Shown here: positions 1 through 64,000 of the stretch, in pieces | Position numbering within the stretch: the stretch's first letter is position 1 | Layout: each line of letters starts with the position of its first letter | From: Acidimicrobiales bacterium | Lineage (GTDB): Bacteria; Actinomycetota; Acidimicrobiia; Acidimicrobiales; Bin134 | Reading direction: 5' to 3' | Length of the DNA stretch: 64,000 nt | NCBI GenBank assembly: GCA_963663255.1 | Contig: OY760141.1 | Location: 1,541,295-1,605,294, forward strand | Translations under genes and position numbers: made by a program | Notes under the pieces: generated by a model | The model's database searches: none | What the model saw: only the letters and a program-made list of their open reading frames with translations | What the model was told of the DNA's origin: nothing

Positions 1-183
1 GCGAAATGCCGGAAACCAGTCATCGTGCCGTTCTCGGCCAAAGGTAGGAGGAGCAGCGGTCGGGCCGGTATTTTCGGCGGCGTGGCAGACGGGCGTGGTC
101 GAGGGGCGGTTCCCCGACGAGGGCGGGTCGGGCGCACGGCCAAAGTGGCCGGATTGGGCGCTCGCAGCGGTGGACGATGGGCG

Positions 184-1473
184 ATGGCCAAAGCCCGCCA
201 GGTGTTCGCCGACGCCCAGCGGACCGAAGCCCTCGACGCCGAGCGGGAATTGCGCACTGCGGCCGACGTGGTGGAAGTGCTGGGCAACATGAAGGGCGCG
301 CTGATGAAGATCGGCCAGATGGCCAGCTACCTGGATGTGGGGCTGCCCGAGTCCACCCGGGCTTCTTTGGCCCAGCTCCAGGCCAACGCTCCTCCGATGA
401 GCCCGGCCCTGGCCGAGTCGGTCGTGGCCGCCGAGCTGGGGGCTCCGCCCGGCGAGCTGTTCGAGGAATGGGACCCGGTGCCGATCGCGGCCGCGTCCAT
501 CGGCCAGGTCCATCGGGCCATAACTGCCGACGGCCGGGCCTGCGCGGTCAAGATCCAGTACCCCGGTGTGGCCGAGGCTATCGCTGCCGACCTGGGATCG
601 GCCCGGATGATCTTTCGAGCGCTTTCCGTTCTGTTCCCCGGCCTCGATCCCGCCCCCATAGTGGAGGAGCTGCGCCAGCGGCTCACCGAGGAGCTGGACT
701 ATGAGCACGAGGCGTCCAACCAGCGCCTGTTCTACAACCACTACCGGGGCCACCCCTACATCGCCGTTCCCGAGGTGTACGACGACCTGAGTTCTGCTCG
801 GGTGCTGACCACCGAGCTGGCGGTGGGGGCCACCTTCGAAGAAGTGCTGGGCTGGCCCCAGGATCAGCGCAACCGGGTGGCCGAGACCATCTACCGATTC
901 TCGTTCGGGTCGATCTACCGCTTGTGGGCCTTCAACGGCGACCCCCACCCCGGGAACTACCTCTTCGGTCCCGACGGCTCGGTCGTTTTCTTGGACTTTG
1001 GACTCGTAAAGCGGTTCACCCCAGAGGAGACCGCCCAGTTTGAGCGGATGCTTACCGCCATGGTGATAGACCGCGACATCCCCCGATTCCGGTCCGAACA
1101 AGTGGCCGCTGGACTGCTGCCGGCCGACGCTCCCTTCAGCGACGACGAAGTGGAGGCGTTCTTCACCCATTTCTACGAGTTCGTGCTGACCGACGAGACC
1201 CGGACCTTCACCCCTGAGTACGCCGCTGCGGGGGTGAGGGCCATCTTCAACGCCATCGGCGAGCACGCCGAGTTGAAGAAGGTGCTGAACGTGCCGCCTT
1301 CGCTGGTCGTGCTCCAGCGGATCAATCTCGGCTTGATCTCTCTGTTCGCCCAGCTTGGGGCCACCGCCAACTGGCGGAGAATTGCTGAGGAGCTTTGGCC
1401 GTTCACCGACCGGGCGCCGTCCACCCCCATGGGCCTAGACGCCCAGCCCTGGCGCCAGTCGCTTCAGCAGTAG
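184..1473 (+). CDS. ABC1/UbiB-family atypical protein kinase (AarF/ADCK-like)
   Basis: In-frame part of ORF 25..1473. Family motifs read directly: KIGQMASY, AAASIGQVHRA, CAVKIQYPGV, DPHPGNYLF, FLDFGLV. The 53 residues before Met-184 are Arg/Gly-rich and look non-coding, so ATG 184 is preferred over GTG 25 (start uncertain). Confidence 0.85.
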   Translation: MAKARQVFADAQRTEALDAERELRTAADVVEVLGNMKGALMKIGQMASYLDVGLPESTRASLAQLQANAPPMSPALAESVVAAELGAPPGELFEEWDPVPIAAASIGQVHRAITADGRACAVKIQYPGVAEAIAADLGSARMIFRALSVLFPGLDPAPIVEELRQRLTEELDYEHEASNQRLFYNHYRGHPYIAVPEVYDDLSSARVLTTELAVGATFEEVLGWPQDQRNRVAETIYRFSFGSIYRLWAFNGDPHPGNYLFGPDGSVVFLDFGLVKRFTPEETAQFERMLTAMVIDRDIPRFRSEQVAAGLLPADAPFSDDEVEAFFTHFYEFVLTDETRTFTPEYAAAGVRAIFNAIGEHAELKKVLNVPPSLVVLQRINLGLISLFAQLGATANWRRIAEELWPFTDRAPSTPMGLDAQPWRQSLQQ

Positions 1474-1513
1474 CGAGTAAGAGCCCAATACGTTCCTGGC
1501 CTACGCTGCGGCC

Positions 1514-3760
1514 ATGAGCATTTTGGGCAACGAGGTCAGGCGGGTGGAAGACCCCCGGATGCTGACCGACGGGGGAACATACGTGGCCGACATCCCGGTG
1601 GAAGGGGCGGCCCATGTGGTCTTTGTCCGGTCGCCCATCGCCCACGCCCATCTGCTGTCGGTGGAAACCAGCGAAGCCCGTTCCATGCCCGGCGTTGTCG
1701 AGGTGGTCACCGGCGACGACCTTGACCTAGCCCACCGACCGCCGATGATGGGCGATGCCGCCATGTCCCGCCCCCTGTTGGCCACCGAAAAGGTCCGTTT
1801 TGTCGGTGAGCCCATCGCCGCAGTGGTGGCCGAGACCGTCGTCCAGGCCACCGACGCCGCCGAGGTGGTGTGGGCCGACTACGACCCGCTGCCTGCGGTG
1901 GTCGACGCCGAGAGCGCCGCCGACGGGCCCAAGCTGTTTGACGACGCCGAGTCCAACGTGGCCATCGCCTTCCCCCCGGCAGCCGAGTTGGACTTCAGCG
2001 GCTGTGAGGCGGTGGTCACCCACCGCATCGTCAACTCCAAGATCTACGCCAGCCCCATCGAGGGACGGGTGGCCGCCGCTTCGTGGGCCGAAGACGGGCG
2101 CCTCACCTGCTGGTCGAGCACCCAGGGCGCCCACTCCGCCCAAGGGGCCATTTGCGGCGCACTGGGCCTGGAGCCGTCGCAGGTTCGGGTGATCATTCCC
2201 GATGTGGGTGGCGGATTTGGGACCAAGGCCGCCCCCAGCGCCGAGGAGTGCCTGCTGGGGTGGCTGGCCCGCCGAGTGGGCCGCCCGGTGCGCTGGACCG
2301 AAACCCGCACCGAGAGCCTCCAAGCGCTGGGCCACAGCCGAGCCCAGTTCCAGACCGTGACCCTGGGAGGCACCGCCGACGGCCGCATCACCCACTACCA
2401 CCTGGACATGCTGGCCGACGCCGGGGCCTATCCCGCAGTGGGAGCGCTGCTGCCCACCTTCACCGGGCTCATGGCCCCGGGCAACTACGACATCGAGAAT
2501 GTGGTCTGGTCGGCCACCGCGGTAGCCACCAATACCGCCCCAGTGCAGGCGTTCCGAGGGGCCGGCCGCCCCGAGGCCACCGCGGCCATCGAGCGAGCCG
2601 TAGACCTGTTCGCCGCCGAGATTGACATGGACCCCGCCGAGGTTCGCCGCCGCAACTTCCTCGCTCCCGACGCCTTCCCGCTCACCACCCCCACCGGCGC
2701 GGCCTATGACTCCGGGGACTACCGGTCCACTCTGGAAGCCGCCCTGGAGGCGGCCGACTACGACGGGCTTCGAAGCGAGCAGGCCGCCCGAAGAGAGCGG
2801 GGCGACTCCCAGCTGCTGGGCATCGGTCTAGCCTCCTACGTTGAGGTCACCTCGCCCATGGGTCCGGTCTGCACTGAGACGGGGAGCCTGGAGCTGCGGT
2901 CCGACGGCTCGGTGCTGGCCCGCACCGGTGCCACTCCCTTCGGCCAGGGCCACGTGACCACTCTGTCCATGGTGGTGGCCGACACCTTGGGCATCGATAT
3001 GGACCAAATCGAGATGATCCACGGCGACACCGACGAGATTCCCTCCAGCGACATCACCGGAGGATCCCGCACGGCCCAGATTGCCGGCTCGGCTCTGTTC
3101 GACGCCTCCGAGAAGCTGATCGAGGCGGCCCGCCCACTGGCCGCCGACCTGCTGGAGGCGGCCTCCGCCGACGTGGTGTTGGATTCTGAGACCGGCCAGT
3201 TCCACGTGGTCGGCACCCCGGCCCGGTCGACCGGCTGGGCCGACGTGGCCGCGGCAGCTTCAGAAACCCTGTTCGTGGAGAACGACTTCGAGCAGCACGG
3301 GGCCACCTTCCCGTTCGGCACCCACATAGCGGTAGTGGAGGTAGACGCCGGTACCGGCGAGGTGACCTTGGAGCGGCTGGTGGCGGTGGACGACGCTGGC
3401 ACCCTGCTCAATCCGCTGCTGGCCCACGGCCAGATCCACGGCGGGTTGGCTGCCGGAGCGGCCCAAGCACTAATCGAAGAGGTCCGCTACGACCCCGACG
3501 GCAACCTGCTCACCTCCAACTTCGCCGACTACCCCGTGATCTCCACCACCGAGCTGCCCAGCTTCGAAGTCCACGAGTCGGTCACCCCCACCCCGCTCAA
3601 CCCGCTGGGAGCCAAGGGAATCGGCGAGTCGGGCACGGTGGGCTCCACCCCCGCCGTGCAAAACGCGGTGGTCGACGCCTTGTCCCACCTCGGCATCCGC
3701 CACCTTGACATGCCCGCCTCCCCCCAGAGGGTGTGGTCCGCCATGGAGTCAATCCGCTAG
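1514..3760 (+). CDS. Molybdopterin-binding oxidoreductase large subunit, xanthine dehydrogenase/CoxL family (form-II-like active-site loop)
   Basis: 748-aa ORF. Motifs: N-terminal RVEDPRMLTDGG, PDVGGGFGTK, VQAFRGAGRPEA (form II AYRGAGR-like rather than form I AYXCSFR), C-terminal AKGIGESGTVG. Confidence 0.9.
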   Translation: MSILGNEVRRVEDPRMLTDGGTYVADIPVEGAAHVVFVRSPIAHAHLLSVETSEARSMPGVVEVVTGDDLDLAHRPPMMGDAAMSRPLLATEKVRFVGEPIAAVVAETVVQATDAAEVVWADYDPLPAVVDAESAADGPKLFDDAESNVAIAFPPAAELDFSGCEAVVTHRIVNSKIYASPIEGRVAAASWAEDGRLTCWSSTQGAHSAQGAICGALGLEPSQVRVIIPDVGGGFGTKAAPSAEECLLGWLARRVGRPVRWTETRTESLQALGHSRAQFQTVTLGGTADGRITHYHLDMLADAGAYPAVGALLPTFTGLMAPGNYDIENVVWSATAVATNTAPVQAFRGAGRPEATAAIERAVDLFAAEIDMDPAEVRRRNFLAPDAFPLTTPTGAAYDSGDYRSTLEAALEAADYDGLRSEQAARRERGDSQLLGIGLASYVEVTSPMGPVCTETGSLELRSDGSVLARTGATPFGQGHVTTLSMVVADTLGIDMDQIEMIHGDTDEIPSSDITGGSRTAQIAGSALFDASEKLIEAARPLAADLLEAASADVVLDSETGQFHVVGTPARSTGWADVAAAASETLFVENDFEQHGATFPFGTHIAVVEVDAGTGEVTLERLVAVDDAGTLLNPLLAHGQIHGGLAAGAAQALIEEVRYDPDGNLLTSNFADYPVISTTELPSFEVHESVTPTPLNPLGAKGIGESGTVGSTPAVQNAVVDALSHLGIRHLDMPASPQRVWSAMESIR

Positions 3761-3783
3761 CGGTTGTCCTACTCTTGCGGGCC

Positions 3784-4656
3784 ATGAAGTTCGGCATCGG
3801 TTTCGCAAACATTCTCCATTGGACCACCGCGCAAGGCGCGGTGGAGTTCGGGCAGGCGGCCGAGGCCGCCGGGTTCGACTCGGTGTGGACGGTGGAGCAC
3901 GTGGTGTACCCCGATGAGTACGCCTCGCAATACCCCTACGACCCGACGGGCAAAATGGCGATGACCCCTGACTCGCCGCTGCCCGACCCGCTGATTTGGC
4001 TGACCTGGGTGGCATCGGCCACCACCACGCTGCGGCTGGGCACGGGCATCTTGATATTGCCCCAGCGCAACCCGGTGGTACTGGCCAAGTCGCTGGGCAC
4101 GCTCGACTCCATGTCGGGAGGCCGGGTCACCCTCGGGGTGGGCGTGGGCTGGCTGAAAGAGGAGTTTGAGGCGCTGGGCATCCCGTGGGAGCGCCGGGGC
4201 CAGCGCACCGACGACTACATCGGGGCGATGCGGGCGCTGTGGGACGCGGACAGCACCTCGTTCCAAAGCGACCACGCCTCGTTCTCCGGGGTCAGCGTGA
4301 ACCCCAAGCCGGCCAATGGCCGGGTGCCCATCGTGATCGGCGGCCACTCGAGGGCCGCGGCCCGTCGAGCGGGGCGGCTGGGCGACGGCTTCTGGCCGGG
4401 GCCCCGGGAGGGGGTGTCGATGGCCGAGCTCATTGACGAGATGCGCCAAACTGCGGCTGCGGCAGGACGAGATCCGGAGAGCATTGAAATCACCGTGGGC
4501 TTGCCCAATACGCCGATGGACGACCCTGCCGGGCTCATACAGGAAGTCGCCGACTTGGGAGGAGACCGCCTGATCGTGCCGTCGTTCTTGTTCTTCGCCG
4601 ACACCGCCGAGACGATGGCCGCGTTCGGGGCGCAACTCCAGGACGCGGCCCAATAG
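3784..4656 (+). CDS. Luciferase-like monooxygenase (LLM) class flavin/F420-dependent oxidoreductase
   Basis: ORF 3733..4656. The typical LLM N-terminus MKFGIGF begins at ATG 3784. Also DSVWTVEHV and the GRVTLGVGVGW motif. Confidence 0.85.
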   Translation: MKFGIGFANILHWTTAQGAVEFGQAAEAAGFDSVWTVEHVVYPDEYASQYPYDPTGKMAMTPDSPLPDPLIWLTWVASATTTLRLGTGILILPQRNPVVLAKSLGTLDSMSGGRVTLGVGVGWLKEEFEALGIPWERRGQRTDDYIGAMRALWDADSTSFQSDHASFSGVSVNPKPANGRVPIVIGGHSRAAARRAGRLGDGFWPGPREGVSMAELIDEMRQTAAAAGRDPESIEITVGLPNTPMDDPAGLIQEVADLGGDRLIVPSFLFFADTAETMAAFGAQLQDAAQ

Positions 4657-4687
4657 ACAACATCGAGACCCTTCGACTGGAGGTTCA

Positions 4688-5830
4688 GTGAGCAACATCG
4701 AGCAATGGCACGCCGCCGCCGTAGAGCGAACCGGGCTGGATGACTTCGGCCGCGACGACTATCTCGAGGGCCTGACCGTGCTGGAGGAGTCGCTGGAGGC
4801 CGAGGCCGCCATGACCGACATCGGCCGATTCGCCATAGGCGAGATCATCACCGGGGCCCTCACAGGCCGCCTCAAGGCTGAAGCCGGCCTCCGAGCCCGG
4901 CCTGAGGCAGCCAACGTCAATGTAGAGCGGCCTCTGGTGATCATCGGCCTGCCCCGCACCGGCACCACCGCCTTGCACCAGTTGATGGCGGCCAGCCCCC
5001 ACTTTCAGGGATTGGAGCTGTGGCTGGCCGAGATGCCCCAGCCCCGCCCGCCCCGCGACCAGTGGGAGCAGATCGAGGACTACGTCAATTGCAAGGCCAA
5101 GATGGACGCCATGGCCGAGATGAATCCGGATCAGTCTGCCATCCACTTCCAATCGGCCGAGTTTGTGGACGAGTGCTGGAACTTGTTCCGCCACTCGTTT
5201 GCCAGCGTGACGTTCGAGTGTCTGTTCCGCATCCCTACCTATTCCGCCTGGTGGGCGAACAGCGACATGGGTCCGGCCTACGCCCAGCACCGCCGCAGCA
5301 TCGGGCTGATCGGCGTGGACGAGCCCGATACCTGCTGGCTCCTCAAAGACCCCAGCCATTTGTTCGCTCCTGAGGCGCTGTTTGCCACCTACCCCGACGC
5401 CAACGTGGTGATGACCCACCGCGACCCGCTTAAGGCGGTGGCCTCGGTGTGCAGCCTCACTGGGGTGAGCCGCCAGGGATTCGAGCAGCATCCCGACGAC
5501 ATCGCCCTCGGCGCGGAGCAAACCGAGCTGTGGGCCCGGGGCATCGAGCGGATGCTGGCAGCCCGAGCCGGTCGGGAAGACCGGTTCTACGACCTGCAAT
5601 TCGCCGACTTCCAGACCGACCCGCTGGGCAGCGTGGCCGCCATCTGCGACCGATTCGGCTACCGCTTCGACACCGCCGCCGAGCGGGCCGTGGCCCAATG
5701 GGCCGCCGACCATCCCAAAGGCGAGCACGGCGTCCACGACTACAGCCCCGACCAGTACGGCCTGAGGGCCGAGGTGGTCCACGAGCGCTACGCCGACTAC
5801 ATCGGGGCTTGCGGGGTGGCAGTGGAATGA
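4688..5830 (+). CDS. Sulfotransferase-family protein
   Basis: 380-aa ORF with GTG start. PAPS 5'-phosphosulfate-binding loop GLPRTGTTALHQL and 3'-phosphate-type motif THRDPLKAVAS. Confidence 0.8.
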   Translation: MSNIEQWHAAAVERTGLDDFGRDDYLEGLTVLEESLEAEAAMTDIGRFAIGEIITGALTGRLKAEAGLRARPEAANVNVERPLVIIGLPRTGTTALHQLMAASPHFQGLELWLAEMPQPRPPRDQWEQIEDYVNCKAKMDAMAEMNPDQSAIHFQSAEFVDECWNLFRHSFASVTFECLFRIPTYSAWWANSDMGPAYAQHRRSIGLIGVDEPDTCWLLKDPSHLFAPEALFATYPDANVVMTHRDPLKAVASVCSLTGVSRQGFEQHPDDIALGAEQTELWARGIERMLAARAGREDRFYDLQFADFQTDPLGSVAAICDRFGYRFDTAAERAVAQWAADHPKGEHGVHDYSPDQYGLRAEVVHERYADYIGACGVAVE

Positions 5831-6882
5831 GCGAATTCGATCTGGACAAAAGCTGGGAGGAGTTCTGCGACCTTCTCAGGGACGCAGGCCGACAAGTATT
5901 GGAAGCCGCACCCGACGACGACTTCGACCGGGCTGAGGGGTTGCGCTACGTCACTCGGCTGGCCGCCAACTTCCTGAAGGCCAATCTGGAGGAGGCCGAC
6001 CCGGCCCGGGCCATCCTCAACCAGGCGGGGGTCAAGATCGGCCTGGACAACCCCGACTACGCCTACGGGGGCGCCCGGCTGTCGCCCCGTTTCAACTACC
6101 GGCTGTCGGGTCGCCTCAACGACGCCCACTCCATCCGCATGGGGGCATTCAGCGGCGGCCTGGGCACCCCCGAGGGACTGATCCGCGACAGCTACCTGAC
6201 CACCGAGGATCTTGAGCTGGATACCGACGGCCGATTCGAGGTGGCCATCAGCGCCGAGCCGCAGACCGGACCCTGGCTGGCCATGAAGGAGGGCACCAAC
6301 GCGCTGACCGTCCGCCAGACCCTGCTGGACCGGCCCAACCAGACCCCCGCCGAGATGACCCTAGAGCGGACTGACTCAGGCAGCCCGCCCGAGCCGGTGG
6401 ACCCCGAGCGGCTGGCCGGCGCGCTGGGCCGGGCCGGGTTCACCGTGGCCGCGGTGGTGGGCCAGTTTCTGGGGTGGACGGCCAGCTTTGCCGCCCATAC
6501 CCACGAAGTGCGGCCCATCGACCCCCAGCTCTTGGCCTTCGCCCAGGGCGATCCCGACACGTCGTACAACTACGGCTACTTCGACCTAGGCCCTGATGAG
6601 GCTTGGATCATCGAGTTCGAGCCCCCCGACTGCGAGTACTGGAACATCCAGCTCGGCAACCACTGGCTGGAGTCGCTGGACTTCGAGTATTACCGGACCA
6701 ACCTCAACCACCACACCGCCGCGGTCGAAGACGACGGCACGGTGCGGGTGGTTGTGGCCCGGCGCGATCCCGGCCACCCCAACTGGCTGGACACCGCCGG
6801 CCACGCCCGGGGCGGTTTGGCCCTGCGTTGGGTAGGGGCCGACCACGAGCCCGAGGTTCGCTGCCGGGTAGAAGAGATCTAG
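5827..6882 (+). CDS. DUF1214-type conserved protein of unknown function
   Basis: Real start ATG 5827 overlaps the sulfotransferase stop (ATGA at 5827-5830). Product MSEFDLDKSWEEFCDLLRDAG...GLRYVTRL...YWNIQLGNHW resembles DUF1214 proteins. The upstream part of ORF 5449..6882 is an Arg-rich out-of-frame shadow of the sulfotransferase gene. Confidence 0.7.
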   Translation: MSEFDLDKSWEEFCDLLRDAGRQVLEAAPDDDFDRAEGLRYVTRLAANFLKANLEEADPARAILNQAGVKIGLDNPDYAYGGARLSPRFNYRLSGRLNDAHSIRMGAFSGGLGTPEGLIRDSYLTTEDLELDTDGRFEVAISAEPQTGPWLAMKEGTNALTVRQTLLDRPNQTPAEMTLERTDSGSPPEPVDPERLAGALGRAGFTVAAVVGQFLGWTASFAAHTHEVRPIDPQLLAFAQGDPDTSYNYGYFDLGPDEAWIIEFEPPDCEYWNIQLGNHWLESLDFEYYRTNLNHHTAAVEDDGTVRVVVARRDPGHPNWLDTAGHARGGLALRWVGADHEPEVRCRVEEI

Positions 6883-7814
6883 ATCTCCTGGCTCGGGCGG
6901 CCTGGCCCCTCAGAGGGGTTGCCGCTCATGTCGGCATTGAGCTGGGCCTTGGCCATCAGGTCGGCGACCACCGGCTGGAGGGTAGTGGGGTCTTGGGACT
7001 CTAGGGGGACGTTGGGCCCCAAAGCCCAGCCCTCCGCGATGCCCAACCGGCCGTTGCCCACAACCCACACTCGGCCGGTCACGTTGGCCGCCTCAGGGCT
7101 GCACAGCCAGGTAACGATGGGAGCAATCCAAGTGGGAGACATTGTCTCCTGGAACTCTTCAGAAATGTCATCTCCGCCCATTAGCGGGGCGGTGAGCCGG
7201 GTCAGGGCGCTGGGGGCGATGCAGTTCACCGTGATTCCGTAGCGAACCAGCTCCATGGCCGAGATCACCGTGAAGGCGGCGATTCCCGCTTTGGCCGCGC
7301 CGTAGTTGGTCTGGCCCACGTTGCCGAAGATGCCCGACGGAGATGCGGTGTTGATGATCCGGGCCTGGAAGCTCTGCCCGGCCTTGGTCTGCTCCCGCCA
7401 CCAGGCTGCCGCGTGATGGACCGGGGCGAAGGTGCCCTTGAGGTGCACCTGCACGACCGCGTCCCAGTCGGCCTCGCTCATGGAGAACACCATGCGGTCC
7501 CGCAGGATGCCGGCGTTGTTTATGAGGATGTCCAGCGTGCCAAAGGTGTCGATGGCCTGGTGGATCATGTCCCGGGCGGCATCGAAGTCGCTCACGTCGG
7601 CGCCGTTCACCACCGCCTCGCCGCCCATGGCCCGGATCTCCTCGACCACCTCGCCGGCCGGTCCGGCGTCGCCGCCCCGGCCGTCGGGGTCGGCGCCCAA
7701 GTCGTTGACCACCACCTTGGCGCCGTGGTGGGCCAGCATCAGGGCGTATTCCCGTCCGATGCCCCGTCCTGCTCCGGTTATGACCGCGACCCGTCCTTCA
7801 CAAAGTCTGCTCAT
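6879..7814 (-). CDS. SDR-family oxidoreductase
   Basis: MSRLCEGRVAVITGAGRGIGR (TGxxxGxG), NNAG, YGAAK (YxxxK). ATG at 7814 chosen over the longer ORF start at 7904. The stop shares a CTAG with the convergent DUF1214 gene. Confidence 0.9.
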   Translation of the reverse strand: MSRLCEGRVAVITGAGRGIGREYALMLAHHGAKVVVNDLGADPDGRGGDAGPAGEVVEEIRAMGGEAVVNGADVSDFDAARDMIHQAIDTFGTLDILINNAGILRDRMVFSMSEADWDAVVQVHLKGTFAPVHHAAAWWREQTKAGQSFQARIINTASPSGIFGNVGQTNYGAAKAGIAAFTVISAMELVRYGITVNCIAPSALTRLTAPLMGGDDISEEFQETMSPTWIAPIVTWLCSPEAANVTGRVWVVGNGRLGIAEGWALGPNVPLESQDPTTLQPVVADLMAKAQLNADMSGNPSEGPGRPSQEI

Positions 7815-7873
7815 GATGTCGATCCCTCGTGCTGTCGAGCCCCTTATCCGTTCAAAAGAGCTTCGCCGACGAA

Positions 7874-8746
7874 CTATAGAAGGGCGTCGGCCAGGGTTCG
7901 CCATTGGGCCAGGGGCAGTTCACCTCGGGGAGAGAGCACCTGCACGGCCACGTGGTCGGCGCCGGCGTCGTGGTGGGCCTGGATGCGGGCTTGGATGGTA
8001 TCCAGGTCACCCCAGGCCACGATGGCGTCCACCAGCCGGTCGGACTGCTCGGCCACGTCCTGCTCCGTGAATCCCAGCCGGTAGAGGTTGTTCACGTAGT
8101 TGGGGAGCCCCAGGTACAGGGCCATGTTTTCCCGGGCCAGCGCCCGAGCCGCGTCGGGATCTGTCTCCAGGCACACCTTTTGTTCGGGAGCCAACAGGGC
8201 GTCGGGCCCCATGATCTCCCGGGCAAGGGCGGTGTGCTCCGGGGGCACAAAGTAGGGGTGGGCGCCGGCGGTGCGTTCGGCGGCCAGCGCCAGCATCTTG
8301 GGGCCCAGAGCGGCCAACACCAGCGGCGGGTCGTGCTCGGGGCCGTGCGCCATGTACATGGCCCCCTCCATCTCGTTGAGGTAATCCACCATGAAGGAGT
8401 AGGGCTTGGAGTAGTCAAGCTTGCGGATGCCCTCGATGAACGGGCCGTGGCTTACGCCGATGCCCAGCAGGAACCGGTTGTCGAACGCCTCGGCCACTGT
8501 CTTCTGGGCCGCTGCGGTGGTCATGGGGTGGCGGGCGTGGACCTGCACGATGCCGGTGGCGATCTTCAGCGTGCTGGTGGCCCCTAGCATGACCGACGCC
8601 GACACAAACGGGTCGCGACCCACGGCCTCGGGAATCCACAGCGTGGGCCAGCCCATCTCCTCCAACTCGGCCACGACCTCTCGTACCTGGTTTGAGGGCC
8701 GCTGGTCGAGAACCCCCTGCCACAATCCGATTCTTCCAATATCCAT
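7874..8746 (-). CDS. LLM-class (probably F420-dependent) oxidoreductase
   Basis: MDIGRIGLWQG...GWPTLWIPEAVGRDPF...LLGIGVSH pattern typical of actinobacterial F420-type LLM proteins. Start at ATG 8746. Confidence 0.85.
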   Translation of the reverse strand: MDIGRIGLWQGVLDQRPSNQVREVVAELEEMGWPTLWIPEAVGRDPFVSASVMLGATSTLKIATGIVQVHARHPMTTAAAQKTVAEAFDNRFLLGIGVSHGPFIEGIRKLDYSKPYSFMVDYLNEMEGAMYMAHGPEHDPPLVLAALGPKMLALAAERTAGAHPYFVPPEHTALAREIMGPDALLAPEQKVCLETDPDAARALARENMALYLGLPNYVNNLYRLGFTEQDVAEQSDRLVDAIVAWGDLDTIQARIQAHHDAGADHVAVQVLSPRGELPLAQWRTLADALL

Positions 8747-8807
8747 GAGCGGCGATGGTAATGCCGGCCTATCAACCGGTCGCATCGGCGGTACTACGCT
8801 TCGGGCC

Positions 8808-9596
8808 GTGCCCAGCTATGAGAACTTGCTGTACGAGGAGTCCGACGGGGTGGCGGTGGTCACCTTGAACCGGCCCGAGCGGCTCAACGCCATGGACAAC
8901 ACCTCCTGCGAAGAGCTTCGAGCCTTGTGGGCCCACCTCCGCTACAACGACGACGTGCGGTGTGTGATCCTCACCGCGGCGGGGGACCGGGCCTTCAGCA
9001 CCGGAGTGGACATCACCGGGTCGTGGAAGCAGCCCGCTTCACCGTTCATGGTTGACGACCCGATCTCCACCGTCGGACCCAAATCCAACGACTACTGGCG
9101 CCCGGTGATCGCCGCGGTCAATGGCATGGCCGCCGGGGGCGCGTTCTACCTGCTGGGCGAGGTTGAGTTCATCATCGCCTCCGACAACGCCACATTCTTC
9201 GACCCCCATGTGAGCCACGGCATGCCCGCGGTTAACGAGCCCATGTTCATGCTCCAGCGGATGCCGCTGGGCGAGGTCATGCGGATGTCGCTGCTGGGCC
9301 GCCACGAGCGCATGTCGGCCCAGCGGGCGTTCCAGATCGGGCTGGTGCAGGAGGTGGTTCCGCTGGACGAGTTGATGGATTCGGCCCGCTGGTGTGCCGA
9401 GGCCATCGTGTCGGCGCCCGAGCGACTGGCCGTTGAGGCCACCATGAAGGGGCTGTGGACTGCCCAGTACACGACTTTGGCCAATGCGGTGAACAGCGGG
9501 GTGGCCTTTTTGAGCCTGGCCGGGGCCGAAGAGGAGATAACCGAGAAGGCCCGAGGCATCAAGGAGCAGACCAGGATCGAGCCCCGCATCCGATGA
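8808..9596 (+). CDS. Enoyl-CoA hydratase/isomerase (crotonase) family protein
   Basis: VAVVTLNRPERLNAMD and AVNGMAAGGAF crotonase signatures. GTG 8808 preferred; ATG 8745 is possible but would overlap the divergent gene start. Confidence 0.85.
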   Translation: MPSYENLLYEESDGVAVVTLNRPERLNAMDNTSCEELRALWAHLRYNDDVRCVILTAAGDRAFSTGVDITGSWKQPASPFMVDDPISTVGPKSNDYWRPVIAAVNGMAAGGAFYLLGEVEFIIASDNATFFDPHVSHGMPAVNEPMFMLQRMPLGEVMRMSLLGRHERMSAQRAFQIGLVQEVVPLDELMDSARWCAEAIVSAPERLAVEATMKGLWTAQYTTLANAVNSGVAFLSLAGAEEEITEKARGIKEQTRIEPRIR

Positions 9597-11893
9597 GCTC
9601 GGCCGCAGGCATGAGCCCCGGCGCGCTGGGCGGGCTGAGGGTGGTGGACCACACCGATATGCGGGGGGCGCTGTGCGCCCGAGTGCTGGGCGATCTGGGG
9701 GCCGAGGTGATCCGGGTGCCGCCAGTTCCCGATCCCGACGGATTGGCCCACGCCCACCGCAACGCCAACAAGGCAGCAGGCGACCCCTCCGAGATGGAAA
9801 CCCTGATAGCCGAAGCCGACCTGCTCATCGACAACTCCGGTTTGGACCTCGACGAAGTGACCGGGCGCCATCCCCAACTCGTGGTGGTGGCTCTGACCGA
9901 CATGGGGCTCTCGGGCCCCCGCTCGGGCTGGAAGTTGGAGCCGCTGCCGGCGTTCGCCTCTTCTGGCGGGCACTTCCTGTCGGGTTTTCGGGAAAAGTCC
10001 CCGTGCTGGCACCCCGGCCATTTGGCCCACGATTGCGCCTCGGTGTTTGGCGCCGTCGGCGGGCTGGCCGCGGTGTTGGATCGGCGACGCCACGGTCAGG
10101 GCCAAATTGTGGAGATCAGCGTGCAGGAGGCGGCCCTGTCCGGGCTCAATCCCTGGTCGGTGCTGATCCCCGACTATGTGCGGCATTTTCCCGAGCTGCC
10201 CGGCGAGGGTCGTCGCAACGCCGACGGGAACTACTGGATCTTCCCGGCCCGCGACGGCTGGGTACGCACGGTGATCGGCACGCCCTACCAGTGGACCGGC
10301 TTTGTGGAAGTGCTGGGCAATCCCGACGCCCTCACCGGCCCGGAGTGGGCCGACGGGGTGTTCCGGGGCAGGAACCGTGACGTCATCCACATGGTGGCCG
10401 ATGCGATTACCTCGCAGCGGGACCGGTCCGATCTGTTCGAGCACGGCCTGGCCGCGGGAACCACCATCGGGATGATCCAATCGCCCAGCGAGTTCGCCGC
10501 CCATCCGCAGGTGGCTGGCCGGGGGTTCTTCCGCTACGACGTGGAGGGCTCTGAGGGCCTGCCATCTCCCGATGCCCCCTGGAAGCTGTCGGGCACACCG
10601 GCGGGAGTGCGCAAACCAGCCCCAAAGGCCAACGAGATCCCTTCCCTGTTCGAAGCCCGTTCCGCAGACAATCCTTGGGCACCAGGCCGTTCCAACGGCT
10701 CAGGCGACAACGGTCAGTTGTTGGCCGGTGTGCGGGTGGTGGAGTTCGGCATGGCCGCGGTGGTGCCCGAGGGCACTTGGATGCTGTCGGAATTGGGGGC
10801 CGACGTCATCAAGATCGAATCAGTGGCCCACCCCGACTCGCTGCGCTTCGCCGGTCGAGGTGACCTCGACAAGGCCTTCCCGTTCAACGCCGAGAGCCGA
10901 GGACGACGGTCGGTGGCTCTGGATATGAACACCGAGAAGGGCCGCGAGCTGGCCCTGGAGCTGTTTATGGCCGCCGATGTGGTGGCCGAGAACCTGCGGG
11001 GTGGGTCGCTGGACAAGCTTGGGCTGGGGTGGGACGACATGGCGGCCCGGAGATCCGACTTGGTGTATGTGTGCTCGCAGGGCTACGGCCGGGGTGGTCC
11101 GATGGGCAAGATGCCGGCCTATGGACCGCTCAACGCCAGCTTCGCCGGGGCCCATTGGCTGTGGAATCACGCCGATGTGCCGTTTCCGTGCGGCACCACG
11201 CTGAACCATCCCGACCACATAGCGGGCAAGCTGCTGGCGGTGGCGGTGCTGGCTGCCCTCGACCACAAGCAGCGCACCGGCGAGGGCCAGCTCATCGACA
11301 TGGCCCAGACCGAGGCCGCCGCCTACCTCATTGGCGAGGTGTACATGGGCGCGGCCGAAGCCGGCGCCGATCCCCAGGCCTGTGGCAACCGCTCAGGCGA
11401 GGTCGCTCCCCACGACGTGTACCGGGCGGGCGGCGACGACGACTGGGTGGCGCTGGCCTGCCACGATGACGAGTCGTGGCGGCGATGCTGCGAGGTGATC
11501 GGCGTGGAGAACCGCTGGCCGGCAAACGCCGACCGGCTGGCCGAAGTCGAGTTGGTGGACGCCGCCGTAGCCGCCTGGATGGCCCAGGGCCTGGCCGCCG
11601 ACCGGGCCGAGCGCCTGCAAGCCGCCAGGGTGTCGGCCATGGCGGTGATGGGCCCCTACGACCACTTGGGCGACGAGCACTTGGCCGTTCGCGGCGCGCT
11701 CGACGTGCTGGAGCACCCGGTGGTGGGCAAAGAGACCCACGTGGCCAACCCCATCCGCTTCAGCCGCACTGCCAAGCGCACCGCCGGCCCGTCCCCACTG
11801 CTCGGCGCCGACACCATCGAGGTGCTCGGCGAAGTCCTGGGCATCCCCCCCGAAGAAGTAGAAGCCCTCGCCGAAGCCGGCGTCTGCCGCTGA
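9593..11893 (+). CDS. Tandem two-module family III CoA-transferase (CaiB/BaiF type), about 766 aa
   Basis: ATG 9593 overlaps the upstream stop (ATGA). There are two full CaiB-like modules. The first starts at GLRVVDHTDMRGALCARVLGDLGAEVIRV. The second starts at GVRVVEFGMAAVVPEGTWMLSELGADVIKIES. Confidence 0.85.
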   Translation: MSSAAGMSPGALGGLRVVDHTDMRGALCARVLGDLGAEVIRVPPVPDPDGLAHAHRNANKAAGDPSEMETLIAEADLLIDNSGLDLDEVTGRHPQLVVVALTDMGLSGPRSGWKLEPLPAFASSGGHFLSGFREKSPCWHPGHLAHDCASVFGAVGGLAAVLDRRRHGQGQIVEISVQEAALSGLNPWSVLIPDYVRHFPELPGEGRRNADGNYWIFPARDGWVRTVIGTPYQWTGFVEVLGNPDALTGPEWADGVFRGRNRDVIHMVADAITSQRDRSDLFEHGLAAGTTIGMIQSPSEFAAHPQVAGRGFFRYDVEGSEGLPSPDAPWKLSGTPAGVRKPAPKANEIPSLFEARSADNPWAPGRSNGSGDNGQLLAGVRVVEFGMAAVVPEGTWMLSELGADVIKIESVAHPDSLRFAGRGDLDKAFPFNAESRGRRSVALDMNTEKGRELALELFMAADVVAENLRGGSLDKLGLGWDDMAARRSDLVYVCSQGYGRGGPMGKMPAYGPLNASFAGAHWLWNHADVPFPCGTTLNHPDHIAGKLLAVAVLAALDHKQRTGEGQLIDMAQTEAAAYLIGEVYMGAAEAGADPQACGNRSGEVAPHDVYRAGGDDDWVALACHDDESWRRCCEVIGVENRWPANADRLAEVELVDAAVAAWMAQGLAADRAERLQAARVSAMAVMGPYDHLGDEHLAVRGALDVLEHPVVGKETHVANPIRFSRTAKRTAGPSPLLGADTIEVLGEVLGIPPEEVEALAEAGVCR

Positions 11894-11921
11894 AATCGAT
11901 TCAAGCAACAAGGGAGCACGT

Positions 11922-13022
11922 ATGAAGGTCTTGGTGATGGGCGGGAGCCAGTTCAACGGCTTTTCGCTGGTCATGGAACTCGTTAAGCATGGCCACGAAG
12001 TCACGGTGTTGAACCGGGGGCGCACTGCGGTGGACTTTCCCCGGTCGGTGCGCCGACTGGTGGCCGACCGCACCGACCACGATCAGGTGCGATCGGTGCT
12101 CGGTGGGGAGAGCTTCGACGCCGTCCAGGACATGAGCGCCTACCACCCAGCCGACGTGGAGCTGATGATCAACGTGTTCGAGGGGCGCATCGGCCACTAC
12201 ATCTTCGCCTCGTCCACCGTCATCTATGGCCCCGCCAATATCCTGCCCATCACCGAGGACCATCCAGTGGACAGGGGTCCCAATCAGAACGAGTACGGGC
12301 TGCACAAGCTGCTGTGCGAGGACACCCTCATCGACGCCTGGCGCAGTCGAGGCTTCCCGGCCTCCATCGTGCCGTTCTCCATGGTGTTCGGCCCTCGCAA
12401 CATCCTCGCTGACCGGGAGCAGCGGATGATCCTGCGGCTGCTGAAGGGCCGTCCCGTGCTGATCCCCGGCGATGGCACCACGGTCGGCCAGGTGGGCCAC
12501 GTCGACGACCAGTCCCGAGCCTTGCGGATGATGATGCTCCAGCCCCAGACCTTCGGGAAGCGCTACAACCTCACCGGCGGGACATATCAGTCAGACGAGG
12601 GATACGTGGACACCTTCGCCGAGGCGCTGGGAGCCAAGGCCAACAAGGTCTTCATCCCCGCGCCGGTGATGGACGACCTGTGGGACGGCGCCCTGGTGTT
12701 CGAGGAAGGGCAGGCCTCGCCGGTGCACATCGACATCCGCAGCTCAGACACCGCCCGGTCCAACGCCGATCAAACCCGGCGAAGGTTCAAGCTGGCCCAG
12801 TTGGTCCAGCGACTGGCCCCCAACCTCCACCGCTGGAACCGCAGCGTGGTGTTCTCGGTCGACCGCCTGCGGACCGACATCGGTTGGGAGCCGGAGTACA
12901 CCCTGGCCGGCATGGTCGATCACGTGCACCGCTGGATGGTGGCCGAGGGTCTCGACGAGAGCCTCGATCTGGATTTCACCTTCGAGGACCAGATCTGCGC
13001 CCACGTGCAAGACGGGGCCTGA
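11922..13022 (+). CDS. NAD-dependent epimerase/dehydratase family (extended SDR) protein
   Basis: MKVLVMGGSQFNG Rossmann N-terminus and YGLHK (YxxxK). Good SD (AAGGGAG) 6-7 nt upstream of the ATG. Confidence 0.8.
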   Translation: MKVLVMGGSQFNGFSLVMELVKHGHEVTVLNRGRTAVDFPRSVRRLVADRTDHDQVRSVLGGESFDAVQDMSAYHPADVELMINVFEGRIGHYIFASSTVIYGPANILPITEDHPVDRGPNQNEYGLHKLLCEDTLIDAWRSRGFPASIVPFSMVFGPRNILADREQRMILRLLKGRPVLIPGDGTTVGQVGHVDDQSRALRMMMLQPQTFGKRYNLTGGTYQSDEGYVDTFAEALGAKANKVFIPAPVMDDLWDGALVFEEGQASPVHIDIRSSDTARSNADQTRRRFKLAQLVQRLAPNLHRWNRSVVFSVDRLRTDIGWEPEYTLAGMVDHVHRWMVAEGLDESLDLDFTFEDQICAHVQDGA

Positions 13023-13043
13023 GCAACGGTTCGAACTAGATCG

Positions 13044-14600
13044 CTACTTCTGGGCTCTTTCGACGGTCAAGACGTAGCCGAGGTCCTGCCTTCCTGATTT
13101 CTCGTCGATGTAGATGGCGTAGTTCCCAGCCTCGGGCGCGGTAAACCGGAGGTGCGCGTTGGTGGCAAATCCCAGACCAGTATTGGGGTCGATGTTCTCG
13201 CTCTGTGCCGCATCGCCGGTCCTGCGGTTTCTCACCGTGATCGTGGTATCAGCGAGTATCGAGTCGGTGCTGATCTCAATGACCTCGTCCTCCTTGAGGC
13301 TGATCTTGAACCAATCGGTGTCATAGGGGTAGTCGAAGAACCCATAGAAGGTCTCGACGTCGCCACTGTCCAACAAAGTGGTGCCGTCGAGTTCATCCCT
13401 ATAGGGGCGAAGCCTGACCGTGCTGTTCAACTCGAAATCGTATTTGCCATCTGACTTGCTTCTGATCCTCACGAAATGATTGCCACTGCGAAGCACTTCA
13501 AATGTGGTTCTCTCGACCCCGGTCTCGGTCAAATCTCGGGTAACGAGTGTTCTCACTGCATCGGAGACGATGATGACCCCGTCGCTGGTGCCATTGATGG
13601 CGATGGAGACCCTGGTGCCGGCGGCAGCGTTGAAAGTGAAGGCCGGGCTGTCAATGCCTTGGGTGCCGGCAACCTGGTGCTCGAAGTCCCCGAATTTTCT
13701 CGGTGCCCGGCGTTCGGTCTTGTCCTCAGGAGGCTCGTAGCTATTGATCAGCCGCTCTATGATCACCGCATCGTCAGCCGCCGACGTGGCCAGGGCGAAT
13801 CCGGCCTCGCTGAAGCTCCATGTGGAGATGCCCACTACCTCTCCTCGCGAGTTGACAAGGGCGCCTCCGCTCTGCCCGCCGGCTATTGCCGCGTCGGTCT
13901 GGAGCACGGTGAGGTTGTAGGTAGCCCATTCGCGTAAGCGAGACAAGATCCCCTGGGTGATGGCGGGTTGCGGGAACAGTTCGGGCTCCGCCGGGTAGCC
14001 CACCAAGAAGAGTTCGCTACCCGGGGGTAGATCATCTCGATCAGAGAACGTCAGCGGTCGATAGGGCACGTCAACCGGTCCCAGCACGGCCAAGTCGGCT
14101 ATGAAGTCCCGTCCAATAACCGGTACGTCCTGAAATTCGGTTCCGTCGGGGAACACCAGCCAGGCCTCGTCATAGGGCCACACCACATGATTGTTGGTGA
14201 CGATGTAGCCGCCTTCGATCAAAATGCCGCTACCCAGTTTTGACGACGTCTCGACCAGTGCGATCGAAGGCGACACCAACGCGTACACCTCAACAGGGGA
14301 TAACTCTTCGTCCTCTGCTGTGGGAGTGGGGGCGGGCGCAGGTGCCCCGGCACTACAGCCTCCCGGGACGAGGGACATGTCGATGTTGAACCAGCAGCGG
14401 TAGTTGTTGACCAGCGCGTCCTGTTGGACGATCAGCTGATCCCGGCGGGTGGTCTCCGCCTCGCTCACCGACTGGGCTCCAGCAGTGTTGGTAACCGAAA
14501 GCACCGAAGCGAAGATGGCCAATACGACCGCAACGCGGGCAGCCAGACGACGGGGTGCACCAATAGCATCAACAACTATTTGCTGACGTATCGATCTCAC
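13044..14600 (-). CDS. Secreted trypsin-like (S1/HtrA-like) serine peptidase with C-terminal pre-peptidase (PPC)-like domain
   Basis: N-terminal hydrophobic signal/anchor (VAVVLAIFASVLSV) followed by a Pro/Ala linker. Catalytic triad contexts: TNNHVV, DLAVLG, GQSGGALV. C-terminal beta-rich domain: YDTDWFKISL...GNYAIYIDE. GTG start. Lower GC than the flanks (line 13381 = 57%). Confidence 0.85.
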   Translation of the reverse strand: MRSIRQQIVVDAIGAPRRLAARVAVVLAIFASVLSVTNTAGAQSVSEAETTRRDQLIVQQDALVNNYRCWFNIDMSLVPGGCSAGAPAPAPTPTAEDEELSPVEVYALVSPSIALVETSSKLGSGILIEGGYIVTNNHVVWPYDEAWLVFPDGTEFQDVPVIGRDFIADLAVLGPVDVPYRPLTFSDRDDLPPGSELFLVGYPAEPELFPQPAITQGILSRLREWATYNLTVLQTDAAIAGGQSGGALVNSRGEVVGISTWSFSEAGFALATSAADDAVIIERLINSYEPPEDKTERRAPRKFGDFEHQVAGTQGIDSPAFTFNAAAGTRVSIAINGTSDGVIIVSDAVRTLVTRDLTETGVERTTFEVLRSGNHFVRIRSKSDGKYDFELNSTVRLRPYRDELDGTTLLDSGDVETFYGFFDYPYDTDWFKISLKEDEVIEISTDSILADTTITVRNRRTGDAAQSENIDPNTGLGFATNAHLRFTAPEAGNYAIYIDEKSGRQDLGYVLTVERAQK

Positions 14601-14628
14601 AATTTCCCGTTTCCCTTCTTGCTGCCAG

Positions 14629-15888
14629 CTATTCCGAGGTTGCCGGGTTAGAGCCTTGGCGAATGCGCCAGATCAGGATACCGGCGGCGAGCACGGATAG
14701 CCCGGTTAGAACAGAGGCGACGGGCAGAGTGAAGGCCAAGGTGACGCAGCCCGCGAAGCCGAGCCCGCTCAGCGCCTTGGGCCAGCGCCGTTGGGCGGGG
14801 GAGAGGGTCCAAGCCGAGGCGTTGGTCACGGCGTAGTAGAACAGCACGCAGAACGAACTGAAGCCAAGCACGCTGCGTAGATCGGTGAGCGATACCAGCA
14901 CGACGACCACCGCGGCCACCGCGATTTCAGCGAAATGGGGCACCTTGTAGGTTGGATGGACCTTGTCCAAGACGCGGGGCAAGTCGCCTTCGGCGGCCAT
15001 GGCGAATGTGGTGCGACTCACTCCGGCAATGAGGGCGAGGAGTGCTCCGGCCGACGCGATGGCCGCACCCACCCGCACTACTGGAGTGAACCCGTTCCAT
15101 GACCCGGCGTCGGTGGCTGCGGCCAGCGGGGCGGCCGCCTCGGCCAATAGCTCGGGACCGACGGCCCAAAGGGTGGTAGCCGACACCGCGGCGTATATCA
15201 CCAGAGTGAGGCCCAGCGCGGCAGGGATGGCTCGGGGGATGGTCCGGGCCGGATCTCTGATCTCCTCGCCTAGGGTGGCGATGCGGGCGTAGCCGGCGAA
15301 GGCGAAGAACAACAGGCCGGCGGACTCCAAGATCCCGCGAGCCCCGTGGGCCCCCCAGTCGGCCAAGTTGTCGGCATTGGTGTTGCCCCCGCCCACCGAG
15401 GCGGCGACCACCACCCCGAGGGCGATTAGCACCAGGGAGACGGTGACCCGAGTGGCCTTCGCTGTGCGAGTGATACCCCGGAGGTTGATGGCGGTTACCA
15501 CGACGACCGCGGCAATGCCTGCTAGCCGAGGAGCCTCGGGGAGGGCATAGGCCCCAAACGCAAGTGCGGATGCCGACAGGGTGGCCGACTTGCCGACAAC
15601 AAACCCCCAACCAGCACTGAACCCAGCCAGATGCCCAAGGCGCTTGCGGCCATAGATATACGTGCCCCCCGATGCGGGGTAGAGGGCGGCCAGTTGCGCC
15701 GAGGAAGTGGCGTTGCAGAATGCCACCACGCCGGCCACCGCCAGACCGATCATCAGGCCCGAACCCGCGGCGGCCGCCGCCGGCCCGATGGCGGCGAACA
15801 CGCTGGCGCCGATCATCGACCCCAGCCCCATCACGATGGCATCCCCGGTTCCCAGCCGTCGGGCCAGCCGAGTGGGTGGATTGCTCAC
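14629..15888 (-). CDS. APC-superfamily amino acid permease
   Basis: 419 aa with about 12 hydrophobic segments. N-terminal GDAIVMGLGSMIGASVF motif typical of APC transporters. GTG start. Confidence 0.85.
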   Translation of the reverse strand: MSNPPTRLARRLGTGDAIVMGLGSMIGASVFAAIGPAAAAAGSGLMIGLAVAGVVAFCNATSSAQLAALYPASGGTYIYGRKRLGHLAGFSAGWGFVVGKSATLSASALAFGAYALPEAPRLAGIAAVVVVTAINLRGITRTAKATRVTVSLVLIALGVVVAASVGGGNTNADNLADWGAHGARGILESAGLLFFAFAGYARIATLGEEIRDPARTIPRAIPAALGLTLVIYAAVSATTLWAVGPELLAEAAAPLAAATDAGSWNGFTPVVRVGAAIASAGALLALIAGVSRTTFAMAAEGDLPRVLDKVHPTYKVPHFAEIAVAAVVVVLVSLTDLRSVLGFSSFCVLFYYAVTNASAWTLSPAQRRWPKALSGLGFAGCVTLAFTLPVASVLTGLSVLAAGILIWRIRQGSNPATSE

Positions 15889-15908
15889 GATCCGACAGGA
15901 TAGGGGTC

Positions 15909-16760
15909 ATGGCAGAAGACCAAGTGACCTATGCGACTGACGGGGCGGTGGCGTCGATCACCCTCAACCGGCCGGAGGTTTTCAACGCCCTGACCGACGA
16001 GATGTTCGACCAGATCGTGGGCTTTGTCCGCCAAGCCGAGGCCGACGACGACGTGAAGTGCATCGTTTTGGCCGGAGCGGGGCGAGGGTTCACCGCGGGG
16101 TTCGATCTGTCCAGCCCCGACGACTTCTACGGCGGGGCCGAGACCAAAGGCGGGCGGTTCGCCATCGCCGGTCTGCGCCGCCGGGCGTGGGTGATGCGCG
16201 ATCTGCTGTACTCGGCCAAGCCCATCGTGGCCCGAGTACATGGGCCGTGCATCGGCGCGGGGCTCTATCTGCTGCTGGTGTGTGATTTCGCAGTGGTGTC
16301 TGATGACGCGACTTTCGGCCTGCCCGAGGAGCGCTTCGGCTCGGCGGGCACCTCGTGGCTCTATCCCATGCTGGCCTCCCAGATCGGGTTGAAGCGGACC
16401 AACGAGCTGGCGGTTACCGGGCGCAAGTTCGACGCCGACGAGGCCGAGCGGCTGGGCCTGGTCAACCGGGTGGTGCCCCGAGACGAGCTCGACGAGGCGG
16501 TGGGCCAACTCACCGGGGCGCTGGCCAGCCTGCCCCGGGACGGCATCGCCACCGGGCGCGCCGTAGCCCACTTGGCCTACGACATGCTGGGCATCGGCCA
16601 GGCATTCACCCCCCACTACGGCGTCCACCCTCTGTTCGTGATGGGTACCCGCCGCAGCCCCGACGAGTTCGACTTCCACGAGACATCGCGGGAGAAGGGC
16701 ATGAAGGGCGCGCTGGCCGAGCGCGATGAGCGCTTTGGCGGCGACTACTGGGGCTGGTAG
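15909..16760 (+). CDS. Enoyl-CoA hydratase/isomerase family protein
   Basis: MAEDQVTYATDGAVASITLNRPEVFNAL and GAGRGFTAGFDL. ATG 15909 lies within ORF 15672..16760; the upstream part is a shadow of the permease gene. Confidence 0.85.
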   Translation: MAEDQVTYATDGAVASITLNRPEVFNALTDEMFDQIVGFVRQAEADDDVKCIVLAGAGRGFTAGFDLSSPDDFYGGAETKGGRFAIAGLRRRAWVMRDLLYSAKPIVARVHGPCIGAGLYLLLVCDFAVVSDDATFGLPEERFGSAGTSWLYPMLASQIGLKRTNELAVTGRKFDADEAERLGLVNRVVPRDELDEAVGQLTGALASLPRDGIATGRAVAHLAYDMLGIGQAFTPHYGVHPLFVMGTRRSPDEFDFHETSREKGMKGALAERDERFGGDYWGW

Positions 16761-17671
16761 GCGCTCTTGGGCTGGTAGGGCACCGAGGGGTCGAAGTAGG
16801 GGCGGTCGCCGTCCACGGTGCAGCGGCGCACCTCCCGGACCTGGGGATAGTGGTCGGCCACGCCACGGTGGTTGGTTGACCGCTCGTCCCAGATGGCCAG
16901 ATCGCCCTCGGTCCACGACCACCGGCAGTGGAAGCGGGGCTGGTTGATGTGGCGCAAAAGGAAGTCGAGCAGAGCTTCGCTTTCGGCCTCGTTCATACCC
17001 ACCACGTACTGCTGGAAGTTGGTGGCGACATACAGCGCCCGTCGCCCGGTCTCCGGATGGGTGCGCACTAGAGGGTGCTCAACGCCGGGATAGGCCTCCC
17101 GCAGCAATGGCACCAAGTCCCAGCTCCCCGACTTCTCGGCCATGCTGGTGCAGAACTGGGGATAGTTGGAGTGGTGCACCTCCAGCCCGTCGATTACGGC
17201 CCGCATCGGCTCCGACAGAGCGTCGTAAGCCGAGGTGATGCTGCACCACATGGTGTCGCCGCCGTAGGGAGGAACGACGGTGGCTTGGAGCACGGCGACC
17301 TTAGGGGGCACCTCAATCCAGGTCACGTCGGTGTGCCAGTCGTCGGTGGCGGGCAGGCTGTCGGCGTCGTCGCGGATCACTGATGTAGACGGCTCGGTGG
17401 CCCCCATCATCGCCGACAGCGGGAAGATGCTGGGCTGGCCCCAGAGGGAGGCCAACTCCAGTTGGTCGTCGGCGCTCATGGGCACGTTGCGGAACAAGAT
17501 CACCTCGTGGCGGAGCAGCGCCTCGTGGACCTCGGCAAACTGCTGGTCGGTCAGGCCGTCTCGGGGGTCCACACCGGAGACCACCGCGCCCAATGATCCG
17601 CCGATCCGATCCACTTGGATGGTTTCGTATGACTCTTCAGCGTCGATGCCGGGGGTGAGGGTCATAGTCAT
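16745..17671 (-). CDS. TauD/TfdA-family Fe(II)/2-oxoglutarate dioxygenase
   Basis: WHTDVTW (HxD facial triad), GGDTMW, and a distal WDERSTNH motif. The 3' end overlaps the convergent crotonase gene by 16 bp. Confidence 0.85.
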   Translation of the reverse strand: MTMTLTPGIDAEESYETIQVDRIGGSLGAVVSGVDPRDGLTDQQFAEVHEALLRHEVILFRNVPMSADDQLELASLWGQPSIFPLSAMMGATEPSTSVIRDDADSLPATDDWHTDVTWIEVPPKVAVLQATVVPPYGGDTMWCSITSAYDALSEPMRAVIDGLEVHHSNYPQFCTSMAEKSGSWDLVPLLREAYPGVEHPLVRTHPETGRRALYVATNFQQYVVGMNEAESEALLDFLLRHINQPRFHCRWSWTEGDLAIWDERSTNHRGVADHYPQVREVRRCTVDGDRPYFDPSVPYQPKSAYQPQ

Positions 17672-17721
17672 GGGGCTATTGTGCCATTTCGTCAGCGATC
17701 AAGCCGATGAGGAGGCAACTG

Positions 17722-18585
17722 ATGCGCACTATCTTGGACGGGCTCAACTTCTCCGAGGGACCCCGGTGGCACGACGGTGCGCTTTGGTTTTCCGACATGC
17801 ACGCCCACCGGGTGGTGCGCACCGACCTGGACGGCAACGCCGAGACTATGGCGGTGGTCGACTGGGACGACCCTTCGGGATTGGGTTGGCTGCCCGACGG
17901 ACGTCTGCTGGTGGTGGCAATGTCCACCCAGAAGCTGCTGCGCCAAGAGCCCGACGGTTCGATGGTGGAGCACGCCGACCTGTCGCCGCTGGCCATCGGC
18001 GACATCAACGACATGATCGTGCGCTCCGACGGCACCGCCTATATCGGCGACATGGGTCAGAAGATCCACGCAGGGGGCGAGCGGCGCACCGCCCAGACCC
18101 TGAGGGTGTCCCCCGATGGCTCGGTGAGCGTGGGCGCCGACGGGATGGAAGCCCCTAACGGTCACATCCTCACCCCTGATGAGGCAACGCTGATCGTGGC
18201 TGAGAGTGCAGCCTTCCGGCTCACCGCGTTTGATGTGGCCCCCGATGGCACCCTGTCCAACCGAAAGGTTTACGCCGAGCTGGTCCCCGAATCGGACAGG
18301 GCACCGGTGGCCCCGCCCGACGGCATCTGTCTCGACGCCGAGGGTGCGGTGTGGGTGGCCGACCCCTTGGGCCTGCGGGTGTTCCGGGTGCTGCCCGGCG
18401 GCGAAGTGACCGACTCATACGACATGGCCCCCAAAGTCCCCGTTGCCTGCGTGCTGGGCGGCGACGACCGCCGCACCCTCTTGATCTGCGCCGCCGACGA
18501 CTGGAAGCGAGAAGTGGTAACCGCGGCCAAAACCGGTTCCATCTACGCAACCGAAGCCGTCGTCCCCGGCGTGGGAAAACCCTGA
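17722..18585 (+). CDS. SMP-30/gluconolactonase/LRE-family protein
   Basis: LNFSEGPRWHDGALWFSD and six-bladed propeller-like repeats (PDGICLD). ATG 17722 is preferred over 17707 because GGAGG lies 6 nt upstream of it. Confidence 0.8.
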   Translation: MRTILDGLNFSEGPRWHDGALWFSDMHAHRVVRTDLDGNAETMAVVDWDDPSGLGWLPDGRLLVVAMSTQKLLRQEPDGSMVEHADLSPLAIGDINDMIVRSDGTAYIGDMGQKIHAGGERRTAQTLRVSPDGSVSVGADGMEAPNGHILTPDEATLIVAESAAFRLTAFDVAPDGTLSNRKVYAELVPESDRAPVAPPDGICLDAEGAVWVADPLGLRVFRVLPGGEVTDSYDMAPKVPVACVLGGDDRRTLLICAADDWKREVVTAAKTGSIYATEAVVPGVGKP

Positions 18586-18606
18586 GCGCAGAGAGGCGGC
18601 TGTCTA

Positions 18607-20304
18607 ATGACCGCCGATCTTCGGCCGGTGATCGACAGCGAGACCGACAAATCCGCGCCCCTTCCCCATCGCAGAGTCCGGGGCCACTTTGCGGGCACTG
18701 ACTATCGGTTCACTGTTTCGCTTCCCACCAGATATCGGTACGAGCACCGGTTCTTCCAGAGCGTGTATCCGGTCGATGACGAAAACCCCGGCGATCGGTC
18801 CGTTGTTTTCGGTGCAGACTCAGGGGCCTACACCGTTCAAACCAACGCCGACGGCGGCTATCTGGTGGACGCAGCCGCCGCCACATTCGCCAAGGATGTT
18901 GCCGCCCGCCATTACGGCAGTTCCAAGCCCATTTTCGGCTACATCTATGGAGCGAGCGGAGGCTCTTACCAGACCATCGCCGCCATGGAGAACACCAGCG
19001 GGGTGTGGGCAGGAGGCGTCCCGCTGGTAATCGGCGCGATGACGTCCATACCCAACAACTTCTTCATCCGAGCGTTCGCCCGACTCATCTTGTCGGAAAA
19101 GGCGCCGCTGATAGCCGATGCCGTTGCTCCTGGCGGCAGCGGTGATCCCTACGCCGGCCTTGATCCGGTGGAAGCTGCGGTTTTGCGGGAGGTGTCGGCC
19201 TTGGGAGTTCCCCTAGTGAGTTGGAACGACTATCGCTATGTGCTCGGTCTCGACGATGAGTCAGGGCTGATGCGGTTCGCCAGCACAGTAAAGGCGATCG
19301 ACCCATCGTACGCCGATGATTTCTGGAGTGAGCCCGGCTACTTAGGGACCGAAGACTCTCCGTTGGGCGACCGCTGTCGGGCGGCTCTGATCCAGGAGGA
19401 AGCCAAGGACGACGGCGAGCCTGAGCCCCCGATTGATGCCCGGTGGCGGCTGGCCCTCTGCGCCTTTCACCGCCACCAACTCCCACCTCCGGGCGAGTTT
19501 TCCGGTTGGGATCAGTTCCGCGACCCCGATGGCCATCCCCGACATCCCCAGAGGGCAACCGAAATCGGGCCGCTGATCGGTGGTCAGGTCAGCGGGGGAG
19601 GAACCCACCACGGCCGGATCGCTGGGAAAGTCATCGTGGTGAACAGCCTCGTCGATGCCGATGCCTATCCCTGGCACGGCCACTGGTACGCCGCCCGCGT
19701 CCGGTCGGCTCTGGGCTACGACACCGACGACTGGTTCCGCCTGTGGTTTACCGACAACGCCGATCATCACACCGGCCCGATAAAAGAGGGCAAGGAACAC
19801 TGGCTGGTTTCCTACGACGGGATAGTCCAACAGGCGCTTCGGGACGTGGCGGCTTGGGCGGAAAAGGGGGTGGCCCCTGCGGCATCAACGGCATATCGGC
19901 TGGAAGACGGGCAGATCCTTTTGGCCGACACCGCAGAAGAGCGCGGCGGAATCCAACCTGTGGTGAGGCTGGAGGTCACGGCTGATCCGAGTCGATCTCA
20001 GGCTCCTCATCGAGCAGATGCCGTGTCGGCCATAGTCGAACCAGGAGAGGAGGTGACGTTTCGGGCTGTTGTCGAAGTTCCTCCCGGCGGGGGAGAGGTG
20101 GTCGCACTTGAGTGGGACCCGTTGGGCCGGGGAGAGTTCTGCGACGTCTCTCTGGTCGAGGATGGGTGGTCCACCACCCACCGATTCACCGAGGCTGGCG
20201 TGTTTTCCCCAGTGTTGCGGGCCACAACTCATCGTCAAGGCATTCCTGCCGCGTCAATTGCCCGGGTGCAGAATCTCAGCCGGGTTCGAGTCTCGGTCCA
20301 ATGA
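18607..20304 (+). CDS. Uncharacterised protein, possible alpha/beta-hydrolase (tannase/feruloyl-esterase-like) with Ig-like C-terminal domain
   Basis: 565-aa ORF with coding-like composition. Nucleophile-elbow-like GYIYGASGGSY, later DADAYPW and DNADHH. C-terminal beta-rich segment EVTFRAVVEVPPGGGEVVALEWDP. Function is tentative. Confidence 0.55.
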   Translation: MTADLRPVIDSETDKSAPLPHRRVRGHFAGTDYRFTVSLPTRYRYEHRFFQSVYPVDDENPGDRSVVFGADSGAYTVQTNADGGYLVDAAAATFAKDVAARHYGSSKPIFGYIYGASGGSYQTIAAMENTSGVWAGGVPLVIGAMTSIPNNFFIRAFARLILSEKAPLIADAVAPGGSGDPYAGLDPVEAAVLREVSALGVPLVSWNDYRYVLGLDDESGLMRFASTVKAIDPSYADDFWSEPGYLGTEDSPLGDRCRAALIQEEAKDDGEPEPPIDARWRLALCAFHRHQLPPPGEFSGWDQFRDPDGHPRHPQRATEIGPLIGGQVSGGGTHHGRIAGKVIVVNSLVDADAYPWHGHWYAARVRSALGYDTDDWFRLWFTDNADHHTGPIKEGKEHWLVSYDGIVQQALRDVAAWAEKGVAPAASTAYRLEDGQILLADTAEERGGIQPVVRLEVTADPSRSQAPHRADAVSAIVEPGEEVTFRAVVEVPPGGGEVVALEWDPLGRGEFCDVSLVEDGWSTTHRFTEAGVFSPVLRATTHRQGIPAASIARVQNLSRVRVSVQ

Positions 20305-20400
20305 AGAACTGCCAACTGCCTCTAGCGGCCCAAGCATAGGTGCCGTACATTCGCACATATACGCACGGCGTCTGCCACCTTCCACTACAGGGAACAAGTC

Positions 20401-21900
20401 ATGAGAAGAATCCTCGCTCTCGTCATTGTGATTGTGCTCGCACTCAGCGCCTGCACTACTTCCAAGGAAGAAGAGGCCGCACCAGAAAGTGCCCCGGCTA
20501 CCGAATCCGCCGACGATAGAGGAGCCAGTACACCGGCCCCTGAGGATGCCGACGATGGCGCACCGGCCCCTGAGGATGCCGATAGCGGTGGACAGGCCTC
20601 CGACAACGGCCAGCAAGACCAGGAAGAGGCCGAGGGCGGGGAGCAGGCCCCAGAGGGCGACGGAGCTGAGCCCGAAGTTGAGGAGCCAGCGCCCACCGGT
20701 CCGGGAACCCTGGGTCTATTCCCCGCGGTTGTCGACGAGCGGGCCCCTGGGGTTACCGACGATGCGGTGAAGATCGGAGTCATGTATCCCGACCTGACCA
20801 GCGTGAAGTCGATCATCGGCATCGACCACGGCGACTACGAAGCGGCCTACCAGGTGGCATTCGATCAGGTGAACAACGCCGGCGGTATCCATGGTCGGCG
20901 CATCGTTCCCGTGTTTGCCCCAGTTGACCCGCTTCCCGCCGATGCTGGTACGGCAGCCTGCACGCTGTTGACCGAGGACGAGGACGTGTTTCTTGCGGTG
21001 GGCAACTTCATCGGAGACGATGTGCTCTGCTTCGTCGAGACTCACGAGACGCCACTACTGGGTAGCAACATAACTACTGAAGCGTTTGCCCTGGCCAGAA
21101 CTCTTTGGTTCTCTACCGAGGCAGGCGATGGATTCGCCCTCAACGGATATCGAGCATTGGTGCAAGGCGGAAGACTCTCCGGAAGGGTCGGACTCGTCGG
21201 TTCCGTTGGCGGAGAAGAACTCTACGAGACCCAGATCAAACCCATTCTTGAGTCTGGCGGAGTCCAGGTTGTAGACGTTGCCTATCTCGACACTTCTCTT
21301 GCTGAGACCGATACCAATGCCCTGTATGCCTCGGCCGAGACCGTCGCCTTGAAGTTCGAGTCCCAGAACATAGACCAGCTCTTGTTTGCAGGAGGGTCGG
21401 AACCCGCCTTCCTCTTTGGATTGGCCCGCACTGGCTATCGACCCCAGCCGGTAATCACCAACTTCTCCAATGCCCAGGTGTACATCAGTGGAGAGGGCAA
21501 TGATCTTTCGGTTCTTGAGGGCGCGATCGCCTTCGGATCATTTGATGCAGAACCGGTTTGGCGGCAATTGGGAGATCCGACGAAGTCATGCATGGAAGAA
21601 CAGGAGAGGGTCCTTGGAATCACCTTTCTCCCGGAGGAAGAGCGGGAAGAAGACGATCCCGAATACTACGCGAGCTCCACGACTGCGTGCCGGTATACCG
21701 CCTTTGCGGCCTCGATACTGGAAGCCGCCGGCCCGGAGCTGAACCGCGGCACGTTTATCACCGCAGCCCACAATCTGGGCGAGATCATGCTTCCCGGTTT
21801 CCCTGATCCTTGGTACTTCGACAAAGACCACCCTGATGGGATTCGGCCACTGCTCTACTTCCGGTGGGACGCAGAGAGCGAGTCGCTTGTAGCCGAATAG
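20401..21900 (+). CDS. ABC transporter solute-binding lipoprotein (type I PBP, LivJ-like)
   Basis: Lipoprotein signal MRRILALVIVIVLALSAC (lipobox LSAC). A long acidic Pro/Glu/Asp linker follows, then KIGVMYPDLTS-type PBP1 fold. It sits at the head of the transporter operon. Confidence 0.8.
   Translation: MRRILALVIVIVLALSACTTSKEEEAAPESAPATESADDRGASTPAPEDADDGAPAPEDADSGGQASDNGQQDQEEAEGGEQAPEGDGAEPEVEEPAPTGPGTLGLFPAVVDERAPGVTDDAVKIGVMYPDLTSVKSIIGIDHGDYEAAYQVAFDQVNNAGGIHGRRIVPVFAPVDPLPADAGTAACTLLTEDEDVFLAVGNFIGDDVLCFVETHETPLLGSNITTEAFALARTLWFSTEAGDGFALNGYRALVQGGRLSGRVGLVGSVGGEELYETQIKPILESGGVQVVDVAYLDTSLAETDTNALYASAETVALKFESQNIDQLLFAGGSEPAFLFGLARTGYRPQPVITNFSNAQVYISGEGNDLSVLEGAIAFGSFDAEPVWRQLGDPTKSCMEEQERVLGITFLPEEEREEDDPEYYASSTTACRYTAFAASILEAAGPELNRGTFITAAHNLGEIMLPGFPDPWYFDKDHPDGIRPLLYFRWDAESESLVAE
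20531..20590 (+). repeat. Two-copy 30-bp in-frame tandem repeat inside the lipoprotein linker
   Basis: caccggcccctgaggatgccga occurs at 20531-20552 and again at 20561-20582 (22/22 identical), then diverges. It encodes TPAPEDADDGA/PAPEDADSGG. Confidence 0.9.
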
Positions 21901-21950
21901 TCGGGGATTCGGCGACAGGGCGAGGGCTCACCAGGGGAGTTGGTTGAAAT

Positions 21951-24143
21951 ATGAGCGACGAAGCCGAGGATCGACCGAGCGAACTCGCGGAAACGATCCT
22001 CGACCTCGAATCCCAACGCCAAGAAGTTGTCGAAGAGCGTGAGGCTTTGTCGCCCGACGAAGCTCCGGGTGCCGGAGAGGGGGATTTGACTCTAAAGCAA
22101 GCCGTGGTCACCGGCAGCGCTTCGACGTTTTTCATCTTGGCCGCAATCGGCTTGTTCACCAACGTCGAGCGGGCGTCACTGAGCACTCTGTCCCCCGACA
22201 TCCGCGATTCGCTCGGCATCAGCGACGGCACGATGGTCTTCATCAGCTCCGCAGCAGGAGCGTTCCTGATTCTCGGTGCCCTTCCGATGGGGTGGTTGGC
22301 CGACCGTTTCCGCCGAGGTCGCATCATTGCCATCGCCAATCTCTTTTTCGGGGTAATGGTGGCGGTCACCGGAATGGCTGTGAACGCCGTCATGCTGTTC
22401 TTCACCCGATTGGGCGTCGGAGTTACCGAATCGAACTCCTTCACCGTGCAGACATCGCTGGTGGCCGATCAATATCCGATAAGTGCCAGGGGGCGTATTG
22501 GCAGCACACTTTCGCTGATCGGGTCGATGACCGGGGCACTCAGCCCGCTAATCGCGGGAGGGCTGGCCGTGGCGATCGGCGGACCCTCGGCGTGGCGCTG
22601 GGTATTTCTTATTCTGGCTATACCCATCGTGTTGGTGTCCATGGCGACGTTTCGAATCCCCGAGCCGCCGCGAGGGCAGTTTGAGAAGAAAGACGTACTC
22701 GGGGAGATCATCGAAGACGAGGACCCCCTCCCCATCTCGGTTGAGGTGGCCTTCGCTCGTCTGCTTCAGATTCGAACCCTTCGTTGCGTGGTCACTGCCT
22801 TTGCGGCCCTCGGATTCGGACTGTTCACGGTTCCAGTTTTGGGCAACATCTTCATGGAAGACGAGTATGGGCTCGACGCCTTCGGACGAGGTGCGGTAGG
22901 CACGGTCAGCGGTGTTGCCGTGATGATCTCAATGCCATTTGTGGGCAGGTACTACGACCGGCTGTATCGCCGGAATCCCGAATTCGCGTTCAGTCTTGTC
23001 GGGTGGCTCATTCTCCCGTCCGCGTTGCTCATTCCGGTTCAGTTCTTCATGCCCGGCCCAGTTGGGTTTGCCATCCTGGGGATACTGCCATCAGTGATGA
23101 CCATTGCCGGGTTCTCCATGGTGGGACCCCTGTTGATGGCGGTAGTCCCCTATCGATTACGGGGTATGGGCCAGGCGCTGGGGGCTCTGTATATCTTCTT
23201 TATCGGCGCCACAGGGGGGGCGTTGCTCTCGGGGTTCTTGTCCGACGCCTACGGCACCCGCACGGCGATCATCGTCATCTATGTCCCGTCGACCATTGTC
23301 GGCGGCCTATTGATGTTGCGGGGAAGAGCGTCTATCCGCGAGGACTTGGCCCTCGTCGCGGCCGACCTGCGCGAAGAGCAGGACGACCACGCCCGCCGTT
23401 CGGCCAACCCCGACCAGATTCCCGCACTCCAACTCAGCCAGGTCGACTTCTCTTATGGGCAGGTTCAGGTCTTGTTCGGTGTGAGCTTCGAGGTTGAAAA
23501 GGGCGAGGTCTTGGCGCTGTTGGGCACCAACGGCGCGGGCAAGTCGACCGCGTTGCGGGTGGTTGCCGGGCTGGGAACGCCATCTCGCGGGGTGGTGCGC
23601 CACCACGGTCGCACCATCACTTATGTCACCCCCGAGTTGCGCACCCGCTTGGGCATTCACATGCTCCCCGGCGGCAGCGGCGTGTTCAACGATCTATCTG
23701 TTCGCGAGAACCTAGAGATTGCCGCATTCAACCTGCGCAAAGACAAGGCCGCCATGGAGGCTGCCATCGAACGCGCCCTCTCTCTGTTCCCGGACCTAGC
23801 CGAACGGCCCAACGTTGCGGCGTCGTCGCTGTCGGGTGGTCAGCGCCAGTTGCTGGCCTTGGCCCAGGTGCTCACCACTGAGCCCGATGTGCTGATCATC
23901 GACGAACTCTCCCTCGGGCTGGCACCGGTCATGGTGGAGAAGCTTGTGGGGATCATCGAGGAACTCAAGTCGCAAGGCCTCACGATCATCATCGTCGAGC
24001 AGTCCCTTAATGTCGCCATGGCCATTGCCGACCGGGCGGTCTTCTTGGAGAAAGGCCACGTGCGCTTCGACGGCGACATGGCCGAGTTGGTGGAACGCGA
24101 TGATCTGGCCCGAGCAGTATTCCTGGGTACGGAGGGCGGATGA
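21951..24143 (+). CDS. Fusion protein: 12-TM MFS permease domain + LivF-type ABC ATPase domain
   Basis: N-terminal part has about 12 hydrophobic helices (6+6), the MFS motif-A-like GWLADRFRRGRIIAI, and a charged central loop. C-terminal part has Walker A GTNGAGKST, signature LSGGQRQLL and Walker B VLIIDELSLGLAP. It is a single uninterrupted ORF. Confidence 0.85.
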   Translation: MSDEAEDRPSELAETILDLESQRQEVVEEREALSPDEAPGAGEGDLTLKQAVVTGSASTFFILAAIGLFTNVERASLSTLSPDIRDSLGISDGTMVFISSAAGAFLILGALPMGWLADRFRRGRIIAIANLFFGVMVAVTGMAVNAVMLFFTRLGVGVTESNSFTVQTSLVADQYPISARGRIGSTLSLIGSMTGALSPLIAGGLAVAIGGPSAWRWVFLILAIPIVLVSMATFRIPEPPRGQFEKKDVLGEIIEDEDPLPISVEVAFARLLQIRTLRCVVTAFAALGFGLFTVPVLGNIFMEDEYGLDAFGRGAVGTVSGVAVMISMPFVGRYYDRLYRRNPEFAFSLVGWLILPSALLIPVQFFMPGPVGFAILGILPSVMTIAGFSMVGPLLMAVVPYRLRGMGQALGALYIFFIGATGGALLSGFLSDAYGTRTAIIVIYVPSTIVGGLLMLRGRASIREDLALVAADLREEQDDHARRSANPDQIPALQLSQVDFSYGQVQVLFGVSFEVEKGEVLALLGTNGAGKSTALRVVAGLGTPSRGVVRHHGRTITYVTPELRTRLGIHMLPGGSGVFNDLSVRENLEIAAFNLRKDKAAMEAAIERALSLFPDLAERPNVAASSLSGGQRQLLALAQVLTTEPDVLIIDELSLGLAPVMVEKLVGIIEELKSQGLTIIIVEQSLNVAMAIADRAVFLEKGHVRFDGDMAELVERDDLARAVFLGTEGG

Positions 24144-26959
24144 CTCTAGCCGTCTGGATCACCACTCAGATCGCATTCAACGGTCTAGTGCAGGGAATGG
24201 TCTATGGCCTCTTGGCCATGACCATCGTTCTGATCTACCGGTCGAGCAAGGTGATCAACTTCGCAGTGGGGGCCATGGGGCTAATCGGCTCGGGCCTGCT
24301 GGTGCTCCTCAATGTGCGGTTCGGCGTGCCCTATTGGGTCTCACTGGCCATCGCGCTGGCCGCCGGCCTTTTCTATGGCGTCGTCATCGAATTGGCCGTA
24401 GTGCGGCGACTGTTCCAGGCGCCTCGGGTGATCTTGCTGGTGGCGACCATCGGGATCAGCCAGCTCAGTCAGGCCATTTTGATCGCCTATCCCGAAATCA
24501 AGGGCCGGGCCCCATACCCGCTGCCGGTGGACGGTCTGTGGGAGATCGGTGATCTTCGGATCAAGAGCTCGCAACTGACGGTGGTCATCGTGACTCCTTT
24601 GATCGCCATTGCATTGGGCTGGTTCCTAAACCGGACGCTGATTGGAAGGGTGATCCGGGCGTCTGCCACCAATCCTGATCTGGCTCGCCTGCGTGGGGTG
24701 AACCCCAAGAAGGTCTCTACCGTGGTGTGGGGGATAGCCGGCGGCGTGGGCACGGTTTCGATGATGTTGGTCGGCGGGGTGGATGGATCGGCGGCGAATC
24801 TGAGCCACCTCGGTCCCACAACTTTGCTTCGTGCTCTAGTGGCGGCCCTCATCGCCCGATTCACGTCTTTCCGGATGGCGCTGCTCATCGGTGTGGTAAT
24901 CGGCTTGGCCGAGGGCATTGTGCGCTTCAACTTCTTGGACACGCCGGGGCTGATCGACGCCCTGTTGCTGCTCGCCGTCATCGCTGCGGTGGCTACGGTG
25001 GTGCGAGAGCGCGAATCCGGCATCTTTGTGTTCAACCCCAAAGTCGACGCCATGCCCGAGCGGCTTCAGGCCATCTGGTGGGTGCGCCACCTCAACCGCA
25101 TCGCCATGTTGATCCCGTTGGGGTTGGCCATCGCCTTGCCGTTTGTGTTCACCAGAGCTTCTCAGCATGTGCTGTACGCGTCCATCGCAGGGTTCACCAT
25201 CTGTGCGCTGTCGTTGACCGTTCTCACCGGGTGGGCTGGTCAGCTTTCTCTAGGCCAGATGTCATTTGCGGGGGTCGGCGCTCTGCTGGCGGCGGCCTTT
25301 TCCCGGGGTATGACCATCGACTGGTCGATCGGCACCAGCCAGTTCATCTACATCCGCTTCGAACCGTTCCCCTATGCGTGGTCGATTGTGGTGGCCATGC
25401 TCATCACCGCGGTCTTGGCCGCAGCCATAGGCTCCGGCGCGCTACGCATCAGCGGACTGCTGCTGGCCGTCAGCACTTTCGCCTTCGCCGTGGCCGCGGC
25501 CAGCTACCTCTACCGCCTGCAAATGTTGTCCGACGGCAATGGCACATTTGTCTTGTTCCGGCGGGGATCGATCTTCGGCCTCGATCTCGACAACAACCGC
25601 ACCTTCTATTTCGTGGTCCTTGCGGCTTTGGCCCTTGTCTTGGCGGTGCTAGGCCGGCTGCGCCGCAGTTCAGTGGGCCGGGTGACGCTGGCGGTGCGCG
25701 ACAACGATGTCTCCGCAGCCGCCTACACCATTCGCCCAGCAGTGGTGAAGCTGCGCTCGTTCGCCTTATCGGGCGCCATTGCCGCATTGGGCGGAGCTCT
25801 CTTGGCCGGGGTCGCCCAGCGCATGTCATTCGGTGATGGCCGGTTCTTGGTGGAGGGTTCGTTGATGCTGGTGGCGATGATCGTCATTGGCGGGATGGGA
25901 TCGTTGGGAGGAGCGGTCATCGGCGCCATCTGGGTGGTCGGCCTGCCGGCAATCGCCCCCGGCAACGAACTTGTTCCCCTGCTGACTTCCAGCATCGGTC
26001 TTCTGGTTCTGCTGCTGTACTTCCCCGGCGGTCTGGTCCACGTTCTGCACCGGGTGCGCGGCGCTATCTACCGCCGGCTTGAGAGAAGGCTGCCTCCGGT
26101 TCAAAAGGCCGCGGTCGATGCGCCAGCTTCGGCCAAGATCGAACGGGAAAGCACTGAAGAGCACCCGGTGCCGCTGCGGACCCACGACGTCGAGGTGTCC
26201 TTCGGGGGGCTCAAAGCCAACGATGGCATCTCCATCGAAGTGCGGGCCAACGAGGTGGTCGGGCTAATCGGGACCAACGGCGCGGGCAAGACCACATTGA
26301 TGAACGCCATCGGGGGGTTTGTGGCGTCCTCGGGTCAAGTGGAGCTGTTGGGAGAGGAAGTATCCCGGAAGGCTCCGGCTCAACGGGCCCGCTTGGGACT
26401 GGGCCGATCGTTCCAAGCCGCCGCCCTGTTTCCTGAACTCACCGTCCGCGAGTCGGTGCTGGTCGCTCTGGAAGCTCGTGGGCGCACCGGAATGATCGAG
26501 ACAATGGTGTTCTCGCCTCGCACCGCAGCCCGGGCCCGGGTCCGGCGCAGCGAGTCTGCTGAGCTAGTGGATTTCCTCGGACTGGGCCGCTACGCCGACA
26601 AGCCGATCTCTGACCTGTCCACCGGCACCCGGCGCATTGTCGAGTTGGCCGGGCTCTTGGCATTGGGGGCCCGTGTGTTGTGCCTCGATGAACCCACTGC
26701 CGGGATCGCCCAGCGGGAAGCCGAAGCCATGGGCCCGCTGTTGTTGCAGATCCGCAAAGAGCTTCAGGCTGCCATGATCATCATCGAACACGACATGCCC
26801 CTCATCATGGGCATGAGCGACCGCGTCTACTGCCTGGAGCTGGGCAAGGTGATCGCCGAGGGCGACCCCGCCTCGGTCCGCAATGATCCCCTGGTGATCG
26901 CCAGCTATCTGGGCATGGATGAGCGGGCCATCCAGCGCAGCGGCAAAGCCAGCCACTAA
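24140..26959 (+). CDS. Fusion protein: LivH-like permease + LivM-like permease + LivG-type ABC ATPase
   Basis: ATG 24140 overlaps the upstream stop (ATGA). Two successive polytopic permease regions are followed by Walker A GTNGAGKTT, LSTGTRRIVELA, Walker B VLCLDEPTAGIA and IIIEHDM. Confidence 0.85.
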   Translation: MTLAVWITTQIAFNGLVQGMVYGLLAMTIVLIYRSSKVINFAVGAMGLIGSGLLVLLNVRFGVPYWVSLAIALAAGLFYGVVIELAVVRRLFQAPRVILLVATIGISQLSQAILIAYPEIKGRAPYPLPVDGLWEIGDLRIKSSQLTVVIVTPLIAIALGWFLNRTLIGRVIRASATNPDLARLRGVNPKKVSTVVWGIAGGVGTVSMMLVGGVDGSAANLSHLGPTTLLRALVAALIARFTSFRMALLIGVVIGLAEGIVRFNFLDTPGLIDALLLLAVIAAVATVVRERESGIFVFNPKVDAMPERLQAIWWVRHLNRIAMLIPLGLAIALPFVFTRASQHVLYASIAGFTICALSLTVLTGWAGQLSLGQMSFAGVGALLAAAFSRGMTIDWSIGTSQFIYIRFEPFPYAWSIVVAMLITAVLAAAIGSGALRISGLLLAVSTFAFAVAAASYLYRLQMLSDGNGTFVLFRRGSIFGLDLDNNRTFYFVVLAALALVLAVLGRLRRSSVGRVTLAVRDNDVSAAAYTIRPAVVKLRSFALSGAIAALGGALLAGVAQRMSFGDGRFLVEGSLMLVAMIVIGGMGSLGGAVIGAIWVVGLPAIAPGNELVPLLTSSIGLLVLLLYFPGGLVHVLHRVRGAIYRRLERRLPPVQKAAVDAPASAKIERESTEEHPVPLRTHDVEVSFGGLKANDGISIEVRANEVVGLIGTNGAGKTTLMNAIGGFVASSGQVELLGEEVSRKAPAQRARLGLGRSFQAAALFPELTVRESVLVALEARGRTGMIETMVFSPRTAARARVRRSESAELVDFLGLGRYADKPISDLSTGTRRIVELAGLLALGARVLCLDEPTAGIAQREAEAMGPLLLQIRKELQAAMIIIEHDMPLIMGMSDRVYCLELGKVIAEGDPASVRNDPLVIASYLGMDERAIQRSGKASH

Positions 26960-26999
26960 TGAGGTGCTCCCGGTGCAGTTTCCCGGAGATGTACGAGGA

Positions 27000-28010
27000 T
27001 CAGCCGTTGGTGTACAGGTCGTCAGGAGTCAGGGCGTTCACCATTGTTTCTCCACGGCGATAGCGACCGACGTTCTCGATGATGACGTCGATCGACCGCT
27101 GAGTGCGTTCGGGCAACTTCGGGGTCATGTGCGGGGTGATGATGACATTGGGGAGGCTCCACAGCGGTGACTCAGCCGGGAGCGGCTCCGGATCGGTGAC
27201 GTCCAGGCCAGCCCCAGCGATCTGCCCCCCGTGGAGCGCTCGGGCCAGCGCCTCATGATCGACAACTGCACCTCGGGCCAGATTCACCAGGTAAGCGGAG
27301 TCCTTCATGCGCTCGAATTGCTCCTCTCCGAACAGGTGGTGGGTGGCGTCGTTGAGGGTGATGGCGAGCATGATCACGTCGGACTCCTCTAGCAACGGGT
27401 CGAGCGAATCACCCTCTTCTGACGACAGCATCCGATCCACTGTCGGCGGGAGCGGGCCGGAGCGGCGCCGGTAGGCGATCACCCTCATCCCGAAGGCTTT
27501 CCCCAATGCCGCCATCTCGTGGCCAGTGTGTCCGAATCCGACGATCCCGAGCGTTTTGCCATGGAGGGCGAGCCGGTGTTCGTAGCCCGGAATGCCACCC
27601 CATTGGCGAGCTGCCTGCCGCTCGAAGAGGCGGCGTGCGTCAAAGGTCAAAGCGAGTGCGAGGTAGAACCCGTGCTGGGCCAGCGCGGGGGCCGACCGGC
27701 CCGCTGAACCGGTGACGATCAGACCTCGCTCGAAGATTGCGTGGCGGGCGGAGCGGTCAAGGCCGGCTTTGTCGCAGTGAACCCACCGCAGATTGGGGGC
27801 ACTCAAGTGGCGGTCGTCGATGTCGGACGTGAGCATCGCAACGTCAGCTCGGTTGAGCGCCGCGGCGATTGCGTCGTCGTCGAACGGGAACGCTTCGATG
27901 AATTCGGCAGGCGCGAAGGCCCGTCGAAGCTGACCGATCTCTTCGGGCAAGTACGGCAGTGTGGATAGGACCACGTGGATTTCGCGAGGTCCGGGGTTTG
28001 TGACGTTCAT
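27000..28010 (-). CDS. D-isomer-specific 2-hydroxyacid dehydrogenase family protein
   Basis: NAD-binding GKTLGIVGFGHTGHEMA, LARGAVVD, and the catalytic-His context ITPHMT. ATG 28010 (MNVTNPG) is preferred over 28091. Confidence 0.85.
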   Translation of the reverse strand: MNVTNPGPREIHVVLSTLPYLPEEIGQLRRAFAPAEFIEAFPFDDDAIAAALNRADVAMLTSDIDDRHLSAPNLRWVHCDKAGLDRSARHAIFERGLIVTGSAGRSAPALAQHGFYLALALTFDARRLFERQAARQWGGIPGYEHRLALHGKTLGIVGFGHTGHEMAALGKAFGMRVIAYRRRSGPLPPTVDRMLSSEEGDSLDPLLEESDVIMLAITLNDATHHLFGEEQFERMKDSAYLVNLARGAVVDHEALARALHGGQIAGAGLDVTDPEPLPAESPLWSLPNVIITPHMTPKLPERTQRSIDVIIENVGRYRRGETMVNALTPDDLYTNG

Positions 28011-28086
28011 CGCATCTCCCGGTACATGTTCGCCGTCAATGAGCCCGGACGCCATCGATGAAGAGATCGACGGCGGCTCATTACTG

Positions 28087-28098
28087 TACACATGTGTA
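28087..28098. promoter_or_regulatory. Perfect 12-bp palindrome TACACATGTGTA in a divergent promoter region (candidate operator)
   Basis: Read directly at 28087-28098. It is flanked by an AT-rich TATAAAAAAG, between the divergent starts at 28010 (-) and 28132 (+). Confidence 0.4.
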
Positions 28099-28131
28099 TA
28101 AAAAAGAGCGCGGCCGTGCGAGGAGACCGCA

Positions 28132-30264
28132 ATGACCGACGATGCAAAAGGTGACGCCGACCGACGGAGCCGGTGGTGGCACCGTCCATTTTCGGTCTTT
28201 CAGACCAACCTTCAGGAGATCGACGCGACACTCGATGTCGACGCGGCACTCGACTTCATCGAGGACTACGGGGCCGATACCTGGTTGCTCAATACCGGTG
28301 GCATAGTTTCATTCCACCCCTCTCGACTGTCTTTCCAGACGCCGAGCCCATACCTGGCCAATCGCTTGTCGGGCGACCTCGTCGGCGATGCAGTGACAGC
28401 CGCTCACGACCGGGGCTTGAAGCTGATCGCGAGGCTTGACTTCTCAAAGGTCTCAACCCGAGTCGCTCAAGAGCATCCAGAATGGCTGTACGTGTCACCG
28501 GATGGTCAGCCGCAGGTCTACAACACGCTCTACAGCGTCTGCCCTTCCGGCGCCTACTACCAGGAGCGCACATTCGACATCCTCGACGAGATCATGGATC
28601 GATACGCCATCGACGGGTTCTTTTTCAACTGGTTCAATTTCAATGAACGCGACTACAGCCGCAGATACCTGGGAGTTTGCCAGTGCACTAGCTGCCAGGA
28701 GCGGTACGCGGCGTGTAGCGACGAATCTCTGCCGGTCGGACCCGAATCCGACAACTACCGTGACTGGCTGAAGTTCTCTTTCGAGACAACCGGCAGTCTG
28801 ACCAAGCGGATCGCCGGCCACGTCTCAAGCCGTTGCCCAGATGTTGCTCTCGTGCTCCGGCGTGGAGCCACGATCGCCTACCAGGAGGCCAACAACGCGT
28901 TCGGTACCGACGTCTGGCACCACGAGACCGGCGAGGCTGTCAGCGCCCACGTCAACACCTCACCGGACGTGCCGGTTATGGTCAATTCGGTTGCGTTCGT
29001 CGATATGCCGTATCGAATGGCAGGCGAACAGCCCGAGCGCTTTGCTCAGTATCTGATCCAAGCAATCGCCCGAGGGGGCAACCCATCGACGTACATCATG
29101 GGCCCGCCGGGGCGGATTCCCTACGCAAGCCTCCCGTCCGGCCGGGAAGTGACCCGATTTCACCGCCAGCACATCGACGTGTACACCTCACTGGAGTCAG
29201 CAGCAACCATCGCCGTCGTGCGGCCCGACCGCTTCGGCATGCCCCCCCACCGCTACGCCACAACCCGCGAGGAATACCGAGGCATCTACGCCTCACTGCA
29301 ACAGACCCATCACCCCTTCGACGTCTTGGCCGTCGAGTCGCTCACTGATGCGGGCAGCCTGGGGCGCCTGAGCCGTTATTCGGTCATCGTCGTTCCAGAC
29401 CTTGGCCCCCTCGGCCTAGGCACTGCCAAGGTCCTTGATGACTATGTATATGGCGGTGGCCACCTCCTCTGCACCGGCTCGAGCGCTGTGGGAGAAGATG
29501 GCACCGTTGAGCTTGCCTCCAGCCCCGCCGACGCTGCGAAGGGAAAACCTGAGGCCGATGCGGCGACTTGGTCTCGCTACGCCACCCTTGTGGAGCAGCC
29601 CGACGCCGACGACTACTGCTATTCGCCGTCCCTTGTGCCTGTCTGGGGGGCGAACTTGTCGTTCGCCTGGAAACCTGGAACCACGATGCTCGGTTCGGTA
29701 CTTCCCCCTGCGCCGTACGGTCCTCCTGAGAAGTGCTATGGGCATGTTGTCGGCGCAGAACCGGCGATGGTCACGAAAATGCACGGCTCCGGCGGGGTGA
29801 CAGTGATTCCCTGGACGGTTGGTCGCACTTATCGAGAGTTCGGGACCACCGAAGTCCGCAATTTCCTGCTCAGTGCTGTGACCCCTCATTTTGAGAACGC
29901 GGTGACGACCACATTCCCCGAACACGTTGAGCTAATCCTCGGCACCGACGACCGAGGCCTCGTACTCCACTTTCTCAACCTGACCGGGGCCCGACACCGT
30001 ACCTTCGGTCCGCACGTGAGAATTCCCGGCGGCCAAGTGCGTCTAAACGGTGTCAAAGCATCTCGCGCCGAGGCGCTGGTGGCGGCGAGCCCTATCGCGG
30101 TCCGCTACGACGGCTCCGACACTGTCCTCGATCTCCCGCCACTCGAGCGCTTCGAGGTTCTCCGGGTTGCGACGCTAAATGAAACTAATGTCATGTCTTC
30201 AAGGTCACACCTTGCTTCGGCTGTCGCCGAGTCGATCGGCTCTCCAACCACCGAAAGGACCTAG
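28132..30264 (+). CDS. Putative glycoside-hydrolase-like protein (GHL6/GH42-like TIM barrel plus trimerisation-like domain)
   Basis: 710 aa with SD GAGGAG upstream. N-terminal FQTNLQEID...DTWLLNTGG...HDRGLKLIARLDFSK...IDGFFFNW resembles GHL6-type barrels. The later RYSVIVVPDLGPLG...GGGHLLCTG resembles the GH42 class-I-amidotransferase-like domain. Assignment is tentative. Confidence 0.55.
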   Translation: MTDDAKGDADRRSRWWHRPFSVFQTNLQEIDATLDVDAALDFIEDYGADTWLLNTGGIVSFHPSRLSFQTPSPYLANRLSGDLVGDAVTAAHDRGLKLIARLDFSKVSTRVAQEHPEWLYVSPDGQPQVYNTLYSVCPSGAYYQERTFDILDEIMDRYAIDGFFFNWFNFNERDYSRRYLGVCQCTSCQERYAACSDESLPVGPESDNYRDWLKFSFETTGSLTKRIAGHVSSRCPDVALVLRRGATIAYQEANNAFGTDVWHHETGEAVSAHVNTSPDVPVMVNSVAFVDMPYRMAGEQPERFAQYLIQAIARGGNPSTYIMGPPGRIPYASLPSGREVTRFHRQHIDVYTSLESAATIAVVRPDRFGMPPHRYATTREEYRGIYASLQQTHHPFDVLAVESLTDAGSLGRLSRYSVIVVPDLGPLGLGTAKVLDDYVYGGGHLLCTGSSAVGEDGTVELASSPADAAKGKPEADAATWSRYATLVEQPDADDYCYSPSLVPVWGANLSFAWKPGTTMLGSVLPPAPYGPPEKCYGHVVGAEPAMVTKMHGSGGVTVIPWTVGRTYREFGTTEVRNFLLSAVTPHFENAVTTTFPEHVELILGTDDRGLVLHFLNLTGARHRTFGPHVRIPGGQVRLNGVKASRAEALVAASPIAVRYDGSDTVLDLPPLERFEVLRVATLNETNVMSSRSHLASAVAESIGSPTTERT

Positions 30265-30266
30265 TC

Positions 30267-31523
30267 GTGACCTCAGTTGATTTCCGGGCGCGTCCGAATC
30301 GGGCGGCGATCCCGGTCGATCCGGCCTCGTTCGTTGCCGACTATGTGCCCGGGCGGGTGGAGCGAAACGGTGCCGTCGCTCGCCGCAGCGCTGATCGCCT
30401 GGGGTTGCCGTCGCTGACCCTGGAGGTCGATGGGGAGTTGGTCACCATAGAGCGTTCCCCAACGGGGTTGACGGTGCGCTCGGCCCCGGGGGGAGACCTC
30501 GTCGTCGCCCTTGGGGTGGAGACCTTCGCTGATCTGGTACACGATGCCGTGTCGACCTTTGGGGCCGAGATGGCGGGGCGGGCCGAGGTGCGGTCTGGTG
30601 AGATCGACGACTTCATTGGTTGGGAGCCGGTCTGGCGCACGCTGCTCGATGGCCGCCCGGCCTATGAGCCGAAGTCGATTGACTTTCGCGATCGCGCCGG
30701 TGCGCCGATGGACCTTCATCAGAGTTTCGGCCTCGACGACGATCCGACTGAGATTGGCCACTTTCTGGGAGAAGCTGGGTTCCTCCATCTTCGGGGTGTG
30801 TTCACGGCCGAGGAGATGGCCGCGGTGTCCGCCGACCTCGACATCGCCATGGCCGAGGCCGAACGCGACGATGGTGCTTCGTGGTGGGCCCGGGACGAGG
30901 CGGGGGAGTGGGCGCCGTCACGCATCCTCGGGTTCAATCATCGGTCCGCCGCGCTGCGCGAGCTGCTCTCAACCGACCGGTTCGGCCGCATCGCGACATT
31001 CACCGAAGACGAATTCGTGCAGCGAGATCCGTTCGCGGGCGACGCGGCTGAAGGCCTGCACAAGCGGGTCGGCATCGTTGAGGGCATCTCGGACGTGAGC
31101 TGGCACAAGGACTGTTCGTTGGGAGGGCATTCCCGCACATGCTGCGGGCTCGTCACGGGCATCTCGGTGACTGGTGCCGGTCCCGAGAACGGCGAACTCG
31201 GCGTGGTGGCGGGGTCGCACCGGGCCAATATCGCGGCGCTCGGGGTCGAGCAGATCGACCTGCCCCGCGTACCCCTGCCGACTGAGATCGGAGACGTCAC
31301 CGTCCACTGCTCGTGCACACTCCACATGAGCCGCCCTCCGGTGGCGGCGGAACGTCGCGTGGTCTACACCGGATTCGGCCTCGCGCCCCGACTGGAAGAC
31401 GATCCGGTGGTACTCGACGCGGCGACCCGGCGAAAGCAGCGGGCCTCGCTGAACGACCATGTTCGGCGCCACCAGCAAGAAGAGAGTGCCACCAGTACCC
31501 GGCGCGCCAACTTCGACCTCTGA
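30267..31523 (+). CDS. Phytanoyl-CoA dioxygenase (PhyH)-family Fe(II)/2OG oxygenase-like protein
   Basis: GTG start 3 nt after the upstream stop. SWHKD (HxD) and distal VHCSCTLHMS, with a jelly-roll-like C-terminal half. Confidence 0.6.
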   Translation: MTSVDFRARPNRAAIPVDPASFVADYVPGRVERNGAVARRSADRLGLPSLTLEVDGELVTIERSPTGLTVRSAPGGDLVVALGVETFADLVHDAVSTFGAEMAGRAEVRSGEIDDFIGWEPVWRTLLDGRPAYEPKSIDFRDRAGAPMDLHQSFGLDDDPTEIGHFLGEAGFLHLRGVFTAEEMAAVSADLDIAMAEAERDDGASWWARDEAGEWAPSRILGFNHRSAALRELLSTDRFGRIATFTEDEFVQRDPFAGDAAEGLHKRVGIVEGISDVSWHKDCSLGGHSRTCCGLVTGISVTGAGPENGELGVVAGSHRANIAALGVEQIDLPRVPLPTEIGDVTVHCSCTLHMSRPPVAAERRVVYTGFGLAPRLEDDPVVLDAATRRKQRASLNDHVRRHQQEESATSTRRANFDL

Positions 31524-31627
31524 GAGTCATGCGCAATTGCTAAAGGACTGACCTGTCGCTGGTGAGAGGACTAGAGATTGCCGGCACCGTGCGTAAGCTG
31601 ATGGAGTCCATCTGGCGTCGCCAAGCC

Positions 31628-32371
31628 CTAGGCGACAGGACTGGGCGTCAACTCTCGCAGGCTGAGGGAGACGCCGGTATCAGGGTCGAGGGTGACGAGC
31701 ACTGCGGCGGGCTCGCCTTCGAGAGACTCGGCGGTGGCGCCGGAGTAGGCGATTACCGAGGGGGATTCGCGGATTATCTGGTGGCGGTGGATGTGGCCCA
31801 GGGCCACGTAGTCCCAGTCGATGGCGTCGAGGTGGCTGGGGTAGATGGGCGACGAGCGATACGACGGGGTCTCATCGGGCATGACCAGACCGTGGCCCAT
31901 TGCAACACACCAGCCCTGCTCTGGGCGGGCGGGGAGACTATCGAGGGGGTGGAATCCGGGGTGGTGGTCGTCCATGGACTTGCCCCACACGGTGAGGTCC
32001 AACTCCGCGAGGTGAGTCGTCGAGCCTTCGAGGTCGTCGAGAATGGTGATCGGGAGATCGTGGATGTGGGGGCCGAATCGGTGGAGCACCGAGGATTCGG
32101 GGTGGGCGTCGTGGTTGCCGGCGATCATCACCACCGGGCACGACAGGCGAGCCAACTGGTCGGCGGCCCAGATCAGCACGTCGTCGCCTACCCGGTTGTG
32201 GTCGAACAGATCGCCCGAGATCATGAAGACATCCACCGCCTCGGCGATGGCCAAATCGATGGCCGATGCGAACGCTGCTTCTTGGCGCCGGGCCGGACCA
32301 GTTCCCAAGTGGCAGTCCGACGTGTGCAACAGCGAGAGGGATCGGCGTCGTTGGAGTTGGTTGTCGGCCAC
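31628..32371 (-). CDS. Metallophosphoesterase (Mre11/SbcD-like calcineurin fold)
   Basis: Motifs LLHTSDCHLG (DxH), ISGDLFD (GDxxD), IAGNHDAH (GNHD/E). 247 aa, with no SbcC-like partner nearby. Confidence 0.8.
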   Translation of the reverse strand: MADNQLQRRRSLSLLHTSDCHLGTGPARRQEAAFASAIDLAIAEAVDVFMISGDLFDHNRVGDDVLIWAADQLARLSCPVVMIAGNHDAHPESSVLHRFGPHIHDLPITILDDLEGSTTHLAELDLTVWGKSMDDHHPGFHPLDSLPARPEQGWCVAMGHGLVMPDETPSYRSSPIYPSHLDAIDWDYVALGHIHRHQIIRESPSVIAYSGATAESLEGEPAAVLVTLDPDTGVSLSLRELTPSPVA

Positions 32372-32434
32372 TAAGCCCTCGGATCTATGGGTTGACGTAG
32401 GCTCGCTGAGAGTCTCACTCGGGAAGGCAAGGCT

Positions 32435-33352
32435 ATGGCAGAACGGGCCATCGACGGCAAGGTTGCGTTGGTTACCGGCGCCAGCAAGGGCGGCACGGGC
32501 ACGGCGATCGCGATTCGCCTAGCTGCCGAAGGTGCACGAGTGGCAATAACCGCCCGAGATGAACAGGGCTTGGCCGCCACCAAGGACCGCATCGAATCTT
32601 CTGGCGGGGAGTGCCTTGTGCTTCCCTCGGACCTCAGCGATCCGACTGGGGCTCGTACCGAGTTGGTGCCCAAGACGGAGGAGGCGTTCGGCCCCATCGA
32701 CATCCTCGTCAACAACGCCGCCTTCGGCGGCTACCACCCGTTCGAGGAGGTCACGCCCAAGCAGCTCGAGCTGAGTCTGCAAGTCAACCTGTGGGCACCT
32801 TGGGAGCTTATGAAGGCCGTCATCGGCGGGATGCGCGAGCGGGGGAACGGAGCGATCTTGAACCTCACCACCTTCTCCGCTGAGCTGCCTCCCGGACCCC
32901 CGTTCCCGTCGAGCAAGCCGTCGAAAGCCGGCTTCGTCTACGGGGCACCCAAGGCGGCACTGAACAAGCTGACCGTGTCAGCGGCCAGCGAGTGCGAGGG
33001 GCAGGGGGTGGCGGTGAACGCCCTGACCCCCCAGGCGGCCATCGCTACACCGGCGCTGGTTGAAGGCGGCTGGATCGACGAGGAGATGTTCGAGCCGCTG
33101 GAGACCATGGCTGAGGCCGCCTTGGCTCTGGTCACAGGCGATCCGGATGTGCTCACCGGACGCATCGCCTTCAGCCTGCAACTATTGGTGGAGCTGGACC
33201 GGCCGGTGCGCGATCTCATGGGCGAGTCACTGGTCGAGGGCTGGCAGCCGGGCGACATTCCCGCGGCCATCGCCCGCCAAGAGGCCAACCTCGCCCGACG
33301 GGGCTGGCCCGATGCCTACACCTTCGGCCGGATCCACAGCCCGCGTCCATGA
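32435..33352 (+). CDS. SDR-family oxidoreductase
   Basis: VALVTGASKGGTGTAIA, NNAA, YGAPKAAL (YxxxK). Confidence 0.85.
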   Translation: MAERAIDGKVALVTGASKGGTGTAIAIRLAAEGARVAITARDEQGLAATKDRIESSGGECLVLPSDLSDPTGARTELVPKTEEAFGPIDILVNNAAFGGYHPFEEVTPKQLELSLQVNLWAPWELMKAVIGGMRERGNGAILNLTTFSAELPPGPPFPSSKPSKAGFVYGAPKAALNKLTVSAASECEGQGVAVNALTPQAAIATPALVEGGWIDEEMFEPLETMAEAALALVTGDPDVLTGRIAFSLQLLVELDRPVRDLMGESLVEGWQPGDIPAAIARQEANLARRGWPDAYTFGRIHSPRP

Positions 33353-34548
33353 GCGACGAGCTGTTCTTGAGGATCGCTACCGATCCCAGCGTCATCGCCG
33401 ACCCCTATCCGCTGCTGGCGGAGTTGCGGGAAGCTTCGCCGGTGCACAAGTTGAGCTTCGCCGACTACTGGGTCCTCACTCGCTATGAGGATTGCCGGGC
33501 AGCGCTGAGGGATCCCAGAATGGGGAATCCCGAGCCGGGCGACGCGGTGCCGACGCTGGTGGCCAACCGGGAGCGATATCCCGACGAAGAGCGATCCCTG
33601 CTGTTCTTGAATCCGCCCGACCACACCCGCCTGCGGTCGCTGGTAAGCAGAGCCTTTACCCCCCGTCGAGTGGAAGGTCTGCGGGAGACGGTGGAAGACA
33701 TGACTGTCGAACTGCTAGATCCGCTGGCCGCCGCCGGAGGGGGAGACTTGATCGATGAGCTGGCCTTCCCGCTGCCGGCCAACGTGATCAGTGAGCTGGT
33801 GGGAGTTCCCCGAGCTGATCGCGACTGGCTGCGACCCCTGGTGTCGGATTTGGCCGGCACCCTCGAGCCGAACCGCAGCGTGGAGGATCTGGAGCAGGCC
33901 GAGGCGTCGGGGGCGCAGGTGGCGGCGTATTTCGACGACTTGATCAACCGCCGGCGCACCAATCCCAGCGACGACCTGTTGTCGGGTCTGATTGCCGCCA
34001 GCGACGGTGAGGACCGGCTCACGCAAGGCGAGATCGGGCGGACGGTGTCATTGATCTACGCAGCCGGGTTTGAGACAACTACCAACCTCATCGGCAACAT
34101 GGTCCACTCTCTTATTGGCCACCCCGACCAGCTAGCTCAGCTGCGGGCTGACCGGTCGCTGGTGCCCGGCGCGGTGGACGAGGTGCTGCGCTATCAGCCT
34201 CCCGTACAGGTGGACGCCCGGTACACCTTCGAAGAGGTGGAAGTCGGTGGGCACGCCATCGCCCAGGGCAGCATGGTGTTGACACTGCTGGCCGCGGCCA
34301 ATCGCGACCCCGCGGTGATCGACGATCCCGACCGGTTCGACATCACCCGCCAAGACACGCCGCTGCTTTCGTTCGGCTCGGGTATCCACTACTGCCTGGG
34401 GGCATCGCTGGCCCGCCTAGAGGGCCAAGTGGTGCTGGCTGGCCTGCTTGACCGTTTCCAAACCTGGACTCCTTTGGAGGACGACCCCCCATGGAAGGAC
34501 CGGCTCACCTTGCGCGGGTTGGCCCGCTTACCGGTGGCTTTGTCCTAG
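33349..34548 (+). CDS. Cytochrome P450
   Basis: ATGA overlap with the upstream SDR. EVLRY (ExxR) and heme loop FGSGIHYCLGASLAR. Confidence 0.9.
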   Translation: MSDELFLRIATDPSVIADPYPLLAELREASPVHKLSFADYWVLTRYEDCRAALRDPRMGNPEPGDAVPTLVANRERYPDEERSLLFLNPPDHTRLRSLVSRAFTPRRVEGLRETVEDMTVELLDPLAAAGGGDLIDELAFPLPANVISELVGVPRADRDWLRPLVSDLAGTLEPNRSVEDLEQAEASGAQVAAYFDDLINRRRTNPSDDLLSGLIAASDGEDRLTQGEIGRTVSLIYAAGFETTTNLIGNMVHSLIGHPDQLAQLRADRSLVPGAVDEVLRYQPPVQVDARYTFEEVEVGGHAIAQGSMVLTLLAAANRDPAVIDDPDRFDITRQDTPLLSFGSGIHYCLGASLARLEGQVVLAGLLDRFQTWTPLEDDPPWKDRLTLRGLARLPVALS

Positions 34549-34555
34549 CCGAAGG

Positions 34556-35737
34556 TCAAAAAACGATCGGCACCGAGGCGTAGCCCTGTTGGAATGAGCC
34601 GGGCAGGCGGACCACCTCGTCAGCGGGCACTTCGAAGTCGGGGATGCGGGCCAGGGCTTCTTCTATGATGACCCGGCCCTCCAGGCGGGCCAGATGGGCG
34701 CCGATGCAGTAGTGCAATCCGTGGCCGAAGCCGAGCTGGCGGGGCGGGCGCCGGTGGATGTCGAAGCTCTCGGAGTCAGCGCCGAACTCCCGCTCGTCGC
34801 GGTTGGCCGACTGGTACAGCAGAAACACCCGGTCGCCGGGGGTCATCTCCTGGCCGCCGATCACCGTGGGTCGGCTCACCGTGCGGCCCAAATGCTGGAT
34901 GGGCACTTCTAGGCGCAGCATCTCCTCGAAAGCGCCCCCGCTGAGCGAAGGATCTTTAGCCAGGGCGGCCCGCTGGTCGCCGTCGGCGGCCAGGTGGATG
35001 AAGCCGCCGCCCATCACCTTGGGGGTGGTCTCCACCCCGCCGGTGAACAGGGTTGAGAGTTGGATGGCGGCGTCCTCGTCGTCGAAGGGATGACCCAGCA
35101 CATCCACCCCCAGCAGGGCTTCGATGTACTCCGGGCATTCTCCAGCCCGCTGTTTGGCCACGAAGCTGCACAAGTACTCTTGAATCTTGGCTCGGGCCGC
35201 GGGGGCGCGGTCGTCGTAGCGCATGGTCTGGTTGGCGTAGTCCACCAGCTTCTCCCCGTCGACAAAGGGGAAACCCAGCACCAGCGAGGTGCCGGCCACC
35301 GACACCGGCGAGGCCAGCTCGGTGACAATGTCGAGCCGCCCCCGTTCCAGACCGGCCTCCACGCAATCGGCCGCCACCCGGCGCAGCTCGGCCTCCAGCT
35401 CGGCCACCGGGCGGGGGCGCAGCGGGGGATAGAGGATCTTGCGGATCTGGGTGTGAGCCGGCGGGTCCATCTGGGAGAAGCTGAGGAACTGCCCCACCGG
35501 CAGGGGCCCCAGTTCGGCTGATGCTGGCTGATGCACCTGGTCTCGCAGGAAAACCGGCCCTTCCACAATGGTGAACGATTCCCGGTCACAACTCACCTCC
35601 CACAGCTCGGCGAACCGGGGCAGCGCCCAACCGTGATACTGCTCCAGTCGATGCACCCCGCCCGCCTCCCGCAACTCCCGATAGATCGGGAGCGGATCAG
35701 TGGCCACCTCAAGAGAGAACGGGTCGTATTCCGTCAT
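34556..35737 (-). CDS. Cytochrome P450
   Basis: P450 homology starts at MTEYDPFSLEV (ATG 35737). EEMLRLE (ExxR) and heme loop FGHGLHYCIGAHLAR. The longer ORF up to 36529 is an antisense shadow of the cyclase gene. Confidence 0.9.
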   Translation of the reverse strand: MTEYDPFSLEVATDPLPIYRELREAGGVHRLEQYHGWALPRFAELWEVSCDRESFTIVEGPVFLRDQVHQPASAELGPLPVGQFLSFSQMDPPAHTQIRKILYPPLRPRPVAELEAELRRVAADCVEAGLERGRLDIVTELASPVSVAGTSLVLGFPFVDGEKLVDYANQTMRYDDRAPAARAKIQEYLCSFVAKQRAGECPEYIEALLGVDVLGHPFDDEDAAIQLSTLFTGGVETTPKVMGGGFIHLAADGDQRAALAKDPSLSGGAFEEMLRLEVPIQHLGRTVSRPTVIGGQEMTPGDRVFLLYQSANRDEREFGADSESFDIHRRPPRQLGFGHGLHYCIGAHLARLEGRVIIEEALARIPDFEVPADEVVRLPGSFQQGYASVPIVF

Positions 35738-35755
35738 TGTGATAGAGACTGCCTT

Positions 35756-36694
35756 ATGGGACTGAGTGACCGCACGCCGCCAACCGCTGAAGAGTACGCC
35801 GCTTACCGGGAGCGGTTCTGCAACTGGGGCCGCTGGGGGGACGACGACGAGTTGGGCACCCTCAACCACATCACCCCCGATGCCCGTCGGGGCGCGGCCG
35901 CCCTGGTGCAGACGGGAGAAGCGGTGTCGATGAGCCGGCCCATCGACACCCACGCTGGCCCGGCCAACCCCTATCCGGCCCACCACTTCGTGGGCGCCGG
36001 GGACTCGGGGGCGATGGCCGACTACTTCGGGATGTTCATCCACGGCTTCGTGCAGACCCACATCGACGCCCTGTGCCACTTGTCGGTGGACGGTGGGGGC
36101 AAGTTCTGGAACGGCAAGGAGTTCGCCAAGCCCCCCATGCCCGCCGAGCACACCGGCACCATCGACTACTGGCGCGACGGCATCGTCACCCGGGGGGTCC
36201 TCTACGACGTCCCCCGATTTAGGGGCACCGACTACGTGGCGCCGGGTGAGCCGGTTCATGGTTGGGAGCTGGCCGACGTGGCTGCGGCACAGGGAATCGA
36301 GCCCCGGCCCGGCGATGCGGTGTGCATCCGCAGCGGCATGGACGTGTACTTCGAGAAGACCGGCACCTCGCAGGGGATGGGATCCAATGCCGGGGTCCAC
36401 GCCTCGGCCATCGAATTCCTCTATGAGACCGACGCCTCCTGTTTGACCTGGGACTTCCAGGACGCACCCCAAGACGACCAGGGCATCCCCAATCCGCTGC
36501 CCATTCGCATCGCGCTGCACGTCCACCACATCCTGTTGCCGTATATGGGCATGCCCATTATCGACAACGCCGATTTCGAGGCGGCGGCTGCCCGCTGCGC
36601 CGAGTTGGGCCGGTGGGAATTCCAGTACGTATGCGCTCCGCTGGTGTTACGCTACGGCACCGGTTCGCCGGTGAATCCCCTGGCAATTTTGTAG
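35756..36694 (+). CDS. Cyclase-family (kynurenine formamidase-like) metal-dependent hydrolase
   Basis: MGLSDRTPP...NWGRWGDDDELGTLNHI N-terminus and HGFVQTHIDALCH (HxxxxTHxDAxxH-like metal motif). Confidence 0.75.
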   Translation: MGLSDRTPPTAEEYAAYRERFCNWGRWGDDDELGTLNHITPDARRGAAALVQTGEAVSMSRPIDTHAGPANPYPAHHFVGAGDSGAMADYFGMFIHGFVQTHIDALCHLSVDGGGKFWNGKEFAKPPMPAEHTGTIDYWRDGIVTRGVLYDVPRFRGTDYVAPGEPVHGWELADVAAAQGIEPRPGDAVCIRSGMDVYFEKTGTSQGMGSNAGVHASAIEFLYETDASCLTWDFQDAPQDDQGIPNPLPIRIALHVHHILLPYMGMPIIDNADFEAAAARCAELGRWEFQYVCAPLVLRYGTGSPVNPLAIL

Positions 36695-36781
36695 CGCTAG
36701 ACCTTCTTCACCACCCACTGCGAGGCCAGGGTTTTCAATAGACCCGCAGACAACCTTGTAGCACTGGAGCGCTTATGAGGT

Positions 36782-39226
36782 GTGATGGCTGATCTCGGCG
36801 ATCGGGCCCAGGTGGTGATCGTCGGTGGTGGGATCGTCGGCTGTTCTATCGCGTACCACCTGACCCGTCGCGGGGTGACCGATGTGCTGCTCATCGAGCA
36901 GGGGCAGCTCACCAGCGGCACCACCTGGCACGCCGCAGGGCTGGTCAGCCAGCTCAAGTCCAGCCACAGCCTGACCCGGCTGGCCACCTACTCGGCCCGG
37001 CTGTTCGAAGACCTCGAAGCCGAGACCGGCCAGGCCACCGGCTACCGGGCTCCGGGGTCTATCTCGGTGGCCGCCGACAACGAACGCTGGGAGGAGCTGC
37101 TGCGGGGTATGTCGATGGCCCGTACCGTGGGGGTGGACATACGCGAGATCGAGCTCGACGAGGCCCGCGAGCTGTGCCCGCTGCTCAACATCGACGACCT
37201 GGTGGGCGCGCTGTTCATTCCCCAAGACGGGATCACGTCGCCGGTGGACACCACCATGGCCCTGGCCAAGGGGGCTCGGGCCCGAGGCGCTCGCATCGTG
37301 CAGGGCATCGCGGTCACCGGCGTGGTCGTGGAGGATGGCCGCGCGGTGGGGGTGGACACCGAAGCGGGCCGGGTGGAGGCCGAGACCGTGGTGTTGGCCG
37401 CCGGCATCTGGACCCGCCAGCTGGCCGCCACCGCGGGGGTGAGCGTGCCGGTGCAGGCCTGCGAGCACTTCTACATCGTCACCGAGCCCATCGAGGGCGT
37501 GCAGCCCAACATGCCCACGGTGCGCGACCCGTCTAACTACACCTACTTCAAGGAGGAGACCGGCAAGGTCATGGCCGGCTTCTTCGAGCCTCGGGGCAAG
37601 GTCTGGAACCTCGACGGCATTCCCCGAGACCTCCAGTTCAAGACTCTGCCCGAAGACTGGGACCACGTCGGGCCGATCTTCGAGCGGGCCATACACCGCA
37701 TGCCGGTGCTGGGGGAGGCGGGCTTGCAGCTGTTCTTCAACGGCCCCGAGGCCTTCACCCCCGACGGGGTGTACTACCTGGGCGAGTCGCCCGAGGTGGA
37801 CGGCTGCTTTGTAGCCGCCGGATTCAACTCGGTGGGCATCCAGTCGGCGGGCGGTGTGGGCTGGGCGTTGGCCGACTGGATCGTCGATGACCACCCGCCC
37901 ATGGACCTCTCGGCGGTGGACATCCGTCGCTCGTTCGGATTCCAGTGCGAGCCCGCCTACCTCGACGCCCGCATTCCCGAGAGCCTGGGACTGCTGTATG
38001 CCATGCACTGGCCGTTTAGGCAGTATGAGACGGCCCGGGGCATCCGGATGTCGCCGCTGCACGACCGCATCGACGCGGCCGGGGCAGTGTTCGGCGAGGT
38101 CGGGGGGTGGGAGCGGCCCAACTGGTTCGCCGAGTCTGGTCAAGAAAGGGAGTACCACTACAGCTGGGGACCGCAGAACTGGTTCAAGGCCAGCGGGGTC
38201 GAGTGTGAGGCGGTCCGCAACGCGGTGGGCCTGTTCGACCAGACCTCGTTCGCCAAGTTCACCGTGGAGGGCCCCGACGCCATGGCCTTGCTCAACTGGA
38301 TCAGCGGCAACGAGGTGGATGTGCCGGTGGGCCAGTCGGTCTACTCCCAGTGGCTGAACGACCACGGCGGAATCGAGGCCGACCTCACCATGACCCGCCG
38401 GGGCGAGAACTCCTATTGGGTGGTCACCTCCGCGGGCACTGCTACCCGCGACTGGGCCTTGCTCAGGCGAGCCGCCCGGGGTCGCAATGTGGCCATCAGA
38501 GACGTCACTGACGATTACGCGGTGCTCGGGCTCATGGGGCCGAACTCGCGGGCGGTGCTCAGCCAGATCTGCGACACCGACCTCGGCAACGACGGCTTCC
38601 CGTTCGGCACCGCCCAAGACCTGAGCGTGGCCGGCGCCGATGTGTTGGCGCTGCGCATGACCTATGTGGGCGAGCTGGGCTGGGAGCTGTATGTGCCCCG
38701 CGACCAGGCCGTCGCCCTGTACGACGCTTTGGTTGACGCGGGCACTCCCCTAGGGCTGCGCCCCGCTGGCTACCACGCCATGAACTCGCTGCGCATGGAG
38801 GCGGGCTACTGCCATTGGGGCCACGACATAACCGACGAGGACACCCCGTTGGAGGCCGGGCTGGGGTTTGCCGTCGCTTGGGACAAAGCGGGCGGCTTCC
38901 GGGGTCGAGAGGCGCTGGCCGCCCAGCGGGAGCCGCCCCGCACCAAGCGCCTCATCAAGCTCCGCCTCGAAGACCCCGAGTGGCTGCTGTACCACGACGA
39001 GCCCATCTTTCGGGACGGCGAGATCGTGGGCCGCACCAGCAGCGGCATGTGGAGCTACACCGAGGGCCGAGCGCTGGCCATGGGCTATGTGGAATGCCCC
39101 GACGGCGTGACCAAAGACTGGCTGGAAGCCGGTCAATTCGAAATCGAGCCAGCCGGCCGCCGGATTGCGGCTACGGCGTCTCTTCGTTCGTTTTACGATC
39201 CCCGCAAAGAGCGGGTTCGACTCTGA
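36782..39226 (+). CDS. Dimethylglycine/sarcosine dehydrogenase-like FAD oxidoreductase with C-terminal GcvT (folate-binding aminomethyltransferase) domain
   Basis: 814 aa. N-terminal VVIVGGGIVGCSIAYHL (DAO fold). C-terminal FAKFTVEGPDA...LRMTYVGELGWELY GcvT-like region. The start may be ATG 36785. Confidence 0.85.
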   Translation: MMADLGDRAQVVIVGGGIVGCSIAYHLTRRGVTDVLLIEQGQLTSGTTWHAAGLVSQLKSSHSLTRLATYSARLFEDLEAETGQATGYRAPGSISVAADNERWEELLRGMSMARTVGVDIREIELDEARELCPLLNIDDLVGALFIPQDGITSPVDTTMALAKGARARGARIVQGIAVTGVVVEDGRAVGVDTEAGRVEAETVVLAAGIWTRQLAATAGVSVPVQACEHFYIVTEPIEGVQPNMPTVRDPSNYTYFKEETGKVMAGFFEPRGKVWNLDGIPRDLQFKTLPEDWDHVGPIFERAIHRMPVLGEAGLQLFFNGPEAFTPDGVYYLGESPEVDGCFVAAGFNSVGIQSAGGVGWALADWIVDDHPPMDLSAVDIRRSFGFQCEPAYLDARIPESLGLLYAMHWPFRQYETARGIRMSPLHDRIDAAGAVFGEVGGWERPNWFAESGQEREYHYSWGPQNWFKASGVECEAVRNAVGLFDQTSFAKFTVEGPDAMALLNWISGNEVDVPVGQSVYSQWLNDHGGIEADLTMTRRGENSYWVVTSAGTATRDWALLRRAARGRNVAIRDVTDDYAVLGLMGPNSRAVLSQICDTDLGNDGFPFGTAQDLSVAGADVLALRMTYVGELGWELYVPRDQAVALYDALVDAGTPLGLRPAGYHAMNSLRMEAGYCHWGHDITDEDTPLEAGLGFAVAWDKAGGFRGREALAAQREPPRTKRLIKLRLEDPEWLLYHDEPIFRDGEIVGRTSSGMWSYTEGRALAMGYVECPDGVTKDWLEAGQFEIEPAGRRIAATASLRSFYDPRKERVRL

Positions 39227-39247
39227 GACTCAAGGAGCGGCCAGCCA

Positions 39248-41680
39248 ATGCGCGATGAAGCCCAGGTTGTGATCATCGGCGGCGGGGCTATGGGCGCGGG
39301 CCTGTTCTACCACTTGGCCCACGAGGGCTGGACCGACACGGTGCTGGTGGAGAAGGGCGAACTGTCGTCGGGGTCCACCTGGCACGCCGCGGGTCTAATC
39401 CCCCACTTCATCGGCAGCCTTAACATGGCCAAATGCCATGCGGTGGCCCCCGACCTCTACGCCAAGATCGAAGAAGAGACCGGGCTGGCCAGCGGCTGGC
39501 ACGGCACCGGTGCCATCCGCCTGGCGCTCGACCGCCACCAGGTGGACTGGTTCCGCTACGTCAGCGGGATGCTCGACCTGGTCGGGATCGAAAACCACCT
39601 GATCGAGCCCTCCGAGATCCTCGACCACTGGCCTTTCATGGACGTGTCCGACGTGCTGATGGGCATATGGACCCCTCACGACGGCTGGACCGACCCCTCC
39701 AGCGTCACCGCGGCCATGGTCAAAGGGGCCCGGCAGTTGGGCGGCGAGGTCTATCGCCACACGCTGGTCACCGATATGAACCAGCTCCCCGACCACCGCT
39801 GGGAGGTGATGTGCGAGGTCAAGGGCGAAACCCACTGCATTGTGGCCGAGCACGTGGTGAACGCGGCGGGGTGCTATGCCCCCCAGCTCGGTGCCATGGT
39901 GGGCCTGGACGTGCCCATCGTGTCGGTGATCCACCAGTACCTCATCACCGAGGCCATGGCCGAGATGAAGGAGCTGGGCGACTTCGACCCGCCGGTGATC
40001 CGCGACCCCCGGGCGTCGGCCTACTACCGGAGGGAGATCGACTCGCTGCTGGTCGGTCCCTATGAGCGGGAAAACGCCCAGACTTATGGGCTCGAGGGCA
40101 TCGACTGGGACAAGCACTTCTATTTGACCCCGCCCGACCTCGACCAGCTCATGCCCTGGCTGATCGAGGCTGGCAAGCGGATACCGGCCTTCTCCGACGC
40201 CGGTATCAAGACCGTAGTCAGCGGGCCGATCACCCATACTCCCGACTCCGGATACCTCATGGGACCGGCGCCCGGCCTGCGCAACTACTGGCTGTGCGCG
40301 GGTGCTTCCATAGGGATCACCCAGGGTCCGGGCGCGGGCAAGTATCTGGCCCAGTGGATGGCGCACGGCCAGACCGAGATCAACGTGGCCGAGATGGATC
40401 CCCGCCGTTTCGGCGACCACTGCGGCCCTACCGGGCGGTACGCCATAGAGAAGGCCATCGACGAATTCCACGAGATGTACGCCACCCGCCTGCCCGGCGA
40501 GCAGCGCTTCGCTGGTCGTCCCCAAAAGACCGACCCCATCTACGACCGGCTCGACGCTAGGCAGGCGCAGTGGATGGAGATCTTCGGCTGGGAGCGCCCG
40601 CAGTACTACGGCGAGCCCGAGGCCCACACCTTCCGGCACTCCAACGCCTTCGACATCGTGGGGGCCGAGTGCAGGGCAACACGGGAGCGGGCCGGCATCG
40701 CCGATCTCACCGCCTTCTCCAAGTTCGAGGTGACTGGGGCCGACGCCGAGGTGCTGCTCGACCGTCTTACCGCCAACCGCATGCCGGCCAAAGACGGCGG
40801 GATGCGCCTGACCCACTTCTTGACAGAGCTGGGCGGCATCGAGACCGAGATGACCATCACCCGGCTGGCCCCCGACCGGTTTTACCTGAACTCGGCCATC
40901 GTCGGGCAGTTCCATGACCGGGACTGGCTGGCCCACCATGTGCAACCCGGCGAAGACGTCACCGTCACTGACAGAACTGACGACTTGGGCATCCTGGCCG
41001 TATCCGGCCCCCTTTCCCGCCAGATCCTGGGGCCCCTCACCGATGCCGAGTTGGAGGCGCCCGGATTCCGCTGGCTCACCGGTCAGGAGATCGAGGTGGC
41101 CGGGGTGCCGTGTCTGGCCCTGCGGGTGTCCTATGTGGGCGAGCTGGGCTGGGAACTGCACCACTCCCAAAAGCACACTGCCCAGCTCTACGACGCCCTG
41201 GTGGAGTCGGGCGAGCCGTTGGGCATGGTCCACTACGGCGCCTACGCCATGAACACCATGCGCATCGAGAAGGCCTACAAGGCGATGGGCTTCGAGCTCA
41301 CCACCGAGATCACTCCGGTGGAGGCCGACCTGGGCCGGTTTGTGGACTGGTCGGGCGAGTTCCAGGGCAAGAAGGCCTCCGAAGAACGGCTGGCCATGGG
41401 CGACGACATTGAGATGATCCTCGTGTACTGCGAGGTGGACACCACCGACAACGACTGCCGGGGCAACGAGCCGGTGTACGACGGCGAAGAGCTCATCGGG
41501 CTGACCACCTCGGGCACATGGGGCCACACCACCGGGCGCGGCCTGGCCTTCGTCTACGTGAAACCCCAGTACAAAGCACCGGGCACCCGATTCGAAGTGC
41601 AGCTTATGAGCGACCGCCGTCCGGCGATGGTGCTCGACGGACCCGCCTACGATCCGAACAACGAGAAACCGAGGGCTTGA
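39248..41680 (+). CDS. Second dimethylglycine/sarcosine dehydrogenase-like FAD oxidoreductase with GcvT domain (paralogue)
   Basis: 810 aa. VVIIGGGAMGAGLFYHL, FSKFEVTGADA, LRVSYVGELGWELH. Same architecture as the upstream gene but clearly diverged. Confidence 0.85.
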   Translation: MRDEAQVVIIGGGAMGAGLFYHLAHEGWTDTVLVEKGELSSGSTWHAAGLIPHFIGSLNMAKCHAVAPDLYAKIEEETGLASGWHGTGAIRLALDRHQVDWFRYVSGMLDLVGIENHLIEPSEILDHWPFMDVSDVLMGIWTPHDGWTDPSSVTAAMVKGARQLGGEVYRHTLVTDMNQLPDHRWEVMCEVKGETHCIVAEHVVNAAGCYAPQLGAMVGLDVPIVSVIHQYLITEAMAEMKELGDFDPPVIRDPRASAYYRREIDSLLVGPYERENAQTYGLEGIDWDKHFYLTPPDLDQLMPWLIEAGKRIPAFSDAGIKTVVSGPITHTPDSGYLMGPAPGLRNYWLCAGASIGITQGPGAGKYLAQWMAHGQTEINVAEMDPRRFGDHCGPTGRYAIEKAIDEFHEMYATRLPGEQRFAGRPQKTDPIYDRLDARQAQWMEIFGWERPQYYGEPEAHTFRHSNAFDIVGAECRATRERAGIADLTAFSKFEVTGADAEVLLDRLTANRMPAKDGGMRLTHFLTELGGIETEMTITRLAPDRFYLNSAIVGQFHDRDWLAHHVQPGEDVTVTDRTDDLGILAVSGPLSRQILGPLTDAELEAPGFRWLTGQEIEVAGVPCLALRVSYVGELGWELHHSQKHTAQLYDALVESGEPLGMVHYGAYAMNTMRIEKAYKAMGFELTTEITPVEADLGRFVDWSGEFQGKKASEERLAMGDDIEMILVYCEVDTTDNDCRGNEPVYDGEELIGLTTSGTWGHTTGRGLAFVYVKPQYKAPGTRFEVQLMSDRRPAMVLDGPAYDPNNEKPRA

Positions 41681-41681
41681 T

Positions 41682-43211
41682 ATGGCGCGACGTGCAGGAG
41701 GCAGGGCTGCCCGGGTGGCCATGAGGGAGGCTCCGCCCGAAGCCGACGCCCGGGCCGTTTGGCCGGGGATGCCCGGCGGTGCCTACAAGCCGCTGTCCGA
41801 AGGGCAATGCGACGATGTTTTCGAGGCATCCCTCGGGCTGCTGGCCGATCTGGGCATGGGGCAGGCCACCCCAGAGATCATCGAGGCGGTCACCGCCAAC
41901 GGGGGTCGAATGGACGACGACGACCGATTGCGGTTCCCCCCCGACCTCGTGAAGCGGATCGTGGACGGCGCCTGCAAGGAGTTCACCCTGCACGGCTTCG
42001 ACCCCGACCGGGGGGTGGAGATCGGCGGCAACCGGGTGCACTTCTGCACCAGCGGGGCCGCGGTGATGATGCTCGACCACGAGACCAAGCGCTTCCGCCC
42101 CAGCAACCTGGCCGACCTCTACGACGTGGCCCGGATTGTCGACACCCTCGACAACATCCACGTTTTCGTGCGGACTTTGGTGGCCCGCGACATGGAGACC
42201 TCCCGGGAGCTGGATATCAACACCGCCTACGCCATCGTGGCCGGCACCACCAAGCCCCTGGGGACGGCCATGTTCCAACCCGAACATGTTCACGAGTGCG
42301 TGGACCTGTTCGACATGGCGCTGGGCGCCGAGGGGGAGTTCGCCCGCCGGCCCTTCTGCATTGCCAACAACACCTTCGTGGTGCCGCCACTGCGCTACGC
42401 CGAGGATTCGGCCCTGTGCCTGATTGAACAGGCCCGCCGGGGCATGCCCATCAACCTGCTGTCGGCCGGGCAGGCCGGAGCCACCTCGCCGGCTGCGCTG
42501 GCCGGCTCGCTGGTGCAGGCCCTGGCCGAGTGCCTGGCCGGCCTCACTGCGGTGAACCTGATCGTTCCCGGCCATCCCTGCGTCATGGGCATGTGGCCGT
42601 TCGTGTCCGACCTGCGCACCGGGGCGATGAGCGGAGGCAGCGGCGAGGAGGCCATTATCAACGCGGCCGCCGCCCAAGTGGTGAACTACCTGGGCCTGCC
42701 GTCGGGGGTGGCCGCCGGCATGGCCGACTCCAAACTGCCTGACAACCAGGCCGGTGCCGAAAAGGCCAACGCCATCACCCTGGCGGCCAACGCCGGGGCC
42801 AACATGATCAATGAGACGGCCGGGATGCTGGCCAGCATCATGGCCTGCTCACTGGAGGCCTTGGTTATCGACAACGACATGCTGGGCTCCATCAACCGCA
42901 CCGTGCGGGGCATCGAGATCACCCCCGAGACGCTGTCGGCCCAAGTGATCGCCGACGTGGTGCACGGCGAGGGCCACTTCCTCGGCCAACCCCAGACCCT
43001 GTCGCTGATGCAAACCGAGTATGTCTACCCCCTCATCGGCGACCGCCTCAGCCCCGACGACTGGATCGACGCCGGTGCCCGGCTGATGGACGAAGTGGCC
43101 CACGACTACGTGACCGAAGTGCTCAGCCGCCCCAAACCCGAACACATCACCCCCCAAGCCGACGCCCGCATCCGCGAAGCCTTCCCCATCCACCTCCCCC
43201 CCATCCACTGA
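41682..43211 (+). CDS. MttB-superfamily (trimethylamine methyltransferase family) protein, non-pyrrolysine type
   Basis: Starts 1 nt after the upstream stop. N-terminus MARRAGGRAARVAMREAPP...PGMPGGAYKPLSE is typical of non-Pyl MttB homologues. 509-aa ORF with no in-frame TAG. Confidence 0.85.
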   Translation: MARRAGGRAARVAMREAPPEADARAVWPGMPGGAYKPLSEGQCDDVFEASLGLLADLGMGQATPEIIEAVTANGGRMDDDDRLRFPPDLVKRIVDGACKEFTLHGFDPDRGVEIGGNRVHFCTSGAAVMMLDHETKRFRPSNLADLYDVARIVDTLDNIHVFVRTLVARDMETSRELDINTAYAIVAGTTKPLGTAMFQPEHVHECVDLFDMALGAEGEFARRPFCIANNTFVVPPLRYAEDSALCLIEQARRGMPINLLSAGQAGATSPAALAGSLVQALAECLAGLTAVNLIVPGHPCVMGMWPFVSDLRTGAMSGGSGEEAIINAAAAQVVNYLGLPSGVAAGMADSKLPDNQAGAEKANAITLAANAGANMINETAGMLASIMACSLEALVIDNDMLGSINRTVRGIEITPETLSAQVIADVVHGEGHFLGQPQTLSLMQTEYVYPLIGDRLSPDDWIDAGARLMDEVAHDYVTEVLSRPKPEHITPQADARIREAFPIHLPPIH

Positions 43212-43269
43212 CAAAAGCCGGCCGAGTTGTATCACCCCACCCCGCCTGGCCTGGCAACACCGTAGAGAT

Positions 43270-43295
43270 CACCACGCCCTGAGGCGCTCGTGGTG
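43270..43295. terminator. Possible hairpin between convergent genes (weak terminator candidate)
   Basis: CACCACG (43270-43276) pairs with CGTGGTG (43289-43295) across a 12-nt loop. There is no U-tract on either strand, so it is weak. Confidence 0.25.
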
Positions 43296-43342
43296 GGCAA
43301 AAAGCCAAGATGTTGGGTGGCATCGCGACGATTTCGTCCAAT

Positions 43343-43816
43343 TCAGAAGGGGCTAAGCCGGCCGCTGTCGAGGAGTCTTTCTGCGGCGTCAATCACGGCT
43401 CGTGCGGTTTCGAGAGCCTGGCGGGCATCGTCCTCATTGACACCAGGAGACTCCTCGTCGGGATACTCGGTGCGGTTCCGACGACGACGTAGCCCATGTA
43501 GACGGCCGAAGACCTCCATCCCGCCGCGATCGTTGAATTGGGCTCGGACGGCGTCAATCACGGCGATGTGTCCGCCTCGAGTGGTTGAGCGCAGACCCTG
43601 AATCGCGAGCAGTGCCGCCGCCGTCTTGCGGGCGGCATCGTAGGAGAGCTGGAGTGCTCCAGCAGGGTCATCCTCAATGCCCTTGGAGGCGAGGTTGACG
43701 TGCGCGGCGGCATCGGCCATCAGCCGGCTCGTGACGTCATGGGAAGGTATGACACGTTCAACCTCCCCATCCGCGATCAACTGCTCCACTTCGGTACGAC
43801 CGCGCTCCCAGGTCAT
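43343..43816 (-). CDS. HEPN-domain protein (putative toxin of an MNT/HEPN pair)
   Basis: 157 aa, all-helical pattern. RSTTRGGH and RNRTEYPDE...EDDARQALETARAVIDAAERLL resemble the classical HEPN (R..H / RYP) layout. ATGA overlap with the upstream nucleotidyltransferase gene. Confidence 0.65.
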   Translation of the reverse strand: MTWERGRTEVEQLIADGEVERVIPSHDVTSRLMADAAAHVNLASKGIEDDPAGALQLSYDAARKTAAALLAIQGLRSTTRGGHIAVIDAVRAQFNDRGGMEVFGRLHGLRRRRNRTEYPDEESPGVNEDDARQALETARAVIDAAERLLDSGRLSPF

Positions 43817-44451
43817 CTGACCATTCCCATCTCTGGCTCAACTCCAGCAAACTCACCCGCCGAGTTCAGGTCATCGGCCACAAGGACAACAAGCAGCGGC
43901 CGCGACTTGACCTCCCGTATGAAACCTTCGCGCTCAGAATCCCACTGCTCGCGTGTGCGAACAGTCGCCTGGACGGGCATCCCAATGCGTCGTTCAACTC
44001 GTTCCGCGGCATCGTCTACTAAGTCGCGGTCTGCGTTTCCTATAACGAGTACGTCGATGTCGTTCGGCGCGCGCCCCGCCTCGCCAAAGTATCTAGCCGC
44101 CCAAGACCCGAACAGCATCACCGCGTCCGCCGCTTTGAGGTCCGCCAACTCTTCGGCGACCACCATGGGCAGGCCGTAGGTGGCCAGAATGATCTGGCGT
44201 ACTGCGTCGTAGAGAGGATGGCCGACATTGGCCCGAACCTGCCTAGACGAACCGACCCTCTCGGTGACAAAGAGCCCGGCCTGCTCTGCCCGACCAACCT
44301 CCCGTGACACAGTGGGCATGCTCGTTTGGGTGCGTGCCACCAAGTCGGACAAGGAATGGCTCATATCGGGGTCAGCAAGCACGCAAGCCAAGATCCGACC
44401 TTGCGCGTCCGACCGAAGGATGGGTGCGAGTGATGGTGCAGAAACTTTCAT
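43813..44451 (-). CDS. Winged-HTH + minimal nucleotidyltransferase (MNT) fusion protein (putative antitoxin/regulator)
   Basis: N-terminal wHTH-like SLSDLVARTQTSMPTVSREVGRAEQAGLFVTERVGSSRQV. C-terminal FGSWAARYFGEAGRAPNDIDVLVIG (GS...DxD polymerase-beta-type NTase motif). Confidence 0.7.
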   Translation of the reverse strand: MKVSAPSLAPILRSDAQGRILACVLADPDMSHSLSDLVARTQTSMPTVSREVGRAEQAGLFVTERVGSSRQVRANVGHPLYDAVRQIILATYGLPMVVAEELADLKAADAVMLFGSWAARYFGEAGRAPNDIDVLVIGNADRDLVDDAAERVERRIGMPVQATVRTREQWDSEREGFIREVKSRPLLVVLVADDLNSAGEFAGVEPEMGMVR

Positions 44452-44452
44452 A

Positions 44453-44474
44453 AACCGTATAGAACTATACGGTT
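44453..44474. promoter_or_regulatory. Perfect inverted repeat AACCGTATAG-AA-CTATACGGTT abutting the MNT start codon (candidate operator, or terminator of the upstream gene)
   Basis: Read directly: 10-bp arms with a 2-nt spacer, 1 nt from the start codon (44449-44451, minus strand), inside an unusually AT-rich 69-bp spacer. Confidence 0.45.
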
Positions 44475-44519
44475 AAAGGAAATAAACCTACAACTGGGAT
44501 TTAGCGGGGGAGCCTGAAC

Positions 44520-45821
44520 TCAGGCGTTCAGCAATCCCTCTTCGATGCGCTCGGCCATCACCTTTTGCGCCCACTCGATCTTGGCGGGGAGGTGCTCGGT
44601 GGGGAACAGTCCCTCAGACGGGCGGTAGTCCTTCAGCACCTGCTTGGCGATGGTGTCCTTGTGGACCTCGGTGGGGCCGTCGGCCACTCCGAAGGTGGGG
44701 GCCATCATCCACATGTTGGCCAACGGCGTCTCGTTCGACATGCCTAGCGATCCGTGGATCTGCATCGACCGGAAGACCACGTCCATCAGCACCCGGGGGG
44801 TGGCCACCTTAACCCCGGCGATGTACAGCCGGGCTTTGGAGGTGTCGGACTGGTCGATCTGCCAGGCGGCATGGAGCACCTGCAAGCGGAACTGCTCGAT
44901 CTGGACCCAAGAGTCGGCGATCATGTGCTGCACTGCCTGCTTCTCGGCCAACAGCGAGCCCTTGGTCTCCCGGCTGAGGGCCCGCTCGCACATCATGTCG
45001 AACGCCTTTTTGGCCGTGCCCACCGAGCGCATGGCGTGATGTACTCGGCCCCCGCCCAGGCGGGTTTGGGCGATCTTGAACCCGGCCCCCTCCTCGCCCA
45101 TGAGGTTCTCGGCGGGGACGCGGCACTCGTTGAACCGCAGGTAGCTGTGGGAGCCGTGGTCGCGGCGCTCGCCGCCCACCCCGACGTTGCGGACCAGCTC
45201 CAAGCCGGGGGCGTCGTGGGGCACCAGCATCATCGACGATCCCCGGTACACCGAGACGTCGGGGTTGGTGATGAGCATTACGATCAGGAACTCAGCCCGC
45301 GGGTAGTTGGAGGCGAACCACTTCTCCCCGTTGATCACCCACTCATCGCCGTCGCGATGGGCGGTGCAGGTGAAGTGGTTGGGATCGGATCCGCCCTGGG
45401 GCTCGGTCATGGAGTAGCAGGTTGAGATTTCCCCGGCCAGCAGCGGCTTGAGGTACTTCTCCTTCTGCTCATCGTTGCCGTAGTGGGCCAAAATCTCGGC
45501 GTTGCCCGAGTCGGGGGCCTGGCTGCCGAACGCGGAGGGTCCGAACGAGGAGCGGCCCAGGATCTCGTTCATCAGCGCCAACTGCACCTGGCCGAAACCC
45601 ATGCCACCCATCTCGGGCTTGAGGTGGCAGGCCCACAGCCCCCGGTCCTTCACCTTCTCCTGGATGCGGCGCAGTTGCGACTGCACCTCCTCGTCGGTCT
45701 TGTCGAACGGCGACCGCCCCCGGAAGTAGTGATCCAGCGGCTCGATATCGGTGTGCATCAGCTCGGTGAGCCAATCCAGATGATCTTGAAATTCAGGGTC
45801 AGTAGAAAAATCCCAGGCCAT
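44520..45821 (-). CDS. Acyl-CoA dehydrogenase family protein (ACAD10/11-like long form)
   Basis: 433 aa. MTEPQGGSDP, and C-terminal FGVADGPTEVHKDTIAK motif. Confidence 0.9.
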   Translation of the reverse strand: MAWDFSTDPEFQDHLDWLTELMHTDIEPLDHYFRGRSPFDKTDEEVQSQLRRIQEKVKDRGLWACHLKPEMGGMGFGQVQLALMNEILGRSSFGPSAFGSQAPDSGNAEILAHYGNDEQKEKYLKPLLAGEISTCYSMTEPQGGSDPNHFTCTAHRDGDEWVINGEKWFASNYPRAEFLIVMLITNPDVSVYRGSSMMLVPHDAPGLELVRNVGVGGERRDHGSHSYLRFNECRVPAENLMGEEGAGFKIAQTRLGGGRVHHAMRSVGTAKKAFDMMCERALSRETKGSLLAEKQAVQHMIADSWVQIEQFRLQVLHAAWQIDQSDTSKARLYIAGVKVATPRVLMDVVFRSMQIHGSLGMSNETPLANMWMMAPTFGVADGPTEVHKDTIAKQVLKDYRPSEGLFPTEHLPAKIEWAQKVMAERIEEGLLNA

Positions 45822-45887
45822 ATTCCGACTCTACAAGCATGACGACTCCACCCAGGGTGCTCAGGGGTGGAACGGCTCGGGCCCGGC

Positions 45888-47654
45888 TCAGCGGGAGAGC
45901 AGGTCGGCCACTCGCCAGGAGTTGGCCATGATGGACAGCACCGGGTTGACGCCGCCGTTGGTGACGTGCAGCGAGGAGTCGGCCACGTAGGTCCGCTCGC
46001 AGCCCCACACCTTTCCCTGGGGATCGACGGCGCCGCCTGCGGGGGTGTCGGACATGCGGGCGGTGCCGGCTTGGTGCTGACCGCCGGACAATATCTGGAA
46101 CCCCATGGAGCCGCCGGTCACGTCGTGGGCTCCGGTGGCAGTTATCCACTCCTTGGCCCGGTCGCCCAGGAATTCCGCTGTGCGGAGGTCCTCCTCGTGC
46201 TGAACGCCGAAGAACCGGGCCACCGGCAGGCCCCACTTGTCTCTCACCTCGGCCGAAAGGTCCAGTCCGGCCGAGCGGGTGGGGATCTCCTGGATCGGGC
46301 CCATGATCATGATCGTGCGACGGTAAGTGTCCCGCAGGGCTTGGCGGGCCGAGGCGCCCGTGGGACGCCCGTACTCGTCGGTCTCACCGGCAGCCTCGGC
46401 CGCCTGTTGGTGTTCGGGCCTAAACCACGACCCCATCACCCAGTGCTGCGCTGGCGACACTGCATACTCGTCGGCGATCATGCCGCCGCCGATGATCCCG
46501 TCGTTTTGGTGGCAGTGCTCCCGGGTGGCCATGGCCAGACCGGGGCCGACGCCGTCGCTGAGCGGGGTGTCGGTGTCGACGTGGCCGTGGGCCAACACGT
46601 AGGTGTGGCCCTGGAGGCACCGGCCCACCCAGTCGTTGCCGAGCCCGCTCAGCATCAGCAGTCGGGCGGTTTCCACCGCCCCCGCGGCCAGCACGATCCG
46701 GTCGGCCCGTACCGTGCGCTGGCCCTGCTCCGATCGCAGTTCCACCTCGCCTCGGCCGTCGTCGACCCGTACCGCCTGTGAATCGCACAGGATGTGGGCG
46801 CCGGCCGCGGTGGCCCGGGGGAGCAGGGTGTTGTGGACTCCGTTCTTGGCGTCTACCGGACAGGGGTGGCCCACGCACTGGCTGCAACCCGCGCACGCGG
46901 GGCGTCCTCCGTAGGGCCGAGAATTCACCAGCAGGGGAACGGGCGCGGTGGTCCAGCCCAGGCCAGCGGCGGCCTCGGCCAGCATCTCTCCTCCGCGGTC
47001 GGGCGGGAACGGGGGTAGCGGGTAGCCCCGGGACCGGGGTCCGTCGCCGGTGTGGCCAGCAGCGCCGGCCACCCCCACCTCCCACTCCACCAGGTCGTAG
47101 TAGGGCTCGAGATCGTCGTAGGTGATCGGCCAGTCGGCCAGCGCCGATCCCTCGGGCACGCCGTACTCGCTGGCCATGCAGAACGTTTCCGGCGCGAACC
47201 GCCACCCTTGGCAGCCATACAGCCGAGGGCCGCCGCCCAGCACCACGGCGTTGTTGTGGTAGCGGAAGTCGTGGGGCTCGACGGCCTGCTCGCCGTCCCC
47301 ATCCTTGACGGCTCGGGGGTTTCCGACCGGCGTTACGCTTTCGCCGAAGCCGAACACAGCCGTGCGGTGGTTGCGCACCGGATCCCAGCCGATTTCTGTT
47401 GACTTGTAGGGGCGGCCCCGCTCTACCACCAGCACCGAGCATCCGGCCGCAGCCAGCACGTGGGCGGCCACGCCCCCTCCAGCACCGCTGCCGATCACCA
47501 CCGCGTCGTAGTGGTCCCGCACCTCGTCCCACCCGATCACCGGCGGCACGGTGTCCACCAGTTCCGGCTCGCCGAGGGGGAACCGCTGGTAGCCCAGCTC
47601 CTCCCAGCACCCGGAGTCGGGATCGGTCAGCCAGCGCAGGGTCTCCTGGTCCAT
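45888..47654 (-). CDS. GMC-family FAD-dependent oxidoreductase
   Basis: DAVVIGSGAGGGVAAHVLAAAGCSVLVVERG and C-terminal GGQHQAGTARMS GMC signature context. Confidence 0.85.
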   Translation of the reverse strand: MDQETLRWLTDPDSGCWEELGYQRFPLGEPELVDTVPPVIGWDEVRDHYDAVVIGSGAGGGVAAHVLAAAGCSVLVVERGRPYKSTEIGWDPVRNHRTAVFGFGESVTPVGNPRAVKDGDGEQAVEPHDFRYHNNAVVLGGGPRLYGCQGWRFAPETFCMASEYGVPEGSALADWPITYDDLEPYYDLVEWEVGVAGAAGHTGDGPRSRGYPLPPFPPDRGGEMLAEAAAGLGWTTAPVPLLVNSRPYGGRPACAGCSQCVGHPCPVDAKNGVHNTLLPRATAAGAHILCDSQAVRVDDGRGEVELRSEQGQRTVRADRIVLAAGAVETARLLMLSGLGNDWVGRCLQGHTYVLAHGHVDTDTPLSDGVGPGLAMATREHCHQNDGIIGGGMIADEYAVSPAQHWVMGSWFRPEHQQAAEAAGETDEYGRPTGASARQALRDTYRRTIMIMGPIQEIPTRSAGLDLSAEVRDKWGLPVARFFGVQHEEDLRTAEFLGDRAKEWITATGAHDVTGGSMGFQILSGGQHQAGTARMSDTPAGGAVDPQGKVWGCERTYVADSSLHVTNGGVNPVLSIMANSWRVADLLSR

Positions 47655-47658
47655 CCGG

Positions 47659-50118
47659 TCAGCCTTCGTTCACGGTGAGGCGGCAGGTTGCGGGAGCCAG
47701 GCCATTGGCGGTGAAGGTGAGGTCGACGGTTCCCGGGCCGGTGGGGCGGATCACGGCCAGGGCTTGGCCGTCGTAGGTGGTGCAGGTGGGCAATCCGAAG
47801 GGCTCGGTGGACTGGTGGTCGTCGCTGGCAAAACCTTGAACCACTCCAGGGCCTTCCACGGAGACTTCCACGGGCCGATTGGCACCGGGGTTCACGATGC
47901 CGTCGGCATCAACCAGGCGCACAGCGACGTAGGCCAAGTCGGTGTCGCCTTCGGTGAGCTCGGTGCGGTCGGGCTCGGCCACCAGATTCAGCGGTCCGGA
48001 GGCGGTTCGCAAGGCAGTGCGGGCCGTTTCCCGGCCGTCGGTGTAGGCGATGGCCACTAGCTCGCCGGGCTCATAGGCGGCCGCGAACTTGGTGCGGAAG
48101 TCCTCGGTGGGCTGGCGACCGAGCGACTGGCCGTTGAGCAACAGCTCTACCTCGTCGGCGGCCGAGTACACCTCCACGTCCACCGCGGTGCCCTCGTGGC
48201 CGTCCCACGACCAGCTGTCGACGGTGTTGCTCCACGACCACGGTCCGGAGTAGGCGATCTGCTTGTGCGCGTGGGTCGGCCGCTGCACGGCGATGAAGGG
48301 CTCTTGGCGCAGGCCGAAGACGATCTCCCGGAAGTAGGAGGACGGCCGCCGGACCCCGGTGATGTGGATGTCGCCCGTGTGGGCCACAAGCCAGGGAAAC
48401 GGTGCGACCACACCGGGAACGCCCCGGTCCACTGGGTCTTCGTCGTCGTAGCCGACTCGACCGATGCCCACCTCGCCGAGGTAGTCCCAGCCGGTCCAGG
48501 TGAAATCACCGATCAAATGGGGATGAGCGCAGATGGTGGGCCAGTCTCGGGCCAGGTCGGTCACATTGGTCTCCGAACCGACGATCACCCGGTTGGGATA
48601 CAGCTCGTGGTCGATGAGGTAGCGGTTGGAGACGTAGTTGTAGCCCACCACATCGAGCGAGGCGCTCACCTCCTCGAGGCCCTCCGCGATGATCGGGGAC
48701 TGCATGACCTGATCCTTCACCATGGCCCACATGGCCATCTGGGTGTTCACCCCTTGCGACTCGGCCTCGTCGGAGGAGTCAGGGGCTTCCATCAACCCGA
48801 GGATCTCGGGAATCTTTGCGATCAGCCCCCTTATGGCCAGCATCGGCTGGACGCCGGTGGTCACGTAGCGGTACGGGTCGAGCGAGCGAACGTGCTCGGC
48901 TATGTCGCGTGCTCGGGCGGCGCCGAGCGGCGAGCCGACCTCGGGGATCTCGTTGCCGGTGGAGTAGAGCACCACGCTGGGATGATTGCGGTTCTTGCGC
49001 ACCAGGTTGGCGACGTCGCTGCGCCACCGCTCCTGGAACCGCAGGGCGAAGTCGTGGTTCACCTTGTTCTCGGTCCACATGTCCCAGGTCTCGTCCATGA
49101 CGATCAGGCCGTGGCGGTCGCAGGCATCCAACATGGCCCGGCTCATCGGATTGTGGGCGCTGCGCAGGGCGTTGAACCCGGCAGCCTTCATGATCTCCAC
49201 CCGGCGCTCCTCGGCCCGGCTGATGGTGGCGGCGCCGATGGGCCCGTTGTCGTGATGGACGCAGGCGCCCCTCAGCTTCACCGTCTCGCCGTTGATGCGC
49301 AGACCGTGGGCGGGGTCGAGCTGGAGCGTCCGGATGCCGAAGGCGGTGACGTCGGAGTCCAACTCTGAGCCAGCTTCGGCCACCGTGGTGGTGCAGGAGT
49401 AGAGGTGGGGCTGGTCGGAGCCCCAACGCGCCGGATTGGCCACCGCCAGCCGCTGGCGGGCTGTGGCTGTGGTGTGGGGGCGCAGGGTCACGGGGATATC
49501 GCCTGAGGCCACTGTCTTGCCATCCGGGTCGCGCACTTCGCAGGCCACGCGCACCGTCACCGTGTGGGCGGTGTCGTTCTGCACTTCGGCGGCAACCTCC
49601 ACCACTGCGCCGTGGTCGTCGATCTCCGGGGTGGTGATCCACACACCGTCGATGGCCAGGTGTACCGGGTTTTTCACCCACAGGTGCACGGGCCGGTAGA
49701 TCCCGGCGCCGGAATACCACCGGGAATCCTCACCGGCCCGGCAATCCACCTTGATGGTGTTCTCCTCGCCGTAGCGCAGGAACGGGTCGAGGTCGACGAT
49801 GAACTCGGCATAGCCGTTGGGCTCGGAAGCGGCGAAGTCGTCGTTCACGTAGACCATGGCGTCGCGGTAGACACCCTCGAACTGAAGGGCGACCCTGCGG
49901 TCGCGCCACTCGCCGGGGACCTCAAACGCCTTGGTGTACTCCCACACCCCGCCGGGGAAGTAGCCGATGTCGTGAGAGGCGGCGGGATCGCGTTGGGTGC
50001 CGATCATGGCATCGTGGGGCAGCGTCACCGGCTCGGGCGTGCTCTTTGCCCCCGTCAACTCCGAGAACGGGTTTTGCTTGGGCCGCACTGCCCAGCCCGC
50101 GTTGAACGACGATCTCAT
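47659..50118 (-). CDS. Glycoside hydrolase family 2 protein (beta-galactosidase/beta-glucuronidase-like)
   Basis: MRSSFNAGWAV start at 50118. GH2 sugar-binding, Ig-like and TIM-barrel regions with NHPSVVLYSTGNEIPE (acid/base NE) and FTWTGWDYLGE (nucleophile context). There is a 4-nt gap to the downstream GMC gene. Confidence 0.85.
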   Translation of the reverse strand: MRSSFNAGWAVRPKQNPFSELTGAKSTPEPVTLPHDAMIGTQRDPAASHDIGYFPGGVWEYTKAFEVPGEWRDRRVALQFEGVYRDAMVYVNDDFAASEPNGYAEFIVDLDPFLRYGEENTIKVDCRAGEDSRWYSGAGIYRPVHLWVKNPVHLAIDGVWITTPEIDDHGAVVEVAAEVQNDTAHTVTVRVACEVRDPDGKTVASGDIPVTLRPHTTATARQRLAVANPARWGSDQPHLYSCTTTVAEAGSELDSDVTAFGIRTLQLDPAHGLRINGETVKLRGACVHHDNGPIGAATISRAEERRVEIMKAAGFNALRSAHNPMSRAMLDACDRHGLIVMDETWDMWTENKVNHDFALRFQERWRSDVANLVRKNRNHPSVVLYSTGNEIPEVGSPLGAARARDIAEHVRSLDPYRYVTTGVQPMLAIRGLIAKIPEILGLMEAPDSSDEAESQGVNTQMAMWAMVKDQVMQSPIIAEGLEEVSASLDVVGYNYVSNRYLIDHELYPNRVIVGSETNVTDLARDWPTICAHPHLIGDFTWTGWDYLGEVGIGRVGYDDEDPVDRGVPGVVAPFPWLVAHTGDIHITGVRRPSSYFREIVFGLRQEPFIAVQRPTHAHKQIAYSGPWSWSNTVDSWSWDGHEGTAVDVEVYSAADEVELLLNGQSLGRQPTEDFRTKFAAAYEPGELVAIAYTDGRETARTALRTASGPLNLVAEPDRTELTEGDTDLAYVAVRLVDADGIVNPGANRPVEVSVEGPGVVQGFASDDHQSTEPFGLPTCTTYDGQALAVIRPTGPGTVDLTFTANGLAPATCRLTVNEG

Positions 50119-50185
50119 CGGCACCTCCAGCGCCACAGAGTAGGGGAATGGCTTTCCGCAGCCCTTGTCGCGGTAGCGTCCGGCC

Positions 50186-51160
50186 ATGACCGTTCGATGG
50201 GGAATTGCCGGACCAGGGGGCATTGCCGTTGGGTTTGCCAACGGGCTCCAATTGCTGGACGACGCCGAGATCTACGCCGTTGGGTCGCGCTCGGCCGATC
50301 GGGCGCAGGACTTCGCCGCCAAATACGGGGCTCCGGCGGCCTACGGAAGCTATGAGGACCTGGCCGCCGATCCAAACGTGGACGCGGTGTATGTGGCCAC
50401 CCCCCAGTCCCGCCACGAGCAGGACACGCTGATGTTCTTGGAAGCGGGCAAGCCGGTGTTGTGCGAGAAGCCCTTTGCCCTCAACCAAGCCCAGAGCCAG
50501 CGGATGGTCGATGCCGCCCGGGAGCGGGGGCTGCTTTTGATGGAGGCCATGTGGAGCCGCTTTCTCCCCGCCTATCGGGTGCTGGCCGAGTTGCTCGAAA
50601 AAAAGGCCATCGGTGAGCCTCAGCTTGTGGAGGCTGACTTCGGGTTCCACCAGCCGTTCGACCCCGACCACCGGCTGTATGACCCCGAGCGGGGCGGCGG
50701 TGGGCTCCTCGACCTGGGGGTCTACCCCGTGCAGTTCGCCTCGTTGGTACTGGGCCCGCCGACCAGCGTGGCGGCCCAGGGTCGGATCGGTCAGTCCGGA
50801 GTGGACGAGCAGGTGGCCGCCGTCCTCGGCCACCCCGGCGGCGAACTGGCGGTGGTGAAGGCGGCCATCGCCACCAATTTGGGCTGCACCGCCCGCATCG
50901 CCGGCACCGAGGGCACCATCGAGATTCCCGCGTTCATGCACTGCCCGGGGTCGCTCACGGTCGTGCGAGGCTTTGATCGGGAAGAGATCGACGGCTCCTG
51001 GGAGGGCGACGGTCTCCGCTTCCAGGTAGAGGAGTTCCACCGCTGCCTGGCTGCCGGCGAGATTGAGAGCCCCGTGATCTCCCACGCCGAGACTCTGTCG
51101 ATCATGGGCACTCTCGACCAGATCCGCGACCAGATCGGCCTGCGCTTTCCCGGGGAGTGA
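50186..51160 (+). CDS. Gfo/Idh/MocA-family NAD(P)-dependent oxidoreductase
   Basis: VRWGIAGPGGIA Rossmann start and the CEKPFALN (EKP) motif. Divergent from the GH2 gene. Confidence 0.85.
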   Translation: MTVRWGIAGPGGIAVGFANGLQLLDDAEIYAVGSRSADRAQDFAAKYGAPAAYGSYEDLAADPNVDAVYVATPQSRHEQDTLMFLEAGKPVLCEKPFALNQAQSQRMVDAARERGLLLMEAMWSRFLPAYRVLAELLEKKAIGEPQLVEADFGFHQPFDPDHRLYDPERGGGGLLDLGVYPVQFASLVLGPPTSVAAQGRIGQSGVDEQVAAVLGHPGGELAVVKAAIATNLGCTARIAGTEGTIEIPAFMHCPGSLTVVRGFDREEIDGSWEGDGLRFQVEEFHRCLAAGEIESPVISHAETLSIMGTLDQIRDQIGLRFPGE

Positions 51161-51188
51161 AGGTCATCGTTTCCCTGCTGGCGGCAGG

Positions 51189-52823
51189 CTAAAGGGCACC
51201 TTCTCGCAGCTGGGCCCGGAGGTCGACCTTTCGGATCTTGCCTGAGGCGGTGCGGGGGTAGTCATCCACCCGTCGCAGATCCTCAGGCCATTTCTGGCGG
51301 GCCAGGCCGGCTTGCTCCAGATGGGGGAAGAGAGCGGGCAGGTCGATGGGGTCGGCGTCGGGCAGCAGGCGGACCACCGCGCAGGCGTGCTCGCCGAGGC
51401 GTTCGTCGGGGGCGGCCACCACCGCCACCTCGGCCACGCCGGGAACCTTGGCGATGACCTCCTCGATCTCGGCCGCCGACAGGTTCTCGCCGCCGCGGAT
51501 GATGATGTCCTTCACCCGGTCGGTGATGGTGAGGCAGCCGTGCTCGTCGACCACCCCGATGTCGCCGGTGTGATACCACCCGTCGTCGTCGAAGGCGACG
51601 TTGAGGTCGGGATTGGTGTAACCCAGGCACAGCTCGGGGCCCCGAGACACGATCTCTCCGGGCGTGCCCGCGGGCAGATCGTTGCCGTCTTCGTCCACGA
51701 TCCGCATCTCAACTCCAGGCCGGGGACGCCCGTCGGTGTTATGGCGGATCTCGGCCGGATCCTCATATCTTGAGCCGGTGATCGAGGGGTGCTCGGTGGA
51801 TCCGTAGGCCCGGATGATCTTGATGCCCAGCGACTCGGCCCGCTGGCCCACCGCCGCGGGCACCGGTGCTCCCCCCAGCCCCACGCGGGCCATCTTGACG
51901 GTGTGCTCGGGGGTGAAGTCGGGGTGGTCTAGCAGGCTGGTGAGAAAGATCGAGGCGCCCACCCCGCCGCCGATGTCGTAGGCCAGCATTACCTCAAGGG
52001 CGTGGCCCGGATCCCACCGGTCGGTCAGATGGATGTCGAAGCTGATGTACAGCGGGCCGAGCACCCCGCCCAACATCCCGGTGGCGTGGGCCACCGGCGA
52101 GCCCATCAGGTTGGGCCTTTTGCTGGTCATCCACGCTGCCATGTGCGTCAACTCGCTCAACAGGGTGCGATGGTCGTGGATGGCGCCTTTGGGATCGCTG
52201 GTGGTGCCTGAGGTATAGGCCAGCACCGCCACATCGTCGTCAGCCGGATGGGGCAGCTCGGCGGCCGGCTCGCATCCGGCCAACTCATCCCACCCGACCC
52301 GGCGCACGCCCTCGGGAGCGGGACGGTCGGCCCCGTCGCCGACCACGAGGTGAAGACGAAGGCCAATCCCCTCGGAGCGGTCGACGATGTCGGCGTAGTC
52401 CACATGGCCGTGGGCTGTCGGCGAGATGTAGGCCACCGCGCCGCACTCTTTGAGGATGAACGACACCTCCTTGCGGCCGTAGATGTGGGTGACCGGCACC
52501 AAGATGTAGCCGCCCATGACCAACCCGGCGAAGGTCACCACCGCCTCACGCCAGTTGGGGATCTGAAACGCCACCACCTCGCCCGGCTCGATGCCTTCGC
52601 GGCGCAGCAACGACACCAGCCGACGGGCTTCGGCATCGATGTCGGCGTAGGTGCCGTGCCAGTCGTGGGTGCGGGAATGGATGTGCACCGTGGCATCGGG
52701 CGCGGCGGCCAGCCACTCGGCCACCCGCCCCCCGAGAGTGGCCCCGGTCCACCACCCCTCGCTCACATAGCGCTCCTGCAAGTGGCCCGGGACGGACCGC
52801 AATGACCACCGTGTTTCGGTCAT
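51189..52823 (-). CDS. AMP-dependent acyl-CoA synthetase/ligase
   Basis: LAYTSGTTSDPKGAIH (AMP-binding motif), TGDIGVVDEHGCLTITDRVKDIIIRGGENL, and C-terminal SGKIRK. Confidence 0.9.
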   Translation of the reverse strand: MTETRWSLRSVPGHLQERYVSEGWWTGATLGGRVAEWLAAAPDATVHIHSRTHDWHGTYADIDAEARRLVSLLRREGIEPGEVVAFQIPNWREAVVTFAGLVMGGYILVPVTHIYGRKEVSFILKECGAVAYISPTAHGHVDYADIVDRSEGIGLRLHLVVGDGADRPAPEGVRRVGWDELAGCEPAAELPHPADDDVAVLAYTSGTTSDPKGAIHDHRTLLSELTHMAAWMTSKRPNLMGSPVAHATGMLGGVLGPLYISFDIHLTDRWDPGHALEVMLAYDIGGGVGASIFLTSLLDHPDFTPEHTVKMARVGLGGAPVPAAVGQRAESLGIKIIRAYGSTEHPSITGSRYEDPAEIRHNTDGRPRPGVEMRIVDEDGNDLPAGTPGEIVSRGPELCLGYTNPDLNVAFDDDGWYHTGDIGVVDEHGCLTITDRVKDIIIRGGENLSAAEIEEVIAKVPGVAEVAVVAAPDERLGEHACAVVRLLPDADPIDLPALFPHLEQAGLARQKWPEDLRRVDDYPRTASGKIRKVDLRAQLREGAL

Positions 52824-52862
52824 GGTTGCTCCTCTGGAAGAGAGCCGACGTTCACTGGATGC

Positions 52863-53882
52863 TCACTTGAGGGCGATGGGATTTATGGGCGAGCCCACCG
52901 CGCCGGGGATGTTGAGCGGCGGGGCGACCAGCATGAACTCGTAGCGGCCGTCGTCAGCGCAGTCAGCGGCCAGTTCGTCGAGCACCCAGAACTCGCCCAA
53001 AGGCAGCCCCCGGTCCACCAGTGCCCCGCAGTGGACGGGGTTCTTTCGGGCGTCTGGGTCTTCGGGTACCAGCACTTCGACGCCGATGGTGTCGGAGGCC
53101 ACCGCGGAGATGTCGTTACGGTCGCACCAGTTGAGCGCGTCCACTCCGAAACCCGGCGAGCCGCCGAAGTACTCCCCCTGCTGGTCGGGGGTGAAGGCCG
53201 GATCCCACAAGGCCATGTAGCCGGTGCGGATCAAGGCGATGTCGCCGGGCTCCACGGCAGTCCCTTGGGACTCGGCGCAGCTATCCAGCATGGCCGTGTC
53301 GATGACGGTGGCCGGCGCCAGCGGGTCTTGGCCTTCGCTACGCGCCAGGTCCAACAGCACCGCTCGGCCCACGAAGCTCTCCCGGTGATTCTCGATTCCC
53401 AGCACTGATGCGCCCCCGTAGGCGGTGACGTTGCCGGCCCAGTAGCCGTTGTACATCGTGTCCCGGTAGATCACGTGGGCGAAGCCGTCCCACTGGGTGG
53501 AGCCCTGGAGGGGCATCTGGAACATGTCGTCGTTCCACTGGAAGTCGGGGTCGGCGGCGCTATATGGGGAGCCAACCACCTGGTCGGAGCCGGACATCAA
53601 GAACCAGTGCAGCGGCGCTGGACGGGTATGGAACCGGGGGCCCTCGGCGTCGATGGGCAGGGCCAAGGAGAACACCTTGCCCGACTGGACCAGCGAGGCG
53701 GCCCGGATGCGCTGGTCGGGTCCGATGAGGTTCTGGGTGCCGCGCTGGTCGTCGTCGCCCCACCGCCCCCAGTTGTTGGGTCCATCGGGCACATAGCCGC
53801 CAACCACCTTGCCGTTGTCGTCCACGGTGTAGTCGGGGGCTGTCCAGTGCTTGGCGTAGCTGGCGTAGTCGTCTCGACCCAT
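52863..53882 (-). CDS. Cyclase-family-like protein with divergent metal motif
   Basis: NWGRWGDDDQRGTQNLI N-terminal box shared with the 35756 gene. The expected HxGTHxDxPxH region reads LQGSTQWDGFAH. AGGAGG SD upstream. Confidence 0.7.
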   Translation of the reverse strand: MGRDDYASYAKHWTAPDYTVDDNGKVVGGYVPDGPNNWGRWGDDDQRGTQNLIGPDQRIRAASLVQSGKVFSLALPIDAEGPRFHTRPAPLHWFLMSGSDQVVGSPYSAADPDFQWNDDMFQMPLQGSTQWDGFAHVIYRDTMYNGYWAGNVTAYGGASVLGIENHRESFVGRAVLLDLARSEGQDPLAPATVIDTAMLDSCAESQGTAVEPGDIALIRTGYMALWDPAFTPDQQGEYFGGSPGFGVDALNWCDRNDISAVASDTIGVEVLVPEDPDARKNPVHCGALVDRGLPLGEFWVLDELAADCADDGRYEFMLVAPPLNIPGAVGSPINPIALK

Positions 53883-53897
53883 GAGTCCTCCTAGTGG

Positions 53898-54875
53898 TCA
53901 GAGCTGGATGAGGCGGGGTGCAGTCCCGCACTCCAATAAGTGATAACCGATCTCGGTGGGGAGCGATCTGGCCGAGCCGAACAGGGTGTCGATTACCAGA
54001 GTCCGTTTCATCCAGCGGTGGAACTGGTGTTCGGCGGTGAAGCCGATCCCGGCCAGCACCTGCTGGGCGTGGGTCGCAGTGGTGAGGGCGGCCTGGCCAG
54101 CCAGCGACTTGGCCAGCGCGGCCAACATGGGGTCGGGGTCGTGGAGGCACGCTTCGGCCACCGATTCTGCACCCTCGATCAGAACCAGCGATTCGGCCAG
54201 CTTGTGGCGGATGGCTTGGAACGACGCCACAGCGCGTCCGAATTGCACGCGGTCGATGGCGTGTTGTCGGGCCTCGACCAGCATCCACCGGGCCCCGCCG
54301 ATGAGCTGATGGGCCAGTGCTGATCGGGCGGCGGCCACGGCTGCTTCCCAGGTGCCCCCCGTTGCCAGCGGTGTCAAGGCGTTGGCCGCAATCTCCCCCG
54401 ATACCTTGCGGTAGGCGTGCCCAGGGTCCACCCCTTCGGCCACGGATAAGTGGAGCAATGCGGCATCGACGGTGGCCGCTTCAGTTCCGTCGCCACTCCC
54501 CACAGCCAGCACCGCGGTGTCCGCACGGTGGACCCGGGCCGATACCAGCCCATCGATCATCACGGTGTCGCCCCGGCGCTGTGCTGGGGCGGTTGCCTGG
54601 TGGGGGGAGGGGAACACAACGCAGGTATCCGGAGAAACGGCGGTGCCCAGCGCATTGGCCACCACGTCGTCGAGCAAGCTGGCGGCCGAATTGGATTTTC
54701 CGAGGGCGCTGAATGCGGTGGCCGCCCCCTGGGTAGGGGCTGCCTCGAGTAACTCGGCCCACCCGAGGTCGCATAGCGCTTGGTCGGCCTCGCCCGGGCC
54801 GGGCGCTTCGGCCATGGCCGCCTCGAATCCGGTAGCCAGCAGCGCTAGGTCGTCGGCCCCGATGAGCTCGCTCAT
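53898..54875 (-). CDS. Acyl-CoA dehydrogenase-like protein, probable non-catalytic (beta) subunit of a heteromeric ACAD
   Basis: 325 aa. The C-terminal ACAD helical domain is retained (AIDRVQFGRAVASFQAIRHKLAE). The N-terminus is degenerate, and LFGSARS replaces the YEGT/EIQ motif. ATGA overlap with the upstream ACAD. Confidence 0.75.
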   Translation of the reverse strand: MSELIGADDLALLATGFEAAMAEAPGPGEADQALCDLGWAELLEAAPTQGAATAFSALGKSNSAASLLDDVVANALGTAVSPDTCVVFPSPHQATAPAQRRGDTVMIDGLVSARVHRADTAVLAVGSGDGTEAATVDAALLHLSVAEGVDPGHAYRKVSGEIAANALTPLATGGTWEAAVAAARSALAHQLIGGARWMLVEARQHAIDRVQFGRAVASFQAIRHKLAESLVLIEGAESVAEACLHDPDPMLAALAKSLAGQAALTTATHAQQVLAGIGFTAEHQFHRWMKRTLVIDTLFGSARSLPTEIGYHLLECGTAPRLIQL

Positions 54876-56014
54876 GAATCCGGCCCCAAATCAAGCAATC
54901 GCCGGGCGACAATGTTGCGCTGGATTTCTGCGGTGCCCCCGTAGATGGGTGCTGCCTTGGAATAGAGGTAGTCGGTTCGCCACATGGCCGCGTCGAGATC
55001 GTCGTCGAACTCCACCACGCCTCCGAGCAGGTCGCGGGCCGCCTCGAACAGCTCCAGTTCGGCCGATGTGATGAGGATCTTGTCGATCGACGTCTCCACG
55101 CCGAGCTGCTGGCCGCCGGCCAAGCGGTGCTGGGTATCTCGGGATCGGCTGCGGAAGGCGACCAGCGACTGAAATGCCTGGCCTAGGGCCTTGGCCGCGG
55201 TATCGCTGCGGTCGCCCAAAGCCGCCACCTGGGCCACCAGGTCGGAGCAGCGCCGGTGCAGCAGGGCTCCCCGGTGCCAGAACGTGGTGGACCGCTCGTA
55301 GGGGAGGATGTCCATGGCCACCTGCCAGCCCCCGTTCTCCTCGCCGATGAGCCGATCGGAGGGCACGAACACCTCGTCGTAGTACACCTCGGCGAAGTCA
55401 TGCCGCCCGTGCATGGTCTCGATGGGGCTGAAGGTGATGCCGGGGGAGTCCACGTCCACCAGCAAGGCGGTGATGCCCCGATGGGCGCTGCCCGGCTCTC
55501 CCGTGCGGACCAACAGAACGCAGCGCTGGGCGTACTGGATGAAGCTGGTCCAGATCTTCTGGCCGCTCACCACCCAGCCGCCGTCGGTCTTGGCCGCCCG
55601 GCACGATATGGAGGCCAAGTCGCTGCCCGCGTCCGGCTCGGAGAATCCTTGGCACCACATTTCGTCGCCGCGGATGAACGGCGGCACCAGGCTGGCGGCA
55701 ATCTCGGGACGGGCGAAGTCGATGACCGTGGGGCCCAGCACTTCAATCATCGTCCAGGGGCTGGGGTCGGCCAGTCCCCGCAGGTTGATCTCCTCGCCGA
55801 CGATGGCTCGCAGAAGCGGAGATCCTCCCAGCCCGTTGACCGATTCCGGCCATCCGTAGCGGCCGAATCCGGCATCGTAGAGGGCCCGTTTGACGTGGGA
55901 GTAGTGGGCCAATTGCTCGTCCATCGTCCCCGCGCCCTCGTACGGCGGGGTCAGCTCTTCGGTGTTGGCGTCGAGCCATGCCTCCAGTTCGCGCCGAAAA
56001 GTCGCGGTATCCAT
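54872..56014 (-). CDS. Acyl-CoA dehydrogenase, probable catalytic (alpha) subunit
   Basis: FSEPDAGSDL, GITALLVDVDSPGITF, IYGGTAEIQRNIVARRLL. ATG 56014 (MDTATFRREL) is preferred over TTG 56023. Confidence 0.85.
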   Translation of the reverse strand: MDTATFRRELEAWLDANTEELTPPYEGAGTMDEQLAHYSHVKRALYDAGFGRYGWPESVNGLGGSPLLRAIVGEEINLRGLADPSPWTMIEVLGPTVIDFARPEIAASLVPPFIRGDEMWCQGFSEPDAGSDLASISCRAAKTDGGWVVSGQKIWTSFIQYAQRCVLLVRTGEPGSAHRGITALLVDVDSPGITFSPIETMHGRHDFAEVYYDEVFVPSDRLIGEENGGWQVAMDILPYERSTTFWHRGALLHRRCSDLVAQVAALGDRSDTAAKALGQAFQSLVAFRSRSRDTQHRLAGGQQLGVETSIDKILITSAELELFEAARDLLGGVVEFDDDLDAAMWRTDYLYSKAAPIYGGTAEIQRNIVARRLLDLGPDS

Positions 56015-56034
56015 TGCTGCCAAGACGATTGACG

Positions 56035-56373
56035 TTACAGCGGTGGCTCGCGGACCATCTCCAAGTCAGCCGATCCGCTGTCGGGGACGCGGGGCTGGCG
56101 CCACGCCTCTACCGGGAACGACGCCTCGCACAAGGAGAACGCCATCAGCAGCAGATTGCGGGCGTCGTCGGGGAGATCTTGCAGGTCGAAGCGGTCGCAG
56201 TGCTCGAGGATCTCGGTCAGCCGGGGCATCATGGCGTCATAGAAGGCCTGCATCTCGTCCATCGACGAGGCCAGGCGCTTCTCGTAGCGCTCCCGCCAGG
56301 TATCGAGGGCCCAGTCGGCAAACGGGTCCAGGTCGGCGAAGCCGGGGGGAAGCGTTGCGGTGTCGCTCATCAT
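56035..56373 (-). CDS. Small acidic hypothetical protein (about 112 aa)
   Basis: Coding-like GC3 and an in-operon position. Its ATG overlaps the Rieske stop (TGATGATGA junction at 56367-56375). I recognise no motif. Confidence 0.5.
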   Translation of the reverse strand: MMSDTATLPPGFADLDPFADWALDTWRERYEKRLASSMDEMQAFYDAMMPRLTEILEHCDRFDLQDLPDDARNLLLMAFSLCEASFPVEAWRQPRVPDSGSADLEMVREPPL

Positions 56374-57683
56374 CACTCACCGTTGGCCGAGGCCGGGGCC
56401 GGCATCCACGGGTAGCTGGTCGGGCGGCCACCGGCTTTCACCTGCTCTCGAACCGCGGCGTGGTGGTGGCGGCAGAGGATCTCCTGGTCGTTGAGCATGA
56501 AGGTGTCCACCACCTCGCTCTCGATCATGGTCTGGGTGGCTTCCAGGGTGTTGGCGTCTTGGAAGGCGTACTCCTTGAACGTCGAGAAGGCGAACTCCTG
56601 GGCGGCTCGCTGGCTGGCGTTCTCGGGCGGGGCGAAGTTGAGGGTCGACTCGAACAGGTGCTTGCTGGGGCCGAGCGGCCAGTAGGTATAGGTGAGGTAC
56701 CAGCCCGTCTCCCAGAACAGGATCATGAAATTGGGCCAAACCAGAAACGAGTCGATGCCCCAAGACCGGTGCTTGGACGGGTTGAGCAGCGGCGGCAGGT
56801 CCTGGTTGTCGTTGACAACATCGGGCTTGTCCCACGGGCCGAACAGGCCGCTGCGCAGCAGGTTCTCGATGGGCTTGACCATTCTGGGATCTTTGGGGGG
56901 CGACATGCCGCCCCATGACGACACCATCGAATGAGGGCTGAACAGCTCGTAGTGGAGGCCCTCGAAGCCAATGCTGGCCAGCTTCTGGGACTCTTCGGCG
57001 GTCGCTTGGCGCTGGTGCAGCACCGGTGCGTGGTAGAACTCGACGAAGGCGTCGATGAACAGCTTCCAGTTGCTGTTGACCTCCGAGCGCACCTCATAGG
57101 TCTGGGTCATTTCGCCAAACGGGTAGCCGGCGAGGCCTTCAGAGAGCGGGGACAGGGCCTCGGCCAGCGTCTGCTGGGGCTCGGGGTCGAGGTTGACGAA
57201 GATGAAGCCCTCCCACACGTCGCAGGCCACCGGGACCAGGCCGAGGGAATCCTTGTCGACGTCGAAGAACTCCTCTTCCTGCTGGATGAACGTGAGCGAG
57301 CCGTCTAGGTCGTAGCGCCAGCCGTGGTACTTGCAGGAGAATTGGCGGCACACCCCGGAGGTCTCCTCGTTGGGGTAGTCGTCCCACACCAGCTTGTTGC
57401 CCCGGTGGCGGCACACGTTGTAGAACGCCCGCACGGTGCCTTCCCGGTCTTTCACCACCACGATGCTCTGCTTGGCCCAGGGGAACTCTTTGGTGAAGTA
57501 GCTACCTGTCCGGCCCAAGCGCTCGACGCGCCCGACACACAGCCACTCCTTCTTGAAAATCGTGTCGATCTCCTGCTGCCAGTAGTCGGGGTCGTAGGAG
57601 TCTTTGTACGACACCGGGCCGGTTCCCAAACCGGGATAGTGCTCGGTCCAACTGCCCTCGGCTGGTTTGGGGAAATGGGCCAT
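56373..57683 (-). CDS. Rieske [2Fe-2S] non-heme-iron oxygenase, alpha-subunit type
   Basis: Rieske motif CRHRGNKLV...CKYHGWRY. C-terminal catalytic domain with FVEFYHAPVLH. AAGGAGG SD overlaps the upstream stop. Confidence 0.9.
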   Translation of the reverse strand: MAHFPKPAEGSWTEHYPGLGTGPVSYKDSYDPDYWQQEIDTIFKKEWLCVGRVERLGRTGSYFTKEFPWAKQSIVVVKDREGTVRAFYNVCRHRGNKLVWDDYPNEETSGVCRQFSCKYHGWRYDLDGSLTFIQQEEEFFDVDKDSLGLVPVACDVWEGFIFVNLDPEPQQTLAEALSPLSEGLAGYPFGEMTQTYEVRSEVNSNWKLFIDAFVEFYHAPVLHQRQATAEESQKLASIGFEGLHYELFSPHSMVSSWGGMSPPKDPRMVKPIENLLRSGLFGPWDKPDVVNDNQDLPPLLNPSKHRSWGIDSFLVWPNFMILFWETGWYLTYTYWPLGPSKHLFESTLNFAPPENASQRAAQEFAFSTFKEYAFQDANTLEATQTMIESEVVDTFMLNDQEILCRHHHAAVREQVKAGGRPTSYPWMPAPASANGE

Positions 57684-57692
57684 GGGGCCTCC

Positions 57693-58919
57693 TTAGCGCT
57701 TGTAGACCTGGCCGTTTTTCATCACGAACTGCACTCGTTGGAGCTCGGAGAGGGGGTCTCCGGGCATCCCGATGATGTCGGCCAGCATTCCGGGGGCGAT
57801 GCGGCCGAGGTCGGGGGCGTCGATGAGGTCGGCGCTGACCACGGTGGCGGCCCGAATGGCCCCCAGCGGGGTCATGCCCCGCTTCACCAGCGTCACCAGC
57901 TCCTCAGCATTGCGGCCGTGCCAGATGGCCGGAGCGTCGCTGCCGGTGGCGATCTTCACCCCAGCCTCTATGGCCTTGGAGATGGTCTGGCGGGCCTTTG
58001 GGAAGACCTTGGCGGCTTTTTCCTGGAGTTCGGGTGCTTGATCGCTCACGTCCCAGTTCTCGGTCAGCGCGGTGGTGCTCACCAGAAACGTGCCGGTGTC
58101 CACCATGAGCTGGATGGTGTCGTCTTCCATCAAAAAGCCGTGCTCGATGCAGTCGATGCCGGCCTCGATGGCCGAGCGGACGGCCTCGTCGCCGTGACAG
58201 TGGGTGGCCACCTTGAGCCCTCGGCGGTGGGCCTCGTCGGCAATGGCAGCCAACTCCTGGGTGGAATACTGCTGCGCCCCGGCTGGCCCGGTGTGCGACA
58301 TCACCCCGCCGGAGCCGCAGCACTTGATCACCTGAGCGCCGTATTTGATCTGGTAGCGCACGGCCCGGCGAATCTGGTCGATTCCGTCGGCCACCCCTTC
58401 TTCCACCGTTATCGGCAAGACGTCGGGGCCGAGGGCCTGGAACATAGTGGGGTCGAGGTGGCCGCCGGTGGGCGTGATGGCGTGACCGGCGGGCACGATG
58501 CGGGGGCCGTCTACCCAGCCGGCGTCGATGGCCTCGCTTAGGGCCACATCGAGAAGGTATCCCCCCGTCTTCACGAACAAGCCAAGGTTTCGCACCGTGG
58601 TGAACCCAGCTCTCAAAGTGCGCCGGGCGTTGGCGGTGGCCCGCAGCGTCATCTTGGCGGGGTTGGTTTGCACCGGGTCGAAGAGCCCCGCTCCGGGCCC
58701 GCCCATGAACAGGTTGACCTCCATGTCCATAAGGCCGGGCAGCAAGGTGAGCTCGGGAAGCTCAATGACTTCGTCGCAGTCGCTGGCGATGCTGCTGTCG
58801 GCGCCCACCTCGGCGATGCGGTCGCCCTCCACTCGCACATAGCCGGGCTCGATTACCTCGCCGGTGTCGATGTCGAGCACCCCTCGCCCGTGCAGGGCGG
58901 TGGACGTAGGGTTGCGCAT
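57693..58919 (-). CDS. Amidohydrolase-family metal-dependent hydrolase
   Basis: MRNPTSTALHGRGVLD start at 58919. GLMDMEVN, KVATHCHGDEA, IEHG, TGSDAP amidohydrolase_1-type motifs. Confidence 0.85.
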   Translation of the reverse strand: MRNPTSTALHGRGVLDIDTGEVIEPGYVRVEGDRIAEVGADSSIASDCDEVIELPELTLLPGLMDMEVNLFMGGPGAGLFDPVQTNPAKMTLRATANARRTLRAGFTTVRNLGLFVKTGGYLLDVALSEAIDAGWVDGPRIVPAGHAITPTGGHLDPTMFQALGPDVLPITVEEGVADGIDQIRRAVRYQIKYGAQVIKCCGSGGVMSHTGPAGAQQYSTQELAAIADEAHRRGLKVATHCHGDEAVRSAIEAGIDCIEHGFLMEDDTIQLMVDTGTFLVSTTALTENWDVSDQAPELQEKAAKVFPKARQTISKAIEAGVKIATGSDAPAIWHGRNAEELVTLVKRGMTPLGAIRAATVVSADLIDAPDLGRIAPGMLADIIGMPGDPLSELQRVQFVMKNGQVYKR

Positions 58920-58962
58920 CGCGGTTCCTTTCCGGATACTTGGAATGTTGTTGCGATAATAG

Positions 58963-58977
58963 GGGAATCTCATTCCC
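58963..58977. promoter_or_regulatory. Inverted repeat GGGAAT-CTC-ATTCCC in a divergent promoter region (candidate TetR operator)
   Basis: Read directly at 58963-58977, between divergent starts 58919 (-) and 59017 (+). A further GGAAT half-site lies at 58942-58946. Confidence 0.3.
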
Positions 58978-59016
58978 AGCCTAACCTTGATCCAAATTCG
59001 CACCTAGGAGGCGGCA

Positions 59017-60333
59017 ATGGCATTTGCCCCCGAGGAACTCACACTTATCAGCGTCGACGACCACATCATCGAGCCTCCTGATCTTTTCGACTCCCATCTT
59101 CCCGAGCGGTTCAAGGCCGACGCCCCTCGCATAGTTCGCCGCGACGACGGCGCCGACGTGTGGCGCTTCGGCGAGGTCGAGGTGCCCAACGTGGCTTTGA
59201 ATGCAGTGGCCGGGCGACCCAAGGAGGAGTACGGCGTAGAGCCCCAGTCGCTGGAGGAGATCCGGCCGGGCTGCTTCATCGTGGACGAGCGAGTCAAAGA
59301 CATGAATGCCTGCGGGGTGCTGGCGTCGATGAACTTCCCGTCGTTTCCTGGCTTTGCCGCCCGACTATTCGCGGTTGAAGACGAGGAGTTCGGCCTCGCC
59401 CTGGTGCGGGCCTACAACGACTGGCACATCGACGAGTGGTGCGGGGCCCATCCGGGGCGGTTCATCCCCATGGCGCTGCCGGTGATTTGGGATGCCGAGA
59501 AGTGCGCCGATGAGGTGCGCCGGGTGGCCGACAAGGGCTGCCACTCGCTGTCTTTCACCGAGAATCCGGCTGCTCTGGGGTACCCGAGCTTCCACGATCC
59601 CTACTGGGACCCGCTGTGGACCGCAGTGTGCGACACCGACACGGTGCTGTCGATCCACCTGGGGTCGTCGGGCCAGCTCAGCTTTCCCGCGCCCGACTCG
59701 CCCCCTGATGTGATGATCACGCTTCAGCCGATGAATATCCAGTCGGCTGCCGCCGACCTGTTGTGGTCGCGGGTGCTGAAGGAGTTCCCCGCCATCCGCA
59801 TCGCCTTGTCGGAGGGGAGCACCGGGTGGGTGCCCTACTTCTTGGAGCGGGTCGACCGCACCTACGACATGCATCACCGCTGGACCGGCCAGGACTTCGG
59901 CGATCGGATGCCCAGCGACGTGTTCCGCGAGCACTTTCTCACCTGCTTCATCTCCGACCATACCGGGGTGTACCTGCGCAACCAGATCGGCATCGACAAC
60001 ATCAGCTGGGAGTGCGACTACCCCCACAGCGACTCGGCTTGGCCCGATGCCCCCGAGGAGCTGGCCCAGCTCATGACCGAGGCCGGGGTGACCGAGGTCG
60101 AGGCGGCCAAGATGACCCACGAGAACGCCATGCGGTGGTACTCGTTTGACCCCTTCGCCCATGTGCCCCGCGAACAGGCCACCGTCGGTGCGCTGCGGGA
60201 GGCTTCTGCCGGGCACGACGTGAGTATCCGGGCGATGAGCAATCGAGAGAAGTTGACTGCCGAGCAAGTCCAGGCCCGCTGGCAGAACATGGGCCAGGGC
60301 GGCGCAGGCACCGGCGCCCAGCGGGCCAGCTAA
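59017..60333 (+). CDS. Amidohydrolase_2 (ACMSD/decarboxylase-hydratase-like) family protein
   Basis: AGGAGG SD 7 nt upstream. LISVDDHIIEPPDLF N-terminus and WECDYPHSDS C-terminal metal motif. Confidence 0.8.
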   Translation: MAFAPEELTLISVDDHIIEPPDLFDSHLPERFKADAPRIVRRDDGADVWRFGEVEVPNVALNAVAGRPKEEYGVEPQSLEEIRPGCFIVDERVKDMNACGVLASMNFPSFPGFAARLFAVEDEEFGLALVRAYNDWHIDEWCGAHPGRFIPMALPVIWDAEKCADEVRRVADKGCHSLSFTENPAALGYPSFHDPYWDPLWTAVCDTDTVLSIHLGSSGQLSFPAPDSPPDVMITLQPMNIQSAAADLLWSRVLKEFPAIRIALSEGSTGWVPYFLERVDRTYDMHHRWTGQDFGDRMPSDVFREHFLTCFISDHTGVYLRNQIGIDNISWECDYPHSDSAWPDAPEELAQLMTEAGVTEVEAAKMTHENAMRWYSFDPFAHVPREQATVGALREASAGHDVSIRAMSNREKLTAEQVQARWQNMGQGGAGTGAQRAS

Positions 60334-60337
60334 GTCG

Positions 60338-60991
60338 ATGAAGGTAGACGAGCGGGCTGGCGGCACGGCATGGCGGGATCGGGCCATCGAGCGCTCGACT
60401 CGGAACGCCCGGGAGCGGGCGGCCAAGCGGGTGCAGCAATTCCTGGACGCAACCCGCGAGGTGATCGCCGCGAAGTCTTCGACCGAGTTCACCGTTCAAG
60501 AGGTGGTCGATCAGTCCAAGCAGTCAGTGCGGAGCTTCTACCAGTACTTCGACAGCAAGCACGAGCTGCTGCTGGTGCTGTTCGAAGAAGAGATGGGAAT
60601 CGCGGTGGCCCGCATCCGGGAAGCGACCGCCGACGGCGACCCGCTAGAACGGCTGGAGCAAGTGGTGCTGATGCTGTACGACCTGTGCGCGCCGGGGCGG
60701 GTGTCTGAGCAGCCGCTGTTCGCCGAGTTCGCCCAGCGGCTGCTGGTGGACCACCCCGAGGAGGTGGTGGCTGCTTATGCCCCAGCGACTGAGTACGTGG
60801 CCGAAATCGTGGAGGATGTCGGAGAAGCCGGTCTTCTACGCGAGGGCCGCCCCCGTCGGCTGGCGGCAATCGTCTTGCAGACCGCCACCGTCACCGCCGG
60901 CCGGAGCACCGGGGTGCGCCAGCCGATCACCGGCGAAGAGGTCTGGCAGTTCTGCCTTCACGCCATCGTCCCCGATCACAAACTGTCGTAG
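60338..60991 (+). CDS. TetR/AcrR-family transcriptional regulator
   Basis: N-terminal HTH region FTVQEVVDQSKQSVRSFYQYFDSKHELL, then a helical ligand-binding domain. Confidence 0.85.
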   Translation: MKVDERAGGTAWRDRAIERSTRNARERAAKRVQQFLDATREVIAAKSSTEFTVQEVVDQSKQSVRSFYQYFDSKHELLLVLFEEEMGIAVARIREATADGDPLERLEQVVLMLYDLCAPGRVSEQPLFAEFAQRLLVDHPEEVVAAYAPATEYVAEIVEDVGEAGLLREGRPRRLAAIVLQTATVTAGRSTGVRQPITGEEVWQFCLHAIVPDHKLS

Positions 60992-61260
60992 TCGACCACC
61001 GCGTCGCAGTCGGGGACTGACTGGCAGGTGAGGATGAAACCCTCCTCCACCTCGTCGGGTTCCAGCGCCTCGTTGGCCCGCATGGTGACGCTGCCCTCCG
61101 TGAGAAACGCCATGCAGGTCGCGCAGTTGCCGGCCTCGCAAGAAAACGGCGGGCTGAGCCCTGCCCTCCGAGCCGACTCCAGCACCGTGTCGCCCTCGAT
61201 GTAGTCCATCGTGCGGCGCTTGCCCCGGAAAATGATGGTCAAGCTGATGGGGTTGTTCAT
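60976..61260 (-). CDS. Plant-type [2Fe-2S] ferredoxin
   Basis: CEAGNCATC...LTCQS cysteine pattern (Cx4Cx2C...C). ATG 61260 chosen because the longer ORF would overlap the upstream SDR. Confidence 0.8.
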   Translation of the reverse strand: MNNPISLTIIFRGKRRTMDYIEGDTVLESARRAGLSPPFSCEAGNCATCMAFLTEGSVTMRANEALEPDEVEEGFILTCQSVPDCDAVVDYDSL

Positions 61261-61294
61261 CTCGTCCGATGGCTGCACCTTGGAAGCTTCATTC

Positions 61295-62011
61295 CTAGCT
61301 GACGGCGGCGACCACTCCGCCATCGACCAGGATGTCGGTTCCGGTGATGAAAGAGGCCGCGGGCGAGCACAAAAAGGCGACCACCGCGGCGATCTCCTCG
61401 GGGCGACCGGGGCGGGCTAGCGGTCCAATCTCCATGAGTTCTTTGGCACCTGAACCTGAATCCATCTCAGCGTTGCCCATGGGGGTGGCGATCACGCCCG
61501 GTGAGATGGAGACGCAGCGGGCGCCCCTCGGTCCCCAGGCCACCGCCGTGCGGCGCACCAGTTGGATCACCCCGGCCTTGGCAATCCCGTAGGCCATGCC
61601 GGGGTCGTGGGTGGCGGTGAGGATCTCTTCGCCGAGCGGATCGTCGAGCAAGTCGAGCGTCTCTTCTGGGATGTGGGGTCCGACCAGGTGGGCGGCCATA
61701 GAGGCGATGCAGACGGCGACGCTGCCCTCGCCGATCAGCGGGTCGAACACGTCGAACACCCTGGCTGTGCCGGCGAGGTCGACGTCGAGCACTGTGCGGG
61801 CGTCGGCCTGCACCGGGGAAACGCCGGCGGTCACCACCAACGAGGCAAGTTCATCGACCTGGCTGGCCAGGGCCTCAATGGATGCCCGATCAGTGATGTC
61901 GCAGGCCACATCGCCTCCGGAGATGTCGGCCACCAGAGTGGTTCCCGGCAAGAGCGGCACGGTGGCAGCCCCGATGCCTGAGGCTCCGCCGATGACGACG
62001 TTCATAGCCAT
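61295..62011 (-). CDS. SDR-family oxidoreductase
   Basis: MNVVIGGASGIGAAT and YGIAKAGV (YxxxK). Confidence 0.85.
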   Translation of the reverse strand: MAMNVVIGGASGIGAATVPLLPGTTLVADISGGDVACDITDRASIEALASQVDELASLVVTAGVSPVQADARTVLDVDLAGTARVFDVFDPLIGEGSVAVCIASMAAHLVGPHIPEETLDLLDDPLGEEILTATHDPGMAYGIAKAGVIQLVRRTAVAWGPRGARCVSISPGVIATPMGNAEMDSGSGAKELMEIGPLARPGRPEEIAAVVAFLCSPAASFITGTDILVDGGVVAAVS

Positions 62012-62104
62012 AGCGGTTCGACGGTACCATCAACCTGTCGAAGCGTCAGCGGCGGACAAGCGGTTGCGAAGGGCGTCCAGTCGACAGAAAAGCAATGGGC
62101 GGGG

Positions 62105-63166
62105 GTGCTCGTGTCAGATCAGAACCTGTCACCGGTGAGGGGCCGCCGGGTTGTGCAGTGGGCGACCGGCAATATCGGGCTGAGAGCACTGCGCCACGTG
62201 ATCGAGCACCCTGGCCTCGATCTGGTCGGCGTGCGGGTCTATGACCCCGAGAAGGTGGGCACCGACGCCGGCGAACTGTGCGGCTTGGCATCGGTCGGCG
62301 TCGAGGCGGTCGGCGATGACGATGCCGTAGTGGCCCTGCGGCCCGACTGCGTGCTCTACATGCCGCGGGAGGCCGATGCCAGCGCCCTTTGCCGCTTGCT
62401 GGAAGCGGGGATCAACGTGGTCTCGACCTGCGGGACGATTCACCACCCGCCGAGCATGGATCCCGGTTTGCGGTCCCGGCTCGAAGAGGCCTGCGAGCGG
62501 GGCGGGGCCACCATTCACGCCACCGGCAGCAGCCCCGGTTTCATCACCGAAGCCGTCCCGCTGGTGCTGGCATCTATCCAGCGCCGGCTCGACCATCTCA
62601 CCATCGATGAGTTCGCCAACCTGTCCCAGCGTCCTTCTCCCGACCTCCTTTTCGGTCAGATGGGGTTCGGACGCCCGCTGGCTGAAATGGATCCGAGGCG
62701 CTTTACCCATGGTCGGGAGAGCTTTGGGCCGTCGTTGCGGCTGGTGGCCGACGCCCTGTCGATACCGCTTGATGATCTGGTGTCTGGCGGTGAGATGGCA
62801 GTCGCGACTCGGACGGTGGACATCGCGGCGGGCACTATCGAGGCCGGCAAGGTGGCGGCCCAGCGGATCACCGTCGGCGGGATGCGCAACGGCCGCGAGG
62901 TGCTGACGTTTCGGGCTACGTGGTACTGCACTGAGGACATCGAACCCGCCTGGCCCCTGATGTCGACCGGCTGGCGGGTTTCGGTGGAGGGAGACGCGCC
63001 GCTGGAGGTGGATCTCCGGTTTCCGGTCACCCTCAGCCAGATGGCCTCGGTGACCCCGGGCTATACCGCCAATCGAGCGGTGAACGCCGTGCCGGTGGTG
63101 TGCGACGCTGCTCCAGGGATCCGCACCACGCTCGATTTGCCGCCGATCGTGCCGGTGCTGGGCTGA
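62105..63166 (+). CDS. DapB-N-domain NAD(P)-dependent oxidoreductase (2,4-diaminopentanoate dehydrogenase / native amine dehydrogenase-like family)
   Basis: VVQWATGNIGLRALRHVIEHPGLDLVGVRVYDPEKVGTDAGEL N-terminus is typical of this family. GTG start at 62105 or 62111. Confidence 0.65.
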   Translation: MLVSDQNLSPVRGRRVVQWATGNIGLRALRHVIEHPGLDLVGVRVYDPEKVGTDAGELCGLASVGVEAVGDDDAVVALRPDCVLYMPREADASALCRLLEAGINVVSTCGTIHHPPSMDPGLRSRLEEACERGGATIHATGSSPGFITEAVPLVLASIQRRLDHLTIDEFANLSQRPSPDLLFGQMGFGRPLAEMDPRRFTHGRESFGPSLRLVADALSIPLDDLVSGGEMAVATRTVDIAAGTIEAGKVAAQRITVGGMRNGREVLTFRATWYCTEDIEPAWPLMSTGWRVSVEGDAPLEVDLRFPVTLSQMASVTPGYTANRAVNAVPVVCDAAPGIRTTLDLPPIVPVLG

Positions 63167-63183
63167 GATCGGGGATCTGATCG

Positions 63184-63615
63184 CTAGCTTGCCTCTGGGG
63201 CCGGTCGGCCGGGGTCGTGGGGGCGGCCGGAGTCGCGGGATCCGCTGCGGCGCAAGAAGGTCATGGAGCGGGTGGCCAGCCGCCAACCCTTGTCGGTGCG
63301 GCGGTAGGTGTCGTTGTAGTAGCCGATCCGCATGTCGTGGTTGGATTGGTCGACGAAGCACAGCGGCTGGGTTCCGGTGGCTTCGTCGCCGTCGAGGTCG
63401 ATTTCGGGGGGTCCGACCAAGAACAGGCCCTTGGGGGCGGCGGCCACCAGCCGGGGGAAGTCAGCCAGGGCGTACTCGTCGCCGAAAGCGCTGTAGGTGC
63501 CGTCGGAGGTGAACACCTCCATCACGGTGTCGATGTCGTCTTTGGTCATGCCGACGGCATAGCGGGCGAGCAATTGCTCGATCTCGATGACGTCGGCCAT
63601 CTGGGCTTGGTCCAT
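63184..63615 (-). CDS. SnoaL-like / NTF2-fold protein
   Basis: IEQLLARYAVGMTKDDIDTVMEVFTSDGTY and ...YYNDTYRRTDKGWRL pattern typical of SnoaL_4/NTF2-like proteins. Confidence 0.7.
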   Translation of the reverse strand: MDQAQMADVIEIEQLLARYAVGMTKDDIDTVMEVFTSDGTYSAFGDEYALADFPRLVAAAPKGLFLVGPPEIDLDGDEATGTQPLCFVDQSNHDMRIGYYNDTYRRTDKGWRLATRSMTFLRRSGSRDSGRPHDPGRPAPEAS

Positions 63616-63618
63616 AGG

Positions 63619-64000
63619 TCAGGGAATCACATTCTGGAGTTTGAGTTCGATGATCTGGTCGTAGTCGAGGCCCAGAATCCGCTGGAGGATCTCGTCGCCG
63701 TGCTCGTTGAATTCGGGGGCCCGGAGGGGCGTGGCCGGCTGGCCGCCAAATTGGACGGGAGGTGATACCAGAGTGAAGGGGAGGCCCTCGGCTGACTCGT
63801 AGTTCTGCACGTAGCCGTTGGCCACTGCCTGGGGGTCGACGGCTACCTCGAGGGTGTCCTGCACCACCGCCCATTGCCCGGAGAAGTGTTCCAGGGCCTC
63901 GCGCCACTCGGCCAAAGTGCGCTCGGCGAAGGCCTCGGCCAGCAGCTCCACCCCCGCTGCCGCGTTCTCGGTTATCGAGCCGGCGTCCGCGAACCGCTCG
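63619..64000 (-). CDS. Family III CoA-transferase (CaiB/BaiF), C-terminal part; gene continues beyond the window edge
   Basis: The frame stays open to position 64000 (...ERFADAGSITENAAAG-VELLAEAF...). The C-terminal PFTLVSPPVQFGGQPA...EFNEHGDEIL is typical of CaiB C-termini. Confidence 0.75.
   Translation of the reverse strand, partial: ERFADAGSITENAAAGVELLAEAFAERTLAEWREALEHFSGQWAVVQDTLEVAVDPQAVANGYVQNYESAEGLPFTLVSPPVQFGGQPATPLRAPEFNEHGDEILQRILGLDYDQIIELKLQNVIP

Follow-up and report, generated by a model that had tools for sequence, protein, structure and literature searches.

An MFS domain fused to the LivF-type ATPase of HAAT-type ABC importers in a family centred on Acidimicrobiia

Introduction

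ABC and MFS proteins form the two largest transporter superfamilies and are taught as separate classes, the former driven by ATP and the latter by gradients. The gene analysed in this work, located in a window of 64,000 nucleotides of Acidimicrobiales DNA, appears to unite both in one polypeptide. This raises the questions of whether the fusion is real, to which transporter the product belongs, and what an MFS domain could do on the ATPase of an ABC importer. The first-pass annotation had interpreted the gene as adding a third, secondary-carrier-like membrane domain, tethered to a LivF-type ATPase, to a Liv-like importer. It had proposed a hybrid primary/secondary pump, a transceptor or a coupled import/export device as its possible function.

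Results

Domain organization of the fusion protein. The single uninterrupted frame of 730 codons that the first-pass annotation had reported was recovered (Table 1). The N-terminal half, for which profile evidence had been considered decisive, matches the Pfam family MFS_1 over residues 67-416 (E 1.3e-36; 126.7 bits against a cut-off of 33.4) and adopts the MFS fold in the structural model, while ABC_tran, expected in the C-terminal half, was found at residues 510-652 (E 6.4e-27). The ATPase domain is LivF/UrtE-like (178 and 160 bits, below the equivalog cut-offs of 285.8 and 441), with UrtE and LivF as its top NCBIfam matches, and it matches PDB entry 1ji0 by sequence (E 2.5e-45) and by structure (Foldseek TM 0.91). 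All the motifs quoted in the annotation, namely MFS motif A, the central loop, Walker A, the ABC signature and Walker B, the latter with its catalytic Glu, are present at the places given there. The MFS domain additionally contains motif B (R153..G157), D173-x-Y-P, SP/GP in TM5, W215-R216, R404 and a second-half motif A between TM8 and TM9 (G332..D336-R337, in G332RYYDRLYRR).

Table 1. Features of the fusion gene and its neighbours (positions are those of the window; aa, residues of the fusion protein)
Feature	Position	Strand	Evidence or remark
Solute-binding lipoprotein, 499 aa, LivJ-type Peripla_BP_6	20401..21900	+	Pfam, lipobox, PDB 4n03
MFS-LivF fusion gene	21951..24143	+	730 aa plus stop, single unbroken ORF
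Acidic cytoplasmic N-terminal extension, aa 1-45	21951..22085	+	helix predicted aa 9-31
12-TM MFS domain, aa 46-460	22086..23330	+	Pfam MFS_1, model, motifs
Motif A, GWLADRFRRGR, aa 114-124	22290..22322	+
Central loop of the MFS domain, aa 235-258		+
Linker, aa 461-492	23331..23426	+	helix 462-485 in AlphaFold2 model
LivF/UrtE-type ABC ATPase domain, aa 493-730	23427..24140	+	Pfam, NCBIfam, PDB, Foldseek
Walker A, GTNGAGKST, aa 525-533	23523..23549	+
Atypical Q-loop, LPGG	23664..23675	+
ABC signature, LSGGQ, aa 627-631	23829..23843	+
Walker B, VLIIDE, aa 647-652	23889..23906	+	catalytic Glu included
H-loop position, VEQS	23994..24005	+
LivH-LivM-LivG fusion, 939 aa	24140..26959	+	two BPD_transp_2, ABC_tran, BCA_ABC_TP_C
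PhyH-family Fe(II)/2-oxoglutarate dioxygenase, 418 aa	30267..31523	+	Pfam PhyH

Topology and structural models. Hydropathy and the AlphaFold2 model agree on the 12 transmembrane helices in a 6+6 layout that had been counted in the first reading. Since the predicted cytoplasmic loops contain 15 Lys plus Arg residues and the external ones 2, both termini are predicted to lie inside, which places the ATPase domain in the cytoplasm, as the annotation had stated for such a topology. The whole chain was modelled with a pLDDT of 84 and a pTM of 0.76, and the MFS domain with 88.5 and 0.84. Foldseek matched the MFS model to DgoT, SPNS2, FLVCR1 and MdfA (TM 0.7-0.8; 0.71-0.80 for DgoT and SPNS2). The linker is modelled as one unbroken helix (pLDDT 79-85) that extends TM12 and enters the ATPase domain at its first strand, and the N-terminal extension reaches a pLDDT of just 53-65. 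With the full-length model as query, Foldseek aligned the ATPase domain alone (TMq <= 0.31), the architecture being absent among solved structures. Sequence searches of the PDB with both transporter proteins gave matches confined to their ATPase domains, and the LivH/M membrane part had no match even at E<=1.

The operon encodes a complete HAAT-type importer. As previously described, the fusion gene lies between a gene for a lipoprotein binding protein and a LivH-LivM-LivG gene, whose start overlaps the fusion-gene stop through ATGA. The binding protein consists of a lipobox (LSAC), an acidic tether of about 80 aa and a Peripla_BP_6 domain (39.2 bits against a cut-off of 31.7), and matches PDB 4n03 at E 7e-8; homologous genes adjoin the fusion gene at other fused loci. 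The LivHMG product shows BPD_transp_2 in two stretches (E 1e-45), a UrtB match over residues 10-297, ABC_tran at 696-854 and BCA_ABC_TP_C at 903-925 (34.8 bits against 25.5). Its ATPase part, with LivG as top NCBIfam match, has canonical Walker A, Q-loop (FQ), Walker B and H-loop (EHD) motifs and the signature LSTGTRR. LivH, LivM, LivG, LivF and the binding protein are thus all present, in support of the proposal of a third, carrier-like membrane domain tethered to the LivF-type ATPase, and the gene product is the LivF-type ATPase subunit of an ABC importer of the HAAT type (Liv/Urt-like) that depends on a binding protein. A promoter and terminator scan of the operon returned nothing above shuffled expectation.

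The fusion is genuine. An assembly or gene-calling error joining a separate MFS gene to livF was considered and ruled out, its probability being practically nil. Intact fused ORFs were found by the hundreds in independent assemblies, including the genome of a cultured isolate. More than 100 full-length orthologues (identity 58-100%) are fused and not split into two genes, which settles the doubt about the assembly expressed in the first-pass annotation. Nearly all of the best 120 homologues listed, which stem from ENA, NCBI, JGI and Logan assemblies, are about 730 aa long with both domains, a few sequences being partial, and the same intact ORF occurs in two complete MAG chromosomes (87% identity). 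In the DNA of the junction, neither an internal start nor a Shine-Dalgarno sequence was seen. The dN/dS ratio was 0.09 for the MFS domain, 0.07 for the ATPase domain, 0.08-0.10 for the linker and about 0.09 across the junction. The frameshifted tails of some metagenomic homologues are attributed to long-read errors.

Size and variants of the family. An exhaustive search with the MFS part as sole query yielded 194 clusters (50% identity level) at E<=1e-30. Relatives that have diverged to 25-30% MFS identity still have the fusion, and in full-length members (698-752 aa) the downstream Walker A persists even at 28-30%. Two further searches returned hundreds more fused sequences, among them single MFS-LivF-LivG chains of 960-1080 aa. 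A scan of a genome collection with the window protein recovered, besides ordinary LivF genes, three closely related MAGs of Acidimicrobiales, and nothing broader. Genes for LivH/M, LivG and a binding protein adjoin the fusion at each of the 10 fused loci inspected, in four different fusion layouts; one of these loci belongs to the cultured Actinospongicola halichondriae (CP171622.1, about 739.8-756.7 kb). Judged by these searches, the MFS-LivF fusion is a large and old family of hundreds of sequences centred on Acidimicrobiia. Throughout this mostly acidimicrobial family, the LivF-type subunit always bears a complete N-terminal 12-TM MFS domain, attached through a conserved helix.

An altered Q-loop in the fused ATPase. 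Among 324 fused ATPase domains, the Q-loop position (G574 in the protein analysed here) is occupied by Gly in 310 and by Ser in 12, and in none by Gln or Glu, whereas ordinary LivF homologues read VPEDRQ and the LivG partners FQ. The deviations in the composite ATP sites comprise, on the LivF side, this Gly and a Gln at the H-loop position, with the Walker B Glu kept, and, on the LivG side, the signature LSTGTRR. The H-loop and signature deviations are shared with ordinary Liv systems, so that the Q-loop loss alone is specific to the family. From the combination of the LivF Q-loop loss and H-loop Gln with the LSTGxRR signature of LivG, the site formed on the LivF Walker A is predicted to be probably slow or regulatory, with most hydrolysis probably taking place at the LivG Walker A site.

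Conservation of the MFS domain. Both the whole family and its free relatives have kept motifs A and B, the D-x-Y-P...R loop, GP in TM5, WR and the second-half motif A, and R119, R122 and G332 are invariant or almost so in 71 sequences. The free relatives are stand-alone MFS proteins encoded outside Liv operons, with 53-60% identity to the MFS part of the fused homologue P0245 and about 25% to that of the window; they have all of the conserved residues, and free and fused members interleave in the tree. When 29 fused and 42 free MFS sequences were compared, no residue was fixed differently at thresholds of 85-90%, with weak trends at 75%, and a fusion-specific interface could not be pinpointed. 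The free relatives lack the N-terminal motif LAxxILxLExxR...LPGVG, which is kept in the window's clade and in several further ones. Within the window's clade, the central loop and the N-terminal cytoplasmic helix are unusually conserved. The linker residue D465 is invariant. Across loci, divergence of the MFS domain tracks that of LivH/LivM and of the binding protein. Altogether, sequence conservation, the dN/dS of 0.09 and the structural model favour a transport-competent MFS domain rather than a degenerate anchor. The conserved MFS motifs are also compatible with a conformationally active sensor. The free relatives could also be recent derivatives that regained autonomy.

Genomic context and substrate. 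Genes near these operons include those for rhamnosidase, a rhamnulose-phosphate aldolase-type protein, FGGY kinase, GH1, GH3, GH43, fucosidase, GHL6/GH42-like proteins and PhyH. A PhyH gene lies directly 3' of LivHMG at loci L002 and L003 (94-96% identity) and L055 (56%), is also found at L056, and is present in two copies at L061; this recurrent neighbour of the fused transporter type may act on the imported compound. The context varies among loci, and as circumstantial evidence the neighbours point to a sugar- or glycoside-derived substrate over branched-chain amino acids. The annotated function as a branched-chain amino-acid importer was considered unproven, given the weakly LivJ-like binding protein and the carbohydrate-related context.

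Four points go beyond the first reading of the locus: a large and old family, the MFS-LivF-LivG triple fusions, the free MFS relatives and the loss of the Q-loop residue.

Discussion

The ABC core of these importers is complete without the MFS domain, so that the latter represents a third, extra membrane module, present in one copy per transporter. The reading that we favour, with a probability of roughly 45%, is that of a HAAT-type importer with three membrane domains in which the MFS domain functions as a carrier and is coupled to the dimer of ATPases. In the mechanism that we infer, the MFS module would be a secondary carrier that shares its pathway with the ABC importer, giving the same compound, or a related one, a second route or providing the exit for a by-product. 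Its alternating access and the ATP-driven closing and opening of LivF-LivG would influence each other through the rigid connection from TM12 over the linker to the ATPase domain. The two routes could thereby be coordinated; for example, the carrier might stay closed while the pump accumulates substrate, or the state of the carrier might gate the ATPase. The modelling of the linker as one confident helix, the whole-chain pTM of 0.76, the invariance of D465 and the family-wide change of the Q-loop support such coupling. A tighter version, in which both halves form one machine, LivF-LivG closure gating or even powering the MFS domain via the TM12-linker helix or the MFS state licensing ATP hydrolysis, so that the binding-protein-dependent pump and the carrier would have a common motor in a true primary/secondary hybrid, we consider decidedly improbable. 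As regards the three functions proposed in the first-pass annotation, the evidence separates none of them from the others.

The same observations can be arranged around an MFS domain that no longer transports and has become either an accessory domain comparable to TMD0 or a transceptor, anchoring or positioning LivF, recruiting or stabilising LivH/M or the tethered binding protein, or sensing a ligand and regulating the ATPase. The completeness of the ABC core and the obligatory nature of the fusion across the family are in line with this view, as are, in the window's clade, the unusual conservation of the central loop and the N-terminal helix, as expected of a protein-protein interface, and the Q-loop loss, which suggests a shift of LivF towards a regulatory role. 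However, an anchor needs none of the charge-relay residues of motifs A and B, which both halves of the domain keep at 25% identity, the free homologues probably work outside Liv operons, with no residue that separates them from the fused forms, and divergence of the MFS domain goes along with that of the modules in contact with the substrate; we hold a non-transporting domain to be rather unlikely. A simpler view takes the fusion as a means of co-translation, ensuring co-expression, co-localisation and a 1:1 stoichiometry of two independent transporters of the same pathway that have no mechanical coupling. Bacteria often hold a high-affinity ABC system and low-affinity secondary systems for one substrate, and the free shuffling of fusion layouts in the family (LivHM, LivHMG, LivF-LivG) would suit such an arrangement. 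Against it speaks the position of the MFS domain, which at 10 of 10 loci is on LivF, never on another subunit and never merely adjacent, together with the conserved, helical linker under purifying selection and the family-specific change in the Q-loop, and on balance we find it clearly unlikely.

Very unlikely, in our estimation, is a primary/secondary hybrid in which ATP binding and hydrolysis by LivF-LivG would directly power the rocker-switch movement of the MFS domain and so create an ATP-powered path, by analogy with ArsB and ArsA. The covalent, rigid helix that leads in the model from TM12 to the ATPase domain, the whole-chain pTM and the variant with MFS and both ATPases in one chain (MFS-LivF-LivG) would fit this idea. 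Yet LivH and LivM are encoded at 10 of 10 loci and, being always present, would fill both coupling grooves of the ATPase dimer, which argues against the dimer being available to power the MFS domain directly. Moreover, the MFS domain is tethered at one end alone (TM12), the Q-loop residue through which the nucleotide state is normally relayed to a membrane domain is missing from the fused ATPase, and the free MFS relatives, as putative carriers, operate without an ATPase.

Whichever reading holds, a whole bacterial lineage, abundant soil, freshwater and marine Acidimicrobiia included, has long kept ABC and MFS proteins welded at the same joint, and the weld is accompanied by a matching change in the ATPase Q-loop. 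Should the two halves communicate as in the favoured coupled-carrier reading, this would be a natural case of cross-talk between primary and secondary transporters and a new mode of uptake regulation; should they not, the family would still represent an uncharacterised importer subfamily, apparently tied to the use of carbohydrates or glycosides. The labels that current pipelines assign to its members, "MFS transporter" or "branched-chain amino acid ATPase", are both misleading. The presence of the fusion in the cultured A. halichondriae makes experiments possible.

Comparison with known systems

With the HAAT importers (TC 3.A.1.4; LivJ/K-HMGF, UrtABCDE, BraDEFG-C), the system shares the operon organisation, two BPD_transp_2 domains, a LivG-type ATPase with a BCA_ABC_TP_C tail, a second, LivF/UrtE-like ATPase with VEQS and SLGLAP motifs, and a cluster-B Peripla_BP_6 binding protein. 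Unlike in those systems, LivF is here not a soluble stand-alone protein but carries a 12-TM MFS domain, LivH, LivM and LivG are fused, the Q-loop has Gly in place of Glu/Gln, and the ATPase scores below the LivF/UrtE equivalog cut-offs. HAAT importers take up hydrophobic amino acids, urea and related small solutes; the genes around the fusion hint at substrates related to sugars or glycosides.

As for stand-alone MFS carriers, the closest solved structure by sequence is DgoT, of the anion:cation symporter family, and the closest by fold are Spinster/SPNS2, FLVCR and MdfA. The 6+6 fold, motifs A and B and the N-in/C-in topology are common to both, and close free relatives (53-60% identity to the MFS part of P0245) live in the same bacteria. 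MFS proteins act as autonomous, gradient-driven uniporters, symporters or antiporters; for the fused domain, the occurrence of these free relatives in other genomic contexts is indirect evidence of such a mode. The fused domain differs from them in its covalent attachment to an ABC ATPase within an ABC importer operon, in the extra N-terminal cytoplasmic helix of many clades and in the strongly conserved central loop of the window's clade.

In agreement with the first-pass annotation, which knew of no functional description of this architecture, our survey of the full-text literature found neither a description nor a function of an MFS-ABC ATPase fusion. The one related case in it is the sensor kinase-MFS family TC 2.A.1.34 of TCDB, in which an MFS domain is likewise joined to a soluble partner with a signalling or enzymatic, non-transport role, the MFS fusions listed there being without an ABC ATPase domain (PMC3924187). 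The TMD0 of ABCC, SUR and TAP proteins resembles the MFS domain described here as an additional membrane domain on a complete ABC core, but is a 5-TM bundle without a carrier fold. Finally, the arsenite pump ArsAB offers a parallel for the physical association of a secondary-type carrier with an ATPase: ArsB is a secondary carrier that works alone or becomes a pump when the ArsA ATPase binds. In contrast to the fusion analysed here, ArsB does not belong to the MFS, nor ArsA to the ABC ATPases, and the two are unfused and operate with neither a binding protein nor a second set of membrane domains.

The fused gene and its product

The gene flagged in the first-pass annotation as an MFS permease joined to a LivF-type ATPase is a single unbroken ORF, and Pfam matched both halves of its product: MFS_1 at residues 67-416 (E 1.3e-36, well over the gathering score), which confirms the MFS assignment of the N-terminal half, and ABC_tran at residues 510-652 (E 6.4e-27). 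The motifs quoted in that annotation were all recovered at their positions, and its 6+6 layout of 12 hydrophobic segments was reproduced by hydropathy and by two AlphaFold2 models, which agree on 12 TM helices in the MFS half. A long single helix (462-485) connects TM12 directly with the ATPase domain; the acidic N-terminal extension has a helix of its own (9-31), modelled at lower confidence. The predicted cytoplasmic loops hold 15 Lys and Arg residues against 2 in the external loops, a distribution that gives the N-in/C-in topology on which the annotation had made a cytoplasmic ATPase domain depend, and so puts that domain on the cytoplasmic side. The nearest families of the ATPase domain are UrtE and LivF, although it scores under both equivalog cut-offs.

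The first homology search with the fusion protein gave 1442 matches at E<=1e-10; among the best 120 of these, nearly all were about 730 aa long with both domains, and a few were partial, such as the MFS-only homologue P0010 (530 aa). Orthologues split into two genes would have spoken against the fusion; instead, fused orthologues were found among the matches listed from ENA, NCBI, JGI and Logan assemblies. The same ORF is present, at 87% identity, on two further complete MAG chromosomes; dN/dS comes to 0.09 in the MFS part, 0.08-0.10 in the linker and 0.07 in the ATPase domain. Intact fused homologues in independent assemblies, together with these two chromosomes, rule out a fusion made by assembly. 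Separately, many metagenomic homologues end in frameshifted Arg/Ser/Cys-rich tails.

With only the MFS part as query, an exhaustive HMMER search reached, at E<=1e-30, 194 clusters defined at the 50% identity level. Full-length cluster representatives measure 698-752 aa, with the Walker A motif some 500-540 residues in, even at 28-30% MFS identity to the window. Two further searches, seeded with the distant members P0245 and P0240, returned three architectures: MFS-LivF (about 700-750 aa), a single MFS-LivF-LivG chain (960-1080 aa) and stand-alone MFS proteins (440-500 aa). The source names are Acidimicrobiia/Acidimicrobiales, Ilumatobacteraceae, Iamia, Aquihabitans and Actinomycetota, with a few MAGs labelled Mycobacteriales, Frankiales or Vicinamibacterales; one source of fused proteins, Actinospongicola halichondriae, is a cultured isolate.

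Automated annotation already recognises both domains, and in pipeline output these proteins go under the labels "MFS transporter", "ATP-binding protein" and "branched-chain amino acid ATPase/MFS permease". We found no description of an MFS-LivF fusion, and thus no assigned function, in the full texts searched, although a catalogue may list it as a bare entry. A Foldseek search with the full-length model found no solved structure spanning both halves. The fused architecture is real, widespread and uncharacterised.

Genomic context

The flanking lipoprotein gene and the LivH-LivM-LivG fusion gene (LivHMG) were both recovered as first described. Ten fused loci were inspected (the window, L055, L056, L059, L061, L062, L063, L064 and L065, plus L002/L003 via tblastn). 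LivH/M, LivG and a binding protein stand beside the fusion gene in 10/10, and the MFS partner is always LivF, never another subunit. The layouts, with slashes as gene boundaries, are SBP/MFS-LivF/LivHMG, SBP/MFS-LivF/LivHM/LivG and LivHM/MFS-LivF-LivG/SBP-like. Pfam-blank neighbours at the triple-fusion loci are homologues of a Peripla_BP_6 protein from another locus; these proteins seemingly have an N-terminal TM anchor in place of the tether. In the window, that tether follows the lipobox and precedes the Peripla_BP_6 fold as about 80 low-complexity, Asp/Glu/Ala/Pro-rich residues (20461-20700, aa ~21-100). At L055 (long-read MAG), the LivH part of LivHMG looks disrupted at 10199-10635: the gene is called from a late start (814 aa), and the gap is filled by a small antisense ORF call, likely an assembly frameshift rather than biology.

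Features of the transporter region and PhyH genes at homologous loci
Feature	Location	Strand	Remarks
SMP-30/gluconolactonase-type lactonase	window 17707-18585		among three genes upstream of transporter
565-aa protein	window 18607-20304		weak PKD domain match
Binding protein	window 20401-21900	+	upstream of fusion gene; lipobox LSAC, long acidic tether, Peripla_BP_6
MFS-LivF fusion gene	window 21951-24143	+	730 aa
LivH-LivM-LivG fusion	window 24140-26959	+	downstream of fusion gene; 939 aa; start overlaps fusion-gene stop via ATGA
2-hydroxyacid dehydrogenase	window 27000-28091	-	inserted between LivHMG and PhyH gene
GHL6/GH42-like protein	window 28132-30264	+	710 aa; between LivHMG and PhyH gene
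PhyH-family Fe(II)/2-oxoglutarate dioxygenase	window 30267-31523	+
PhyH dioxygenase	L002 13191-14444
PhyH dioxygenase	L055 13084-14340
PhyH dioxygenase	L056 4102-5421
PhyH dioxygenase	L061 552-1331 and 10556-11404

Carbohydrate genes recur around the fused systems (rhamnosidases, a rhamnulose-phosphate aldolase/dehydrogenase-type fusion, an FGGY kinase, GH1, GH3, GH43 and fucosidase genes, and in the window the GHL6/GH42-like protein). The PhyH dioxygenase, a recurrent neighbour that directly follows LivHMG in L002, L003 and L055, may act on the transported compound. Both stand-alone MFS relatives examined lie outside Liv operons, P0360 in an unrelated gene context and P0377 (L057 6212-9909) flanked by sulfite/nitrite reductase and rhodanese genes. 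The latter shares 55% identity with the MFS part of the fused homologue P0245 and about 25% with that of the window, and its neighbours hint that this free branch may take a sulfur compound as substrate.

Elsewhere in the window, the three genes directly upstream of the transporter (16745-20304) include a TauD-family dioxygenase (-). A doubled family III CoA-transferase of 812 aa with two CoA_transf_3 stretches lies at 9455-11893 (+), and two neighbouring cytochrome P450 genes at 33349-36529, one of 399 aa (+) and an unusually long ORF of 656 aa (-) in which the P450 model matches the C-terminal ~100 residues only. At 36782-43211 (+), two tandem ~810-aa DAO-FAO_M-GCV_T genes (sarcosine/dimethylglycine dehydrogenase-like), with an MTTB-family methyltransferase after them, resemble a cluster for the demethylation of methylated amines or betaine.

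Discussion

The interest of the fusion hinges on communication between its two halves. On the ATPase side, where the Q-loop usually has Gln/Glu, 310 of the 324 fused LivF-type domains have Gly and 12 have Ser, and none has Gln or Glu (LPGG in the window, nt 23664-23675, aa 572-575); the ordinary LivF homologues retrieved read VPEDRQ at the Q-loop, and the LivG partners FQ. The LivF-side composite ATP site further combines an H-loop Gln (VEQS) with an opposing LivG signature LSTG(S/T)RR; every motif of the second site is canonical (from LivG the Walker A, Q-loop, Walker B and H-loop His, from LivF the LSGGQ). Ordinary Liv systems, such as E. coli LivF/LivG, likewise show an H-loop Gln and a deviant LivG signature, which leaves the Q-loop loss as the one change particular to the fused family. 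Since the Q-loop couples nucleotide state to the coupling helix of the membrane domain, we infer that the MFS-tethered LivF may have moved towards a slower, regulatory role.

On the MFS side, conservation across 71-90 aligned family members falls on the classical positions (motif A of each half, the Arg/Gly of motif B in TM4, a D-x-Y-P...R loop, the GP of TM5 and the W-R that follows TM5), and these are also kept in the free relatives. A model of the MFS domain alone (pLDDT 88.5, pTM 0.84) superposes with DgoT, SPNS2, FLVCR1, MdfA and NorA at TM 0.7-0.8. In distance trees, free proteins stand beside and interleaved with fused ones (fused P0295 and free P0315, 54%; free P0257 and fused P0138, 52%), and a comparison of 29 fused with 42 free members of that clade found no residue fixed differently. 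Between loci, identities to the window of MFS and LivH/LivM drop together (86 vs 81-83%, 57-58 vs 55-64% and 25-27 vs 34-37%); identity stays at 45-92% for the ATPase domains, and the binding protein diverges fastest. Motif conservation, fold match, interleaving and co-divergence argue for a transport-competent module that would specialise together with the substrate-contacting parts, and against a decayed anchor.

We tentatively prefer, at a probability of roughly 45%, that the MFS would be a working carrier of the same pathway, with its cycle and the ATPase dimer acting in coordination. An accessory or sensor domain that does not transport is less likely beside the conserved transport motifs, and a functional carrier that is merely co-localised with the importer less likely still. 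Least likely is an ATP-powered path through the MFS, because LivH and LivM, always present, would fill both coupling grooves, the tether is at TM12 only and the fused ATPase lacks the Q-loop Gln/Glu. Coordination of a working carrier with the ATPase dimer remains our preferred reading.

Altogether, the locus encodes a complete HAAT-type importer with one MFS module per complex, in line with the third, carrier-like membrane domain first proposed, and in the models this module is rigidly joined to LivF on the cytoplasmic side. The N-terminal half has the structure and motifs of an MFS protein, with DgoT as both the best PDB sequence match and a fold match. The importer shares with known HAAT systems its membrane domains, LivG, binding protein and LivF-like sequence, and differs from them in that LivF is not a soluble subunit with a Q-loop Glu/Gln.

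Follow-up and report, generated by a model that had tools for sequence, protein, structure and literature searches.

A methyltransferase gene of the MttB superfamily (MttB1) sits in an operon with two genes for DMGDH-like demethylases (D1 and D2) in a sponge-associated actinobacterium whose closest kin is Candidatus Poriferisocius (Acidimicrobiia). How would such a methyltransferase turn over with no corrinoid partner in view, and which methylated amine would it act on? To answer these questions, we analyzed the 64,000-nucleotide stretch of DNA that carries the operon (G000 1541295-1605294; "the window"), the rest of the genome, and related loci.

A closely packed operon in an aerobic-type host

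The first-pass annotation had described three closely packed genes with a cyclase-family gene upstream, and all four were confirmed, the three operon genes as ORFs on the + strand (Table 1). At the D1/D2 junction, the TGA of D1 is followed by AGGAG and, after a gap of 21 nt, by the ATG of D2. The D2/MttB1 junction reads TGAtATG, with a gap of 1 nt, and no terminator-like site was found at either junction. The true start of D1 may be the ATG at 36785 instead of the GTG at 36782. The window also encodes P450, Rieske, and GMC oxygen-dependent enzymes, which, together with the kinship of the host, bears out the aerobic actinobacterium proposed earlier.

Table 1 Operon and corrinoid-related features (window positions unless marked G000 or L011)
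Feature	Coordinates	Strand	Length	Description
PF04199 cyclase gene	35531-36694			Upstream of D1; profile match
D1	36782-39226	+	814 aa	DMGDH/SARDH-like FAD- and tetrahydrofolate-dependent N-demethylase (predicted)
D2	39248-41680	+	810 aa	DMGDH-like FAD- and tetrahydrofolate-dependent N-demethylase (predicted), dedicated MttB1 partner
MttB1	41682-43211	+	509 aa	Non-pyrrolysine MttB-superfamily methyltransferase (predicted), distinct uncharacterized clade
MttB2	Beside the corrinoid set, outside the window			MtgB-like MttB paralog
Corrinoid protein, MtgC-like	G000 1624754-1625452	-	233 aa	PF02310, 101 bits; GDIHDIGK (DxHxxG)
DUF1638 and PF13769 proteins	Between the corrinoid protein and pterin methyltransferase genes			103.8 and 62.5 bits
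MtgD/MtgA-like pterin methyltransferase	L011:17525-18427	-		Pterin_bind, 100.5 bits; NF005719, 358 bits (cut-off, 259)
RACo/RamA activase	L011:15465-17609	-		Fer2, RACo_linker, Raco_middle, and RACo_C_ter; PF14574, 266 bits

A complete corrinoid partner set lies downstream of the window

Inside the window, no match was found to the B12-binding (PF02310), Pterin_bind (PF00809), or RACo (PF14574) profiles, all matches in the genome falling outside it. The first-pass annotation was thus right that genes for a corrinoid protein, a methyl-THF methyltransferase, and an activase are absent from the window, and it had found the turnover of the MttB homolog puzzling for want of these partners. That puzzle does not hold, and the first of the outcomes that the annotation had itself named as refuting it was observed. 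A complete set, the only full one in the genome, is encoded 35 to 40 kb downstream of the operon and 14 kb past the end of the window, contiguous with the gene for a second MttB paralog, MttB2 (G000 1619221-1625452). A genome-wide search for DxHxxG corrinoid proteins returned a single small one, which lies ∼40 kb from MttB1 and is not adjacent to it. The MtgD/MtgA-like protein is the only stand-alone Pterin_bind protein of the genome, and the RACo activase is present in a single copy. A third DMGDH-like gene (D3) is found near the MttB2 cluster, with ETF encoded beside it. An IclR-type palindrome precedes D3 and recurs in the MttB2 cluster at the junction between IclR and GFA; none was found upstream of D1.

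Can the host supply such a set with cobalamin? Cobalamin use is plausible because the genome encodes a classical MetH (a frame of 1178 aa that carries Pterin_bind and B12-binding domains, at about G000 2585124-2586647), a B12-binding frame of mutase size, and CobS. CobN was not found in the genome, which has just three TP_methylase genes. De novo corrin synthesis looks absent, and the cell must salvage cobalamin.

MttB1 represents a separate clade with an altered substrate site

MttB1 is a full-length member of the MTTB family (PF06253; residues 4 to 498 of 509 match at 359.7 bits, with a cut-off of 25). Its best solved relatives are MttB (7xcl, 194 bits) and MtgB (9yce/2qne, 177 bits), and its clade is separate in the tree with support of 100/99. 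An AlphaFold2 model of only moderate confidence (mean pLDDT of 69.9, pTM of 0.77) matched 7xcm/7xcl, 2qne/9yce, and 4yyc in Foldseek (E values of 1e-27 to 1e-21; TM-scores of 0.66 to 0.72). The fold predicted at that confidence is a TIM barrel with a C-terminal extension, as in solved MttB and MtgB.

Is MttB1 one of the enzymes already described? Identity with pyrrolysine-type MttB was rejected. The ORF has no internal stop, in keeping with the earlier remark that it lacks an in-frame TAG; the pyrrolysine column is occupied by Met347, with Met in 69 of 69 clade members; and TIGR02369 (pyrrolysine MttB) scores 334 bits, under its cut-off of 525. Identity with the glycine betaine methyltransferase MtgB was also rejected. 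In the Desulfitobacterium hafniense enzyme (DhMtgB), Y97 and F356 bind glycine betaine by cation-pi contacts and R312 and H348 bind its carboxylate, and the H348E variant is nearly inactive (PMC13080624). All four of these substrate-contact residues are replaced in MttB1, in which Y97, R312, H348, and F356 align with G125, G342, E378, and I386. The pattern G, G (or S), and E at the Y97, R312, and H348 positions is invariant across the ∼70 clade members.

The family-wide DSK-PD-QAG-EK stretch is conserved in MttB1, and all clade members keep Gly110 of MttB, which hydrogen-bonds the corrin ring (PMC9842639). Tyr364 of MttB is conserved in 59 of 69 clade members (Asn in the present genus), and an additional invariant Glu follows its position in the clade. 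Thr111 and Met249 of MttB are both Ala in MttB1.

Glycine betaine is probably not the substrate of MttB1

Pfam profiles confirmed that both large proteins join a DAO FAD domain to a GcvT folate domain. D1 scored 245.7 bits for DAO, 53 for FAO_M, 283.6 for GCV_T, and 67.6 for GCV_T_C; D2 has the same architecture, and all four domains are above cut-offs in both. The closest solved relatives of D1 are rat and human DMGDH (∼478 bits), and D2 scored 579.5 bits against human DMGDH. D2, the protein in which these residues were examined, retains the STWHAAG motif, with the histidine that binds FAD covalently, and the His225/Tyr259 dyad of DMGO.

Could the operon convert glycine betaine to glycine? 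MttB1 would then be a second methyltransferase for glycine betaine (or a related carboxylated betaine) with another binding mode, D2 a dimethylglycine dehydrogenase, and D1 a sarcosine dehydrogenase, with the corrinoid set shared. The high score of D2 and its intact catalytic and flavinylation residues are consistent with this explanation, and the closeness of D2 to genuine DMGDH fits dimethylglycine, and hence glycine betaine, equally with any other substrate. A heterotetrameric sarcosine oxidase of the SoxD type is missing from the genome, and its DAO-GcvT enzymes number only three, so D1 and/or D2 may be needed to complete glycine betaine breakdown. Moreover, 8 of 80 MttB1-negative genomes carry D1 orthologs (at least 55% identity), as expected of a general sarcosine enzyme. 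The active site of MttB1 argues the other way, with G, G, E, and I at the DhMtgB contact positions and with the Glu placed where H348E almost abolished activity (PMC13080624), whereas MttB2 retains the Y, R, and H of the MtgB site and resembles 4yyc and MtgB. Of 80 MttB1-negative genomes, 64 carry D3 orthologs along with the canonical set, whereas D2 orthologs (at least 50% identity) were found in none of 80 activase-positive, MttB1-negative Acidimicrobiia genomes. This phyletic pattern argues that the canonical glycine betaine system has D3, rather than D2, as its DMGDH-family partner. Two parallel routes for glycine betaine would also be redundant. Since MttB1 is without an MtgB-type carboxylate pocket and MttB2, D3, and ETF would cover that route, glycine betaine is probably not the substrate of MttB1, and we consider its conversion to glycine by this operon unlikely.

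The first-pass annotation had suggested stepwise demethylation of a betaine-type quaternary amine. Its stepwise part stands, as the module is conserved and combines one MttB-type step with two FAD/THF-dependent steps; its betaine-type part is doubtful because MttB1 lacks the carboxylate-binding residues (PMC13080624). A substrate free of a carboxylate is compatible with the absence of R312 and H348, with the Gly110 and mostly Tyr364 shared with the pyrrolysine enzyme, with the rank of that enzyme as best-scoring solved relative, and with the restriction of D2 to MttB1. The MttB1 clade might consist of pyrrolysine-independent, corrinoid-dependent methyltransferases for a carboxylate-free methylamine, although we rate this assignment as unlikely. 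The candidates include trimethylamine, protonated and held by the invariant Glu378, and choline or a similar cation. If the assignment were true, MttB1-D2-D1 would constitute an undescribed aerobic route of full demethylation without Tmm, Tdm, or Dmm enzymes; no full-length Tdm was found in the present genome.

The D2-MttB1 pair is conserved and co-occurs with the activase

D2 and MttB1 are adjacent in almost all of 80 related loci of sufficient length, which belong to Actinomycetota and Pseudomonadota, and D1 adjoins the pair in most of them. Because this adjacency recurs, the D1-D2-MttB1 arrangement is not due to chance. In most genomes, including the present one, the module lies apart from the corrinoid set, and in three other lineages the two are fused. 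The order is D1-D2-MttB1-CoP-DUF1638-PF13769-MtgA-RACo-MttB2, on a single strand, in an Acidimicrobiales locus (L064) and RACo-D2-MttB1-(HAD)-MttB2-CoP-DUF1638-PF13769-MtgA in a Pseudomonadota locus (L091); in Woeseiaceae (L088), MttB1-D2-D1 adjoins MtgA-MTHFR-PF13769-CoP-MttB2. In one Acidimicrobiia family, gmaS-mgsABC is added to the module in the same operon.

RACo was present in 28 of 28 genomes behind MttB1 loci. Among 401 sampled Acidimicrobiia genomes, it was found in 38 of 39 with MttB1 versus 83 of 362 without, and in the Alphaproteobacteria sample 43 of 44 MttB1-positive genomes carried it. Overall, 81 of 83 sampled MttB1-carrying genomes have RACo; it was not found in G138 (a 20-contig draft) and G698. 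This co-occurrence could reflect the MtgB-type paralog alone, because all MttB1 genomes in which MttB-family genes were surveyed contain such a paralog.

Might MttB1 instead work without a corrinoid, by passing the methyl directly to tetrahydrofolate or by serving a fixed D2-MttB1 complex as its substrate-binding or structural subunit? The strict co-inheritance and translational coupling (1-nt gap) of D2 and MttB1 would fit such a role, as would the distance of the module from corrinoid genes in most genomes and active-site residues unlike those of all characterized members. MttB-family members are not known to function without a corrinoid, however, and the near-constant presence of the activase in carriers, the fusion to the corrinoid set on three independent occasions, and the retained DSK-PD-QAG-EK stretch and corrin-binding Gly make this explanation very improbable. 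A merely positional link, with D1 and D2 acting as standard dehydrogenases of dimethylglycine and sarcosine beside a functionally unrelated MttB gene, is hardly credible, given that the D2-MttB1 pair persists over two phyla at 48 to 94% protein identity while all other neighbors differ, that no D2 ortholog was found in the 80 MttB1-negative genomes with the canonical system, and that the gaps are short and free of terminator-like sites.

A proposed methyl relay and its relation to known systems

These comparisons suggest that MttB1 is probably the substrate-specific first methyltransferase of an aerobic, cobalamin-dependent methyl relay of the MtgBCD type. MttB1 would dock on the single small corrinoid protein of this genome and move one methyl from the methylated amine to its Co(I) form, and the MtgD/MtgA-like protein would hand the methyl on to tetrahydrofolate. 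The RACo/RamA-type activase, with the DUF1638 and PF13769 proteins, would re-reduce oxidized cobalamin, and MttB1 and MttB2 would have this corrinoid set in common. We infer that D2 and then D1 remove the remaining N-methyls oxidatively as 5,10-methylene-THF, with electrons passing to the ETF encoded beside D3.

MtgBCD(E) of the aerobes Ruegeria pomeroyi and Phaeobacter inhibens is a cobalamin-dependent glycine betaine demethylase and split methionine synthase, associated with RamA, DUF1638, and MetF2. In R. pomeroyi, MtgC and MtgD are required for glycine betaine demethylation, and the mtgB, mtgC, mtgD, ramA, and DUF1638 genes are dispersed, with up to seven pfam06253 paralogs proposed to share them (PMC12478193, published in 2025). 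By analogy, the presumed mode of the operon matches this aerobic system of scattered MttB paralogs and one shared corrinoid protein (PMC12478193). Both have an aerobic host, a non-pyrrolysine MttB-family enzyme, one small corrinoid protein, one pterin methyltransferase, a RamA/RACo activase, and a DUF1638 protein; in both, the genes need not adjoin, several pfam06253 paralogs per genome would draw on a common core, and DMGDH-type genes for later steps are close by. The differences are that MttB1, without the betaine carboxylate residues, is not of the MtgB type, which MttB2 fits, and that D2 is a DMGDH-like partner dedicated to MttB1. A split methionine synthase role in place of a missing MetH was rejected: the present genome keeps the classical MetH, so the corrinoid core is unneeded for methionine synthesis.

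Eubacterium limosum MtpB, MtcB, MtyB, and MthB act on proline betaine, carnitine, gamma-butyrobetaine, and phosphocholine. As proposed here, many substrate-specific MttB paralogs supply one corrinoid protein in that organism; unlike MttB1, which has neither residue, its members keep R312 and mostly H348 for the acidic group (as described in PMC13080624). MtgB/MtgC/MtgA of D. hafniense (PDB 2QNE, 9YCE) shares superfamily, fold (TM-score of 0.67 to 0.72), and the presumed three-component logic with an activase, but MttB1 is only ∼23 to 24% identical to that MtgB, and D. hafniense is an anaerobe with clustered genes (PMC13080624). Methanosarcina barkeri MttB/MttC (PDB 7XCL/7XCN; PMC9842639) provides the top solved relative (TM-score of 0.69 to 0.71), with Gly110 shared; MttB1 differs in its Met for pyrrolysine, its two Ala substitutions, and its extra Glu, and its aerobic bacterial host would use THF, not coenzyme M, as the methyl acceptor. 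D1 and D2 share the four-domain layout of mitochondrial and bacterial DMGDH and of Arthrobacter dimethylglycine oxidase (PDB 5L46, 4PAA, 1PJ5), and D2 keeps their flavinylation His and His/Tyr dyad. D2, whose function is predicted, is co-inherited with MttB1 and not with the canonical glycine betaine system.

The window operon and its host

The three tightly packed genes reported in the first-pass annotation, which encode two DMGDH-like flavoenzymes (D1 and D2) and a non-pyrrolysine MttB-family protein (MttB1), have the ORFs, domains, and junctions described there, with ATG at 36785 as a possible alternative start of D1. The TGA of D1 is followed by AGGAG 10 nt ahead of the D2 ATG, D2 and MttB1 meet at TGAtATG, and the MttB1 ORF contains no internal stop codon. 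A PF04199 cyclase gene lies upstream, in a position kept in the nearest relatives only. The relatives in question, at 92-94% protein identity, are MAGs labelled Candidatus Poriferisocius sp. and 'marine group Sva0996', both within the Acidimicrobiales, Actinomycetota; a sponge-associated lineage is suggested by the genus name Poriferisocius. Elsewhere in the window are genes for P450s, for Rieske and GMC-type oxidoreductases (a Rieske oxygenase and a GMC oxidoreductase), and for PhyH-type dioxygenases, which fit the aerobic lifestyle that had been proposed for this actinobacterium.

Positions of the operon, the corrinoid set, and other features. G000 is the 3.51-Mb single-contig genome that contains the window (G000:C1:1541295-1605294); L numbers are loci compared, L011 and L012 being pieces of G000 outside the window.
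Feature	Location	Strand	Properties
D1	window 36782-39226	+	814-aa ORF; DAO, FAO_M, GCV_T, GCV_T_C domains
D2	window 39248-41680	+	810-aa ORF; DAO, FAO_M, GCV_T, GCV_T_C domains
MttB1	window 41682-43211	+	509-aa ORF; PF06253 near full length, 359.7 bits
MttB2 (MtgB-like paralogue)	G000 1619221-1620756	-	PF06253, 730.9 bits; at one end of contiguous cluster
CoP (small corrinoid protein)	MttB2 cluster		233 aa; GDIHDIGK (DxHxxG)
DUF1638 protein, PF13769 protein	MttB2 cluster, next to CoP		
Pterin-binding methyltransferase (MtgA)	MttB2 cluster		NF005719, 358 bits
RACo-type activase	MttB2 cluster		N-terminal 2Fe-2S domain
GFA-family protein, IclR regulator	MttB2 cluster, beyond MttB2		
D3	4 kb from MttB2 cluster		843 aa, DMGDH-like; with ETF
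Palindrome GTTCCGCATAACGGAAC	L011:6976-6992 (G000 1612270)		
Palindrome GTTCCGCAATGCGGAAC	L011:13426-13442 (G000 1618720)		
111-bp tandem repeat	L012:849-1086 (G000 ~1626143-1626380)		~two copies (85-93% matches)
CobS and sub-threshold riboswitch match	G000 593143-598112		
Extended module	L031:50-11476; L070:1584-11497; L026:177-3335; L062:308-11470		
Catabolic run	window 51189-59003	-	
ABC permease-ATPase fusion	window 24140-26959	+	939 aa
CoA-transferase-like gene	window 9455-11893	+	812 aa

A complete corrinoid set outside the window

Can MttB1 turn over if no corrinoid protein is encoded beside it? The first-pass annotation had found none in the window, and our profile search of the whole genome agrees, since none of the matches to the B12-binding, Pterin_bind, and RACo families falls inside it. 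The same annotation called turnover an open question unless a partner set was located elsewhere in the genome. It is: the genome-wide search for DxHxxG corrinoid proteins that had been proposed revealed CoP within a contiguous cluster in the order CoP, DUF1638, PF13769, pterin methyltransferase, RACo, MttB2, then GFA and IclR. The cluster begins 13.9 kb past the window end, 34.7 kb from the MttB1 stop, so the puzzle dissolves. Its components are single-copy in G000 by tblastn, save for the corresponding modules in classical MetH, and the genome holds two MttB genes and three DAO-GcvT fusions in all. The 111-bp tandem repeat sits several hundred bases upstream of the CoP gene.

A precedent exists in the aerobe Ruegeria pomeroyi, in which proteomics and knock-outs demonstrated glycine betaine demethylation via MtgB (pfam06253), the corrinoid protein MtgC, and the pterin-binding MtgD, assisted by RamA and DUF1638 (Mausz et al. 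2025, PMC12478193). The MttB2 cluster represents the same system, but as a compact copy, whereas the R. pomeroyi genes are spread over the chromosome (PMC12478193). Up to 7 pfam06253 paralogues per genome are proposed to draw on one common core for other methylated compounds (PMC12478193). This kind of system is already known, and MttB1 is a new, uncharacterised member of it; what this analysis adds is where the partner set lies, its fusion with the MttB1 module at three loci, figures for the co-occurrence, the clade's active-site signature, and the phyletic split between D2 and D3. That a B12-type methyltransferase seemed to lack a B12 carrier was produced by the 64-kb window and by gene scattering. 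Such dispersal is by now recognised as ordinary among aerobes, so cases of "orphan MttB" need a genome-wide check before being called puzzling.

We consider it likely that MttB1, D2, and D1 work on a common corrinoid relay, in parallel to MttB2 and D3. As methyltransferase I, specific for its substrate, MttB1 would charge the common corrinoid protein; the pterin methyltransferase would next make methyl-THF, while RACo and DUF1638 would keep the cobalt reduced. The remaining N-methyl groups would pass to methylene-THF via D2 and then D1, with electrons going to ETF. Two parallel modules would thereby share one cobalamin relay, MttB2 plus D3 for glycine betaine and MttB1 plus D2 (and D1) for another methylated amine.

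Cobalamin is probably salvaged in G000 rather than built by de novo corrin ring synthesis, because CobN was not found and only three TP_methylase genes are present. The genome encodes CobS and classical MetH, and a search for cobalamin riboswitches returned no significant hit, the single sub-threshold match (27.4 versus 31.5 bits) lying ~4 kb from CobS. The genome has several B12-dependent enzymes.

The MttB1 clade has its own active-site signature

PF06253 scores were bimodal, with 600-766 bits for MtgB-type paralogues and 300-365 bits for the MttB1 clade. Among solved structures, MttB1 matched the M. barkeri pyrrolysine enzyme best (194 bits), followed by D. hafniense MtgB (177 bits), whereas MttB2 matched Sinorhizobium 4yyc at 638 bits and MtgB at 401 bits. 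An AlphaFold2 model of MttB1, of moderate confidence, shows the family fold. The phylogenetic placement suggested in the first-pass annotation succeeded in part: the MttB1 clade forms a separate group (support, 100/99), but its sister cannot be read from a tree with only three deep groups (MtgB-like, Pyl-MttB, and MttB1) and without MtpB, MtcB, MtyB, and MthB.

In D. hafniense MtgB, glycine betaine is bound by Y97 and F356 (cation-pi) and by R312 and H348 (carboxylate); R312L abolishes activity and H348E nearly does so, and R312 and mostly H348 are kept by MtcB, MtpB, MthB, and MtyB (Picking et al. 2026, PMC13080624). Pairwise and multiple alignments revealed that MttB2 keeps the Y, R, and H and has a Trp near the fourth position, as in 4yyc. 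MttB1 instead has G125, G342, E378, and I386, of which the two Gly (the second replaced by Ser in 3) and the Glu are invariant among ~70 clade members. Residue 377 (window 42810-42812), directly before the invariant Glu378, is Asn in the Poriferisocius/Sva0996 group. Compared with M. barkeri MttB, the clade keeps Gly110, which touches the corrin ring (PMC9842639), in 69/69 members and the catalytic Tyr364, with which residue 377 aligns, in 59/69; Pyl334 is replaced by Met, and Thr111 and Met249 both by Ala. This residue pattern sets MttB1 apart from the pyrrolysine enzymes as well as from the MtgB-type betaine enzymes. Judged from sequence, its pocket would offer no obvious partner for a carboxylate, and its active site appears unlike that of every characterised betaine enzyme. 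The G125/G342/M347/E378 signature, together with the strict linkage to D2, provides a practical marker by which annotators of metagenomes can tell the clade from genuine glycine betaine methyltransferases.

D2 and D3 probably belong to different systems

D2 strongly resembles animal DMGDH (579.5 bits; D1, ~478 bits) and retains both the histidine for flavinylation and the His/Tyr dyad. This resemblance, and the failure to find a SoxD-type sarcosine oxidase in G000, would suit a reading of the window operon as a second glycine betaine route. We regard that reading as unlikely, given the MttB1 residues and the distribution of the flavoenzymes. Among 80 Acidimicrobiia genomes with RACo and without MttB1, a D2 orthologue was present in none (best match, 44% identity; most, ≤39%), whereas D3 had an orthologue in 64, at 56-79% identity and as a rule a few kb away from RACo. 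These data argue that the canonical glycine betaine system uses D3, with its ETF, as its DMGDH-family enzyme and that D2 is the dedicated partner of MttB1. D1, with orthologues at ≥55% identity in 8 of the 80, is less exclusive to MttB1 than D2.

Regulation also seems separate. D3 is preceded at ~100 nt by a perfect IclR-type palindrome, GTTCCGCATAACGGAAC, and its near-identical counterpart, GTTCCGCAATGCGGAAC, separates the IclR gene from GFA/MttB2. The whole of G000 holds just five GTTCCG-N4-8-CGGAAC sites, and this genome-wide search found no GTTCCGCA..CGGAAC palindrome upstream of D1. A common operator for the window operon and the MttB2 cluster was therefore rejected, as nothing in G000 points to a regulon that includes both.

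Hints to the substrate

In one Acidimicrobiia family (Aldehydirespirator-like), the operon is extended (L026, L031, L062, and L070; L025 in part). A GS-like gene, possibly gmaS, is divergent from genes for a GATase (MgsA-like), a GXGXG protein (MgsB-like), a Glu_synthase FMN protein (MgsC-like), D1, D2, and MttB1. We take gmaS and MgsABC-like genes to be gamma-glutamylmethylamide/N-methylglutamate genes for monomethylamine use. This extension and the pyrrolysine-enzyme-like residues of MttB1 weakly suggest trimethylamine or another non-carboxylated methylamine as the substrate. The extension is confined to this single lineage, and G000 encodes no full-length TMAO demethylase and has one FMO-like gene. 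That MttB1 is specifically a pyrrolysine-free trimethylamine/choline-type methyltransferase we regard as distinctly unlikely. Replacement of MgdABCD by D1 was not compelling either, as a SoxD/MgdB-type gene persists 30-40 kb away in the extended genomes and neither MgsA nor MgsB was found in G000.

MttB1 co-occurs with the activase and adjoins D2

RACo was detected in 28/28 genomes carrying long MttB1 loci. In an evenly drawn sample of 401 Acidimicrobiia genomes (completeness, ≥90%), MttB1 was present in 39 genomes from 22 genera and RACo in 121 genomes, namely 38/39 MttB1-positive versus 83/362 MttB1-negative ones; these counts treat related genomes, which are not independent. Among 401 Alphaproteobacteria, 44 carried the clade, 43 of them with RACo, including genomes of 1.4-2.0 Mb. 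The two exceptions among the 83 carriers are G138 and G698; the former is a 20-contig draft holding three MtgB-type genes, and its lack of RACo is likely an assembly gap. Every carrier checked, the 1.4-2.0-Mb genomes included, also has an MtgB-type paralogue, so the association with RACo is not assignable to MttB1 alone. The strict D2 linkage would suit a complex of MttB1 with D2 that works without a corrinoid protein; with Gly110 kept throughout the clade and RACo nearly always present, we consider such a role very improbable.

The survey of MttB with tandem DMGDH paralogues proposed earlier covered 80 loci encoding MttB1-clade proteins. D2 directly adjoins MttB1 in almost all sufficiently long loci, and D1 is present as well in most; the arrangement recurs in Acidimicrobiia and in Alpha- and Gammaproteobacteria, where identities range over 48-94%, which leaves mere adjacency of D1/D2 and MttB1 scarcely credible. 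Three unrelated loci bring the module and the corrinoid set together: D1-D2-MttB1-CoP-DUF1638-PF13769-MtgA-RACo-MttB2 (L064); RACo-D2-MttB1-(HAD)-MttB2-CoP-DUF1638-PF13769-MtgA, followed by formate-THF ligase (L091); and MttB1-D2-D1 flanking MtgA-MTHFR-PF13769-CoP-MttB2 (L088). Clustering all ORFs of the 80 loci yielded no conserved neighbor besides D1/D2, and neither this clustering nor four Pfam rounds on the flanks revealed a conserved transporter or regulator as a substrate clue; the flanks held only scattered FTHFS, MTHFR, LysR, an Opp-type ABC system, and housekeeping genes.

The clade is present in ~10% of the sampled Acidimicrobiia and Alphaproteobacteria genomes and was also found in Woeseiaceae and Granulosicoccaceae. 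One carrier of the module, Taklimakanibacter albus YIM B02566 (L084), can be cultivated. It probably represents a sink for a methylated nitrogen compound not recognised before, and an added cobalamin demand, in sponges, sediments, and seawater.

Other features of the window

The 812-aa CoA-transferase-like gene, a candidate fourth DMGDH by size, was rejected because it consists of two family-III (CaiB/Frc-like) halves. The catabolic run comprises an acyl-CoA synthetase, a second PF04199 cyclase, two acyl-CoA dehydrogenase-like proteins, a Rieske ring-hydroxylating alpha subunit, and an amidohydrolase; a TetR gene lies nearby, and the run seems unrelated to D1-D2-MttB1. The ABC fusion joins two branched-chain-type permease domains to an ATPase domain.
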